DNA from: Eledone cirrhosa
Taxonomy: Eukaryota
NCBI GenBank assembly: GCA_964016885.1
Contig: OZ024743.1
Span: 333,870,001-333,934,000, forward strand
Reading direction: 5' to 3'
Length of the DNA: 64,000 nucleotides
This document shows, piece by piece, positions 1 through 64,000 of this stretch (position 1 is its first letter; every line of letters starts with the position of its first letter). The translations under genes were made by a program, and so were the position numbers. Under the pieces are notes generated by a model. The model searched no databases. It was not told where the DNA came from and saw nothing but the letters and a program-made list of their open reading frames with translations.

Positions 1-51
1 AGGATCGTCCGATTTATCTGGGTGAGAGATTTATATCAGGCTTTATTCCAC

Positions 52-186
52 GTATGTATGTATGTATGTATGTATGTATGTATGTATGTATGTATGTATG
101 TATGTATGTATGTATGTATGTATGTATGTATGTATGTATGTATGTATGTATGTATGTATGTATGTATGTATGTATGTATGTATGTA
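52..186. repeat. (TATG)n microsatellite
   Basis: Pure tetranucleotide run; further runs at 698-757 and 2679-2760. Confidence 0.98.
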
Positions 187-556
187 TCATGCTTGCCAAA
201 CATGTGGTAGAGAATGTAAATCAGCAGGAGGAGGGCTCAAACGACATGCAAAAGTACATGAACTCCAACCACAGCCGGCTATTCCCAGTGAATGTTTTGG
301 TTGCCGACTCTGTGCAAGACATTTTAGATCGTTGGCTGGGCTAAAAAGCCACATTCGATCGTAGCGCTGTTAGTTGCTATCGTGTGTGTGTATAGATATG
401 TTTATGTGTGTGCGCGTGTGTGTATATACATATGTATATGTATATTATTATTGTTGTAGTTGTCGTTAATATTATTGTTGTTATTATTATTATTATTATT
501 ATTGTTATTAATGTATATGTGTGTATGTATATATATATGTGTGTATATATGTATAT

Positions 557-588
<32 letters not shown>

Positions 589-697
589 TTCTTTTTTTTT
601 ATTTTATTTTCTTTTTTATTTATTTATTAATATATATATATATTTTTCTCCTCGTGCAATGGCCATACTCGATAACGAGGGGGCAGCCATAATCATC
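187..697 (+). mobile_element. 5'-truncated 3' end of the RTE LINE at 758-2678
   Basis: Near-identical to ~2204-2678: encodes HACQTCGRECKSAGG...CRLCARHFRSLAGL and has the same 3' UTR ending gcaatggccatactc..aacgagggggcagccat. Confidence 0.9.
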
Positions 698-757
698 ATG
701 TATGTATGTATGTATGTATGTATGTATGTATGTATGTATGTATGTATGTATGTATGT

Positions 758-2389
758 GCTGGACGCGGCACTACTGATATGATCTTCTCAGCTAGACAGC
801 TCCAGGAGAAGTGCATGGAACAAGGTTTGGATCTGTATCAGGTTTTTGTCGATCTGACAAAAGCTTTCGATACTGTTAACAGAGATGCATTATGGAAGGT
901 TCTCCAGAAACTTGGTTGCCCTGATAAGTTCCTTGCTTTAGTTAGGTCTTTCCATGACGACATGAAGGCTTGGGTTAATGTCGGAGGTAACATGTCGGAG
1001 CCTATCTCAGCAAAAAATGGAGTAAAACAGGGGGATATTCCAGCACCGACCCTGTTTGCCATATACTTTGCAATGGTTTTCTGTATTGCATTCAGGAATT
1101 GCGAGCATGGTGTTTACATCCGATATCAAACCTCAGGCAGCATATTTAACATCAGGCGCTTTGCTGCAAAGACAAAAGTATTTACATCAATCATAAGAGA
1201 CCTCTTGTATGCAGATGATTGCGATCTTGTAGCGCACACAGAGAGTGATATGCAGCACATTTTGAATGCATTTTCTGACGCTTGCACTGCCCTAGGATTG
1301 ACTGTCAGTCTCAAGAAAACCGTCGTCATGTACCAACCTACCCCTGGTAAGCAGTACAGTGAACCAAATATCTATGTGTATGGTAAACGACTTAGAGTGG
1401 TTGATCAGTTTGTCTACCTGGGAAGCACTGTCAATCGATACAGCAACCTTGACAGTGAAATCTCACTTAGGATTAGGAAAGCAAGTGATGCTTTCGGAAA
1501 GCTAGAAAGGCGACTCTGGGGTCGGCGAGTCATATGCAGGAGGACAAAGGTAAAGGTGTACAAGGCATGTGTGCTCTCTTGTCTTCTTTATGCCTGCGAG
1601 ACCTGGGTCACATATCGACACCACCTTAAGCAATTGGAGCGTTTCCATCAGATGTGTCTCAGACAGATCCATGGCGTTCACTGGAGGGACCATATCAGTG
1701 ATGTCAAGATTTTTGAAAGCTGTATGTGTGACAGTATAGAAGCTCTTGTGCTTAAGCAACGACTCCGTTGGAGTGATCACCTTGCCAGGATGAAGGATTC
1801 TAGAATACCAAAACAACTCTTTAATGGAGAGTTGGTTAAAGGAAAACGACCTCCACATAAACCAAAAAAGAGGTATAAGGATTTCTTGAAAGCCCCTTTG
1901 AAAGACGCTAACACCTCTGCTGATACATGGGAAAATATTGCTGCTGATCGTAATAAATGGAGAAAGACTGTATATGAGGGAAAAGTTGCCTTTGAGGCAT
2001 CTCGAATCGCATACGAGAAAGTAAAGCGGGATGTGAGGAAGGGCATTGCTGTTGCACTTCCAGACGGCGGGGGTCCTCCTATGGTGCTGACATGCAGCGT
2101 ATGTGCGAGACTCTGCCTAAGCAAAGCTGGACTCGAAAGTCATCTTCGCAGTCATAAAGTAAGACCAGTGGTTGACCACCAGGCTGCTGTTGGAGATGCT
2201 ACTCATCATGCCTGCCAAACATGTGGTAGAGAATGTAAATCAGCAGGAGGGCTCAAGCGACATGCAAAAGTACATGAACTCCAACCACAGCCGACTATTC
2301 CCAGTGAATGTTTTGGTTGCCGACTCTGTGCAAGACATTTTAGATCATTGGCTGGGCTACAAATCCACATTCGATCGCAGCGCTGTTAG
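758..2389 (+). CDS. RTE reverse transcriptase, C-terminal part, with three C2H2-type zinc fingers
   Basis: Within ORF 521..2389; real coding begins at AGRGTTDMIFSARQLQEKC, the upstream part is translated microsatellite. Confidence 0.85.
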   Translation, partial: AGRGTTDMIFSARQLQEKCMEQGLDLYQVFVDLTKAFDTVNRDALWKVLQKLGCPDKFLALVRSFHDDMKAWVNVGGNMSEPISAKNGVKQGDIPAPTLFAIYFAMVFCIAFRNCEHGVYIRYQTSGSIFNIRRFAAKTKVFTSIIRDLLYADDCDLVAHTESDMQHILNAFSDACTALGLTVSLKKTVVMYQPTPGKQYSEPNIYVYGKRLRVVDQFVYLGSTVNRYSNLDSEISLRIRKASDAFGKLERRLWGRRVICRRTKVKVYKACVLSCLLYACETWVTYRHHLKQLERFHQMCLRQIHGVHWRDHISDVKIFESCMCDSIEALVLKQRLRWSDHLARMKDSRIPKQLFNGELVKGKRPPHKPKKRYKDFLKAPLKDANTSADTWENIAADRNKWRKTVYEGKVAFEASRIAYEKVKRDVRKGIAVALPDGGGPPMVLTCSVCARLCLSKAGLESHLRSHKVRPVVDHQAAVGDATHHACQTCGRECKSAGGLKRHAKVHELQPQPTIPSECFGCRLCARHFRSLAGLQIHIRSQRC

Positions 2390-2546
2390 TTGCTATCGTG
2401 TGTGTGTATAGATATGTTTATGTGTGCGCGCGTGTGTGTATATATATATGTATATGTATATTATTATTGTTGTTATTATTATTATTATTATTGTTATTAA
2501 TGTATGTGTGTGTATGTATATATATATGTGTGTATATATGTATATG

Positions 2547-2585
<39 letters not shown>

Positions 2586-2678
2586 CTTTTTTTTAATTTT
2601 ATTTTATTTTTTATTTATCTATTAATATTTTTTTCTCCTTGTGCAATGGCCATACTCAATAACGAGGGGGCAGCCATC
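758..2678 (+). mobile_element. 5'-truncated RTE/BovB-like LINE
   Basis: RT motifs (FVDLTKAFDTV, GVKQG, LLYADD, FVYLGS, LLYACETW); microsatellite-rich 3' UTR; flanked by (TATG)n. Confidence 0.92.
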
Positions 2679-2760
2679 ATGTATGTATGTATGTATGTAT
2701 GTATGTATGTATGTATGTATGTATGTATGCATGTATGTATGTATATATGTATGTATGTAT

Positions 2761-3212
2761 GTTCTGGTTTTATAATGTCACACATTTTTACCAATAGAGA
2801 GAGAGTCGGTTTCTAACATAGATACAAGACTCATTGGAATTTACACAACATCAACTAGGTAGATATGTATGTATGTCTGCATGCATGCATGCATGTGTGT
2901 GCAGGTATGGATGTTATTGTATGTGTGGATGTGTATGTTTTGAGTTATATGTGTGCATGTGCATACGCTTTGTATCTGTACAAGTGTATATACAGTTATT
3001 AAATGGAGAATATTTAGAATGATTTACATATTTTTACTGTTCCATTAATGGATTGTACTTGTAATTTCCTAACTAGTTATGTTCTTTCTGTTTCTGTGAA
3101 GCCCAGCTTCTCAAGATTTGTACTGAGGCAGTTACTAACATACCCCAGTGCCCCAGTAATCACAGGTATAAATCTGAAGGTATAGTCAGGGTGGAGTAGC
3201 TGCAGATGAGTA
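2761..3212 (-). mobile_element. 3' end of R4/Dong-like RLE non-LTR retrotransposon
   Basis: Minus-strand hand translation LQLLHPDYTFRFIPVITGALGYVSNCLSTNLEKLG...LVRKLQVQSINGTVKICKSF resembles the RLE C-terminus (IPxxxGALG); 3' end runs into (CATA)n. Confidence 0.65.
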
Positions 3213-4307
3213 ATGTAATATATATGTGCTCGTGTAAAATCGTGGAGTCAGTATAAAAGAAAGAAATTGGAATAGACACACGCCTAGATATACAGATAAA
3301 TATTCACATAACTCTCAGGAAGATTTAGCTTAATCAGTGCATCTGGTATGTTGATAACTAAAAATAGCAGACCTAAATATTATTTTAGTAGAGCCTTATA
3401 CTGTTGAAAGGTTTTGGCTGCTATTTCTAGCTATCAACATATCTATTCACGTCCCACAATGCTAAGCCGCTGTGGTTTTTTCCTAACTCGATGTGCGCTT
3501 TCGACAGTCCCTGATATGTATTGGAGGTGTAAGTTCACATAGTTCGATTTTCTCTTTCACTGATGATCCAACAATGACTATTGAACTTCACCATTTAATG
3601 GTGAAACATATTTCTGAAGCAATAATGGAATATGTATGAGAGAGTATAAAGAATTATTGAATGTCAGGTATTTATATTTAACATTTTTGTTATATTTAAA
3701 TATACCACCTTTTGTAATTATATGTTCTTAAATTCTTTGCAAATTATCTCCTGTTTATTTTTGATATGTTTATGTATATGTGTCATTCATTTTTGAATTT
3801 TATAATAAGAGCTCGGATTTATTCCTTAGAATCTTTCTTGGCGCTTCCCATACAGGTAATATGGCGTATGTCTGACATTTTCTTAGGCATGACATTTTTA
3901 TTCTTGTTAGTAATATATATATATATATATATATATATATTACTATATTCGAAACAACAAACAGCGGAGGACGCGTTTCGCACCTTTCCGACAGACAACC
4001 TTTCCCCACCCCGGAAAAAAACCCCAGTTGATGGATGAGAATCCGAAATATATAGGGACAATTAAATCTCTCCCAAGGTAACTCTCTCTCGTGTTGTTAT
4101 TTTAATTTTATCCTTTATACTCTTTCCTTCATTCCTCTACACGTCTTATACACGCCACGCATCTCAACGTACACTCACTTACATCTCTCTCTCCGCCACC
4201 GGATCTTGTTACCCGGAGATTAACCCATTTGCATTGTCGAGGCTTCCAAACGACTTAAAGATATTTACCTATTATTCCACAATGCTTCATGCAAACTTCA
4301 ATACTCT

Positions 4308-4345
<38 letters not shown>

Positions 4346-4349
<4 letters not shown>

Positions 4350-4478
4350 AACAAGTATGACCCCGACGGCAGAGCTCAAGGGGTCATACTTGTTCCTATT
4401 ACCCACTCTACTACCCTAAGTATTGAGTACTTTGGTGCGTTATGGTCCATCTGGTTCCTTACCACTATTCATTCGTTA
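4346..4478. repeat. Short PLE pLTR-like repeat with inversion; family also at 44920-45118 and 63020-63160
   Basis: Shared sequence acccactctactaccctaagtattgagtac..ggtccatctggttccttaccac; between (TA)n. Confidence 0.6.
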
Positions 4479-4559
4479 TATATATATATATAAGTTATTC
4501 CGGGTTGAATCGGAGGTAACCACAGTAAGTAAGGTACTCAATACATAGCAGAGTATAAA

Positions 4560-4677
4560 AGTTTTAATATAGAAGAGCTTCTACAGGACCAGAACTGTTT
4601 CACTCGTGAGAAATCATCGATGATTTCTCACTAGTGAAACAGTTCTGGTCCTGTAGAAGCTCTTCTATATTAAAACT
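4560..4677. repeat. Near-perfect palindrome (~59-bp arms) containing the 3' part of an HHR-like motif
   Basis: Arms centred on atcatcgatgat; right arm reads GATGA tttctcactagt GAAA cagttctgg TC. Confidence 0.8.
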
Positions 4678-4707
4678 AATATATATATATATACAAATTA
4701 ATATAAA

Positions 4708-4813
4708 TTAATTGTTTCTACTTTAGGCACAAGGCCAGAAATTATCAGTGCATTACTGGTACTTTATTTTATCGACCCCGTAAGGATGAAAGGCAAAGTC
4801 AACCTCGGCGGGA
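4708..4813 (-). mobile_element. tRNA-derived SINE, partial
   Basis: Reverse complement of the SINE core gcctttcatccttacggggtcgataaaataaagtaccag. Confidence 0.85.
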
Positions 4814-5693
4814 TGATAAACACTAATACAAGTATATAAGTGTTTGTATTGCAAATGACCAAGTTAGCTAGATTGAAAAATACTAATTAAATTAATACAG
4901 TTGCGAAACAGATTTGAGTTTTGAAATTTAAATTTGTCCAGGTATCACGGCTATTGCCAATATGGGTTTGTTTTTATTGATTTATTATTTTAAATTGAGA
5001 CAGGCAAACTGTATTAATTTAATTAGTATTTTTCAATCTAGCTAACTTAGTCATTTGCAATACAAACACTTATATACTTGTATTAGTGTTTATCATATAT
5101 TAATTTATATTTCACGGCTCAGAAATCTCTTTCTTTGAGCTATTTAATTGTAAAAGACTGTTTGAGTTTATAACTCTATATATAGTATTATCGGCTCTAT
5201 TTGTTGAGCTAATTTTTTTAGTCCCATAAAAACAGCTGTTATTTCTAGCCGCACGAGTATAGGAATGGCTAGACGCTGGGACACCATGTGCGTTCAGCAA
5301 CACATTTTTCTCTCAGTCTTCCTAAGTATTTTGAAGTGAAGCATACCAATTTCTGGATACCTGCAGCTGAGCACAGAAATGTAATTTTCACTTATTGTTG
5401 CGAAACAGATTTGAGTTTTGAAATTTAAATTTGTCCAGGTATCACGGCTATTGCCAATATGGGTTTGTTTTTATTGATTTATTATTTTAAATCGAGACAG
5501 GCAAACTGTATTAATTTAATTAGTATTTTTCAATCTAGCTAACTTGGTCATTTGCAATGCAAACACTTATATACTTGTATTAGTGTTTATCATATATTAA
5601 TTTATATTAATTTGTATTTCACGGCTCAGAAATATCTCTTTCTTTGAGCTATTTAATTGTAAAAGACTGTTTGAGTTTATAACTCTATATATA

Positions 5694-5695
<2 letters not shown>
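4813..5695. repeat. ~497-bp partial tandem repeat with 5' inverted segment (PLE pLTR-like)
   Basis: gttgcgaaacagatttgag at 4900 and 5397; 4813-4902 is inverted relative to ~5007-5097; diverged relative at 44104-44650. Confidence 0.75.
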
Positions 5696-5774
<79 letters not shown>

Positions 5775-5953
5775 GAAATACGTTCCTTCACGCACAAGGC
5801 GCCAAGGTACGCATGTATTGTCCAACCAAATGCCAATGTGGTTCAATGGCGGGTTAATAAATTAACGAGCCAGAACAAATATAAACAAGGTTTAGTAAAT
5901 AATGAAAAAGTTTCAAAATAAATTTTAAAAAATTGACTTTACCTACTATAGTT

Positions 5954-6037
5954 ACCTTTACCGATCGGTTTCGAATCCCAAAAATAAAACGGAGACCATA
6001 CGGCCTTCGTTGCAAAGAGAGATTCTCGTCAGAAGGT
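5954..6037 (-). ncRNA. Type I hammerhead ribozyme
   Basis: acctt CTGACGA gaatctc...gggattc GAAA ccgatcgg TA aaggt; stems I, II and III all pair. Confidence 0.8.
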
Positions 6038-6436
6038 TCTTTTCATTCAAAGAATATAAAATTCCTGAATTTAAATCACAAACTAGCGCTATCAAAAACT
6101 GTTCCTGGGATGAGAGTGGATGATGTAGAACAGGTTTATCAAGGGCCGTAGCAAAGATAGAGGCAAAAGGAGGTAGGTCAAACTAGCCACTGCTATTGCT
6201 AGCAGCAGTCGGAATGACCCGGTTTGTTCTCAACGTTAGTGGAGGTAGTAGTAATATGAAATACGTTCCTTCACGCACAAGGCGCCAAGGTACGCATGTA
6301 TTGTCCAACCAAATGCCAATGTGGTTCAATGGCGGGTTAATAAAGTAACGAGCCAGAACAAATATAAACAAGGTTTAGTAAATAATGAAAAAGTTTCAAA
6401 ATAAATTTTAAAAAATTGACTTTACCTACTATAGTT

Positions 6437-6520
6437 ACCTTTACCGATCGGTTTCGAATCCCAAAAATAAAACGGAGACCATACGGCCTTCGTTGCAAAG
6501 AGAGATTCTCGTCAGAAGGT
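6437..6520 (-). ncRNA. Type I hammerhead ribozyme, second tandem copy
   Basis: Same sequence as 5954-6037. Confidence 0.8.
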
Positions 6521-7312
6521 TCTTTTCATTCAAAGAATATAAAATTCCTGAATTTAAATCACAAACTAGCGCTATCAAAAACTGTTCCTGGGATGAGAGT
6601 GGATGATGTAGAACAGGTTTATCAAGGGCCGTAGCAAAGATAGAGGCAAAAGGAGGTAGGTCAAACTAGCCACTGCTATTGCTAGCAGCAGTCGGAATGA
6701 CCCGGTTTGTTCTCAACGTTAGTGGAGGTAGTAGTAATATGAAATACGTTCCTTCACGCACAAGGCGCCAAGGTACGCATGTATTGTCCAACCAAATGCC
6801 AATGTGGTTAAATGGCGGGTTAATAAATTAACGAGCCAGAACAAATATAAACAAGGTTTAGTAAATAATGAAAAAGTTTCAAAATAAATTTTAAAAAATT
6901 GACTTTACCTACTATAGTTACCTTTACCGATCGGTTTCGAATAATTTATTTTGAAACTTTTTCATTATTTACTAAACCTTGTTTATATTTGTTCTGGCTC
7001 GTTAATTTATTAACCCGCCATTGAATCACATTGGCATTTGGTTGGACAATACATGCGTACCTTGGCGCCTTGTGCGTGAAGGAACGTATTTCATATTACT
7101 ACTACCTCCACTAACGTTGAGAACAAACCGGGTCATTCCGACTGCTGCTAGCAATAGCAGTGGCTAGTTTGACCTACCTCCTTTTGCCTCTATCTTTGCT
7201 ACGGCCCTTGATAAACCTGTTCTACATCATCCACTCTCATCCCAGGAACAGTTTTTGATAGCGCTAGTTTGTGATTTAAATTCAGGAATTTTATATTCTT
7301 TGAATGAAAAGA

Positions 7313-7396
7313 ACCTTCTGACGAGAATCTCTCTTTGCAACGAAGGCCGTATGGTCTCCGTTTTATTTTTGGGATTCGAAACCGATCGGTGAAGGT
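7313..7396 (+). ncRNA. Hammerhead ribozyme copy with a non-cleavable GUG triplet
   Basis: GAAA ccgatcgg TG aaggt; G at the H17 position. Confidence 0.7.
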
Positions 7397-7463
7397 AACT
7401 ATAGTAGGTAAAGTCAATTTTTTTAAATTTATTTTGAAACTTTTTCATTATTTACTAAACCTT

Positions 7464-7505
<42 letters not shown>

Positions 7506-7509
<4 letters not shown>

Positions 7510-8947
7510 CCCACCCCCACTCTCAAGCGGGAACCTAATACCAACACTGAGAGTGAGGGTGGGGGACGACGTTTCGCGTATAAGCCTTTCATCAGGAGAA
7601 AGGTGGGAAGGAAAAGAATTCCGAGAGGGTGTGAGGGGGGGGGAGTGGTGGAAAGACATTCAAATAAAAGGAAAAACGTGTGAGAGTTTGGGGGAGAACG
7701 AGGTTCCATGCTCGGGTATTAGGAAAACTAGAGTGTACATGGGGTGTAAGTCTCTGTGTGTGTGTGTGTGGGTGTGGATAGAGAGGGGTCGGAAGGGGGG
7801 GGGGGTGGAGAGGGAGCGTGCGGAGTCCGGAGGTAGAGTGGGTGTATGTGAGGATACGCACGTGTGTGTGTGTGTGTATTTTGTGAGTCTGTAGGGTGAA
7901 GATGGTGTGTTGTTCGGCCCTAAGTCAGGTTTCGGGGTCCCATGGCATTCAATCAGGCCACAGACGGTGAGGTTGCTGGCGGAGTGTCCAGCGGAACCAA
8001 AATGGCGGGCGATGGGGTATCTCCCGCCGAGACGAATGCCTCGGAGGTGCTCCGTGAACCGATCCGCCAGGCAACGTCCAGTCTGTCCGATGTAGGTTAC
8101 GTAGGTTACGTCCAGTCTGTCCGACGTAGGTTACGCTGCACTCCGTGTAGCGAATTCCATAGACGAGGTTGGAGGAGGTGCAGCGGAAGACATGCCGTAA
8201 ACAGAGAGAGAGAGAGAAGCCGTTGGGACCCTGGAAGGTGGTGGTGTTGGTAATGTGGGGGAAGGTGTGACAGCGGGGTCTGGAGCAAGGAAGGGAACCT
8301 GGGATGACGGGGGTTGGGGATAGGGAGCTGCGGACGAGGAGGTTGCGGAGGTTGCGCGAACGTTTGAAGAAGGAGAGGGGTGGGGGTGGGAAGATGGGGG
8401 ATGGAGGGGTCGGACTGGAGGCGTCGGAAGAGGCGGAGAATGGTTCGGTGGAGGTGTAGGGTGGTGGGGTGGTAGGTGAGGGTGGTGGGGTGGTAGGTAA
8501 GGGGGAAGGGGAGACATTGGGTGGGAGCGCGGGGCGTGGGTTGAGGTCGGTGGAGCGGCGGACTGCACATGCGCGGGTGAGGGCAGCGTGGACGAGGGAG
8601 GAGAGTAACCTCTCCCAGAGAAAGAGCCTGGGTCGCTAAGTCAGCATCTCGGCTGCAGAGGCAGCGGTTCCAGAGGAGTTGGGAGTAGGGAATGGAGTGT
8701 TTGGTGTGAGTAGGGTGAGAGAAGGTGAAGTCGAGGTAGGGGTGGAAGTCGGTGGGTCTGAAGAAAGCGGAGGTGATGAGGGAGCAGTGGGAGGGGGTCG
8801 CTGGCGACGGAGATGTCCAAGAAGTGGACGTGGGTGGTGGAGATAGAGGTGGTGAAGTGGAGAGAGGGGTGGAAGGAACAGAAGAAGGAGAGAAAGAAGT
8901 CGAGTTGTTCTCGGGTGAGGGTCGTGGCCCGATGCAGTCGTCAATAT
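7506..8947 (-). mobile_element. 5'-truncated, frameshifted Neptune-type Penelope-like element (RT C-half, thumb, Cys linker, GIY-YIG, 3' pLTR)
   Basis: Hand translation across frames: YIDDCIG, VHFLDISV...RPTDFHPYLDF..SHP, HSIPYSQL, LTYHP, FKRSRNLRNLLVRS, PCSRPRC, FRCTSSNLVYGI..YIGQTGRCLADRFTEHLRGI...PIARHF; degenerate HHR core at ~7563-7600. Confidence 0.85.
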
Positions 8948-9016
8948 ATATATATATATATATGTATATAATTATAATTATAATAGAATTATATAGCTGT
9001 ATACAAATATGTATGC

Positions 9017-9164
9017 GAATTTCGTATATCTAAAGATATACGGTATGTTTATAAATAAACATTCTGAAAACCACAGCTATGATAGAACACCAGTCTTCTA
9101 TCATAGCTGTGGCTTTCAGAATGTTTATTTATAAACATACCGTATATCTTTAGATATACGAAAT

Positions 9165-9166
<2 letters not shown>
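9017..9166. repeat. Palindrome (~70-bp arms) related to the 310-bp array monomer
   Basis: Arms around loop caccagtc; shares tatgtttata(a)ataaacatt.tgaa.acc...gctat with the 49556 unit. Confidence 0.75.
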
Positions 9167-9195
<29 letters not shown>

Positions 9196-10691
9196 TATAT
9201 ATGACAGTTGTCCAAGAGGGTCGAACCCTGGACTTAATGATTGCGAAGCGGACCCATTAACCACAGGGCATTGTACGTCCACTGGTATTTAAATAAATTA
9301 AAACAAAAAGGCGTTTGAAATTATGACAGATTCAAGAAAGGGTTGCCAACATAAAATCACAGTTTTATGCTAATTTTCAGAAAAAAAAAAATACCAAGAA
9401 ATGCCCCCCAAATGTTAGCTAAGATAAGTAAAAGCTAATGTCCAATTATATTTAAAAAAATAATTTTTATTTACATTCTTTAATTACATTCAGCATTGAT
9501 TTCTTGAATTTCACTGATTTGTTCATTTTTAGCTGCAATCTCTGGCTTTTGATTTTTGTATGCACCTTAGGACCCAATTTTGTTAAATATAGGTTTTGGA
9601 ATGTCAAAATTTTTCCAGCATTTGCCATATCGTTTTGCCATGTTTTATAGAAAGTATCAAGCCAAGAATCGGAAGCTGCATTTTGTTTTACAGTTTTGAT
9701 TTGATTCTACTCATAATACCGAACAACCATTCAACTTTTGCATTTGCGTCTGGCAATATTAAAAGGTTAATGAAAAATTCTTCAGCATCTTAAAAAATAT
9801 TTCCTCCAGCCACGTCTTTATAATTCCAAATTCTAACCAGTATGCCTCAGTGTTAAATGTATTTAACTACATTGGAACAATTTTTTCTTCATTTAAATTC
9901 ATTGATTCTAAGACAGGAAAAATTGCCTCTTTCAAATATTTTAAAGTATTCTCTACTGCAAGACACTTGATATTCCTCGGTACATTAAAACTTTTGGCAA
10001 ATGTTGTTTGAATTCTTTAGAAAGGCAGAATAAAAAATGTGCTATTTTACGAATATTATTTTCTTAAGTAACTGTTATAGTCTTCTTGAGTTTCATTTCT
10101 GCTATCTCTCTCTTGAACTTGTAGCTTAAATTTGGTTTAAGATTAAGATATCCTTCAATATAAGAGGAGCAATTCTACATGTTGACAATAAATCTGTTTA
10201 AATTTGAAAAATCTCCAAGTAATTTTATTTTCTGAACAGTGTTTGATTCAAACAATTTATTCCTTTCCTGAACATCTTTTAGAATTGGATGCAAAAAGAA
10301 AAGGAAAAGTTTATTTCATGTAGCGTTTGAACTGTAAAGCCCTTTTCTTTTGTACTTGTAGTTTAGAAGTGAATTCCTAATTCAAACTATTGGCTTAAAA
10401 TTCTACTTAAAGCTACTTCTATTGACAGCCATCTAGTTGCACAACAATTCACAATAATCAAGGACTCCTTATTGATAGCAAGATAAAGCTGTTTGTAGTC
10501 TCTTTGTATAGTTGAAGAGGGAGAGAACCATTTATAGCTTTTGGATACTAAACATTTTAAGTTTCTGGACTGGCATTTAGCACAGGTATGGGATACTGCC
10601 AACTGTAAAGAATGACATCTAAATAAAAGTAATGATGGAACTTCTCTTTTAATTTCTGGGAAACACCATTGTTAATTCATGTCATTATACT

Positions 10692-10882
10692 GGGCGGTGG
10701 ATTGGCAGTATCGGTAGAGGGTCGGACGCCATGCTTTGCAGCAAAGAGTTACGGCCCTTTATGGTCTGAGTTCAAATCCCGCCGAGGTTAACTTTGCCTT
10801 TCATCCTTACGGGGTCGATAAAATAAAGTACCAGTAATACACTGGGATAATTGCTGGCCTTGTGCCAAAAGTAGAAACAATT
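10692..10882 (+). mobile_element. Full-length tRNA-derived SINE with Meta/MESC-like core
   Basis: B-box-like gagttcaaatccc; core cctttcatccttacggggtcgataaaataaagtaccag; TSD attatactgg. Confidence 0.9.
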
Positions 10883-12008
10883 ATACTGGCATTGTCGGTT
10901 CCTATAGCCAGCAGATTTTTTATGTCTAATTTCATTTTCATTAATTCAGTTTTTAAGGCATCCACAATGCCACCTGCATCACATATTTCTAAAGATACTA
11001 TTTTGAGGTATGAAGGTACCACTTGTTTCTGACTTTCACTGTAATATATGATAACAATTCCTAACAGTTTATTTATAGACATATTCTGTTTGCGTAGGAG
11101 TCTAGTTATTGTCGTTCGCCTGGTCAAGATTAGAGATCAGTGATCAGTTTCTGGGGTCCACCGCGAGGAGGTTGACAAACTTAGGCCCCATAGATATATC
11201 ATTTGATTCATCTAATAATAGGCTAAATTTTCTATCTCCGGTATCAGAAATCAAATCGTCATCAAAATATGGAACTAGAACATTTCTTACAATATTTGCA
11301 CATTTTGAACTATGCAACTTGACATTGGACATGATATCACTATCTGATACATAATTCTTACACAAGTCTACGATGTAATCTCGGATTTTAAAGGATGAAT
11401 GGCAACACATAAACATTTTTGAATTTGCTTCAAACACAGTTGTCTTATCCTCTTTGGTTTTGATAAAATTGGTAAAAGGAATCACTTGCTGTGGGGTCGA
11501 TGTCTTATGTTTCTTTGTTTCAACAATGGCTTACTAAAAGAGAATATGTTGCCAAAAAATCACATCTACAACATTTGCAATGTTGTTGATTATTGCAATT
11601 ACTCGCTAGGTACTTCACACAGCCACTTACTAAACGCGGGCATCTTAAACGATTCCTTTCAGAATTTTTGACGGTACAGTCTTTTCTTTTTATTCATTGT
11701 GATATAGAAGCAAACAAGAAAATAAATTGAAAATACAACTTATCTGTTTGCTGCTAACAATAACCGACAGTTCTAAAACTTGGTTGCAAAATACTTAAAG
11801 AGAAGAAGGAAAAAAAAAAGAAGAGAAGAATAAAAAGGTTACTATTGTGGAAATGTCATGATTAGAGAAAAATGCTTAAAAAAATACTAAATAAACATTT
11901 CAAACTGTTTCTCTTCCCTGCTAAATGTTAGATTTGAAATTTTCCTGCTAAATGCTTAGAAAAAAAAGGTGCGTTGTGTGGGTGGGTGGGGTGGGGGGCT
12001 GATCTAGT

Positions 12009-12143
12009 AATAATTGTTTCTACTTTTGGCACAAGGCCAGAAATTACTCAGTGTATTACTGGTACTTTATTTTATCGACCCCGTAAGGATGAAAGGCAAA
12101 GTTAACCTTTGCGGGATTTGAACTCAGACCGTAAAGGGACGTA
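12009..12143 (-). mobile_element. SINE, partial
   Basis: Same family as 10692, reverse strand. Confidence 0.85.
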
Positions 12144-12719
12144 TTGGCAACACTAAATTCAAGTTCTTATTTGCAGTAATGAAAAAAAGAGAACATAGTT
12201 TGATATTAATGGTTTTTTTTTTTTGTGAAACACATTTTAACAATACTTAACAAATAGATAATATCTCTCTCTCACCCCCCCTCTCTCACTCTCTCTCTAT
12301 CATTGTCTGGAAGACATCTGGTGTATTCAGACCTGGAGAGGAGATGGGTTTCGTCAGGTTTAAAACAAAATGCCCTAGAAACGCCGTATGTTATACATTG
12401 GCCCTACGCCCCCCCCCCCCAGGAGTTACGAAAGAAAACAAACAAAAAACAAAACAATACTTAGCTAATAGAGAAACTTTGACACAATGTTCCAACTAAC
12501 AAGCAGAATTCTAAATATCCATAAAGTATATTTACTTACATTCACTTTCTTCTTCTTCTTCTGCTCCACCACCACCACCACCACCACCACCCCTCTAAGA
12601 CGTCATCGTATCCTATTATAGCTACTTTTATCTAAGTTCTTAATAGGACTTCCAGCTTCTTTGTTCCTCTTATTCTCTCTCTCCCCCTTCTTCTCCCCCT
12701 CTCTCTCGCTATATGTATG

Positions 12720-12796
<77 letters not shown>

Positions 12797-12827
12797 ATAC
12801 TTGTACACATTTGCTTATACATATATA

Positions 12828-13198
12828 TTTAGCAGCATGGTAAATTAAATGTTATTGAGACACGAGTAACATAATAATGATGTCAGCAGAAATTAGAGAT
12901 GAAATGTATGTTTATTTTTGTTGTAGCACAAATAATGTTGGTTAACTTGTATAGTTGAAGTTACACATAAAAAGAAGGTTACAAAAGGGAATGTGTCATT
13001 GCGCCGGAAGGTCGGCAGGCTAAGGTGCAAAATCTCACCGTCACATGTACGTGTTGCTGGTTCGAAGTCCCAGGTGCGCGAGAGAGATTTTCTTCAAATC
13101 TTCGCGGGTAATTTCTCTCTTGCTGGCGCTGATTGGCTGAGCTGAGCCAAATCACGCACAGAGAATGCATGTGAGCCCGCGGAATGTAGGTCACTACA
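12828..13198 (-). repeat. 3' LTR (~371 bp)
   Basis: Begins TGTAGTG right after PPT agaagggggg(tat); matches 17694-17967. Confidence 0.9.
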
Positions 13199-13715
13199 AT
13201 ACCCCCCTTCTAGACGGAAGTCGATACAGATTATTGAATCAGCAAGAAAAAGGTTCATGTCTGCAAGCATTAACACAGAAAAAAAAATGTACAGCAAAAG
13301 ATGCAAAATGCATGAAAAGGTAACACTCTTCGCAATAAAGGGGCCCCAAATGCGATAAAGACAAATAAATTTTTTGCTAGGCACTGAAAATGCCACATGT
13401 AGCATAGCTATAAAAATGCACTAAAAAAATGGACTGTGTCAGAATTGACAACAGTCGTAATGTTACGAAAAATAACATATATTGACACTGCCGTAGGCAG
13501 TCAAGAATCAAAAAGCAACACAATGAAATATACAGCAAAAACAATTGGAAGAAGAAAAGAATACAATTCAGTTTATATTACTGCATAGCTTACGAGGCCA
13601 ATATGCACCCTTCGCCCAGAACGGGTCGTAGTTCTGTATGTTGATGGGGGGGGGGGGGGAGAAGAAATAGTCGTATGTGGCAAAGAAAAAGAAGGGGGCA
13701 TTTGAGTTTCAAATG

Positions 13716-15308
13716 TCATTGTGTGTCATTGTCCAGGTTTGCTCGTTTGAGACGATCAACGGAAACCGTTTCCCTGGAACCCCGAATGTCCAGTGTGAAA
13801 TGTTTGTCTGTGCGAGCAAGCACACGATAGGGTCCAGAGTACGGCCGTCGAAGAGGGGGTCGCACGGCATCGTCTCTAACGAACACATGTGTCCACAAGG
13901 CAATATCCCTTGGGACGGCAGTTTTTACAGTCTGCTTCCTAGTGCCCATCGGTGGTAGATCCTTGAAATAAGAGTGAAGCCGGGACACATAGGAAGCGGG
14001 GTCCTGCGAAGTCAGGTCAAAAGGGGCTAGCATTTGCCCCGGTAACGCCAGAGGAGTACCATAAACTAATTCGGCAGAGAAGAGCCCAAGGTCGCCCTTT
14101 ACCGTCGACCGAATACCCAACAACACAATAGGTAGGTACTAGCTCCAAATTGAAGAGTCCATGGAAGCCCTTAAGGAGGCTTTGAGTTGCCTGTGGAATC
14201 TTTCCACCATTCCGTTTGATGCTGGATGATATGCCGTGGTTCTTATGCGAGTAGCGCCAATAATTTGTGTTAATTCACGGAAGAGGTTCGATTCAAATTG
14301 ACGACCGCGGTCCGTTGTTATTGTGGTTGGTACTCCAAAACAAGCGATCCATGCAGATACGAGAGTACGCGCTGTCGTTTCAGCAGTGATATCTGTCATA
14401 GGGATGGCTTCAGGCCAACGCGAAAAACGGTCAACGATCGTCAAAATATACGAATAACCACGACTAATCGGCCACGGGCCGACGATGTCCACATGAATGT
14501 GACGAAATCTGGCATCAGGACAGGTGAAAGTTCCGAGAGGAGTTTTAACGTGCTTATAAACTTTTGACTTTTGGCAAGCGACACAGGAACGGCACCAAGC
14601 AGCAATGTCACGTCTCATATCAGGCCAGAAAAATCTGGCTGTTATGAGTTTTACTGAGGCTGATACTCCTGGGTGAGAAATGCCATGTAAAGCAAGAAAC
14701 ACAGTTCGTCGATGTTCCACTGGGACTAGAGGTCGTGGTGAGTCCAACGAAACATCACACAGTATTTGTCCGTCAGCCGTTGAGATCGGAATGTATTTCA
14801 GTTTGCAATATACAAACTCTGGCGATGTAACATCCAACGATTCGAGAGTGGGTTGAGCAGCTGCCATTCGATGTAAATCTATCTCCTCGGAAGACGAAAT
14901 CGATGCGATCGGCAGGCGAGACAGCGCATCGACCGCTGTATTCAAAGAACCCGGAATATGTTGAATGTCGCTCGTGAACTGTGAGATGAAGTCCAGATGT
15001 CTCGTTTCTCTGGGCGAGTATTTGTCTGCTTTAGTTCGAAGAGCAAACGTCAAAGGTTTATGATCAGTGAAAATAGTGAACATTCTACCTTCAAGTACAT
15101 GAGCAAAATGTTTCACTGATAAATAAATTGCTAATAGCTCCCTGCCAAAGGTGCTATAGCGAGTTTCGGCAGGCTTTAACTGTCTCGAAAAGAACTCGAG
15201 TGGTTGCTGCAACCCCTCACACTTCTGCTGTAAGACTGCGCCCACGGCGCTATCCGAAGCATCAACATAGAGCGACAGCTCGGCGTTGGGCATGGGGTGG
15301 GCGAGCAA
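13716..15308 (-). pseudogene. Gypsy RNase H + integrase (in-frame stop ~14139)
   Basis: DASD, ELLAI, TDHKPL; HHCC; [21 protein letters not shown]; GPY motif. Confidence 0.93.
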
Positions 15309-16294
15309 AGATGAGTCGCTAACGCTTTCTTCACTCTCTCAAAATCCGCCAGGTGCGTTGCATTTAATGAAATGTTCATATTCTTCTGTCGACAGTTTTT
15401 AACAATTTCTGTCAGCGAGGACAGTAAGCTGGAACAATTAGGCACGAATCGCCTATAAAAATTCACAAGGCCCAAGAATTGCCGTAATTGTCGAAGCGAA
15501 CTTGGCGGAGGCAAATCCAAAATTGCCTTAACTTTTTCCGGAAGGGGCCGAATACCATCAGCATCAATAAGATGGCCCAAAAATGTTAGCGATGTCGAGC
15601 CGAAAACACACTTAGCGGCATTAACACGAACATTATATTTCTGTAAACGCCGAAATAAGATATCCAAATGTTTGGAATGTTGTTCAGGAGAAGAACTAGC
15701 AATCAGTACATCATCAATATACGTGTAAACAAAATCGAGACCACGAGTGACATCATCCATGAATCGTTGGAAAGTACTTGCAGCATTTCTAAGTCCGAAA
15801 GGCATAGTGAGGAACTCGAATGATCCGAAAGGAGTGGCAATAGCAGTCTTTGGGATATCCTCCTTTTTAACCGGAATTTGATTATAAGCGCGGATCAAAT
15901 CAAGCTTAGAAAAGATTCTGCAACCCTGCAATGACGATGCAAAATCCTGTAAATGCGGGATTGGATAACGGTCAGGCACAGTAATCGCGTTTAAGCGTCG
16001 GTAGTCACCCGTCGGTCTCCAATCACCAGAAGATTTAAGTACCATATGCAGAGGCGATGCCCAAGGACTTGTGGAACGCCGAATTATTCATAATTCCAGC
16101 ATGTGGTCGAATTCAAGACGTGCAGCTTTCAACTTCTCTGCAGATAATCTTCGAGGACGTGAGAAAACGGGTGGACCTGTAGTGGATATAAAGTGTTCAA
16201 TCACATGATCCGGACTAACAATTCGTAATCTTCCTTGCGTCAGCTGTGGGAATGATTTTAACAAACTGTGATACTGGTTGCCCACTTCAGCCAA
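15176..16294 (-). pseudogene. Gypsy reverse transcriptase, disrupted
   Basis: [30 protein letters not shown]; stop at ~16088 and frameshift before RNase H. Confidence 0.93.
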
Positions 16295-16386
16295 GAAAAA
16301 AGCAGGGCTTACTGTGGCGATTCGTACGTTCGAATGGCCGTGTTGTTGATTGCTCGTAAATTGATATTTGATTCAGATGGGTTTTT

Positions 16387-17343
16387 TTAAAGATAACTGA
16401 CTGGCCAAATACTTAGTGACGCGCCAGTGTCGACAAGAAAAAACTTTTTTGACTGCAGATCGTACACAAAAAGATGACGGTTTGGTCGAGTTTCCCAGAG
16501 TTCACTAGCTGCCCCTAGTGGCTCTGATTGACGTTTTTCCGAACTCCTATAGTTGCAAGGCGCCCGACAGCGCTGCGCCCGACTGCCAAAGTTAACATGA
16601 TACCAACAAATCGAAGAATTACTGCTGCCTGAAGTGTAGTGTTGGCGAGGAACAGAAGACGGTGGCGAACGGTACTCGTAGCGGTTTCGAGGAATAGCAG
16701 ACGGAGGCGAACGGTACCTTAAACGTTGAGAAGGCTCTCTATGTTGTACAGTCAAATCTTCTACCTTTTTGGTGAGAGCTTCAATCAACTCCAACAGTCT
16801 GCTGTCGGCCACAGAAGAATTGCGTGGGGGGACGCAAGCCGAAGCCACATAAGGATTATGCCGATTGCTGTTCGAATCCACCTCAAGTATTCTATCCGCG
16901 GACGCGGCAAGTTGCTCTAACGACTCCCTCTCCAAACTATTAACCAAAATCCTTTGCGCACTTGGCGGTAAACGTGAGAAAAAGAGCTGCTTTATGAAGG
17001 GGGTGTCAATCCCCTGGGAGTCGCTCAACTCCCGCAAATGTCGCAAATAGGAGCTCGGCTTCCTGTCACCCATTTGAGCATCGTCCAACAACTCCTGAAA
17101 ACGACTCTCTACCGACTTGGTATTTCGACGAAGAATTTCGTTTTTTAATGAGCCGTAGGTAACGTCGGCGTCCAAATCCGTCACAACGTCCTTCACCGAG
17201 AATGCCAAGGAAACAGGTAGGCCATTGATCAGGACCTTCAGCTTATGCTGTTCTTTTGTCTGTGTTAATTCAAAGAAACATTCCAGCTGCGCAAACCACA
17301 ACTTGATGTCGCCTACGAAGGACGGCAAATGATGTTGACTCAT
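16387..17343 (-). CDS. Gypsy Gag with start of aspartic protease
   Basis: WFAQLE, CWYH..FG..A..C..PC knuckle, FLVDTGA; protease truncated. Confidence 0.88.
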   Translation of the reverse strand: MSQHHLPSFVGDIKLWFAQLECFFELTQTKEQHKLKVLINGLPVSLAFSVKDVVTDLDADVTYGSLKNEILRRNTKSVESRFQELLDDAQMGDRKPSSYLRHLRELSDSQGIDTPFIKQLFFSRLPPSAQRILVNSLERESLEQLAASADRILEVDSNSNRHNPYVASACVPPRNSSVADSRLLELIEALTKKVEDLTVQHREPSQRLRYRSPPSAIPRNRYEYRSPPSSVPRQHYTSGSSNSSICWYHVNFGSRAQRCRAPCNYRSSEKRQSEPLGAASELWETRPNRHLFVYDLQSKKFFLVDTGASLSIWPVSYL

Positions 17344-17677
17344 GGTGCCACGTATTTGATGAATTTTTGGTGTTGGTTAATAGTTAGCCAGGTGTTGCTG
17401 CTGATGGCTGGTACTTGGTGGTAGCCGTTTTGAAATACTGCTAATTTTTTTTTCTTAAAAAAAAAACATTTGATTAAAAAAAAAAATCATTTTCCATGAA
17501 AGTTATGACAGAAATATTGTGCAGGCCACGTGCTTCAACAAATGAAATATTATGAATTTTATGGACTTACGCTAAGTGAGTCTAGCTACCAGATTCGAAC
17601 ACTCCAAATGTTAAGCCACTCCACATTGCCGTTAAAACGAATGGCGAATTCAAATAGGCTGCGTTTTCATACTTAAT

Positions 17678-17692
17678 CGTCGAAGGTCACCA
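17678..17692 (-). promoter_or_regulatory. Primer binding site, tRNA-Trp-like
   Basis: TGGTGACCTTCGACG next to the 5' LTR versus canonical TGGTGACCCCGACG. Confidence 0.7.
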
Positions 17693-17693
17693 A

Positions 17694-17967
17694 TTTAGCA
17701 GCATGGTAAATTAAATGTTATTGAGACACGAGTAACATAATAATGATGTCAGCAGCAGAAATTAGAGATGAAATGTATGTTTATTTTTGTTGTAGCACAA
17801 ATAATGTTGGTTAACTTGTATGGTTGAAGTTACACATAAAAAGAAGGTTACAAAAGGGAATGTGTCATTGCGCCGGAAGGTCGGCAGGTTAAGGTGCAAA
17901 ATCTCACCGTCACATGTACGTGTTGCTGGTTCGAAGTCCCAGGTGCGAGAGAGAGATTTTCTTCAAA
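17694..17967 (-). repeat. 5' LTR, missing ~100 bp of its outer end
   Basis: Identity to the 3' LTR stops at gagattttcttcaaa, where PLE 3' sequence begins. Confidence 0.9.
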
Positions 17968-19022
17968 ACATTTGTTTTTTTTTTTTGACGTTGGAATATT
18001 CATCCGCAATCATTATTATTTTTTCTCTCTATCATAAAACTTTTTAATCTCAATTTCATCCTTAATTTATTATTTTTTTCTCCCCATCAATGAACTCATT
18101 CTTAATACATATTAACTCTTTATTCGCATATATTATCAATTCCTTCAATATACAAACTTTAACTTCACATTATTTTTCTCAAATCCTTCTACACACAAAC
18201 CTTAATAATTTTTCTCTTCGTTAATTTTAAAATTGCCACAATACTTATCAACATACACTTTTTTTGACGTTAGAATATTCATCCACAATTATTATTTTTT
18301 CTCTCTATCTTCATACATAAATTCCCTTCGTTAATTTTCAAATTCCTTTAATTTATACATTATCTTCCAACGGTTCTCAACCTCTCTATGTAAAACAATA
18401 TATCTTTTTCTCAGTTATAAAACTATCTCTTTCTCTCTATCACCCATCTCTCCCTCTCCACCTTCACTCTCATCTCCTCCCCCTTTTTTCATCCTCCCCC
18501 CCCCCTCCCTAAATAAAATATTTTTTCCTCGCACATATCCTCCCTTCGTTAATTTTCAAATTCTTTTAATTTATACATTATCTTCCAACGGTTTTCAACC
18601 TCTCTATGTAAAACAATATATCTCCTCTCAGTTATAAAAACTATCTCTTTCTCTCTATCACCCATCTCTCCCTCTCATCTCCTCCCCTTTTTCATCCTTT
18701 CCACCCCCCCCCTCTCTAAATAAAATATTTTTCCCAATATCACACATCAATCTAAAACCACTTTTCATATGTTGATTTAAAACTGCACTATCCACAAGTG
18801 TTTTTTAGCCTTCATATCATGTTCTCCTGTTTTATCTGATGAAAACACAAATATTATTGCATGATGATGTTTGTTTTTGAAATGCGCATAATAAAATACA
18901 TGGAACTCCTTTAACCATCTTTTGATCTTATATTATGTATACTCCAGTCCTACAAACTGTAGAGTGCTTCTTATCCGATATCTGCATTGCTTTATTGTAC
19001 TACAATAAAACTCCCCTCCTAC
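17968..19022 (+). mobile_element. PLE family A 3' UTR + pLTR
   Basis: Reverse-complement similarity to 39570-40280, which lies downstream of a GIY-YIG ORF; contains an HHR. Confidence 0.8.
18830..18896 (+). ncRNA. Minimal type I hammerhead ribozyme (family A)
   Basis: ttttat CTGATGA aaacacaaat...tttgttttt GAAA tgcgca TA ataaaa. Confidence 0.8.
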
Positions 19023-19024
19023 AT

Positions 19025-19167
<143 letters not shown>

Positions 19168-19184
19168 GTGTATATATATATGTG

Positions 19185-19217
<33 letters not shown>

Positions 19218-19256
19218 GTGTATGTATATATATATATATGTGTGTATATATATATA

Positions 19257-19301
<45 letters not shown>

Positions 19302-19585
19302 ATATATAAGAAGAAGATTAACTACTAGATATAGCTGCAGGGTTTTATTGGTCTCACCTCCCACTTGAAGAAAATTTCATCAACACATGACAGCCTCACC
19401 ATAAAACCAAAAACCTAGCAAATGCTATTCAACGTAGAATAAATGCAACAACTGAAGAAAATTATATATTTTTTCCATAATACATGTAGGCATATGAATA
19501 TTGTTGGCAAATTTTCCACTGCAAAATTGTGATATCGGAGAATCACTTAGATGGTAAATTCAATAAATGCCATCACAGATGTAAA

Positions 19586-20187
19586 ATAATTGTTTCTATT
19601 TTAGGCACAAGGCCAGCAAATACCCAGTACATTACTGGTACTTTATTTTATCGACCGCGTAAGGATGAAAGGCAAAGTTAACCTCGACGGGATTTGAATT
19701 CAGATCGTAAAGGGACGTAACTATGCTGGAAAGCATGTCTGACCCTCTACCGATACTGCCAATTCACCGTAAAATAATGATTTCTGATTTAGGCACAAGG
19801 TCAACAATTTTAGGAGAAGGGAAAGTCGATTAAATCGACCCCAGTGCGTTACTGGTACCTTATTTTATCTACCCCGTAAGGATGAAAGGTAACCTTGGCG
19901 GGATTTGAACTCAGCACGTTAAGGGCCATAACTCTATGCCGTAAAGCATGTTGTCCGACACTCTACCGATACTACCAATAGGTTTCTGATTTAGGCACAA
20001 GGCTAACGATTTTGAGTGAGGGGAAATCGATTAAATGCCCCCAGTGCTTTACTGGTACCTTATTTTATCGACCCATTAAGGATGAAAGGTAAAGCTAACC
20101 TAGGCGGAATTTGAACTCAAAACGTAAAGGGACGTAACTATATGCCGCAAAGCATGTTGTCCGACGGTCTTCCAATACTGACAATCC
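19586..20187 (-). mobile_element. Three head-to-tail SINE copies
   Basis: Core ttttatc.acc...aaggatgaaagg occurs three times at ~200-bp spacing. Confidence 0.88.
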
Positions 20188-20724
20188 AACAATAATAACA
20201 ATAATAATTATAATAAACTGTCAATTCAAATTTATGAAAAGTTTGAAGAAAAGAGGATGAAGATTACGTTAACCAAGGAGATTCTTTGGAAACAACAATA
20301 AAACATACTTGCAAGTCATTGAAAACACGTCATTAATGCATGGCCTAAAGTATTTGGCATAATGAGTCTCTCAACCGTGAATTGTTTTGCATGATTTCAC
20401 TGAGGAACAATAATTTTTCAAATCAGATGATGTTCAAGCAAGAATTAGGACTTTGAGTGTTTTAGACAAGGAAAATTATATTTGAATTTATCATCATTGA
20501 AATCATCGATGGCATGGCTAAGATTACAATTTCTTCTTCATTGATGAACCTGGAGGATAAGAACAGCGAGGAAATATTAATATTCGATCTGGTTTCTTAA
20601 AATTGGTGATAGAACTCTACAAAATGGTGTAACGTTGGAAGCTTATATTGAAAAAAAATTCTTAATTTTAAACCAAATTTAGGCTGCAGGTTCGGGAAAA
20701 AGACTGCAACAGCTTCTGAAGAAA

Positions 20725-20914
20725 ATAATTGTTTCTACTTTTAGCACAAGGCCAGCAATTATCTCAGTGTATTACTAGTACTTCATTTTATCGACTCAAT
20801 AAGGATGAAAGGAAAAGTTAACCTCAGCGGCATTTAAACTCAGACCGTAAAGGGCCGTAACTCTATGCTGCAAAGCATAGCATCCAACCCTCTACTGATA
20901 CTGCCAATCCACCA
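20725..20914 (-). mobile_element. SINE with 14-bp TSD
   Basis: ctgaagaaaataat on both sides. Confidence 0.9.
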
Positions 20915-21199
20915 CTGAAGAAAATAATATTAGTAAAAAGGCACAACATTTTTTACTCTGTCTTAATGCCCGTCCAAGTATTAGACTGGTGTTCTATCCA
21001 GGGAAAATCTTGTACTCTCAGTCGCTTAATGTCATGGAAGCTCTGACTTAGAACAGACTTTAACTAACACCGAAAGAAGTATAACTAAAAACATAAATGG
21101 CGAATTCCTGGTTGTAACAAGTTGTAAAATGCAAAGTTTCAACACAGATCATTCTCACCACAAGAAAGACACATAATACATATTTAATTATTGAACCAG

Positions 21200-21392
21200 G
21201 GCGGTGGATTGGCAGTATCGGTAGAGGGTCGGACACCATGCTTTGCAGCATAGAGTTACGGCCCTTTATGATCTGAGTTCAAATCCGGCCGAGGTTAACT
21301 TTGCCTATCATCCTAACAGGGTCGATACAATAAAGTACCAGTAATGCACTGGATTAATTGCTGGCATTGTGCCAAAGGTAGAAACAATTATT
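21200..21392 (+). mobile_element. SINE with TSD aattattgaacca
   Basis: Full family sequence. Confidence 0.9.
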
Positions 21393-21454
21393 GAACCATA
21401 TTCCCGGTAATGCCACAACAAAAAAAATAATTGTAAGATTGACACACCTCCGTA

Positions 21455-21640
21455 AAATCAGAACGTCAGCAGTACGTCTGAAAAAGGAGTCCCACGATGG
21501 GGGGTGGCTGTTGCAGCAGGTGTCGCTGGCTATTGTCCGTGGAAATGCCTTTGCAGTTTTGTCCCTGGGCGCATCCGAAACACCGCCTCACCATAGACAT
21601 AGAGCCTGTCACCCTCTCCCTTTCCCCCTCTCTTTCTTCC
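21455..21640 (+). mobile_element. CRE-clade non-LTR retrotransposon 3' remnant
   Basis: WLLQQVSLAIVRGNAFAVLS resembles the CRE RLE C-terminal QRxSxAIxRGNA motif. Confidence 0.55.
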
Positions 21641-21699
21641 ATGGCCCAATAGCCCATGCTCTTTCCCTCCTTTCCTTCTTATTTATGACCTTTATAGTT

Positions 21700-21912
21700 C
21701 TTTCTAATATAGGTAGAGGGCCAACAAATTTGAGGAAGAGTAAAATCGATTAAATCGACCCCAGTGCATTACTGGTACTTTATTTAATCGACGTCGTAAG
21801 GATGAAAGGCAAGGGTAACCTCGGCAGGATTTGAAATCAGATCGTAAAAGGCCGTAACTCTATGCCACAAAGCATTTTGTCCGACGCTCCACCGATACTG
21901 TCAATCCACCAC
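21700..21912 (-). mobile_element. SINE
   Basis: Family core on reverse strand. Confidence 0.85.
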
Positions 21913-22639
21913 CTTTATTATTGAACCATATTCCCGGTGATGTCACAGCAAAATATAATTGTAGGATTGACATACAAGTGACAAGGAATCGACAATAAAT
22001 TTCCTTGTTGAGTTCTTGCATGAAGAACTGGGCCCCCATGTGCTTAGTAAGAGATGAGGAGAGCGAGAGTGACGGAGGTAGTAAGTGAAAGTATTTTACT
22101 ACATCTTGTTTTGTGGATGAGCTCTAGCCCACGGCGATGGAAGCATCCACCTAGTCACTCAATTTGGAAGAAATAACCCCAATAATGACACACTCATTAT
22201 TGATTTCAAGGAAAACTCTGTGAGTCAAGCGTCTTCACAAAAAATATTTTGATGAAGAAATTACATTTGATATTTTATATTAAAATGTACGTTTGTTTAA
22301 TGTAATAGGTGAATCGATTAACAAGATCCCAGACCTCATTCGCTTTCCAATTTGTGTGGAGCTCGTCAAAGTAGACCAAAGAAACAATGTTTCCATTGGT
22401 CTTTCCATTGTTGATACTATCTAATGGCCACAACTCCTGGCAGAAGGAGCAACGTGAAATAAAGTGTCTTGCTCGTCCTGTCAGGGAATCGAACTCGCAA
22501 CCTTACGATTGCAAATCCAATTATCTAATTACAAAGCAATAACGCTATAATATATGCATATCTATATGCACCTATCACACACATAGACATATACATAAAC
22601 ATACACATAGATGTGTGTTTATATAATGTAATCTGTACT

Positions 22640-22769
22640 TACAGTAAGGTTCCGTAACTCCTGGTGGAGTCCGTCTCCTCTCTACGTCTGAATACAGTAG
22701 ATTTCTTCCGGAGATGGATAGAGAGAGTAATAGAGAGTGCGAGAGAGAGAAAGAGAAAGAGTGTGTATG

Positions 22770-22855
<86 letters not shown>

Positions 22856-22996
22856 GAAGAATTGACTCCAGTACTAGACTGGTACTTTTTCTATCGACCT
22901 TGAATGGATAAAAAGCAAAGTTGACCTCGGCGGGATTTGAGAGCCAGAACGAATACCGCATTCTATCCGGCGTTCAACGTTCTAATTCGCCGCCCA
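22640..22996 (-). mobile_element. SINE subfamily with (GA)n linker and extra tail; relatives at 55030-55370 and 12300-12435
   Basis: Shared core plus shared tail tgt.ttcagac...caggagttacg. Confidence 0.65.
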
Positions 22997-24199
22997 TATG
23001 CGTGTATAATGTAATGTAAATTTAACGCGAGAATATAAGCTTATCTATACACATCTATCTATACATATACATACATAAATTGACATTTCCAAGGATACTG
23101 CTTTCAAGGAATTGCAAATGCATACAAGATATTTGTCAGGGAATATAAAAGCAGCAACTATTCTGTTAAAATATATTTATAGCTGAATATTAAATTAAAA
23201 ATTACTACCCTTTATTCTGCGTTAGAAAATGAATTGGAAACCTAATTAAGTTTTTAACGTTTTAATTCCTTTCATACGTTGTACGAATTCCTCTATAAAC
23301 AATAACGAGAATATAGAACATCATATGGAAGTAAATTAGAAGTTAGGGCTATTTTTTTTAGATTGCCTTCTGGTGATCTTTTATGTTAGTCACGTGTACT
23401 ATCCCTTCTCATCTTATCTCACATCTCTCTGTATCTCTGCCTCTCTGCCTCTCTCTATCCCTGTCTCTCTCTGTCTGTATGTCTCTTTCTCTCTCTGTAT
23501 CTCTCGATCTGTCTCTCTCTCTATCTTTGTCTCTCTGCCTCTCTCTATCCCTGTCTCTCTCTGTCTCTCTGTCTCTCTCTCTGTATCTCTAGATCTGTCT
23601 CTCTCTGTATCTCTGTCTCTTTCTCTCTCTTTCTCTCCCTGTCTCTCTGTATATATTTGTCTCTCTCTGTCTCTCTCCGCCTCTGTCTCTCTTTTTGTCT
23701 CTCTCTGACTCTGTTTCTCTTTCTCTGTCTTTCCCGTTCTGTCTCTCTATGTATTTCCCTCTGTCTCTCGCTGTCTCTCTGACCCTCTTTCACTGTCTCT
23801 CTCTTTCTCGCTTCCCTCCATGTTTTCTCTTCCTTTCGCTCTCTTTCTATCTATTACACAGGAAGTTTTAAATGGATCTCCGTCGGTTTCAACGATAAGT
23901 ATTCCAGTTGATATGATTAACGGAACAGCCTACTCATGAAATTAGCGTGTAAGTGGCTGAGTATACCGCAGACAGATGTAGCCTTCTCTGGGCAATGCAA
24001 TTTCATGCATAAGGCTGATATTACATAATATTGAATCCAGGCTGCGTGACGGCTTAAAACAAGCCGTTGGAAAAGCTAAAAATAGAAGCTCGGATCTTAT
24101 AAACCACATATGCTCTCATGCACACTTCTGCATTGTTGATGGGACCATTAAGAAGTGTGCACATATCACTGTATGTGGGTTGGTGTCTGTAGAGTAGTC

Positions 24200-24345
24200 T
24201 CCTCTTTTATTTCCGTTATAGGGTCTAGCTTTAGCTAAGATCTCCCACTGTAACCTGTATCGGATGTCATTATCTTTTAAACTCCATATATAGGCCGAAA
24301 GTGAAGTCAGTTTCAGATGATCCCGCTTAGAGTGAAAGCAACATG
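24200..24345 (-). mobile_element. PLE GIY-YIG fragment
   Basis: TSLSAYIWSLKDNDIRYRLQWEILAKARPY. Confidence 0.75.
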
Positions 24346-24469
24346 AATATAATCCGTTTTCCATAACAAAATACCATAAACCTGCGTTCTTTTGAACACT
24401 AAAAAATGTTTATTTTTATAAAGGTTCTGTTTGAAGAACGGGAACAATAATGGATGTGTGCAAAATATT

Positions 24470-24532
24470 GATTAGTACATCGTGTGATTAGTACATCGTG
24501 TGATTAGTACATCGTGTGATTAGTACATCGTG
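24470..24532. repeat. 16-bp minisatellite x4 (gattagtacatcgtgt)
   Basis: Direct reading. Confidence 0.9.
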
Positions 24533-24594
24533 AATAAACACGAATGGATGAAGTGAAAGAGAACAGACGGATTAAAAAGAAATAAGACTTGAAA

Positions 24595-24890
24595 GAAATG
24601 GACTTCCGTCGGTTTCGACGATGAGTGCCCCAGTTGTTCAATCAACAGAACAGCCTGCTCATGAAATTAACGTAAGTGGTTGAGTATTCCATAGATACGT
24701 GTACCCTTAACGCAATTTTCAAGAAGATTCAGTGTGCGACAAGACCGACACTTTTAATTACAAGTAGAACCCATCTGACGGGTTTCCAAACAGTTTCCAT
24801 CTACCCAATTTTACTCACAAGGCAAAGGCCGACTCGAAGCTATGGTAAATGACACTTGCTTAAGATACCATGCACTGAGATCGAACCCGG
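24595..24890 (-). mobile_element. Second SINE family; relatives ~23860-23990, 41540-41845, 53610-53900
   Basis: Shared gtcggtttc.acga....ccagttg...aac.gaacagcct.ctcatgaaatta.cgt. Confidence 0.65.
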
Positions 24891-24905
24891 GCCTAATGTT
24901 GTGTT

Positions 24906-25110
24906 CCCATAGATTGCCTGTAGCAGTGAAGACTTCCGGCGTTCTTGGCTCCAGGACCACATCCCTATTCACTGCTAGCAGAGAGAAAGAGTGGCTGTTC
25001 CAGCGCTTCTCCTGCACCGCCCTCCGGGGCAATGTATTTTACATATTGTCGGCCGGGACCTTGAGGCGGAGGTTAAGTTATTTAGAGATGGAAGATACTC
25101 GTTCGGACGT
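24906..25110 (+). mobile_element. CRE-clade remnant
   Basis: LPVAVKTSGVLG...REKEWLFQRFSCTALRGNVFYIL. Confidence 0.6.
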
Positions 25111-25583
25111 CACTGTCTCTTTATTTATATACATACTTAAGTTAACATAGATAATATTGGGGACAATGTAATGTACATTAACGGAAGCAAATGTCTTTAA
25201 CATGGATTTGGCAAACTGCCAGATTCGTGCTTTATTGCTTGAATCCCGTTTTGACCTTGTTACAAAAGTTAATATTACTAAGTAACAATACACAAGAAGA
25301 AAGAAAAAAGAACACACATGTACACACACAAAACAATAAAAGATAAAACAAAAATAAATTTACCATTGTCTTCTGATTAATTATAAAATAGTCAATAGAC
25401 TTATCTGAAGATGGTGAGTTTAATGAGCCAGTAAGAGCGCCATTTTATTAGTAATTTTCGTAAGTTTACCTCCTTAAACTATGTCCTTGTTTAAATAAAG
25501 ACCTTTTTGTAATAAAGATAACAATTTCCTGTTATTGACGTAATTGTTACTCTAGAAAAGACAACATAAAGATCTTTTCGAAG

Positions 25584-25801
25584 ATTTCTGATTTAGGCAC
25601 AAGGCCAACAATTTTGGTGGGGGGAAAGTCAATTAAAACGGCCTCTATGTGTTACTTGTACTTAATTTTATCGACCCCATAAGGATGAGAGGCAATGCAA
25701 GCTAATTTAGATAGAATTTGAACTCAGAAGGTAAAGGGATTTAACTCTATGCCGCAAAGCATGTTGTCTGACGTTCTTCTACCGATACTGCCAATCTACC
25801 A
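25584..25801 (-). mobile_element. SINE (degenerate plus-strand copy at ~26070-26250)
   Basis: Family core. Confidence 0.8.
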
Positions 25802-26787
25802 CCCTCCCCACAAGTTATAATGCAATACAGCTGATAGGCTGCTATTTATATATTTTCCATCACAAATCAATACACACTTGATAGTAAGTGGGATATGTGA
25901 ATTAGTACAAAATGTAGGGGGACAAATTTTCATTAATTCTGTTTTTACTTTTCGTAAATTCCTTTTATTCCATTTTTACTTTTGATAATTTTATTTCCAT
26001 TTTATTGTATTCCATAAGTAAATTGTAATAAATTGTACCACAATTATTATTTAAACAGGGAAAAGGCAGTGAATGGGGAATATCAGTTGAACGTTGGACA
26101 ACATGCTTAACATCATATAGTTACGTTCTGATTTCAAATCTCACCTAGGTTAGTTTTGGCTCATCCTTACAGGGTCGATAAAAATAAAGTACCAGTAAGG
26201 CACTGGGGTCATTCTAGTCGATTTCCCCTCCTCCAAACCAGAAACAATTATTAAAACAGGGAAATAAAAACAATAGTTTGTTTGAGATTCCCTCTCTTCA
26301 CACAAACACATATTTCATTTAACTAAAATTAATTTTTAATATCTGATATATTGTTTGAGAAAGTTTCTTTCTTCCCTTTATCATTATATATCTATCAGAC
26401 ATCGTTATTATTGGATTTAGCCGAAAGAGCTTCAGAGGAAAGCCATTTTAGAGAATATATTACTGCATTGTTATTATAACAATGGCATCCGCTAAGTCAG
26501 TTTAAGAGATGAATGCCACTGGAGAGAATACGGCTTTACTCATCAGAATAATTTGTAAGGACATGATTTTTAACGTTAAAGGATTTATCACTTGTTGTTT
26601 ACTGACAATAGAGGTACATGTTATTTCTATATTCAAGTGTATGTATGCAAAAGTTAGAGTATATATGCAGACAATGCTTTCAGATTTTGAGTTTTGAAAT
26701 TTGCATTGGAAATTTAAACTGATAAGCATGAGATTACATCTCTTATTAGAGCAACAGATAATAAAACTAAAAATATTCCTTGTAGGT

Positions 26788-27989
<1,202 letters not shown>

Positions 27990-28140
27990 ATACTTTGGGA
28001 GGGTCATGTTGCCAATAAGAAACACACGCACCAGTTGCTTTCACTTCAATTTAATTTAATATATATTTATAAATTTACAAATTTATAAATTTCTGGTTGG
28101 TTGGTTGGTTCCACAACCAGATAGTTGTTTATATATATAT

Positions 28141-28185
28141 AGTCATAGTTCTTTCGTCACACACTCTGTGACCTCTTCAGTGACT
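28141..28185 (-). ncRNA. Minimal hammerhead ribozyme, left arm
   Basis: Reverse complement of 28293-28337. Confidence 0.72.
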
Positions 28186-28292
28186 GGGGATTTCTTTCTT
28201 CGTTTCTGTGCCTTTCCTTTCTTCTATCCTACGCCATTTTCTGGCGTAGGATAGAAGAAAGGAAAGGCACAGAAACGAAGAAAGAAATCCCC

Positions 28293-28337
28293 AGTCACTG
28301 AAGAGGTCACAGAGTGTGTGACGAAAGAACTATGACT
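28293..28337 (+). ncRNA. Minimal hammerhead ribozyme, right arm
   Basis: agtca CTGAAGA ggtcac-agagtgt-gtgac GAAA gaac TA tgact. Confidence 0.72.
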
Positions 28338-28608
28338 ATATATATATAAACAACTATCTGGTTGTGGAACCAACCAACCAACCAGAAATTTATAAATTTG
28401 TAAATTTATAAATATATATTAAATTAAATTGAAGTGAAAGCAACTGGTGCGTGTGTTTCTTATTGGCAACATGACCCTCCCAAAGTATAACAATATCGGT
28501 TTCAACACACGATTTCAGATAAAGAATCTTGCTAAACAAATTCAGAAACGAAATATATATATATATATATATATATAGGTATATATATATATATATATAG
28601 GTATATAA

Positions 28609-29027
28609 TGTAGGAGGTGAGTTTTATTGTAGTACAATAAAGCAATGCAGATATCGGATAAGAAGCACTCTACAGTTTGTGGGACTGGAGTATGCATAAT
28701 ATAAGATCAAAAGATGGTTAAAGGAGTTCCATATATTTTATTATGCGCATTTCAAAAACAAACATCATCAAGCAATAATATTTGTGTTTTCATCAGATAA
28801 AACAGGAGAACATGATATGAAGGCTAAAAAACACTTGTGGATAGTGCAGTTTTAAATCAACATATGTTGATTTAAAACTGCACTATCCACAAGTGTTTTT
28901 TAGCCTTCATATCATGTTTTCCTGTTTTATCTGATGAAAACACAAATATTATTGCTTGATGATGTTTGTTTTTGAAATGCGCATAATAAAATATATGGAA
29001 CTCCTTTAACCATCTTTTGATCTTATA
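28609..29027. repeat. Fold-back of family A pLTR with two HHRs (28736-28802 minus, 28925-28991 plus)
   Basis: Centre aatcaacatatgttgatt; both arms contain CTGATGA..GAAAtgcgcaTA. Confidence 0.88.
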
Positions 29028-29125
29028 ATATATAGGTATATATATATATAGTGTGTTCTGTTATTAATTCTGGCAATATTACACAAATATGACCCTCACC
29101 AAGTATAACAATATATATAGGTATA

Positions 29126-29177
<52 letters not shown>

Positions 29178-29190
29178 TATATATATATAT

Positions 29191-29320
<130 letters not shown>

Positions 29321-29591
29321 TATATTTTAGTTTATTTAGTTTATAAAATTGAATACATTGATTTTAACTTGTGTGATATAAAATTGTGCATTTAGCATTA
29401 GAGTTTCCGTTTGTTTATTAGATATACTCATAATACTAAGAATAATTGTGATAATCATGACTATAATGCTTTTAATTTTTAGCCATATGAAAATGTAATA
29501 ACAAAGGATTAGGGTGCAAAAAATAGTCTTTAATAGTACATTGATAACCACAGAAGACTAACTGAAAATAAAAATAAAACAAACTTCAACA

Positions 29592-29658
<67 letters not shown>

Positions 29659-29858
29659 GCATATATATATATATTGTTTAGAAAACGTAAGAGAAACACA
29701 AACATAAGGACAACATATATATAGGCTATTTCATCTTAAAGTATGTACTTTTACCTAAATATTATATGATTTATATATATTGTCAAAATACTATGTATTT
29801 CTCAAACGATAGAACACACTTCCTCTCTCTCTCTCTCTCTGTATATATATATATATAT

Positions 29859-29928
<70 letters not shown>

Positions 29929-29930
<2 letters not shown>

Positions 29931-30186
29931 TTTCTTCTTGGTTCCCCACCCTTCGGTTCATTCATCCATATATCTATAATCGCCCAGAATCCAAATCCTA
30001 CTTCATAATTGCTATTCTATAATTCTGTCTCACTGTTCTAAATAATCTTCTCCACGCTTGTTCTAAATAATCTTCTCGCTACCATTTTGGCCGAAAATTT
30101 TTCTAGGATTCATAAAAATGGCTTCTTTCGGCCCTCTAAATCGCTATCACCCCCACTCTCTCTATCACATACGCCCTCCCCCCCTC

Positions 30187-30240
<54 letters not shown>

Positions 30241-30474
30241 TACTCGCACTAAATATAAATAAGCCTGTTACGAGGGACAAAACTCAGAATTTGTCAACTC
30301 TTATTAATGGTCAGTCAACTTCTACGAAATGTAATGTATAAATAACATTTTCTTCTTGTCTCCCCACCCTTCGGTTCATTCATCCATATATCTATAATCG
30401 CCCAGAATCCAAATCCTACTTCATAATTGCTATTCTATAATTCTGTCTGACTGTTCTAAATAATCTTCTCCTCG
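29929..30474 (+). repeat. ~130-bp direct repeat upstream of the RTE ORF
   Basis: ccccacccttcggttcattcatcc...ctgttctaaataatcttctcc at ~29944 and ~30362. Confidence 0.85.
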
Positions 30475-33400
30475 CTAACTACCCCATACCCCTCCCCCAC
30501 TCTCCACCTTTATTATTTGGACCAATCACAAGTCAACGCCATATGCTATCAATTCTGGTTGCTTTTCGATATGATGGATGGACTAAGGAATTTCTGGAGA
30601 GTCTGAAGAATCTGGACACTCGAAGACAATGACAAAGATAATGACAAATTCACCTCATGCTGCCGGACGAAAGGGCAAGGCCCCCTCCTCTTTGTTGCAG
30701 CCGCGGATGGCCAACATAAACCCCTCCCCCTCACCCCTCCCTGCGCCCCACCCACCAAACGCAATCCAAAACTTCAGAGTTGGTACCATGAATGTAGGCA
30801 CCTTAAAAGGCCGCTCTAACGAGGTTGTAGAAATGCTTCAACGTAAGGAGGTTGATGTTTGCTGTATCCAAGAGACCAGGTGGAGGGGCGGGTCTGCTAG
30901 ATTCATTGTGGGTAAAAAACGATGCTATAAGCTTTTATGGGTGGGAAATGACAATGGGCTGGGTGGGGTAGGAATCATGTTAGCAGAAAAATGGGTGGAT
31001 AAGATAATAGACGTAAATAGAGTGAATGACAGAATAATTAAAATAAGACTTGTTCTAAATAGAACTAATGTGACAGTAATATCTGCGTACGCGCCCCAAT
31101 CCAGCCTGTCTGGCGCTATAAAAGACAGATTCTATGAGACATTGATGCTCACTACCTCCCAAATAACCGACAGTGACTATATAATTATTGCTGGCGACCT
31201 AAATGGTCACGTTGGACAACATTGTGACGGCTATGACGGGATCCATGGAGGCTATGGGTTTGGTACTAGAAATGAGGAAGGCTGCTCCAGAATCCTGGAA
31301 TTCTGTGACGCAAATAACCTAACTATCTGTAACACTAACTTCAAAAAACGAGACAATCACTTGATCACCTACAGATCAGGGGAACATACCAGCCAGGTAG
31401 ATTATATCCTTACCAGAAGACGTGACAGAGTGTCTGTTGTAAACACTAAATCCCTCCCCCATGAAGAGTGCACCTCCCAACATAGACTGATAATTAGCGA
31501 CCTCATAGTCAGGACGAGACGTACTCGACAGCAGAAGAGGACTATCCCCAGGAGAAAAATATGGAAGCTAAAGGACGCCACAGCCAGAAATAAATTTAAA
31601 AGCATATTACTTGATGCTTTCGACAGTAAGGAAGAGCATTTAGAGTCGTACATTATAGAGGAACAGTGGGAATTCCTGAAAGCAAACCTGCTGATGGCGG
31701 CAGACGAAGTCTGTGGCTGGAGCAGGCCTATAGGCAGGAGGAGAGTAACATGGTGGTGGAACAGTAAGGTGGAGGAGTCAAAAAGCAGGCTTGGAAAGTA
31801 TGACGGGATGGGGGAAGTAGAGAAGACTATCAAGTGGCTAGGAGGGAAGCTCGGAGACAAGTGTACTTCGCAAGAAGGGAAGCAGAGGAAAGAAAGTTCA
31901 AGTATGTTCTACAACGCGAGGACCAAAAACGTGAGGTGTTCAGGATTGCTAGGCAATGTGTCAAGGAAAACCGTGATATTGTCGGGGAGAAGTGTGTACT
32001 TAATGATGATGGCGTACTTGCCATCACTGACGCTGATAAGAAGGTAGCTTGGAAGTGTCACTACGAAAGGCTACTAAATGAAGAGAATAAATGGGAGAAA
32101 GACAGTCTCCCCCACATCGACCCAATAGAGGGACCAGCAGTGTTAGTCGAAGGTAGTATAATAAGTAAGGCAATCAAAGATATGAAGACGGGTAAGGCGG
32201 CTGGGCCTTCGGAAATAGTTGCTGAAATGCTGAAAGCTTCTGGAACGGTGGGACACACCATCGTCACCCGGACAGTAAACCGAGTCATACAGAATGGAGT
32301 TGTTCCGAAGGACTGGCGTAGCAGCATCATCATTAACTGCTACAAGGGTAAAGGAGATGCCCTAGATAGGATTAACTATAGAGGCATTAAATTACTCGAC
32401 CAGGTCATGAAGGTCACAGAAAAAGTAATAGTGCAACTAATCAGAGAGAGAATTGATCTAGATGAAATGCAGTTCGTGTTTGTGTCAGGCAAAAGTACCA
32501 CAGACGCTCTTTTCATTGTACGACAACTACAGGAGAAGTACCTAGCTAAAAGTAAACCCATATACTTAGCTTTTGTCGACTTGGAGAAAGCCTTCGACAG
32601 AGTTCCCCGTTCCATTATCTGGTGGGTTCTTAGAAAACTAGGTGTTGATGAATGGCTTGTGAGAGCTATACAAGCCATGTATAAAGAAACAGTCAGCAAG
32701 GTTAGAATTAACAACGAATATAGTGAAGAGTTTAGCGTAAAAGTTGGTGTTCATCAGGGCTCCGTTCTTAGCCCCCTACTATTTATTATTGCCCTTCAGG
32801 CTATAACAGTGGAGTTCAAGACCGGCTGCCCATGGGAACTCCTATACGCAGATGATCTAACGCTCATAGCTGAATCAATGGCCGAACTAGAGAAGAAATT
32901 TCAAACATGGAAGCATGGCCTAGAATCAAAAGGCCTTAAAATTAACCTGTCTAAGACTAAAGTTCTAGTTTGTAGGAAGGAAAATAGGGCGCCGGTCCCA
33001 TCTGGGAAATGGCCATGCTCGGTGTGTAGGAAAGGAGTAGGTAGAAACTCCATTTTATGTCCCAAATTCAAAGTATGGGTGCATAAAAGATGTAGTGGGA
33101 TCACAGGTAAGCTAACTAAGAACATAGATTTTATATGTGGCCGGTGCTCTGGTGCAATAAGTAGCAGGAAGTGCCCCCAGAATACTAGCTCATTCCATTG
33201 CACAGATGGTTCTATAGAAATAGTGGACAGCTTCCGTTACCTGGGTGACAAAATCAGCAGTGGGGGAGGGTGCTCTGAAAGTACAGTAGCTAGAGTCAGA
33301 ACTGGATGGAAAAAGTTCAGAGAGCTTATACCACTATTGGCCGCTAAAGGGTTCTCCCTAAAAATGAAAGGCAGGCTGTATGATGCCTGCATACGAACAG

Positions 33401-34187
33401 CAATGTTACATGGCAGTGAGACCTGGGGATTGTGTGCAGAGGATATACGCAGACTGGAGAGGAACGAAGCTTGCATGCTCCGCTGGATGTGTAATAGTAA
33501 TATACGTGAACGGCAAAGCATAAACGAACTAAGGGAAAAATTAGAAATAAGAGGGATCAGATGTTGTTTACTCGAGAGAAGGCTACGTTGGTATGGTCAC
33601 GTGATGCGCATGAAAGACGACAGCTGTATAAAAAAGTGCAGGGCAATAAAAATAGACGGTAGCCACGGAGTAGGCAGACCCAGAAAAACCTGGGACGACT
33701 TGATAAATTCCGACCTCACACACTTACACCTCTCCAAGACAATGTCACTGGACCGAGATCTTTGGCGCTACACAATAATAGAGAAGATCCGCCTTACCTA
33801 AGTACAAAGTGAAACCTACTACAGTCAGTAGGCACCTCTAACAAAATACACCCCCGTCCCACTACCCCCACCCCATCCACACCACCCCTTTCAATGTAAA
33901 GTTATGTTGGTACCACAACATCCAGCCCGAAACAAATGAGGTCGTGTAGGTGTCACGACAAAAAAACACACAGTCCACGCTGTAATGTGGCCGTGTACGT
34001 AACACGGTAAAAACCTCCCAGTTCCACACTGTAAATGTGGTTGGTGTTAGGAAGGGCATCCAGCCGTAGAAAACCCGCCAGACAGTCCTATGCAAGCAAG
34101 ACAACCACTCTTGCCTCAAGTGGGAAAACTCCCTTCCAAACCCATGCAAGCGTGGAATATGGACGTTAAACGATGATGTTGATGATG

Positions 34188-34189
<2 letters not shown>
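30350..34189 (+). mobile_element. Near full-length RTE-clade LINE (APE + RT), one frameshift, (GAT)n tail
   Basis: ORFs 30629..32047 and 31834..33801; 3' end gacgttaaacgatgatgttgatgatgat; 5' boundary uncertain. Confidence 0.93.
30629..33801 (+). pseudogene. APE endonuclease-RT polyprotein with PHD-like finger, frameshift ~31780
   Basis: TMNVGTL, IQETRW, AGDLNGH, SQHRLII; VDLEKAFD, GVHQGS, YADD; CSVC..C..HKRC..CGRC. Confidence 0.9.
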
Positions 34190-34220
<31 letters not shown>

Positions 34221-36458
34221 GTTAGAGAAGCAAAAAAATTGCTTATTGTGATCCAGTTTCATGGATGGTTTCAACGTACGGTTAGGGGTAACTCCACAAG
34301 TTTGTAAGAATTCCGTTCAATCTTGGAGTATAAAGTATAAAAGAGAAAACAGGTAAGCATTAAGAGAAGGATTTTATCCAGGTATTTACGACCGTTTCAT
34401 TGGTAAGTGCAACCTTATATTGCTATACTGCAAATAGCAGCCACTCAATTATAATTGTTGTTCACAGTCCAAATTTTCAATATAGTAAGTTACTCTTGAA
34501 ATAATTCTTAATATATAGAGAAAAACATTTATTTGGAATTGTATTTACTAGTATATAGAGAGAGGAATCAGAAGGTGAGGGGACAGACGGAATAGTATAG
34601 AGAGAGAGAGGAGGGGGGAAGAGGTAGGAAGTAGAGTGACAAACTGAGATGGAGGGAGGGGTAGAGGTGGAAGGAGTCTTTGGTCAGTTTTGATAGCAGA
34701 CTTCATGTCGTGGAATGTAGTGAGTTAAAAAGAATTAAATTGATCATAGTGGGAGGGATGGTTAGAGAGGGAGAGAGAGAGAGAGGGGGGGAATATAAGG
34801 AGATAAATATATATATATATATAAAATAAAGATAAAGATAATAATGACAAAAATAAAAGCAAAGAAGGGGGTGAGAAAGAAGAAAAGAAAAGATAGCCAA
34901 GAAGGGGAGGGAAGGAAGGAAGAAAACGAAGAAATAGAAGAGGGAGAAGAGAGGGATATATGCATTGGTTTTGTGGGTAATTAAAAGGGTTTAGATACAA
35001 CAAGAGGGTATAAAGTTTAAGTATATGTAGTTTGTCAGTTGGTAGTAAGAGGTTAAGGGTTCGATTTGTAGTGCGAAAACTTCTCTTTGAGTCTATGGTT
35101 ACAATAAGTTGATTTTCGATTTTATTGTTGAGTAACTTATTCTTCGAACTCAAGATGTGGAACAGCTCAAGGTCGCATAATCGACAGCTTCTCATACCAC
35201 TCTGATATGGGGGCGCGTTCGATAATTTTTTCCACTTCAGGGTGTATTGATGGTTACTTTCCCTCAGTTGCCAGGTCTTGTTTGCAATGGTAGTTACATA
35301 ACGATGCTGGGAATGTTTCATTGCGTAACGGTGTGTATACCAACGGGCTTTAAATGTATTCCCAGTCGCTCCGATGTAATACCATTTCTGGTTGTCTGAT
35401 TTCACTGTGCATTGGTAAACCAGGTTAGACTGCATACATTCATTATGTAATGGACAGGTTTCAGGTAGGTGGCAGTTACAGTTCTTGTCATGGGCAACTT
35501 TGGCATTATTGGTGAGCTGCGATGCCTGTACAAGTGTGTTACGTTTTGTTTGCCTATTAGCGGGTGGTTGTGTATTAGATATTCTGTTGTGTTCGGTGGT
35601 GATTGTATTGTTATTGTTGTAAATTTGCGTTTTGGTGTTGTTATGTATCTTTTTAGGGTTGAGTATCTTAATGTGTGCCTCTATATTTGGTGCCGTGGAG
35701 TAAGATAGTCTAATAGATTTAGTGTTAAGGATTTTGCTGTATCTATGTGAATCTGGAAAGTGCTTATTTATTATTCTAAAGAAGGTAGAGGGTAGGTTAG
35801 TACTAATAGAGGTGTTAATATGGGGTTATACCAAATATATTTTCTACTGCGTGACTTGTTTGATTTCGATGTTGTATTTCTATTTGCCGTATACTTTGCA
35901 GTTCTAAGCGTAAGTGCGTGTGTGCGTGTGTTACCGGAGTTTGTGTTATACGTGTTCGTGTGCGCTTCACGGAGGCTTTCATCTATATATTCTACTCTAT
36001 CTAAGTGGCCTGCCTTGTCTAATGCGGTATTGTAGTATTCTGCATGTTCTTCGAAGATTTGTCGGTTGGACGAGAGGCGGGAGATCCTAAGGGATATGCT
36101 GCGTTGAATGGATTTAATTATGGATAGTGGGTGGTTTGAGTTACAGTTGTGGTATGCTAAGTTTTCATTAATCTTGTGAAAAGGTCTTATAAGTCCCGTA
36201 TTTAGGTTAAGCGTCGCGTCTAGAAAGTTAACTGTTTTAGTGCTATACTCATACGTTATGCTAAGGTCTAGTTTCCCGAGAGTCTTTCTAATATTCTTAC
36301 GGAGTCTTTTTATGCTCTGGTTATTTAGGTTCTCAATTATAATTGAGTGGCTCCTATTTGCAGTATAGCAATATAAGGTTGCACTTACCAATGAAACGGT
36401 CGTAAATACCTGGATAAAATCCTTCTCTTAATGCTTACCTGTGTTTTCTCTTTTATAC
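34221..36458 (-). mobile_element. Naiad-like PLE, 5'-truncated, with inverted pLTR segment at its 5' end
   Basis: VNFLDATLNL, SNHP, SISLRISRLSSN, WYNP; CNCHLPETCPL; LVYQC..YIG; 34335-34437 inverted at 36355-36458. Confidence 0.88.
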
Positions 36459-36479
36459 TATATATATATATATAGATAT

Positions 36480-36547
<68 letters not shown>

Positions 36548-36738
36548 ATATATATATATGTATATATACCAGAGGGTGGTAGTTTACTTGAAGCATTGTT
36601 CAATAGGAAATACAAATTTGAATAATTAAAAAAAACAAACAATGCACTAGAAAGAAAATTAAAATTGCTAAGATAACAAAAGAATCTTACCTTTACAAAT
36701 TTAATAATCCCAAATACTAAATACTAAAAACCCATTAT

Positions 36739-37265
36739 TAAGTATAATAAAAAAAATACAAGTTACGGGCGAGAGAGAGGACTATCCGTCATCAGTTGTC
36801 TACTAGGAATCATAGGTATTTCTTCGCGTTAGAGACAAGATACCTCAGCCTAGGGCGAGTCAATAACTAAAATAAGTTATTGGGATAAAAGAAGGGGGGG
36901 GGGACATGTAAACAGACAGGAATGGTGAAGCAACGTAAAGAGAGGAAAATTAAGAAACATATCAACTCATTTCGAACGGTCTTGGCGTGTCTTTTGTCTC
37001 TCGTCAAAATTCGCCCGTTCTTATATTCGAAATGAGTTGTTGACTTGATATGTTTCCTAATTTTCCTCTGTTTACGTTGCTTCACCATTCCTGTCTGTTT
37101 ACATGCCCCCCCCCTTCTTTTATCCCAATAACTTATTTTAGTTATTGACTCGCCCTAGGCTGAGGTATCTTGTCTCTAACGCGAAGAAATACCTATGATT
37201 CCTAGTAGACAACTGATGACGGATAGTCCTCTCTCTCGCCCGTAACTTGTATTTTTTTTATTATA

Positions 37266-37269
<4 letters not shown>
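36739..37269. repeat. Palindrome with ~230-bp arms
   Basis: 36739-36975 is inverted at ~37027-37269; next to (TA)n. Confidence 0.9.
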
Positions 37270-37322
<53 letters not shown>

Positions 37323-37419
37323 AGAGGGTGTAACTTGGAGTTACTGCAGGTTCACCCGGGAGAGCGCTCGATGTTTAGGTTCACTTCTGTGATGAGGTGT
37401 AGAGCTATACAGAGAGTAA

Positions 37420-37954
<535 letters not shown>

Positions 37955-38148
37955 TTAGGTTTGTTGGTTCACCACTGGATAGAGAAATGTAGTTGCCAGT
38001 CAGAATGACCACCTTCAAGTTTTAAGTGGTCATCAAAACTGACAACTGCTGGCTCTGGCCGCCTCCAGGCCTTAAACCTTTCTTTCTACTTTTCAGCCCC
38101 TTGGATTGTGTCTATCATTATTATATTCCTTTATTAGATAAATTTCGT

Positions 38149-38208
38149 AACGCCTGATGATGTCACCGGGTTCCTACAAAACCTAGTCATTGAAATGTGC
38201 ATAGTGTT
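38149..38208 (+). ncRNA. Minimal hammerhead ribozyme
   Basis: aacgc CTGATGA tgtcac...gtcatt GAAA tgtgca TA gtgtt; stem II weak. Confidence 0.62.
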
Positions 38209-38444
38209 TGTAATATAACTTTAAGGAATTTTCACCAGTCCAGCCTCCTGTTATTTTACTCAACAATAAGACAGCATATATATGTGAAGTTATGTATATT
38301 TCCTCTGATAGTTTGTAATATTTTTACATAGATCTATATGATATACATACCAACACACATATATATCCTAGAAACGATCGTAAAATGATGAATTTTTTAA
38401 TATAAGGAACTTGTTCTTTGTTTTTATTCATTGTTTTTATTAAT

Positions 38445-38489
<45 letters not shown>

Positions 38490-38573
38490 AAAGGTAGACA
38501 GAAATAACAACAGAATCGGTACAGTATATGGAAGGGATATATTAGGTTAACGCTTGATATAACAGGTAGAGGG

Positions 38574-38609
38574 TCTTAACGTTTCGGACGCTAGTCCTTC
38601 ATCAGAAGA
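38574..38609 (-). ncRNA. Minimal hammerhead ribozyme, loopless stem III
   Basis: tctt CTGATGA aggac-tagc-gtcc GAAACG TT aaga. Confidence 0.7.
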
Positions 38610-39186
38610 AAGAATGAGAAATAAGATAGATTGAGGGGACGGACGAGTTGATATATATATATATATATACATATAGTCTGCGGTGCTGCGACCGGAGAGA
38701 CCACTAATCATGTGTGTACTCAATGCATGGGGAGATGGAGAGTGGGTATAGAGATAGGCAAAATATATTAATTAGAACCCTCCAGCTTTTGCACTGTATG
38801 TAAATGAGCTTCACCAGTCGATATTCATAAGCATAAATACTATAATCTTTTAACTAATTTTCCTCTTAGCGCCCAAGCAGCGTTAGCCCCCTTGGTTAAC
38901 AAACCAGAAGCGGCCATTAGAGTGGTGTTCCTTGGTTGCTAAAACTCAGTGGTGAAGTTCCCCACTTCTAAAATTGATAGCAAGGCTGTAACAATGTTTA
39001 TTTACATGAACATTTCGTATATGATTCAATATACAACCGCTTCTCACTCACTAGCTTTCTATTTCAGCTTTTATTTCTCATTCTATTTTCTGAACATTAA
39101 GACTCTTTTCCTATTATTTCAAGTGTTAGATTAATATATTTCTTCATTGTACTATGTCTTCTGGTTTGTTATTTCAGTTTACTTCT

Positions 39187-39419
<233 letters not shown>

Positions 39420-39505
39420 GTATGTAAAAGGTAAACAGAAATAACACAATCGGTACAGTATATGGAAGGTATATATTAGGCTAACGCTTGAAATAGCAAG
39501 AAGAG

Positions 39506-39569
<64 letters not shown>

Positions 39570-39571
<2 letters not shown>

Positions 39572-40978
39572 AACAAAAGATGGTTAAAAGAGTTCCATGT
39601 ATTTTATTATGCGCATTTCAAAAACAAATATCATCATGCAATAATATTTGTGTTTTCATCAGATAAAACAGGAAGACATGATATGAAGGTTAAAAAACAC
39701 TTGTGGATAGTTCAGTTTTAAATCAACATATGAGAAGTAGTTTTAGATTGATGTGTGATATTGGGAAAAATATTTTATTTAGAGGGGGGGGTTGGAAATG
39801 ATGAAAAAGAGGAGGAGATGAGAGTAAAAAGTGGAGAGGGAGGAGTATAATGAGGAAGGATGAGATAGGAGGAGAGATGGGTGATAGAGAGAGAGAGATA
39901 GCTTTTATAACTGAGAAAGATATATTGTTTTACATAGAGAGGTTGAAAACCGTTGGAAGATAATGTATAAATTAAAAGAATTTGAAAATTAACGAAGAGA
40001 AAAATAATGTAAAGTTAAGGTTTGTATATTGAGGGGTTTAATAATATGTGCGATGAAAAAGAAAATGTTAATATGTATTGAGAATTATATTTAAGGGTTT
40101 AATAATATGTGCGATGTTAAGAAAATGTTGATATGTATTATTAAAAGGAACAACAGGTTATTTAAGTAAGGAAATATTGTGAGATGAGCATGAATGAGTT
40201 AGATAAAAGGGAGAAAAGAATAATGAATTGAGGATGAATAATCTAACGTAAAAAAAAATGTATATGTTTACGAAGGATTTTTACAAGGTGATATAGAGTA
40301 AGAATGTATTGTATTATGTAATAATTGATTCTATGTTAGGCAAGAGTGAGAAAAGGTACAGATTAGGGGTTAGACATTAAAAGAAGAAGAGAAGAAAGGG
40401 AAGTGATAAATAGGAGCGATGTAGAATGAGTAACAAGTATTATAGAATGTATAATAACCTTTGAAATAAGGTAGAAAGATGGGTATATTTTTAAAAGAAG
40501 TGTATATATATATATATATGTGCCTTTGAGAAAAAGATTCTAAATTGATAAAGAATTGAATATTAGCTGTATACTTTGTGAAATGTTTTATGGAATTTAT
40601 GCAAGCAGATAGAAAACAAGTCAGTGCGTCTATTTATTATAGAATCTAAATTAGATATAATGGTAAATTTTTCATTTAGACAGAGATTGCAAATTTTGGA
40701 TAGAGAACTGTTCAAGTATGGAGACGCAGAAGAAACCTTCTTCCAAAAGATGCTATATTTAATATTTTTGTCTTTCAAGGACCATATGAGTTCTGATGAA
40801 AACACAAATATTATTGCATGATGATATTTGTTTTTGAAATGCACATAATAAAATACATGGAACTCTTTTAACCATCTTTTATTCTTATATATTATGTATA
40901 CTCCAGTCCTACAAACTGTAGAGTGCTTCTTATCCGATATCTGCATTGCTTTATTGTACTACAATAAAACTCACCTCC

Positions 40979-40982
<4 letters not shown>
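39570..40982 (-). mobile_element. PLE family A: GIY-YIG C-terminus, 3' UTR, pLTR with HHR (39602-39668), 5' inverted pLTR (40793-40982)
   Basis: IWSLKDKNIKYSIFWK..SASPY..CNLCLNEK..NRRTDLFSICLHK. Confidence 0.88.
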
Positions 40983-41013
<31 letters not shown>

Positions 41014-41014
41014 G

Positions 41015-41457
<443 letters not shown>

Positions 41458-42041
41458 GAGAGAGTGAGAGAGATAAAGGGTAAAGACCTCCTTCGGCTTA
41501 CAACAGACTTTTAAAATATTTATATCTAACTATTCATCAACATATTTCATGGACCTATGTCGGTTTCGACGAAGAGCGTTCCAGTTGTACGACCAACGGA
41601 AAAATCCTGCAAATGAAATTAGCATTCCACAATCACATATACACACACCCTTAACGTAATTCTCAGGGAGATTCAGTGTGTCACAAGACACACCCTTCAA
41701 ATTAGAAGTAACACTTATTTTTGCCAGTTCCGTGAAGTGGAACAAGAAATAAAACGACTGTGCTCTAGGACACAACGTGCTATTGGGAATCGAACTCACG
41801 TCCTTTTTATCGAGAACGAACAATGTAACTATTAAGCCAATCAGCTTCACCAGAGTACGCACTACGTGTCAGAAATGACATTTTAAGTGTAATACATGTC
41901 AAGTCTACCAGCGAGAAGTTACCATGTTTGTTTCAGTTTCTGTGACTTTTTAACTCATAAACCACAATGATAGCAACCTCTGTGCATTCTATTCCATTTA
42001 TCAAAAGAACTCGCTGACAACAGCTACTTCTTAATAAACGA

Positions 42042-42124
<83 letters not shown>

Positions 42125-42399
42125 TATGTATACGTACATACATATGTATGTACGTATACATACTTATATTTAAGTAACAGCCGTACTAAGAGTGAGAAAT
42201 GAAATTTCGTTTCATTTTTTCCGTTTATGTATATATATATATATATATATACATATATATGTATATACATATATATATATATATACACATAATAATAATG
42301 ATACTATTTATAGTTATGTATACACTATAAACAACTATAAACAGGAAAGGTCAGTAATTTATTACTACCTTATATATATAGTGAGTCAGAAACTCAGAG

Positions 42400-44103
42400 C
42401 AGGGTCGTCTTAACGCATGGGCACGCTGGGCAGTTGCCCGGGGCCCCACGAGGATAGGGGGCCCATGCTAATCTATGTATGTAGCGACTTGCTGTCAATT
42501 GATAAATACTATACTATACAGTAAGATCTCTCTAAACCGGTCCGTCATAAAATCGACCACCTCTCTAAAGCGGTTGTTTTAAAAAGTCCTGGCAAAATGG
42601 TGTTAAAATTAATATAATTTTTCTTTACAAAACCGGTCACTCCTTCAAACCATACACCGGCCACTTTTTAAAATATTTGTTATAATAAATATATTAATTA
42701 TAACCTCATAATACCGGCCACAACAACAAAATCTTTTTTAATAAAAAAATTCCCTACATAATAAAAATGTCTTAATTAGAACATTCAGTTTCTGTGGCAA
42801 TTGAGCATCATGATACCATTACAGTTTTTTGTTTGGTAAGATTTGAATGGTGACCCTCAGCGAATATTTGGTTTAACCCTTTAGTATTCAAACCGCCCGA
42901 AATCGCCCGAAATTATTTCCCCTTCATTTGTTCAAACCGCCCGAAATCGCCCGAAAACACCCACACTAAAAAATCGTTCTAAAAATAAACAAACCATCAT
43001 CAAAATCTCGCCAATTCGAGACTTCTGCGAGATTAGGCCCTTACCGCGAAAATTAACACTTAATATAGTGAAACAAGTTAAAACAACAAGTGTTTTTTTA
43101 ACTTTGAAAGTGCAACAAATTTTTTTTTTGTATCAACATGGCTTATGAAAGTAGCGATACCGACTTTGAAGGTTTTACACACGACGACATTCAGAATAAA
43201 CGATAATATTAGTGATTTATCTTCAAATGAATCTGATGTTTATATTTCTGAAATTTCGTCCGACGATGATTGTTTTGAAAGTGAAAACGAAGGAGATCTC
43301 CAGACCGTCATTGAAAATATTACAACAACGTGGTTGAAAAATACCACGCATGTTCCCGATTTTATTCAAAATACTGGTCCACAACGCATTAGCTCCTGAT
43401 GCTAAAGCACTTAATTATTTCTTTTTGTTTTTACCACAAACTTTCTTCAAAGTTGTGGCAGAAGAGATTAATCGATATGCCCAACAACAGATTTCAAATC
43501 AAGGAAAACCCGATCTGTTTGGCGACCGACAGATGCTACGGAAATGCAAACATTTTTTACCGTAAATATTATGTTCGGTATAAAACAATTTCCAAGACTG
43601 TAGAGGAGAACGTTCATTTTCAAGACTGAGACTTATAAAAAATCAGCTTCTCAGCACAATGGGACAGCAGCGTTTGAACTGGCTTTCACTCATGTGTATG
43701 GAAAATGAAATCCTGAAAACTATTGACATCAAGCCAATTATAAAACAATTCTCTTCAAAGAAATTTCTCAAATATTTGTATTGACCACCTGATTATTAAT
43801 AAATAGTTCATTGTAATTTGATACTGCGCGATCTCCGTTTTACGAATTGAATATCATTTGTGCTGAAATGTTTGTGTATTTCAAGGCCCATGTTATATTG
43901 TTCAAACGTTTGTGTTAATTAATCTTTGATGTACCACATGTTTTTAATGTATAAACACTGATTTCGTTGGAAATACCAATACAATGAATATATCTTTAAT
44001 TATATTGATCATTTGTATTTTTATTCCTGTGAGTCGTTGTGTAGGTAGGGTCCCCAGTGCTCTGTTTTGCCCGGGGGTCTATAATGCTGATAAGATGGCC
44101 TTG
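42400..44103 (+). mobile_element. Non-autonomous hAT (Tip100-like) element with nested fragments
   Basis: TIRs cagggtcgtctta / taagatggccttg; 8-bp TSD actcagag (42392-42399, 44104-44111); dimerisation-domain remnant GERSFSRLRLIKNQLLSTMGQQRLNWLSLM at ~43605-43770. Confidence 0.88.
42874..43597 (+). mobile_element. piggyBac left end and N-terminal transposase fragment
   Basis: TTAA+CCCTTT terminus, subterminal repeats aaccgcccgaaatcgcccgaaa, acidic N-terminus, YFFLFLPQTFFKVVAEEINRYAQQ. Confidence 0.72.
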
Positions 44104-44731
44104 ACTCAGAGTAGACTCTTACAATTAAATAGCTCTAAGAAAACAGCTTTTCCGAGCCGTGTAATATAATTGAATAAACAAGAGAGATGAACACTAATAT
44201 AAACATACATGTGTTCGAATCGTAAGGACCAAGTTTGCTAGGGTGAAAAAATACTAACTACAGCAATATGGTTTGTCAGACTTAATTTTAAGTATTAAAT
44301 TAAGAAAAATAACAGACCTATATTGGGCAATCGCCTGGTAACAACCAAACAGTTTTGGAAACTGTTTCGCAACATCTTATTAATTGAAGTCCACACTTTT
44401 CTCTGCTCTTCTGTAGTTGTTGAGAAATTAGTGATCCTTCCACTTCTAAAAATATTAGAAGACTGAATTGTATGCGATAAGAAATATCGCACGTGTCTTC
44501 GGAACCTACCTTGTCTCGAAATTCCATGTTGCTAAAAATAGCAGCCTGGTTAACTGGACATTAAAATTAGCTCTACATGATGGAGCCGACAAATATATAC
44601 TGAGTTAGAAACTCAGAGTAGTCTCTTACAATTAAATAGCTCTAAGAAAAAAGCTGAGATGAGTTATGAATACATATGTATGTCGCCACACACACACACA
44701 CATATACATACACATAGATATATATATATGT

Positions 44732-44811
<80 letters not shown>

Positions 44812-44848
44812 GTATATGTGTGTGTGTGGATCGATATATGTGAATATA

Positions 44849-45243
<395 letters not shown>

Positions 45244-45380
45244 ATCGATATATATATATTTATATATATATATGTGTGTGTGTGTGAGTGTGTGTGTATC
45301 AACATACATACGTATGTATGTAAATGTATGTACACACACATACACACACACACGCATATATATATATATATATATATATA

Positions 45381-48300
45381 ATTCAAGAAAGAAGAGTGAC
45401 ATGGTTCGCTATACAATAAGGGCTTTATTCACATTGCTGACAATTATTTCTTTGATCTGGCAGGTCTAGAGTTCGCTACCCGCCTGATTTTGCGTCAATC
45501 GATCTCCAATACTTTGTTTATAACCAGTCGTTTTCATCAGAGCACGCGAAATGAAGAAGATACACAAGGCATGGCTTTTATATAGGTGTGGTATTAAACC
45601 AGAACAATAATATCAATAATAAAATAAAATAACTAGATAGCAAATAGTTAAAATAATAACATCAATGTAAGTAAGAAATAGAGTATAATGATGAATCTAG
45701 CATGTTAAACAACTTGATATAATACAGATGTATGAAATTGACATGTGAAAACTGCTATAGGGTACATTAGATATAGTGTTAAGGTGGCGACGAGATAACA
45801 GTAACCACTAAAATGTACTTGGAGACAGGATTTATGTGGTATCTGCTATGCTGGCAATAAACCGGACCTTAATACATACAATAATTTCATTCGACGTGAA
45901 CTACACAAAAAATACAAAAAAACAAATGAATCTACACTCACTAGCATTAATAAGGAAGGTCTTAGCATAGTAAAAAAACTAGAAATATCCGCCAGAACCG
46001 AACCTCTAGCCCCATGCAACCCCACATTTAACCTTAAACATCACAAACATAATTTTGAAACAAACCCTACTATTAGATTAATATGCCCATCCAAGTCGGA
46101 TATAGGTAAAATTAGCAAGAATATTCTAGATAGGGTAATCGCACAAATTAAGGGAAAACTAGAAATCAATTTATGGGGTAACACTAATGAAGCAATTGAA
46201 TGGTTCAATAGAATAAGAAATAGAGAAGCATGTAACTTCATACAATTTGACATAAATGATTACTACGCATCCATATCCCCAGTCACCCTAGATAAAGCGC
46301 TAATATTTGCCCAAAATAATTCGGACCTTACCCCAGATGAAATTAAAATAATACTAGCAGCTAGAAGGACTATCATAAAATTTGAAAATAGCTACTGGGA
46401 AAGAAAAAATAGGATGAACAGCTTCGATATCACAATGGGATCGAACGATTCAGCACAAATAACAGATGTTGTGGGGATATTTATAGCACACAACCTACAT
46501 AAAGAATTTAATAACCTCTAAGGAGGGATTTATAGAGATGACACGCTCCTTATAGCTAGGAACTTAAATAACCAGACATGAAAAGATTAAGAAAAAACAT
46601 TAGAACATTCTTCAAAAAACTAGGCCTAGATATTACCTACGAACTGAATTCTAAAAAGGCAAACTTTCTAGACGTAACTCTAAACCCAAGCACGGGATTA
46701 ATAGAAGCCTTCCACAAAAACAATGAGAATCTAGCCTACATTAGTTATAACTCAAACCACCCCGATCCATAATTAAATCCATAGCACGTAGTATATCCCT
46801 TAGAATATCCCGCTTATCCTCAAACCAAGAAATTTTTAAAGAACATGCTAACTATTATAACTCAGCATTACATAGGGCTGGACACAAAGAAAAGCTGCAG
46901 TTTATAACGGATAAGAACAACACAAATAAACCCATTAACACCGACACCAACCGCTCTTACAAAAATAAAGGTAACCGGACTAAACATAGAACTAGGCAAA
47001 TAGCACCTAGAGTAGGAGGACCGAACACGAATAATGTAAACCCCAGAAACTATAGAAGAACTAGAGAAAGAAAATACCTATGGTTTAATCCAATCTTCAA
47101 CTCCTCTATAAGAACTAGACTGCCTTCTACGTTTTTTAAACTAATAGATAAGCACTTCCCTATATCGTATAGATATCATAAAATCTTCAATAGAAAAACT
47201 ATAAAACTCTCATACTCTACTGCTGCCAACATTGAATCGCACATACGCAAGATCAACCACAAGAATACCTCTAGGAAAGATATTCCACCTATACGCAACA
47301 TAGCACCAAACACAAAACACAAACACATTACCGTATCACAACCACAAACGCACATGAACGCACCACAGCAAAACTTCAATAGGCATGAATCACAACCCAC
47401 ATATAACAGTTTGCAAAACCGCAATGTGGAAGCTGCACAGAGTAATACCCCGAGCTGCAACTGTCACCTACCGGATAAGTTCCCATTAGCGAATAGGTGC
47501 CTTGATTCTAGCCTAGTGTACATGTGTACTGTAAAATCGTGCAACTCCACTTGGCACTACATTGGATCCACCGCGGGTGTTTTTAAAAAAAAGATGGTAT
47601 GTGCACAGACATTCAATGAAGAACCGTGCACTGGTAAGTTCTACAACCCTCACCAATAAAATCTGGCAACTTAAGGACAAAAACCTTGATTACAATATTA
47701 GCTGGTCGAAATTGGCGGCCGCAAAGACATATAGCAGCGGTATGTCCCACTGCGGGCTCTGCAACCTTGAATTGTTGCATATATTAAGGAACGATAAAAT
47801 GCTACTCAACAGCAAAATAGAAAGGTCAATTTTCTGCAGACATAGGATTGCTACAAAATTCGCGAGATTTAAACAACTGTGATTCGAACCAATACCACTT
47901 AGCTTTTAACATATGAAACCCGCATTCTCACACAGCCCACTACAGACCCATAATCTTCTATAAGCACCTTCTAGCCTCCCTAATTCTATACCACTGGGAT
48001 ATGGCAGTAATGTTTACAACTATCTTATCAGCCTATAAATCAATCCCATCTTTGCTGTTATTCACTCCTTCGGACCAAACAATTATCTATCTCATTAGCA
48101 CTCATGATCTCTAACAGATGAACTTAATTCTAAGTACATTATCTTATAGGCGGTGGATTGGCAGTATCGGTAGAGGGTCGGACGCCATGCTTTCCAGCAT
48201 AGTTACGTCCCTTTACGATCTGAGTTCAAATCCCGCCGAGGTTGACTTTGCCTTTCATCCTTACGGGGTCGATAAAATAAAGTACCAGTAATGCACTGGG

Positions 48301-49368
48301 TAATTGCTGGCGTGGTGCCTAAAGTAGAAACAATTATCTTATTACTCCTACACTCATTGAAATCTTACTTTCCTCTTATTCTTCTTCTTCTTATTATTAT
48401 TATTGTGAACATCTCAATGTATCCCTAATATTATTTATCATGTTCTCTATATCTACCATGCATATTTTACTATTTTATTACCTTTATTGCTTCTATTATT
48501 GCTGTTATTACTGTCTTATTTATACACGATTTGTTATTGGTGCTGTAAAAACTAAACCCACATGATTCGAACTAACAATCCCTACCTTTAGTATAGGCCA
48601 CTTAAATAACGAATCTACAACTCCACTTAACACCACATAAAAACCATCATCCTCACTAAATTGATAAAACGAAAATGTTTAGCTGTCAAACAATAAGTAA
48701 ATCTCCGGTTTATTGCTAGAATACCTACAGCACAGTGGATACCTCATAAATTCTGTCTCCAAGTACATTTTAGTGGTACTGTTATCTCGTCGTCACCTTA
48801 ACACTATATCTAATGTACCCTATAGCAGTTTTCACATGTCAATTCCATACATCTGTATCATATCAGTTTGTTTAACATGCTAGATTCTTCATTATACTCT
48901 ATTTCTTACTTATATTGATGTTATTATTTTAACTATTTGCTATCTAGTTATTTTATTTTATTATTGATATTATTGTTCTGGTTTAATACCACACCTATAT
49001 AAAAGCCATGCCTTGTGTATCTTCTTCATTTCGCGTGCTCTGATGAAAACGACTGGTTATAAACAAAGTATTGGAGATCGATTGACGCAAAATCAGGCGG
49101 GTAGCGAACTCTAGACCTGCCAGATCAAAGAAACAATTGTCAGCAATGTTAATAAAGCCCTTATTGTATAGCGAACCATGTCACTCTTCTTTCTTGAATT
49201 ATTATTACTCCAAGTATAAACTACATAGAAATCACCGCGAACTCGCAGCATCACTATGGAAACGTCTTGTTGAGTCAAACTAAGCCACACGTTAATACTA
49301 TCTACTACACGGAGTACTCTAACTGGACTACATCTAAGTGGACTGCCATAACGATAACCTGTTATCCC

Positions 49369-49369
<1 letters not shown>
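45381..49369 (+). mobile_element. Naiad-like PLE with ~460-bp inverted pLTR copy at the 5' end
   Basis: Hand-translated RT: RLICPSKSDIGKISK, FIQFDINDYY, FDITMGSNDSAQ, IYRDD; CNCHLP..PL..C; GIY-YIG to 47882; ~45381-45840 inverted at ~48740-49200. Confidence 0.92.
48149..48336 (+). mobile_element. SINE inserted in PLE 3' UTR
   Basis: Full family sequence; TSD attatctta. Confidence 0.9.
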
Positions 49370-49454
<85 letters not shown>

Positions 49455-49555
49455 AAGTGTGTGTATATGTGTGCTTGAATCATGCAGAACGAAAGTGTGT
49501 GGCAGGCAGATAGTGAAAGAGAAAGAGTGAGCCATATATATATATATATATATAT

Positions 49556-52174
49556 ATTGGAATAAATGCTCTGAAATAGCGATATATATGTGAATATAGA
49601 CATAGAATATTCGAAAATATTCTGTATGTTTATAATAAACATTTTGAAGACCTAATCGCTATAGAATAGAATACGTCACGTATTACAATTAGATTCTCGA
49701 TAAAAGCAAGGGAAGTAATCTACGCGTTTCATTCTCGTTAGAAATCATCAGGACTACATATCCAGTGCTTTTATCGAGAATGACACAGCTAGAGACTTAT
49801 AGAATACTTAGCTGTGTACAGGAACTGGTTTGAAAGAGCGGTTGCCGGTCCGGCAGAAATTAGAAATTGGAATAAATGCTCTGAAATAGCGATATATATG
49901 TGAATATAGACATAGAATATTCGAAAATATTCTGTATGTTTATAATAAACATTTTGAAGACCTAATCGCTATAGAATAGAATACGTCACGTATTACAATT
50001 AGATTCTCGATAAAAGCAAGGGAAGTAATCTACGCGTTTCATTCTCGTTAGAAATCATCAGGACTACATATCCAGTGCTTTTATCGAGAATGACACAGCT
50101 AGAGACTTATAGAATACTTAGCTGTGTACAGGAACTGGTTTGAAAGAGCGGTTGCCGGTCCGGCAGAAATTAGAAATTGGAATAAATGCTCTGAAATAGC
50201 GATATATATGTGAATATAGACATAGAATATTCGAAAATATTCTGTATGTTTATAATAAACATTTTGAAGACCTAATCGCTATAGAATAGAATACGTCACG
50301 TATTACAATTAGATTCTCGATAAAAGCAAGGGAAGTAATCTACGCGTTTCATTCTCGTTAGAAATCATCAGGACTACATATCCAGTGCTTTTATCGAGAA
50401 TGACACAGCTAGAGACTTATAGAATACTTAGCTGTGTACAGGAACTGGTTTGAAAGAGCGGTTGCCGGTCCGGCAGAAATTAGAAATTGGAATAAATGCT
50501 CTGAAATAGCGATATATATGTGAATATAGACATAGAATATTCGAAAATATTCTGTATGTTTATAATAAACATTTTGAAGACCTAATCGCTATAGAATAGA
50601 ATACGTCACGTATTACAATTAGATTCTCGATAAAAGCAAGGGAAGTAATCTACGCGTTTCATTCTCGTTAGAAATCATCAGGACTACATATCCAGTGCTT
50701 TTATCGAGAATGACACAGCTAGAGACTTATAGAATACTTAGCTGTGTACAGGAACTGGTTTGAAAGAGCGGTTGCCGGTCCGGCAGAAATTAGAAATTGG
50801 AATAAATGCTCTGAAATAGCGATATATATGTGAATATAGACATAGAATATTCGAAAATATTCTGTATGTTTATAATAAACATTTTGAAGACCTAATCGCT
50901 ATAGAATAGAATACGTCACGTATTACAATTAGATTCTCGATAAAAGCAAGGGAAGTAATCTACGCGTTTCATTCTCGTTAGAAATCATCAGGACTACATA
51001 TCCAGTGCTTTTATCGAGAATGACACAGCTAGAGACTTATAGAATACTTAGCTGTGTACAGGAACTGGTTTGAAAGAGCGGTTGCCGGTCCGGCAGAAAT
51101 TAGAAATTGGAATAAATGCTCTGAAATAGCGATATATATGTGAATATAGACATAGAATATTCGAAAATATTCTGTATGTTTATAATAAACATTTTGAAGA
51201 CCTAATCGCTATAGAATAGAATACGTCACGTATTACAATTAGATTCTCGATAAAAGCAAGGGAAGTAATCTACGCGTTTCATTCTCGTTAGAAATCATCA
51301 GGACTACATATCCAGTGCTTTTATCGAGAATGACACAGCTAGAGACTTATAGAATACTTAGCTGTGTACAGGAACTGGTTTGAAAGAGCGGTTGCCGGTC
51401 CGGCAGAAATTAGAAATTGGAATAAATGCTCTGAAATAGCGATATATATGTGAATATAGACATAGAATATTCGAAAATATTCTGTATGTTTATAATAAAC
51501 ATTTTGAAGACCTAATCGCTATAGAATAGAATACGTCACGTATTACAATTAGATTCTCGATAAAAGCAAGGGAAGTAATCTACGCGTTTCATTCTCGTTA
51601 GAAATCATCAGGACTACATATCCAGTGCTTTTATCGAGAATGACACAGCTAGAGACTTATAGAATACTTAGCTGTGTACAGGAACTGGTTTGAAAGAGCG
51701 GTTGCCGGTCCGGCAGAAATTAGAAATTGGAATAAATGCTCTGAAATAGCGATATATATGTGAATATAGACATAGAATATTCGAAAATATTCTGTATGTT
51801 TATAATAAACATTTTGAAGACCTAATCGCTATAGAATAGAATACGTCACGTATTACAATTAGATTCTCGATAAAAGCAAGGGAAGTAATCTACGCGTTTC
51901 ATTCTCGTTAGAAATCATCAGGACTACATATCCAGTGCTTTTATCGAGAATGACACAGCTAGAGACTTATAGAATACTTAGCTGTGTACAGGAACTGGTT
52001 TGAAAGAGCGGTTGCCGGTCCGGCAGAAATTAGAAATTGGAATAAATGCTCTGAAATAGCGATATATATGTGAATATAGACATAGAATATTCGAAAATAT
52101 TCTGTATGTTTATAATAAACATTTTGAAGACCTAATCGCTATAGAATAGAATACGTCACGTATTACAATTAGAT
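49556..52174 (-). repeat. 310-bp tandem array (~8.4 units), one HHR per unit; short inverted end 52175-52220
   Basis: aataaatgct recurs at 49561, 49871, 50181, 50491, 50801, 51111, 51421, 51731, 52041. Confidence 0.97.
49715..49757 (-). ncRNA. Minimal type I hammerhead ribozyme, first of 8 copies (each +310, last 51885-51927)
   Basis: gtagtc CTGATGA tttct-aacg-agaat GAAA cgcg TA gattac; stem I extended by a 16-bp helix (49693-49708 / 49766-49781). Confidence 0.88.
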
Positions 52175-52801
52175 ATTTTCGAATATTCTATGTCTATATT
52201 CACATATATATCGCTATTTCTTGATATATTTCTTTTTTATTTTTCTTTTCTTTTTATTTCTAAATTTATAGATACATTTATAAATAGGCAGCTTGCTGAC
52301 ACCGCTAAATACTGACCTCTCCCCCCCCACCTACTTTCTGTATCTGGATCTAAATATGTGTGGCAGTGTTTATGTGCGCGCATTAATGTCCATATGCTTA
52401 TGATAATAGTATATACACACATATATATGTGTGTGGGGGTGTGTGTGTGTATGTATGTTCGTGGTTGTGTGTATGTTTATGCGTATACGCGCGTGTGTGT
52501 GTGAATGTACGTATATGTGTGAGTATATAAATGTGTGTGTATATTTGTTTTTATACGTATTTTATTTGTAGATTATAAACATACAGAGACATTAGCCTTG
52601 AATTTTTGTATTTACATACATCTTTTTGGCATGCGTATGCATGTGAACATACATCTTTATGCATATCTGTGAACGAAGTTAATTACATATATACACACAC
52701 TTAACTGTATAAATTTTTTGTATTTTCATTGGTCAATTTGAATTCTGTTCCCAAACAGACCTGTAATTTTGAATTGTGTTATTATCAATAAATATATTTC
52801 A

Positions 52802-52947
52802 TTATTTCTGAAGACGGCATATATATGTGTTGGTATGTATATTTAATTTTGATAGTTTGTATAATTTTGTATAATTTTGTACATAGATCTGTTGAATATG
52901 CATGCCAATTCTAACACATATATATCCTAGAAACGATCGTTAAATAA
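52802..52947 (+). ncRNA. Hammerhead ribozyme with ~115-nt stem II
   Basis: ttattt CTGAAGA cggcatatatatgtgttgg...ctaacacatatatatccta GAAA cgatcg TT aaataa. Confidence 0.62.
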
Positions 52948-53011
52948 TGAACTTTTTTTGTTTAATATAAGGAACTGTTTCATTGTTTTATTCATTATTT
53001 TTTTAATATTT

Positions 53012-53088
<77 letters not shown>

Positions 53089-54005
53089 CTCAATAAACCA
53101 GGCAATGTCATCAGGTTCTGAGAATGCTAAAATGGAAGTATTTAATACACTTTAAGTTGAATGAACAAAACAAAAAAAAAATATATATATAAATGGCCGC
53201 ATGCATCGTTGAAAGTAATTTCATGCTAGTAGGGAGACCATTAGTGATTTTCTTTTTACATAACAATGAATGAAAACATTTCAGCATAAAACTCAGACCT
53301 ACGACACATCTATTTGACAGCCTTGCTAAAGTATATTCACAGGTCATGTTCTTCTTTCACTAAAAACATATGCTGTCATTTTGAAACCTTTTGCTCACAA
53401 TAACATTATTCTTTCGTTTTCCAACAGGCAAAAAAACAAAAAACAAAAAACAAAAAACAAATTACATAAATGAAAACGTAGACCACCCTCCAAAAAACCA
53501 AAGAAAAGAGAATAGCAAAAAAACAAAAATAAAAACATTAAGCCTTCCGCCCCCACAACATGTATTTGTTGGGTAGTGGTGGAGTTTATTACTGTTTTTT
53601 ACTTTTACTGCTGTGAAGGCATGTGACTTAGTGGTTAATATGTTCAGCCCAAGAACGTATGAGCGTGAGTAGTAAGATTCCTGACGGTGCGTTATATCCT
53701 TAAGCAAGACACTTTACTTCAGTTCATTCAACTGGAAAAAAGAGTTGTATCTGTAATTCAAAAGGTCAACCCTATTATATGCTATGTCACGCTGAATCTC
53801 CTCTAGAATTGAGGGATGCTCAGCCACTTGTAGGTTAATTTTACGAACAAATTATCCTGCCGATCAATCAACTGGAACATTTGAAACCGTTTGGCGCCGC
53901 AGTCGGTATTTTACTTATCACTATACCCACTCTGCATCTCTCCATGTATTGAGTACTCCCATGATTAGTGGTCTATTCGGTCTCAGTACTACAGACTCTC
54001 CCCCC

Positions 54006-54043
<38 letters not shown>

Positions 54044-54138
54044 GCATACATACATTTTCGTCTGAGGGCGATGATTGTAAATGTGTGTGCGTGTGTGCGT
54101 GCGTGTGTGCGTTTGCGTGCGTGGGTATGTGTGTGTGT

Positions 54139-54200
<62 letters not shown>

Positions 54201-55029
54201 TGCGTGTGTCTGTGTGTCTGTGTGTCTGTGAAACAGATCTGAACGAAGAAAGAAAAAGCATGAGCGCAGTTGAAGGTTATGAAATGATGTGTGTTTACCT
54301 CGGTTTTAATTGGTTGCTACTTCTTTCTCCCACTCCGTCTCCAGTAGAGCGTTCATTCTTTCTTCATCCCTTTTAAAATAAAAACTGTTTCCCGACTCTG
54401 TATGTCGAAAACGATTGGTTAATGGCATACAGTAGGATTGATCTGTGTAACTGTGCGAAATTATGGAATGATTCGTTGTGACATGATGAAGCATTTTCAA
54501 GACAAACAATACAACTTTAATGACTAAATATTCAACGGTACTAAACTATTTGTCCCAACTGTGTTATGAAACCAATCTTTACCTATATTGTTTGCAATGG
54601 AATGATAAATTTGTAACATTATCAAGAGATTTGGATATTATGCAAAAGTAAAGAAAAAATTGCCAGGATATCTTTCTTAACATATATAAATAGGAACCCA
54701 AAGACAGGATTTTTATAAGATTTTATGATGATATATTTGAAGAGTATTTGATTAGAAAAATGTCGATTTCCTTAGAGAAGATCCTGTCAGAATATCCTAT
54801 GCTATCATTTATCTTGTTTAGTCGATCATATATTGTTTTATATGGCAATTAAAACAAATGGTGGGAACACAGCATGACCGAATGTTTAAGGACTTCCTTC
54901 GCAATTATTAGGTCCCGGGTTCTATTGGTTGAGCTATTGGAACACTCATTGATGATTCCGACGGAAGTCTATTTAAAAACAAATGGTGACGTAGTGAAAT
55001 TCTTAATGTAATGTTATAGACGATTTAGT

Positions 55030-55370
55030 CGGCGAATTGGGAGAGTCGTTAGAACGTCAGATAGAATGTCTTGCAGTATTCGCTCCAGCTCTTTGTTCTT
55101 TGAGTTCAGATCCCACCGAGGTCAACTTTGCCTTTCAACCATTCGTTTAAAAGTACCAGTCTAGTACTGGAATGGATTCTTCCTCTATGTCTCTTTCTTA
55201 TCCCATCTCTTTCTCTCATTTTCTACTCTTCTCTAGAGGAAATCTGCTGTGTTCAGACATAGAAGGGGATGGGCTCCGCCGCCAGGCTTTAAAAAATGTC
55301 CAAGAAACACCGTAGGACATTATAGCGCCACTACGATTCCAACAGGAGTTACGGAACTATACCAGAGTCG
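55030..55370 (+). mobile_element. SINE subfamily with extended tail
   Basis: gagttcagatcccaccgaggtcaactttgcctttc; tail shared with 22640-22715. Confidence 0.7.
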
Positions 55371-55754
55371 ATTTGTTTAAAAGGAAACATCTGTGGGTGA
55401 GTGTGTGTCGGGTTGCTTGTGGATTCTTACAAATTAATTGTTTATGGGTGATAACAAAGATTGCTAGAGAGTTCAATATAAAGCTGTCTCCCTTTAAAAC
55501 ATAAATATATATTATAATAACAGCGCTGTCCGTCCGTCCGTCGCTCCGTTCGTCACGCTCACTTTATATATAGAGGGGGAGTGCCAAATGAGAGATATGT
55601 TCATAGGTAGAGAGAGAAAAGAGAACGTTGTGTGTTTTCGAGGTGACAGATAGATATAGATAGACAGAAAGTTATGAAGTCACCCTCGTCTATATATATA
55701 GAGGGGGGGGGGAGTGCCAAACGAAATAAACAGAGAAAAGGAACGTAATTTGTT

Positions 55755-56076
55755 TAGAGAGAGAGAGAGAGAGAGAGGGGGGAGAGAAGGAGAGAGAGGG
55801 GAGAGAGAGAGAGAGAAAGGAAGAGAGAGGGAGAGAGGGAAAGAGAGAGAGAAAGAGAGAGAGACAGAAAGAGAAAGTGAGAGAGTGAGAGAGAGAAGGA
55901 GAGGGAGAGCGAGAGAGATAAAGAGAGAGAGTTATAGAGAGAGAGTGAGAGAGAGAGTTATAGAGAGAGAGTGAGAGAGAGAGTGAGAGAAGGAGAGAGA
56001 GGGAGAGAGAGAAAGAGAGAAGGAGAGAAAGAGAGAAAGAGAGAGAGAGAGGGAGAGATAGATAGAGAGGAAGAGA

Positions 56077-56115
<39 letters not shown>
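55755..56115. repeat. Compound (GA)n microsatellite
   Basis: Direct reading. Confidence 0.95.
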
Positions 56116-56117
<2 letters not shown>

Positions 56118-56971
56118 TGTATTTGTGACAGAAAGAGGGAGTAGACATCGCCCTCATCGAGTATTAATTTAAAGAAAATCACGGCAAGAGATATCGGAAT
56201 CAACAATGTTGTAGAAATAGCTAGATTGGTGTTGCCAAAGTAATTTGTCTGTGTGTGTATGTATGTGATTATGTGTGTGTGTATGTGAGTGTGTGTATGT
56301 ATGTGAATGTGTGCGTGTGTGTATATGAGTGTGTGTATGTATGTGAATGTGTGCGTGTGTGTATGTGAGTGTGTGTGTATGCGTGTGTGTGTTTGAGTGC
56401 GTGTGTGTGCGAATGTGTGAGTGTGTGTGTGTCTGTATGCTAACACTTGTGTGATCCCTCTCTCTCTCTTCCCCTCCCCTCACTATCTCTCTCTATGTAT
56501 ATCTATGTGTAAGTGTGTGTGTGTGTGCTAACACTTATGTGCGCTCTCCCCCCTCCTCACTATCTCTGTATATATATATGTGTGCGTGTGCGTGTGTGTG
56601 TTCCAACTTCAGACTTTATTTAGTCTCAAGCAATGAAACAACGCAACGTTCCTCATCATCACAGTCACACGATATTTGTGTGGGATTCCTTGCTCATGTT
56701 TGGATATCAACGGAAATGATCATTCATTGGAACATACTTCCTCACGATGAAAGCTCAAGCAATTGATTATAACGCAACAAACGTACAGAACAGATATATA
56801 AATATTTATATCTTGGTATACTTTTCGCTGAAAAATCACCTGCACGTATTTAATTTAACACTACGTCGGTTTTCACTGGAAATAATCATTGTGTTAAATT
56901 CCCTGGCATGCTTCCAAAATATTTGAGTACATTCATTATTTTACAATTGCAAATATACCCAACGATATAGT

Positions 56972-57080
56972 TTGGAATAGTATAAATAGACAAAATATAA
57001 ACATTGAAATCACCAATGAATGTTCATAGAAAAAGACGTATCAAATATTATTAGACTGGATATATTGCATAACTTTAGTC

Positions 57081-57122
<42 letters not shown>

Positions 57123-57231
57123 GACTAAAGTTATGCAATATATCCAGTCTAATAATATTTGATACGTCTTTTTCTATAAACATTCATTAGTGATTTCAAT
57201 GTTTATATTTTGTCTATTTATACTATTCCAA
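56972..57231. repeat. Inverted duplication (~112-bp arms) around (TA)n
   Basis: ttggaatag...gtcgccat(at)n / atggcgac...ctattccaa. Confidence 0.92.
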
Positions 57232-57381
57232 TTTGCATATCGAGTGAGTTAATCGGCCGGGGTACCGAAAACGATAAACGGAAAAAATGAAACGAAATTT
57301 CATTTCTCACTCTTAGTACGGCAGTTACTTAAATATAAGTATGTATACGTACATACATATATGTATACAGACGTACAGTAG

Positions 57382-57431
<50 letters not shown>

Positions 57432-57847
57432 CATACATGCACACATATATATATGTACGTATGGATATGGATTCACCGAACATTTATTATAATTCTCGGT
57501 GTGTTTGTAAACAAACATTCCGAATTAAGCCGTACAGTGTCTAGCAACCATCGTTGCTCATTTGTTCAACACTGACAAAGGAACGCTATACTAGTTTCAA
57601 GCTTATTAGCTATCGTCAGCAACGTATACCTTCCTGCCAGATGGTTGAACGTCTGAAAGTATATACTTTCCTTATGCATATTAACGGCTGAGCAGCCCAA
57701 TTTGCATATCGAGTGAGTTAATCGGCCGGGGTACCGAAAACGATAAACGGAAAAAATGAAACGAAATTTCATTTCTCAATCTTAGTACGGCTGTTACTTA
57801 AATATAAGTATGTATACGTACATACATATATGTATACAGACGTACAG

Positions 57848-57933
<86 letters not shown>

Positions 57934-58274
57934 GCACACATATATATATGTACGTATGGATTCACCGAACATTTATTATAATTCTCGGTGTGTTTGTAAA
58001 CAAACATCCCGAATTAAGCCGTACAGTGTCTAGCAACCATCGTTGCTCATTTGTTCAACACTGACAAAGGAACGCTGTACTAGTTTCAAGGTTATTAGCT
58101 ATCGTCAGCAACGTATACCTTCCTGCCAGATGGTTGAATGTCTGAAAGTATATACTTTCCTTATGCATATTAACGGCTGAGCAGCCCAATTTGCATATCG
58201 AGTGAGTTAATCGGCCGGGGTACCGAAAACGATAAACGGAAAAAATGAAACGAAATTTCATTTCTCACTCTTAG
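57228..58274 (-). repeat. ~470-490-bp tandem unit (~2.2 copies) with internal (TA)n and HHRs at 57583-57625 and 58072-58114
   Basis: acgttg CTGACGA tagct-aata-agctt GAAA ctag TA (t/c)agcgt; fragment also at 42121-42227. Confidence 0.88.
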
Positions 58275-58394
58275 ATATTTTATTAATGTAGTATACTTTA
58301 GGTAAATGATAACAGTTATGCTCTTAACAACGTGTTACATTTAAATATATATATACATACATATAAGAAAAACATGCACTCATTGTTCGTTTTT

Positions 58395-60115
58395 TAGGGT
58401 AAGGGTATTAGTGAGAAATACTAATCTTATTTAAACCACAAGGAATCTAGATCTATAACAAGAAATTAAATTAATTGATAGGTATACTTATAAGGATACA
58501 TTTATATTAATTCATAAAACAAATTAGTCTATATACCTTGCACCAATAATACTTCAAACATACAACCCAATATTACCAACAAACACTAAATGAAAAACCC
58601 ACACCTAAATGCCACTCATACTACACCCCAAAATACCAACCTAAAACTTAATTTCTCTACCTCTTCTCACATAAAATATAATGACTTTCAAAAAACCATT
58701 CATCCTAATACTCCAATATATGTTAACAACATTACTAACAAAATTCCTAGTAATCAGACTCAAACACCTAAATCAGTTAATCTAACTAAACCTATATATA
58801 ATAAATTCACTAATACTAACTCTCTTAGTTAACATCCTGATACATCGTATAAATATAAAAAAACAATATCGAAACCGTAATAGACGGGTTACTTGGTATA
58901 ATGCTCCATTTAATCTACAAATTAAAGATAATATCCCTAAACAATTTTTACTATCCTAGAGAAAAACTTCCCGCCAAACCATAAATACCATCAAATTTTA
59001 AATAGATCAACTGTCAAATTTTCCTACTCCACTACCAAAAATATACAACAAAATATAAGTGCGTACAACGCATATAAATGTAAAAAACCCCACAAATATA
59101 CCGCCAACACATCAAACCACCCATAATACTAAAATAAACTGCAACAAACCACCATCTCCTTCACCTATAACAAGTCGAGTATATTCCACACCAAATTTGA
59201 CTAACTCTCCTGATATAATATTCACGAATGGTTGTAACTGTAGAATCAAAAGAAATTGCCCATTAAAGAGAAATTGTCTTATTAATAACATAGTCTATAA
59301 ATGTAAAATTATCAATAAGGACTCCACTTATTCATATATAGGAGCTACGTCTAACCAATTTAAAGTAAGATTTAATAGTCACAAACATAGTTTTAAAAAT
59401 GCCGCATTAGCTAATACAACATCCTTGGCTGAAACAATTAATAATTATAGAAAGAAGAATATTGATTACAATCTGACCTGGAGTGTGTTCAAAAGGGCCA
59501 CCCCTTATCAAAATAACAGATATGAGTGTAGATTATGCTCCCAGGAACTTTTTGAAATCATGAAATCTAAGGATATATACTATTAAATAAGCGCCAGGAA
59601 TTAATTATATCTTGCAATCATAGAATTAGAAGAACCTTCAAATATTATAAACCTAATTAATATACACCTTACACTTATATTCTACATATTATTATAATTA
59701 GTTTTTTTAATTTAGTTAACCTATAATTAGTAATTTACTACATAGAACTTCATAATTTTATTTCCCTCTTACAGCTCTTTTCCTAAAATTAATACCTAAA
59801 AGTATACCTATAAATTAATCTAACTTCCTGTTATGAATCTAAATTCCTTGTAGTTTATATAAGATTGGTATTTCTCATTACTACCCTTATACCCAAATTT
59901 TACTTTCCTTCGTTTTTTAACAACATTCTTTAATAACATCTGATTCTTATTTATCACATTCATATGAATTAATATAAATTTATCCTTAGAAGTATACCTA
60001 TCAATTAATTTAATTTCTTGTTATAGATCTAGATTCCTTGTGGTTTAAATAAGAGTAGTATTTCTCACTAATACCCTTACCCTAAAATTTTATTTTCCTT
60101 CGTTTTTAACATTAT
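58395..60115 (+). mobile_element. Naiad-like PLE 3' part with 5' inverted segment
   Basis: WYNAPF; CNCRIKRNCPLKRNC; IVYKC..YIGAT..FKVRFNSH; CRLC; ~58395-58515 inverted at ~59965-60087. Confidence 0.88.
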
Positions 60116-60132
60116 TCTTTACTCCTCCCTTT

Positions 60133-60255
60133 ACAGTCTGAGTTCAAATCCCGCCGAGGTTAACTTTGCCTTTCATCCTTACGGGGTCGATACAATAAAG
60201 TACCAGTAATGTACTGGGTAATTGATGGCCTTGTGCCAAAAGTAGAAACAATTAT
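60133..60255 (+). mobile_element. SINE, 5'-truncated
   Basis: Family core. Confidence 0.85.
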
Positions 60256-60400
60256 TCTTTAATAACATCAAATTTTCGTGTACTCTTCACTGGCTTGACC
60301 TCTTTTCATCCCCAAAGTATTCTTTTCATTCAAAACATTCTTTTCATTCAAAACATAAGTCTGCACTCCTCTACCCCCGTAGAACAATTTTCTTGTAGAA

Positions 60401-63020
60401 CGTCTTTCTTGTTTAGGAGTTGGTCCTTCGAAAACAGCATTTGTAATGTTTCCTCCGAGCATAAGTTACACGGACGGCGTCCTCCCGTGTAAGAGTTAGC
60501 TCTGGACAGTAAGCTCCAAGTGAGATTGTAGGTTATATTATTATCTTGGAGGTCCCAGATGTGGCCTGAAAATGTAGTGGCGTGTCGCCGGACCGGGTTT
60601 CGGAAAGTATGTCGGTGTTAGTAGAGCCGGGTCTTGAAGTCACACGCGGTTAATCCTATATAAGCTTTGTTGGAGGTGTCCGTCCTCACGTTGCACTGGT
60701 AGATCACGTTACGTTCTCGGCATTTGTTGTTGAGGGGGCACGTAGATCTATCAGGGCAGTTACACCTCCTGGTCGGCTCTCCACTGATGTCTAGTGAGAC
60801 TTACCCTATGGGTCAGCACCCAGGAAGTAATCTCATGGTTCAGGAATATGGAGGACAAACGAGACACAACATTCATCCAGTTTGAAATAGAGAGTTACTA
60901 TGTATCTATTACCTTACCGCTCCTTACGGCCGCCTTGGACTTTGCCGAAACACTCACACCCATCACTGACCAGGAATGAAATATCATTCTCCACGCCAGG
61001 AAGACAGTCCTACTTTTCGACAACTTCAAGTGGATAAAGAGAGCTCCCGACTCCCCCTTCGGCGTCAGTATGGGCGCGACGGATTCGGCCGAGGTCACTG
61101 ATCTTATAGGATTATTCCTACTATTTAAACTCACCGAAATGTTTCCTGCATCCGGCGGTGGATTGTACCGGGATGATGGGCTCCTCACCCTCGAAGGGTA
61201 CAACCCCAGTAGTACAGACCGGGTCCATAAACAACTAATCAACTTCTTCCGGGACTGGGGATTTAAAATCACCCTACAAACGTCCCTAACCCGAGTCAAT
61301 TTCCTGGACGTTACCCGTAACCTCGAAAATGATCTGTACTACCCATACAGAAAACCAAACGACAACCTGCATTACATCCACCACCGCTCTAACCATCCTA
61401 GAAACATCACCAATAACCTGGTTAAAAACATCTCCCTCCGCATATCTCGTTTGTCCGCTAATGAGCAGATATTCGACGAACACGCGCCTCATTACAACCA
61501 GGCTCTCAAGCGGAGTGGCTTCCGGGAGGAAATATCCTTTTATCCAGCTTCCCTTAACGGAACCAGCAGGCGACACCGCCGCTCACGCAACTTACCGTGG
61601 TTCAATCCTCCCCATAATGCCGAGGTGGCAACACCTATCGGGAAAATCTTCTTTAGACTCCTCGAAAAACACTTCCCACTACAACACCGCTACCACAACA
61701 TAATCAACAAAAACACCATCAAACTCTCCTAGAGCACCACACCTAACTTCACACAAAACATCGTCTCCTCAAACATTAAAAAAACTCAACCCCTATGGAA
61801 GAAATAACCTAGACATCAGTGGAGAGCCGACCAGGAGGTGTAACTGCCCTGATAGATCTACGTGCCCCCTCAACAACAAATGCCAAGAACGTAACGTGAT
61901 CTACCAGTGCAACGTGAGGACGGACACCTCCAACAAAGCTTATATAGGATTAACCGCATGTGACTTCAAGACCCGGCTCTACCAACACCGACATACTTTC
62001 CGAAACCCGGTCCGGCGACATGCCACTACACTTTCAGGCCACATCTGGGACCTCCGAGATAATAATATAACCTACAATCTCACTTGGAGCTTACTGTCCA
62101 GAGCTAACTCTTACACGGGAGGACGCCGTCCGTGTAACTTATGCTCGGAGGAAACATTACAAATGTTGTTTTCGTAGGACCAAATCCTAAACAAGAAAGA
62201 CGAACTGGTAACCGCATGCAAACACAGATTGCGTAGGACTTACCTCGCCCTCAAACCCCATAACGACCCGGTTGGGTAGACAAGGGCTGATACCCCCCCC
62301 ACTTGCCGAATAAGTTAGGGGAAACCCCAGCTTACATAGGTAGATGTATCTCTTTTCTCTTCTTTTCCTCATTGTCTTCTTTTTCCCCCTGTCTCATCGT
62401 ATCACTTCCTTCCACCCCCTATTTTTTTCCTCGTCTGATTTTCCCCTTTCGCCTACCCCGATGCAGCCCATCGGGCCTCTGTAGCATCAGTTCCCCCACC
62501 CCTGTAATTTTAAGATAGTATTGGCCGAATACGTTTTACTAACTACTTATAGCAGACGTGTTAAACCCCTTTAATTTTGTATCAGTTTTGGTACTACTCA
62601 ATTTCTACAAGTTTTTTCTATTCTCAACTTATTAATCTGTAATTGTAAGATAGCATTGTGATTTTTTAAATTCATTTCTCACTATCTAATTTTATATATA
62701 TTTTTTATTTTTTTCTATTATCTTTTATTGTCTCCTACTCTCATTCGATTTACCTATTCTATAACCTCCCACCCCTACTTCATACACTATCCTTAGAATC
62801 TGCTGTATACATATCACTTTCAACGCTTGACCGCTCCACTCACTCCCCTATTGTTCTACAGGCAAGTTCAGCCACCCTACCTCCCACCAAATGCCATGAT
62901 AGACTTATTTGTGTTTACAACAAATTTTAACCAATCCTTTTGACAACTACAATCTTCCCATATAAGGAAGTACCCCTTGAAAAGTTCGGCTATTTATTCA
63001 CCAGGCTAAACATTTTAATT
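60401..63020 (+). mobile_element. Naiad-like PLE with an inverted endonuclease-region copy at the 5' end
   Basis: FIQFEIESYY, MGATDSAE, GLYRDDGL, NFLDV, WFNPP, CNCPDRSTCPL, IYQC..YIG; 60401-60794 is the reverse complement of 61809-62202; 3' end uncertain. Confidence 0.9.
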
Positions 63021-63160
63021 TAATCCAGAAATAGCCGTCGAAACGGCTTGAGCTCTGCCGTCGGGGTCATACTTTTTTCTATTTCCCACTCTACTACCCT
63101 AAGTATTGAGTACTCTGGTGCGTTATGGTCCATCTGGTTCCTTACCACAATTCCTTTGTT
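63020..63160 (+). repeat. pLTR-like repeat, family shared with 4346 and 44920
   Basis: Sequence match; ends in (TA)n. Confidence 0.65.
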
Positions 63161-63358
63161 ATATATATATATATATATATATATAAATATAAATTCAGCG
63201 AGAATCGCATTTCGGCGAGTAGAAAAAGCGAAACGAAACGCAAAATCAGATTTATATATATATGAGTCACACAACGCCGTACGCTTAAACTATCCATGAT
63301 AAGTAGTTTTCACAACCTCTTATCGGATTACCTTTAACGATATGTTGTTATCCCCCCC

Positions 63359-63409
<51 letters not shown>

Positions 63410-63455
63410 AGGGAGAGAATTGGGAGTGTGTAACACTCCACTTATCAATATATAT

Positions 63456-63527
<72 letters not shown>

Positions 63528-64000
63528 ATATAAAGAGTAAAGAGAAATAACAAAGCAAACGACACAGTAGATGGAAAAATTATATTAATTTAACGCTTAA
63601 ACTAACTGGAAAAGAGTCCTCACAACACGAAATATGAACAGACCTTCAACACTTAATTTTTGATTTTTCCACAATACTTCAAACAAACTACACTTTATTA
63701 ATATTTAATATTTGATAAGATGAATTACATCAATACCAGTAATATTCTATATATTTTATAAAACCACTTTAAAAAAAAATGTTTTTTCCTTTTTTCAAAA
63801 ATAACCCTGTCGGAAAGGAAAGAAGAAAAAAAAGATTTTTAATATATATATTAGAAAAGGAAAGTGAGGTTCTATACAAAACAGTGGATATAGAGAAAAG
63901 GTGAATTTGGAAATAGCACGGAAAATATATTTAAGGACCTGTTTTTCATTTTTTATCCTTTCTTTGATTCGTCAAAGTGACATAATTTAGGGAACAAAGA

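What the first reader, a model, noticed from the sequence alone, without database searches (positions are those of the whole stretch)
49556..52220. 310-bp x8 array of highly structured monomers, each with a hammerhead ribozyme (retrozyme-like, candidate circRNA element)
Seen: about 8.4 units with no differences visible by eye and no ORF. Each minus-strand unit holds gtagtc-CUGAUGA-(uuucu aacg agaau)-GAAA-cgcg-UA-gauuac. Stem I continues into a perfect 16-bp helix (attctcgataaaagca/tgcttttatcgagaat). Other hairpins in the unit: acacagcta..tagctgtgt, tgccgg-t-ccggca, tgtttataataaaca. The array starts at (TA)n and ends in a short inversion. Established: minimal type I HHRs with a palindromic stem III cleave as dimers and occur in PLE pLTRs and in animal non-LTR retrozymes that make small circular RNAs. 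Inference: a read-through transcript would be cut into 310-nt monomers, which could circularise and be reverse-transcribed around the circle by a Naiad PLE RT, giving identical head-to-tail copies.
Basis: partly seen in the sequence, partly recalled or inferred. Interest (0 to 1): 0.85.

Follow-up and report, generated by a model that had tools for sequence, protein, structure and literature searches.

The report
Hammerhead retrozyme pasted from both strands
This is one fresh insertion of an abundant, protein-free jumping repeat whose 310-base unit carries a predicted self-cutting RNA; its copies sit in TA repeats as two back-to-back arrays with one long and one short end, which suggests that a Penelope-type enzyme likely copies one small RNA, probably a circle, from both ends of a DNA cut.

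Summary
In detail: 8.45 identical 310-bp units, each with a type I hammerhead on the minus strand, then a 48-bp inverted arm. It is a young animal non-LTR retrozyme family: 16,327 exact marker copies, roughly 1,800 insertions (estimate). Insertions are two divergent arms in (TA)n; all 54 paired ends were one long plus one short end, the Penelope (PLE) 'tail' footprint, also shown by an intact Hydra-type PLE here. Both arms share one haplotype (39 variants fixed in both arms of 23 loci; one mosaic locus), either arm may be longer, and inner ends do not pile up at the cleavage site or elsewhere, whereas the PLE's do. Best reading: PLE RT primes both cut strands on one circular monomer. Older sibling families keep the ribozyme by compensatory change, including C3-G8 to U3-A8. 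Corrections: the neighbouring PLE is Hydra-type, not Naiad; the ribozyme is canonical-type, not minimal; Rfam misses it. Cleavage, RNA, circles and the partner PLE are not shown. The scan reported this family before on other pieces of this genome.

The parts
49556..52174 (-). Long arm: 8.45 identical 310-bp units; RNA-sense 3' end at 49556 = unit position 165 (the 'long' start site), inner end at unit position 27
52173..52220 (+). Short inverted arm, unit positions 101-148; a variant of the 'short' start site (130-139), ending in TATTTC that also begins the flank (microhomology, inferred from a paralogous flank in L142)
52173..52174 (.). Head-to-head junction of the two arms, 2-nt microhomology
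49534..49555 (.). (AT)n target tract at the long end; no target-site duplication can be read in it
49721..50030 (-). One monomer, cleavage site to cleavage site (predicted 310-nt RNA)
49715..49757 (-). First of 8 type I hammerheads (repeat every 310 bp): stem I GUAGUC/GAUUAC, CUGAUGA, U.U-closed stem II, GAAA, palindromic ACGCGU stem III, GUA; predicted cut between 49721 and 49720
49693..49781 (-). 16-bp helix (49766-49781 with 49693-49708) that brackets the ribozyme; kept by compensatory changes in older sibling families
49556..49662 (-). Unit positions 59-165: segment conserved in older sibling families, holding both start sites (130-139 and 165); likely part of the PLE recognition element (inferred)
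45381..49370 (+). Neighbouring frameshifted PLE with RT then C-terminal GIY-YIG (Hydra-type, not Naiad), with its own inverted arm at the 5' side; a separate insertion, not shown to be the helper

Best explanation
This is one very young insertion of a non-coding hammerhead retrozyme that was likely pasted by a Penelope-like (PLE) reverse transcriptase priming from both cut DNA strands on one small RNA, probably a circle. Shown: identical units, the ribozyme motif and its covariation, two divergent arms in (TA)n with one long and one short outer end, one haplotype per insertion, scattered inner ends. Inferred steps: (1) an array is transcribed by read-through; (2) paired hammerheads (ACGCGU duplex) cut it to 310-nt monomers, while a lone monomer folds without stems II and III and so would persist; (3) a host ligase closes the circle (by analogy with RtcB in PMC7229834); (4) a PLE protein binds the conserved segment, cuts (TA)n on both strands and starts cDNA at unit position ~165 from one strand and ~130-139 from the other; (5) each RT rolls round the circle a variable number of times; (6) the two cDNAs are joined head-to-head by 1-5 nt microhomology. 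My odds: retrozyme moved by a PLE about 0.9; separate priming of both strands about 0.8; circular monomer as template about 0.6.
For: Family size: 4,033 exact copies of the window's 43-nt ribozyme, 16,327 of a 26-nt marker, controls 0. Ends: 995 long and 1,090 short ends abutting (AT)n. Of 188 listed ends on the first 245 Mb of C1, 54 outward-facing pairs formed, 54 of 54 long+short, none long+long or short+short; 80 ends had no exact-match partner. Of 10 loci picked by the ribozyme alone, 9 were two-armed, all 9 long+short. Same rule in an intact Hydra-type PLE: 8 of 8 insertions with both ends in view, of 10 fetched; the one-sided tail and inverted copy are the published PLE footprint (PMC8557442) and match two in vitro start sites on both strands (PMC11167929). 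One template: 19 haplotypes among 35 loci with a full unit, 288 units; in the 23 loci with full units in both arms, 39 variants are fixed in both arms and none in one arm only, apart from mosaic L059. Independent arms: long-end arm longer in 15 of 32 loci, short-end arm in 17. No 5' end: 0 of 58 inner ends within 10 nt of the cleavage site, at most 15 of 58 in any 40-nt window; control: 27 of 31 divergent pairs of the autonomous PLE are tiny palindromes stopping at one spot ~25 nt behind a TATA-like box. Function under selection: RNAalifold finds the three-way junction unaided, 24 of 53 pairs with compensatory change; C3-G8 is C-G in 6 and U-A in 8 of 14 rows, a core covariation described in PMC4209133.
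Against: No RNA, cleavage or circle was observed. L059 is a mosaic (276G in 2 of 5 units of one arm, 5 of 5 of the other), and L050 and L051 carry private variants that recur in non-adjacent units: these need template switching, a mixed multimer or later conversion. A long uncleaved read-through RNA from a homogeneous array also lacks a nearby 5' end. The partner PLE was not found: the intact Hydra family has an ~83-nt tail against ~26-35 nt here and shares no sequence with the unit; a second Hydra family shares only core plus stem II. Rfam gives no hit; stem II has only 0.13-0.15 predicted pairing probability. In the 2026 preprint 8 of 9 predicted frog retrozyme dimers did not cleave in vitro, and in PMC11167929 cleavage was not needed for insertion. 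The covariation rests on about three clades, so on few events; three of my eight proposed helices paired in only 39-62% of cells. The PLE's pile-up could be a hairpin stop rather than an RNA 5' end. The window's own short arm ends at 148, outside the usual 130-139.
Confidence: 0.6

Rival explanations
1. The PLE primes both strands, but on a long uncleaved linear read-through RNA of a source array; no circle is needed.
For: PMC11167929 found unprocessed RNA to be the main substrate in vitro. The L059 block mosaic fits a mixed linear multimer. The autonomous PLE's truncated arms cross its own cleavage site.
Against: 19 haplotypes fixed per locus need repeated single-unit bottlenecks. Classical twin priming on a linear RNA would stop the first arm near the second start site, but long-arm inner ends are scattered. 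Arms total 22 units in L051 and over 26 in L050. No carried-over 5' flank was recognised at the two-arm junctions.
Confidence: 0.2
2. The template is a cleaved linear monomer; RT jumps from its 5' end to a 3' end again and again.
For: L059 needs a switch between templates; 4 of 45 private variant calls lie within 5 nt of the cleavage site, against about 1.6 expected.
Against: 0 of 58 inner ends at the cleavage site; junctions are clean in nearly all of 288 units, and arm-to-arm haplotype mixing occurs in only 1 of 23 loci.
Confidence: 0.08
3. The second arm arises by self-priming or fold-back of the first cDNA, as proposed for head-to-head PLE inversions (PMC3846280).
For: It explains identical haplotypes in both arms and junction microhomology; 2 of 39 junctions sit on the 16-bp palindrome.
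Against: A copy cannot exceed its template, yet either arm is the longer (15 vs 17 of 32); each arm ends at its own fixed site in (TA)n; private variants are not mirrored between arms, with one possible case in L051.
Confidence: 0.05
4. A satellite grown in place by unequal crossing-over or DNA rolling circle from a single PLE-derived end, as the 2026 preprint suggests for tandem amplification.
For: Tandem organisation; recurring private variants in the longest arrays show some local turnover.
Against: Over a thousand dispersed loci with fixed outer ends, two divergent arms of one haplotype and near-zero divergence; the ribozyme is kept by compensatory change.
Confidence: 0.05
5. Assembly artefact.
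For: Perfect identity of units could reflect polishing; unit number is not checked with raw long reads.
Against: Locus-specific haplotypes and junctions; the head-to-tail join is present in contigs of 4 of 4 public runs laid, from 4 studies.
Confidence: 0.02

Closest known systems
Metazoan non-LTR retrozymes (Cervera and de la Pena 2020, PMC7229834; parts 2-4 of 6 read, plus a term search)
   Same: Non-coding, low-GC tandem units of 150-450 bp, each with a type I hammerhead; weak palindromic stem III; U.U at the base of stem II as in axolotl HHR_Amex2; PLEs proposed as helpers, rolling RT on a circle proposed.
   Different: There RNA, cleavage and circles were shown; here none. That paper has 0 occurrences of 'inverted', 'inversion' or 'head-to-head' in its main text and, in the parts read, gives no fixed start sites; its supplement was not seen.
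Li, Clavereau and Pollet 2026 (bioRxiv 10.64898/2026.07.22.740005; parts 1-3 of 5 read)
   Same: Retrozymes as non-autonomous partners of PLEs; average unit about 316 bp in amphibians.
   Different: Their evidence is co-occurrence and pLTR homology, and they suggest local tandem amplification; here the evidence is insertion anatomy, and no pLTR homology beyond the ribozyme core was found. Supplements are closed.
EN+ PLE insertion footprint (PMC8557442, passages and section 11; PMC3846280, passages; PMC11167929, parts 1-2 of 4)
   Same: Inverted 5'-truncated copy, a 30-40 bp tail on one end only, (TA)n targets, two internal RT start sites, both strands cut and extended in vitro.
   Different: Here the cargo is a non-coding monomer repeated many times in both arms; PMC3846280 explains the inversion by self-priming, which the arm lengths here argue against.
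L1 twin priming (recalled, not from a call)
   Same: Both target strands prime on one RNA; inversion joined by microhomology.
   Different: L1 uses the RNA 3' end plus a variable internal site and copies each part once; here both starts are internal and fixed, and each arm spans many unit lengths.

Membership tests
Metazoan non-LTR retrozyme | Tandem units of 150-450 bp, each with a type I hammerhead | tested here: met
Metazoan non-LTR retrozyme | Non-coding, GC under 50%, no tRNA-derived head | tested here: met
Metazoan non-LTR retrozyme | Dispersed multicopy mobile family | tested here: met
Metazoan non-LTR retrozyme | Highly self-paired monomer | tested here: met
   z -3.9, 1 of 100 shuffles as stable
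Metazoan non-LTR retrozyme | Self-cleavage of the transcript | not testable with these tools
   only predicted; covariation supports past function
Metazoan non-LTR retrozyme | Expressed as monomeric circular RNA | tested here: inconclusive
   no RNA holder listed; contigs only
Type I hammerhead | Core CUGANGA/GAAA/NUH with three helices | tested here: met
Type I hammerhead | Match to an Rfam hammerhead model | tested here: not met
   a library miss, not a defining biochemical failure
Type I hammerhead | Loop 1-loop 2 tertiary contacts | not tested
   none
PLE-mobilised element | Inverted 5'-truncated second arm | tested here: met
   9 of 10 loci picked without regard to ends
PLE-mobilised element | 30-40 bp tail at one end only | tested here: met
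   54 of 54 pairs long+short; offset about 26-35 nt
PLE-mobilised element | Sequence shared with the pLTR of an autonomous family | tested here: inconclusive
   only core and stem II shared with one Hydra family; few families examined
Naiad partner | N-terminal GIY-YIG, no canonical hammerhead | tested here: not met
   neighbour and the two traced families have a C-terminal GIY-YIG; Naiads elsewhere in the genome were not searched

The most novel reading that the evidence does not exclude
A PLE dimer cuts both strands of (TA)n and its two RTs start about 30 nt apart on the same 310-nt RNA circle, each rolling round it many times by strand displacement, so that every two-armed array is a clonal record of one circular RNA molecule. 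The same two-start mechanism would explain the long-unexplained inverted copy and one-sided tail of all endonuclease-bearing PLEs.
Probability: 0.45. Interest if true: 0.78.

Novelty: new member of a known kind. Interest (0 to 1): 0.55.

Why it matters
How animal retrozymes are copied into genomes, and how PLEs make their inverted copy and one-sided tail, are both stated as open in the papers read. This family gives over a thousand near-mint insertions whose anatomy ties retrozymes to PLE enzymes, argues against self-priming, and names a 310-nt substrate, two start sites and an intact candidate enzyme for an in vitro test. An RT that rolls a small RNA circle into DNA at both strands would also interest tool builders.

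Tried and rejected
DNA search of the genome with the unit returned nothing, since common words are skipped; patterns were used instead. Rfam: no hammerhead. Pfam: 0 families for 4 PLE proteins or fragments, so the Hydra label rests on motifs from PMC8557442 section 11, not on a tree. No tRNA. Sequencing runs: no RNA holder listed among 6 runs; runs X1 and X2 each hold one 340-nt contig that closes on itself, which a tandem array in DNA also gives; whether they are RNA stays open. Partner search: blastn of the unit against two Hydra families and 942 kb of fetched DNA, tblastn around 30 older-family loci and clustering of 1,013 (TA)n-adjacent ends found no autonomous PLE sharing the start-site segment. 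Absence of fixed variants from the 14 core positions (0 of 31) is weak alone, about 1.4 expected. Three downstream helices derived from the window's fold did not hold in register across families. Literature searches for a prior description of two-armed retrozyme insertions (one search gave 0 papers) listed none by title or abstract start; most subscription papers and several supplements were not visible. The 'octopus' term was my guess from composition; the host was not determined.

Full report
Observation. The array is as described: 49556-52174, 310 bp x 8.45, no differences between units. Each unit has a type I hammerhead on the minus strand with a 6-bp stem I, a 4-bp stem II closed by U.U, a palindromic ACGCGU stem III and a GUA site. 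None of 5000 shuffles fits the descriptor; in the monomer stem I is predicted to form (0.86-1.0) but stems II (0.13-0.15) and III (0) are not, while ACGCGU pairs with itself at -7.5 kcal/mol. That is the dimer-dependent design described for metazoan hammerheads (PMC4209133, passages). Rfam does not detect it. The unit is non-coding and not tRNA-derived.

Family. The genome (3.0 Gb, animal by its repeats; host not determined) holds 4,033 exact copies of this ribozyme and 16,327 of a 26-nt marker, about 5 Mb. From the overlap of long-end and short-end lists (100 x 88 / 54 on 245 Mb, scaled by 1,090/100) I estimate about 1,800 insertions. Private variants number 45 calls in 288 units, so the burst is very recent.

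Anatomy. Numbering the sense unit from the cleavage site, 9 of 10 loci chosen by the ribozyme alone are two divergent arms with 3' ends outward in (TA)n, one ending at 163-170 and the other at 128-139. Genome-wide there are 995 exact long ends and 1,090 exact short ends. Among 188 listed ends, 54 outward pairs formed and all 54 were long+short; 80 ends lacked an exact-match partner. In 45 fetched loci plus the window, 39 junction rows gave 32 long+short; the other 7 are the window, an older subfamily copy and rows split by my chaining or cut by a stretch edge. 22 of 39 junctions have 1-5 nt microhomology, 2 sit on the 16-bp palindrome, 4 are blunt, 11 have a gap. Thirty of these loci were chosen by one end pattern, so only the other end is an unbiased test there. 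The window is an extreme case: a long arm of 8.45 units and a 48-bp arm ending at 148 through TATTTC shared with the flank.

This is the PLE footprint: an inverted truncated copy and a tail at one end only (PMC8557442), which PMC11167929 ties to two internal RT start sites, with both strands cut and extended in vitro. As an in-genome control, an intact Hydra-type PLE (4.5 tandem copies of 3,531 bp, 3 mismatches in 12,354, 784-codon frame) follows the same rule in 8 of 8 insertions with both ends in view, with an ~83-nt tail.

Template. Among 47 sequences examined, 35 had a full unit: 19 haplotypes. In the 23 with full units in both arms, 39 variants are fixed across both arms and none is confined to and fixed in one arm, except that L059 is a block mosaic. 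So each insertion usually comes from one unit sequence. The long-end arm is longer in 15 of 32 loci and the short-end arm in 17, which a fold-back copy cannot give (rival from PMC3846280). Of 58 inner ends from 29 clean junctions (10 rows left out for gaps or splitting), none lies within 10 nt of the cleavage site (3.7 expected), and the spread is compatible with uniform (p 0.10). The autonomous PLE behaves differently: 27 of 31 divergent pairs are tiny palindromes, and 26 of 45 arms stop 30-70 nt upstream of its cleavage site, just behind a TATA-like box, as expected for run-off from a linear RNA's 5' end (inferred; a hairpin stop is possible). The retrozyme template thus shows no 5' end over up to 26 units. 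A circle explains this and the single-unit bottleneck; a long homogeneous read-through RNA explains the first but not easily the second. L059 and recurring private variants in L050 and L051 count against a strict one-circle rule.

Selection. Older sibling families (2,691 exact copies of one marker) are 75-80% identical over positions 59-215 and use the same two end sites. On a 14-row alignment RNAalifold recovers the three-way junction and the long helix, 24 of 53 pairs with compensatory change. The core pair is C3-G8 in 6 rows and U3-A8 in 8, a covariation known from Schistosoma PLEs. The rows fall into about three clades, so events are few, and three downstream helices did not hold in register.

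Helper. Not identified. The neighbour at 45805-47882 is frameshifted and has RT before GIY-YIG, so it is not a Naiad; motifs in related copies fit Hydra, though Pfam names none of them. One Hydra family (7,717 exact ribozyme copies) shares the core and the U.U stem II with the unit and nothing else. Tail lengths of the two traced Hydra families (about 83 nt, and longer than 60 nt) differ from the retrozyme's.

Known and new. The kind is known: non-LTR retrozymes, with PLE help and rolling RT already proposed. I found no paper describing two-armed retrozyme insertions or fixed start sites, within the library's limits and without supplements. Earlier notes of this scan reached the same reading for this family and others; I had recorded my reading before seeing them, and they are not independent support. 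Verdict: a real, new member of a known kind whose insertion anatomy makes an open mechanism testable; RNA-level steps are unshown.

Noticed in passing
G000:C1 437198000-437214400 (L091-L093): Intact Hydra-type PLE in 4.5 near-identical tandem copies. Read by eye, its pLTR holds a hammerhead with the U3-A8 core (UUGAGAA) and a long stem II whose loop contains the TATA-like box, so the full ribozyme would form only in read-through RNA; 10,134 exact copies of a 31-nt part.
   Followed up: partly
L143:7130-7963, L033:5870-6230, L154-L183: Older ~320-bp sibling retrozyme families with different ribozyme helices, many with the U3-A8 core, and the same two end sites.
   Followed up: partly
window 9030-9150: Small palindrome of two short arms, 85% like unit positions 69-107: a diverged relative, beside a Neptune-like PLE fragment at 7660-9029.
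   Followed up: no
window 5769-6942 and 57382-58274: Two other tandem repeats (483 bp x 2.4; 489 bp x 1.8), each with hammerhead motifs (6032, 6515; 57619, 58108).
   Followed up: no
window 18836, 28796, 28931, 39662, 28180, 28298, 38154, 38605: Further hammerhead motifs of at least four families, some as inverted pairs; the one at 39662 lies downstream of a PLE endonuclease fragment.
   Followed up: no
window 45381-49370, 34725-36427, 40563-40958, 59059-59586, 60980-62177: Broken PLE copies with C-terminal GIY-YIG; the first has an inverted copy of its 3' end at 45381-45860.
   Followed up: partly
window 13716-17376, 512-2389, 30587-33801: Gypsy-like LTR retrotransposon frames on the minus strand, and two LINE (RTE-like) frames; labels from recalled motifs.
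   Followed up: no
L041, L047: 311-nt haplotype with one extra C two bases after the cleavage site, fixed in all units of both arms.
   Followed up: partly
L165:1991-2320, L094:387-496, L095:9607-9716: Other non-coding two-armed families in (TA)n with tails of about 32-40 nt; no linked ORF recognised in the flanks shown.
   Followed up: partly
L134:2768-4441: Helitron-like Pif1 helicase fragments (label recalled).
   Followed up: no
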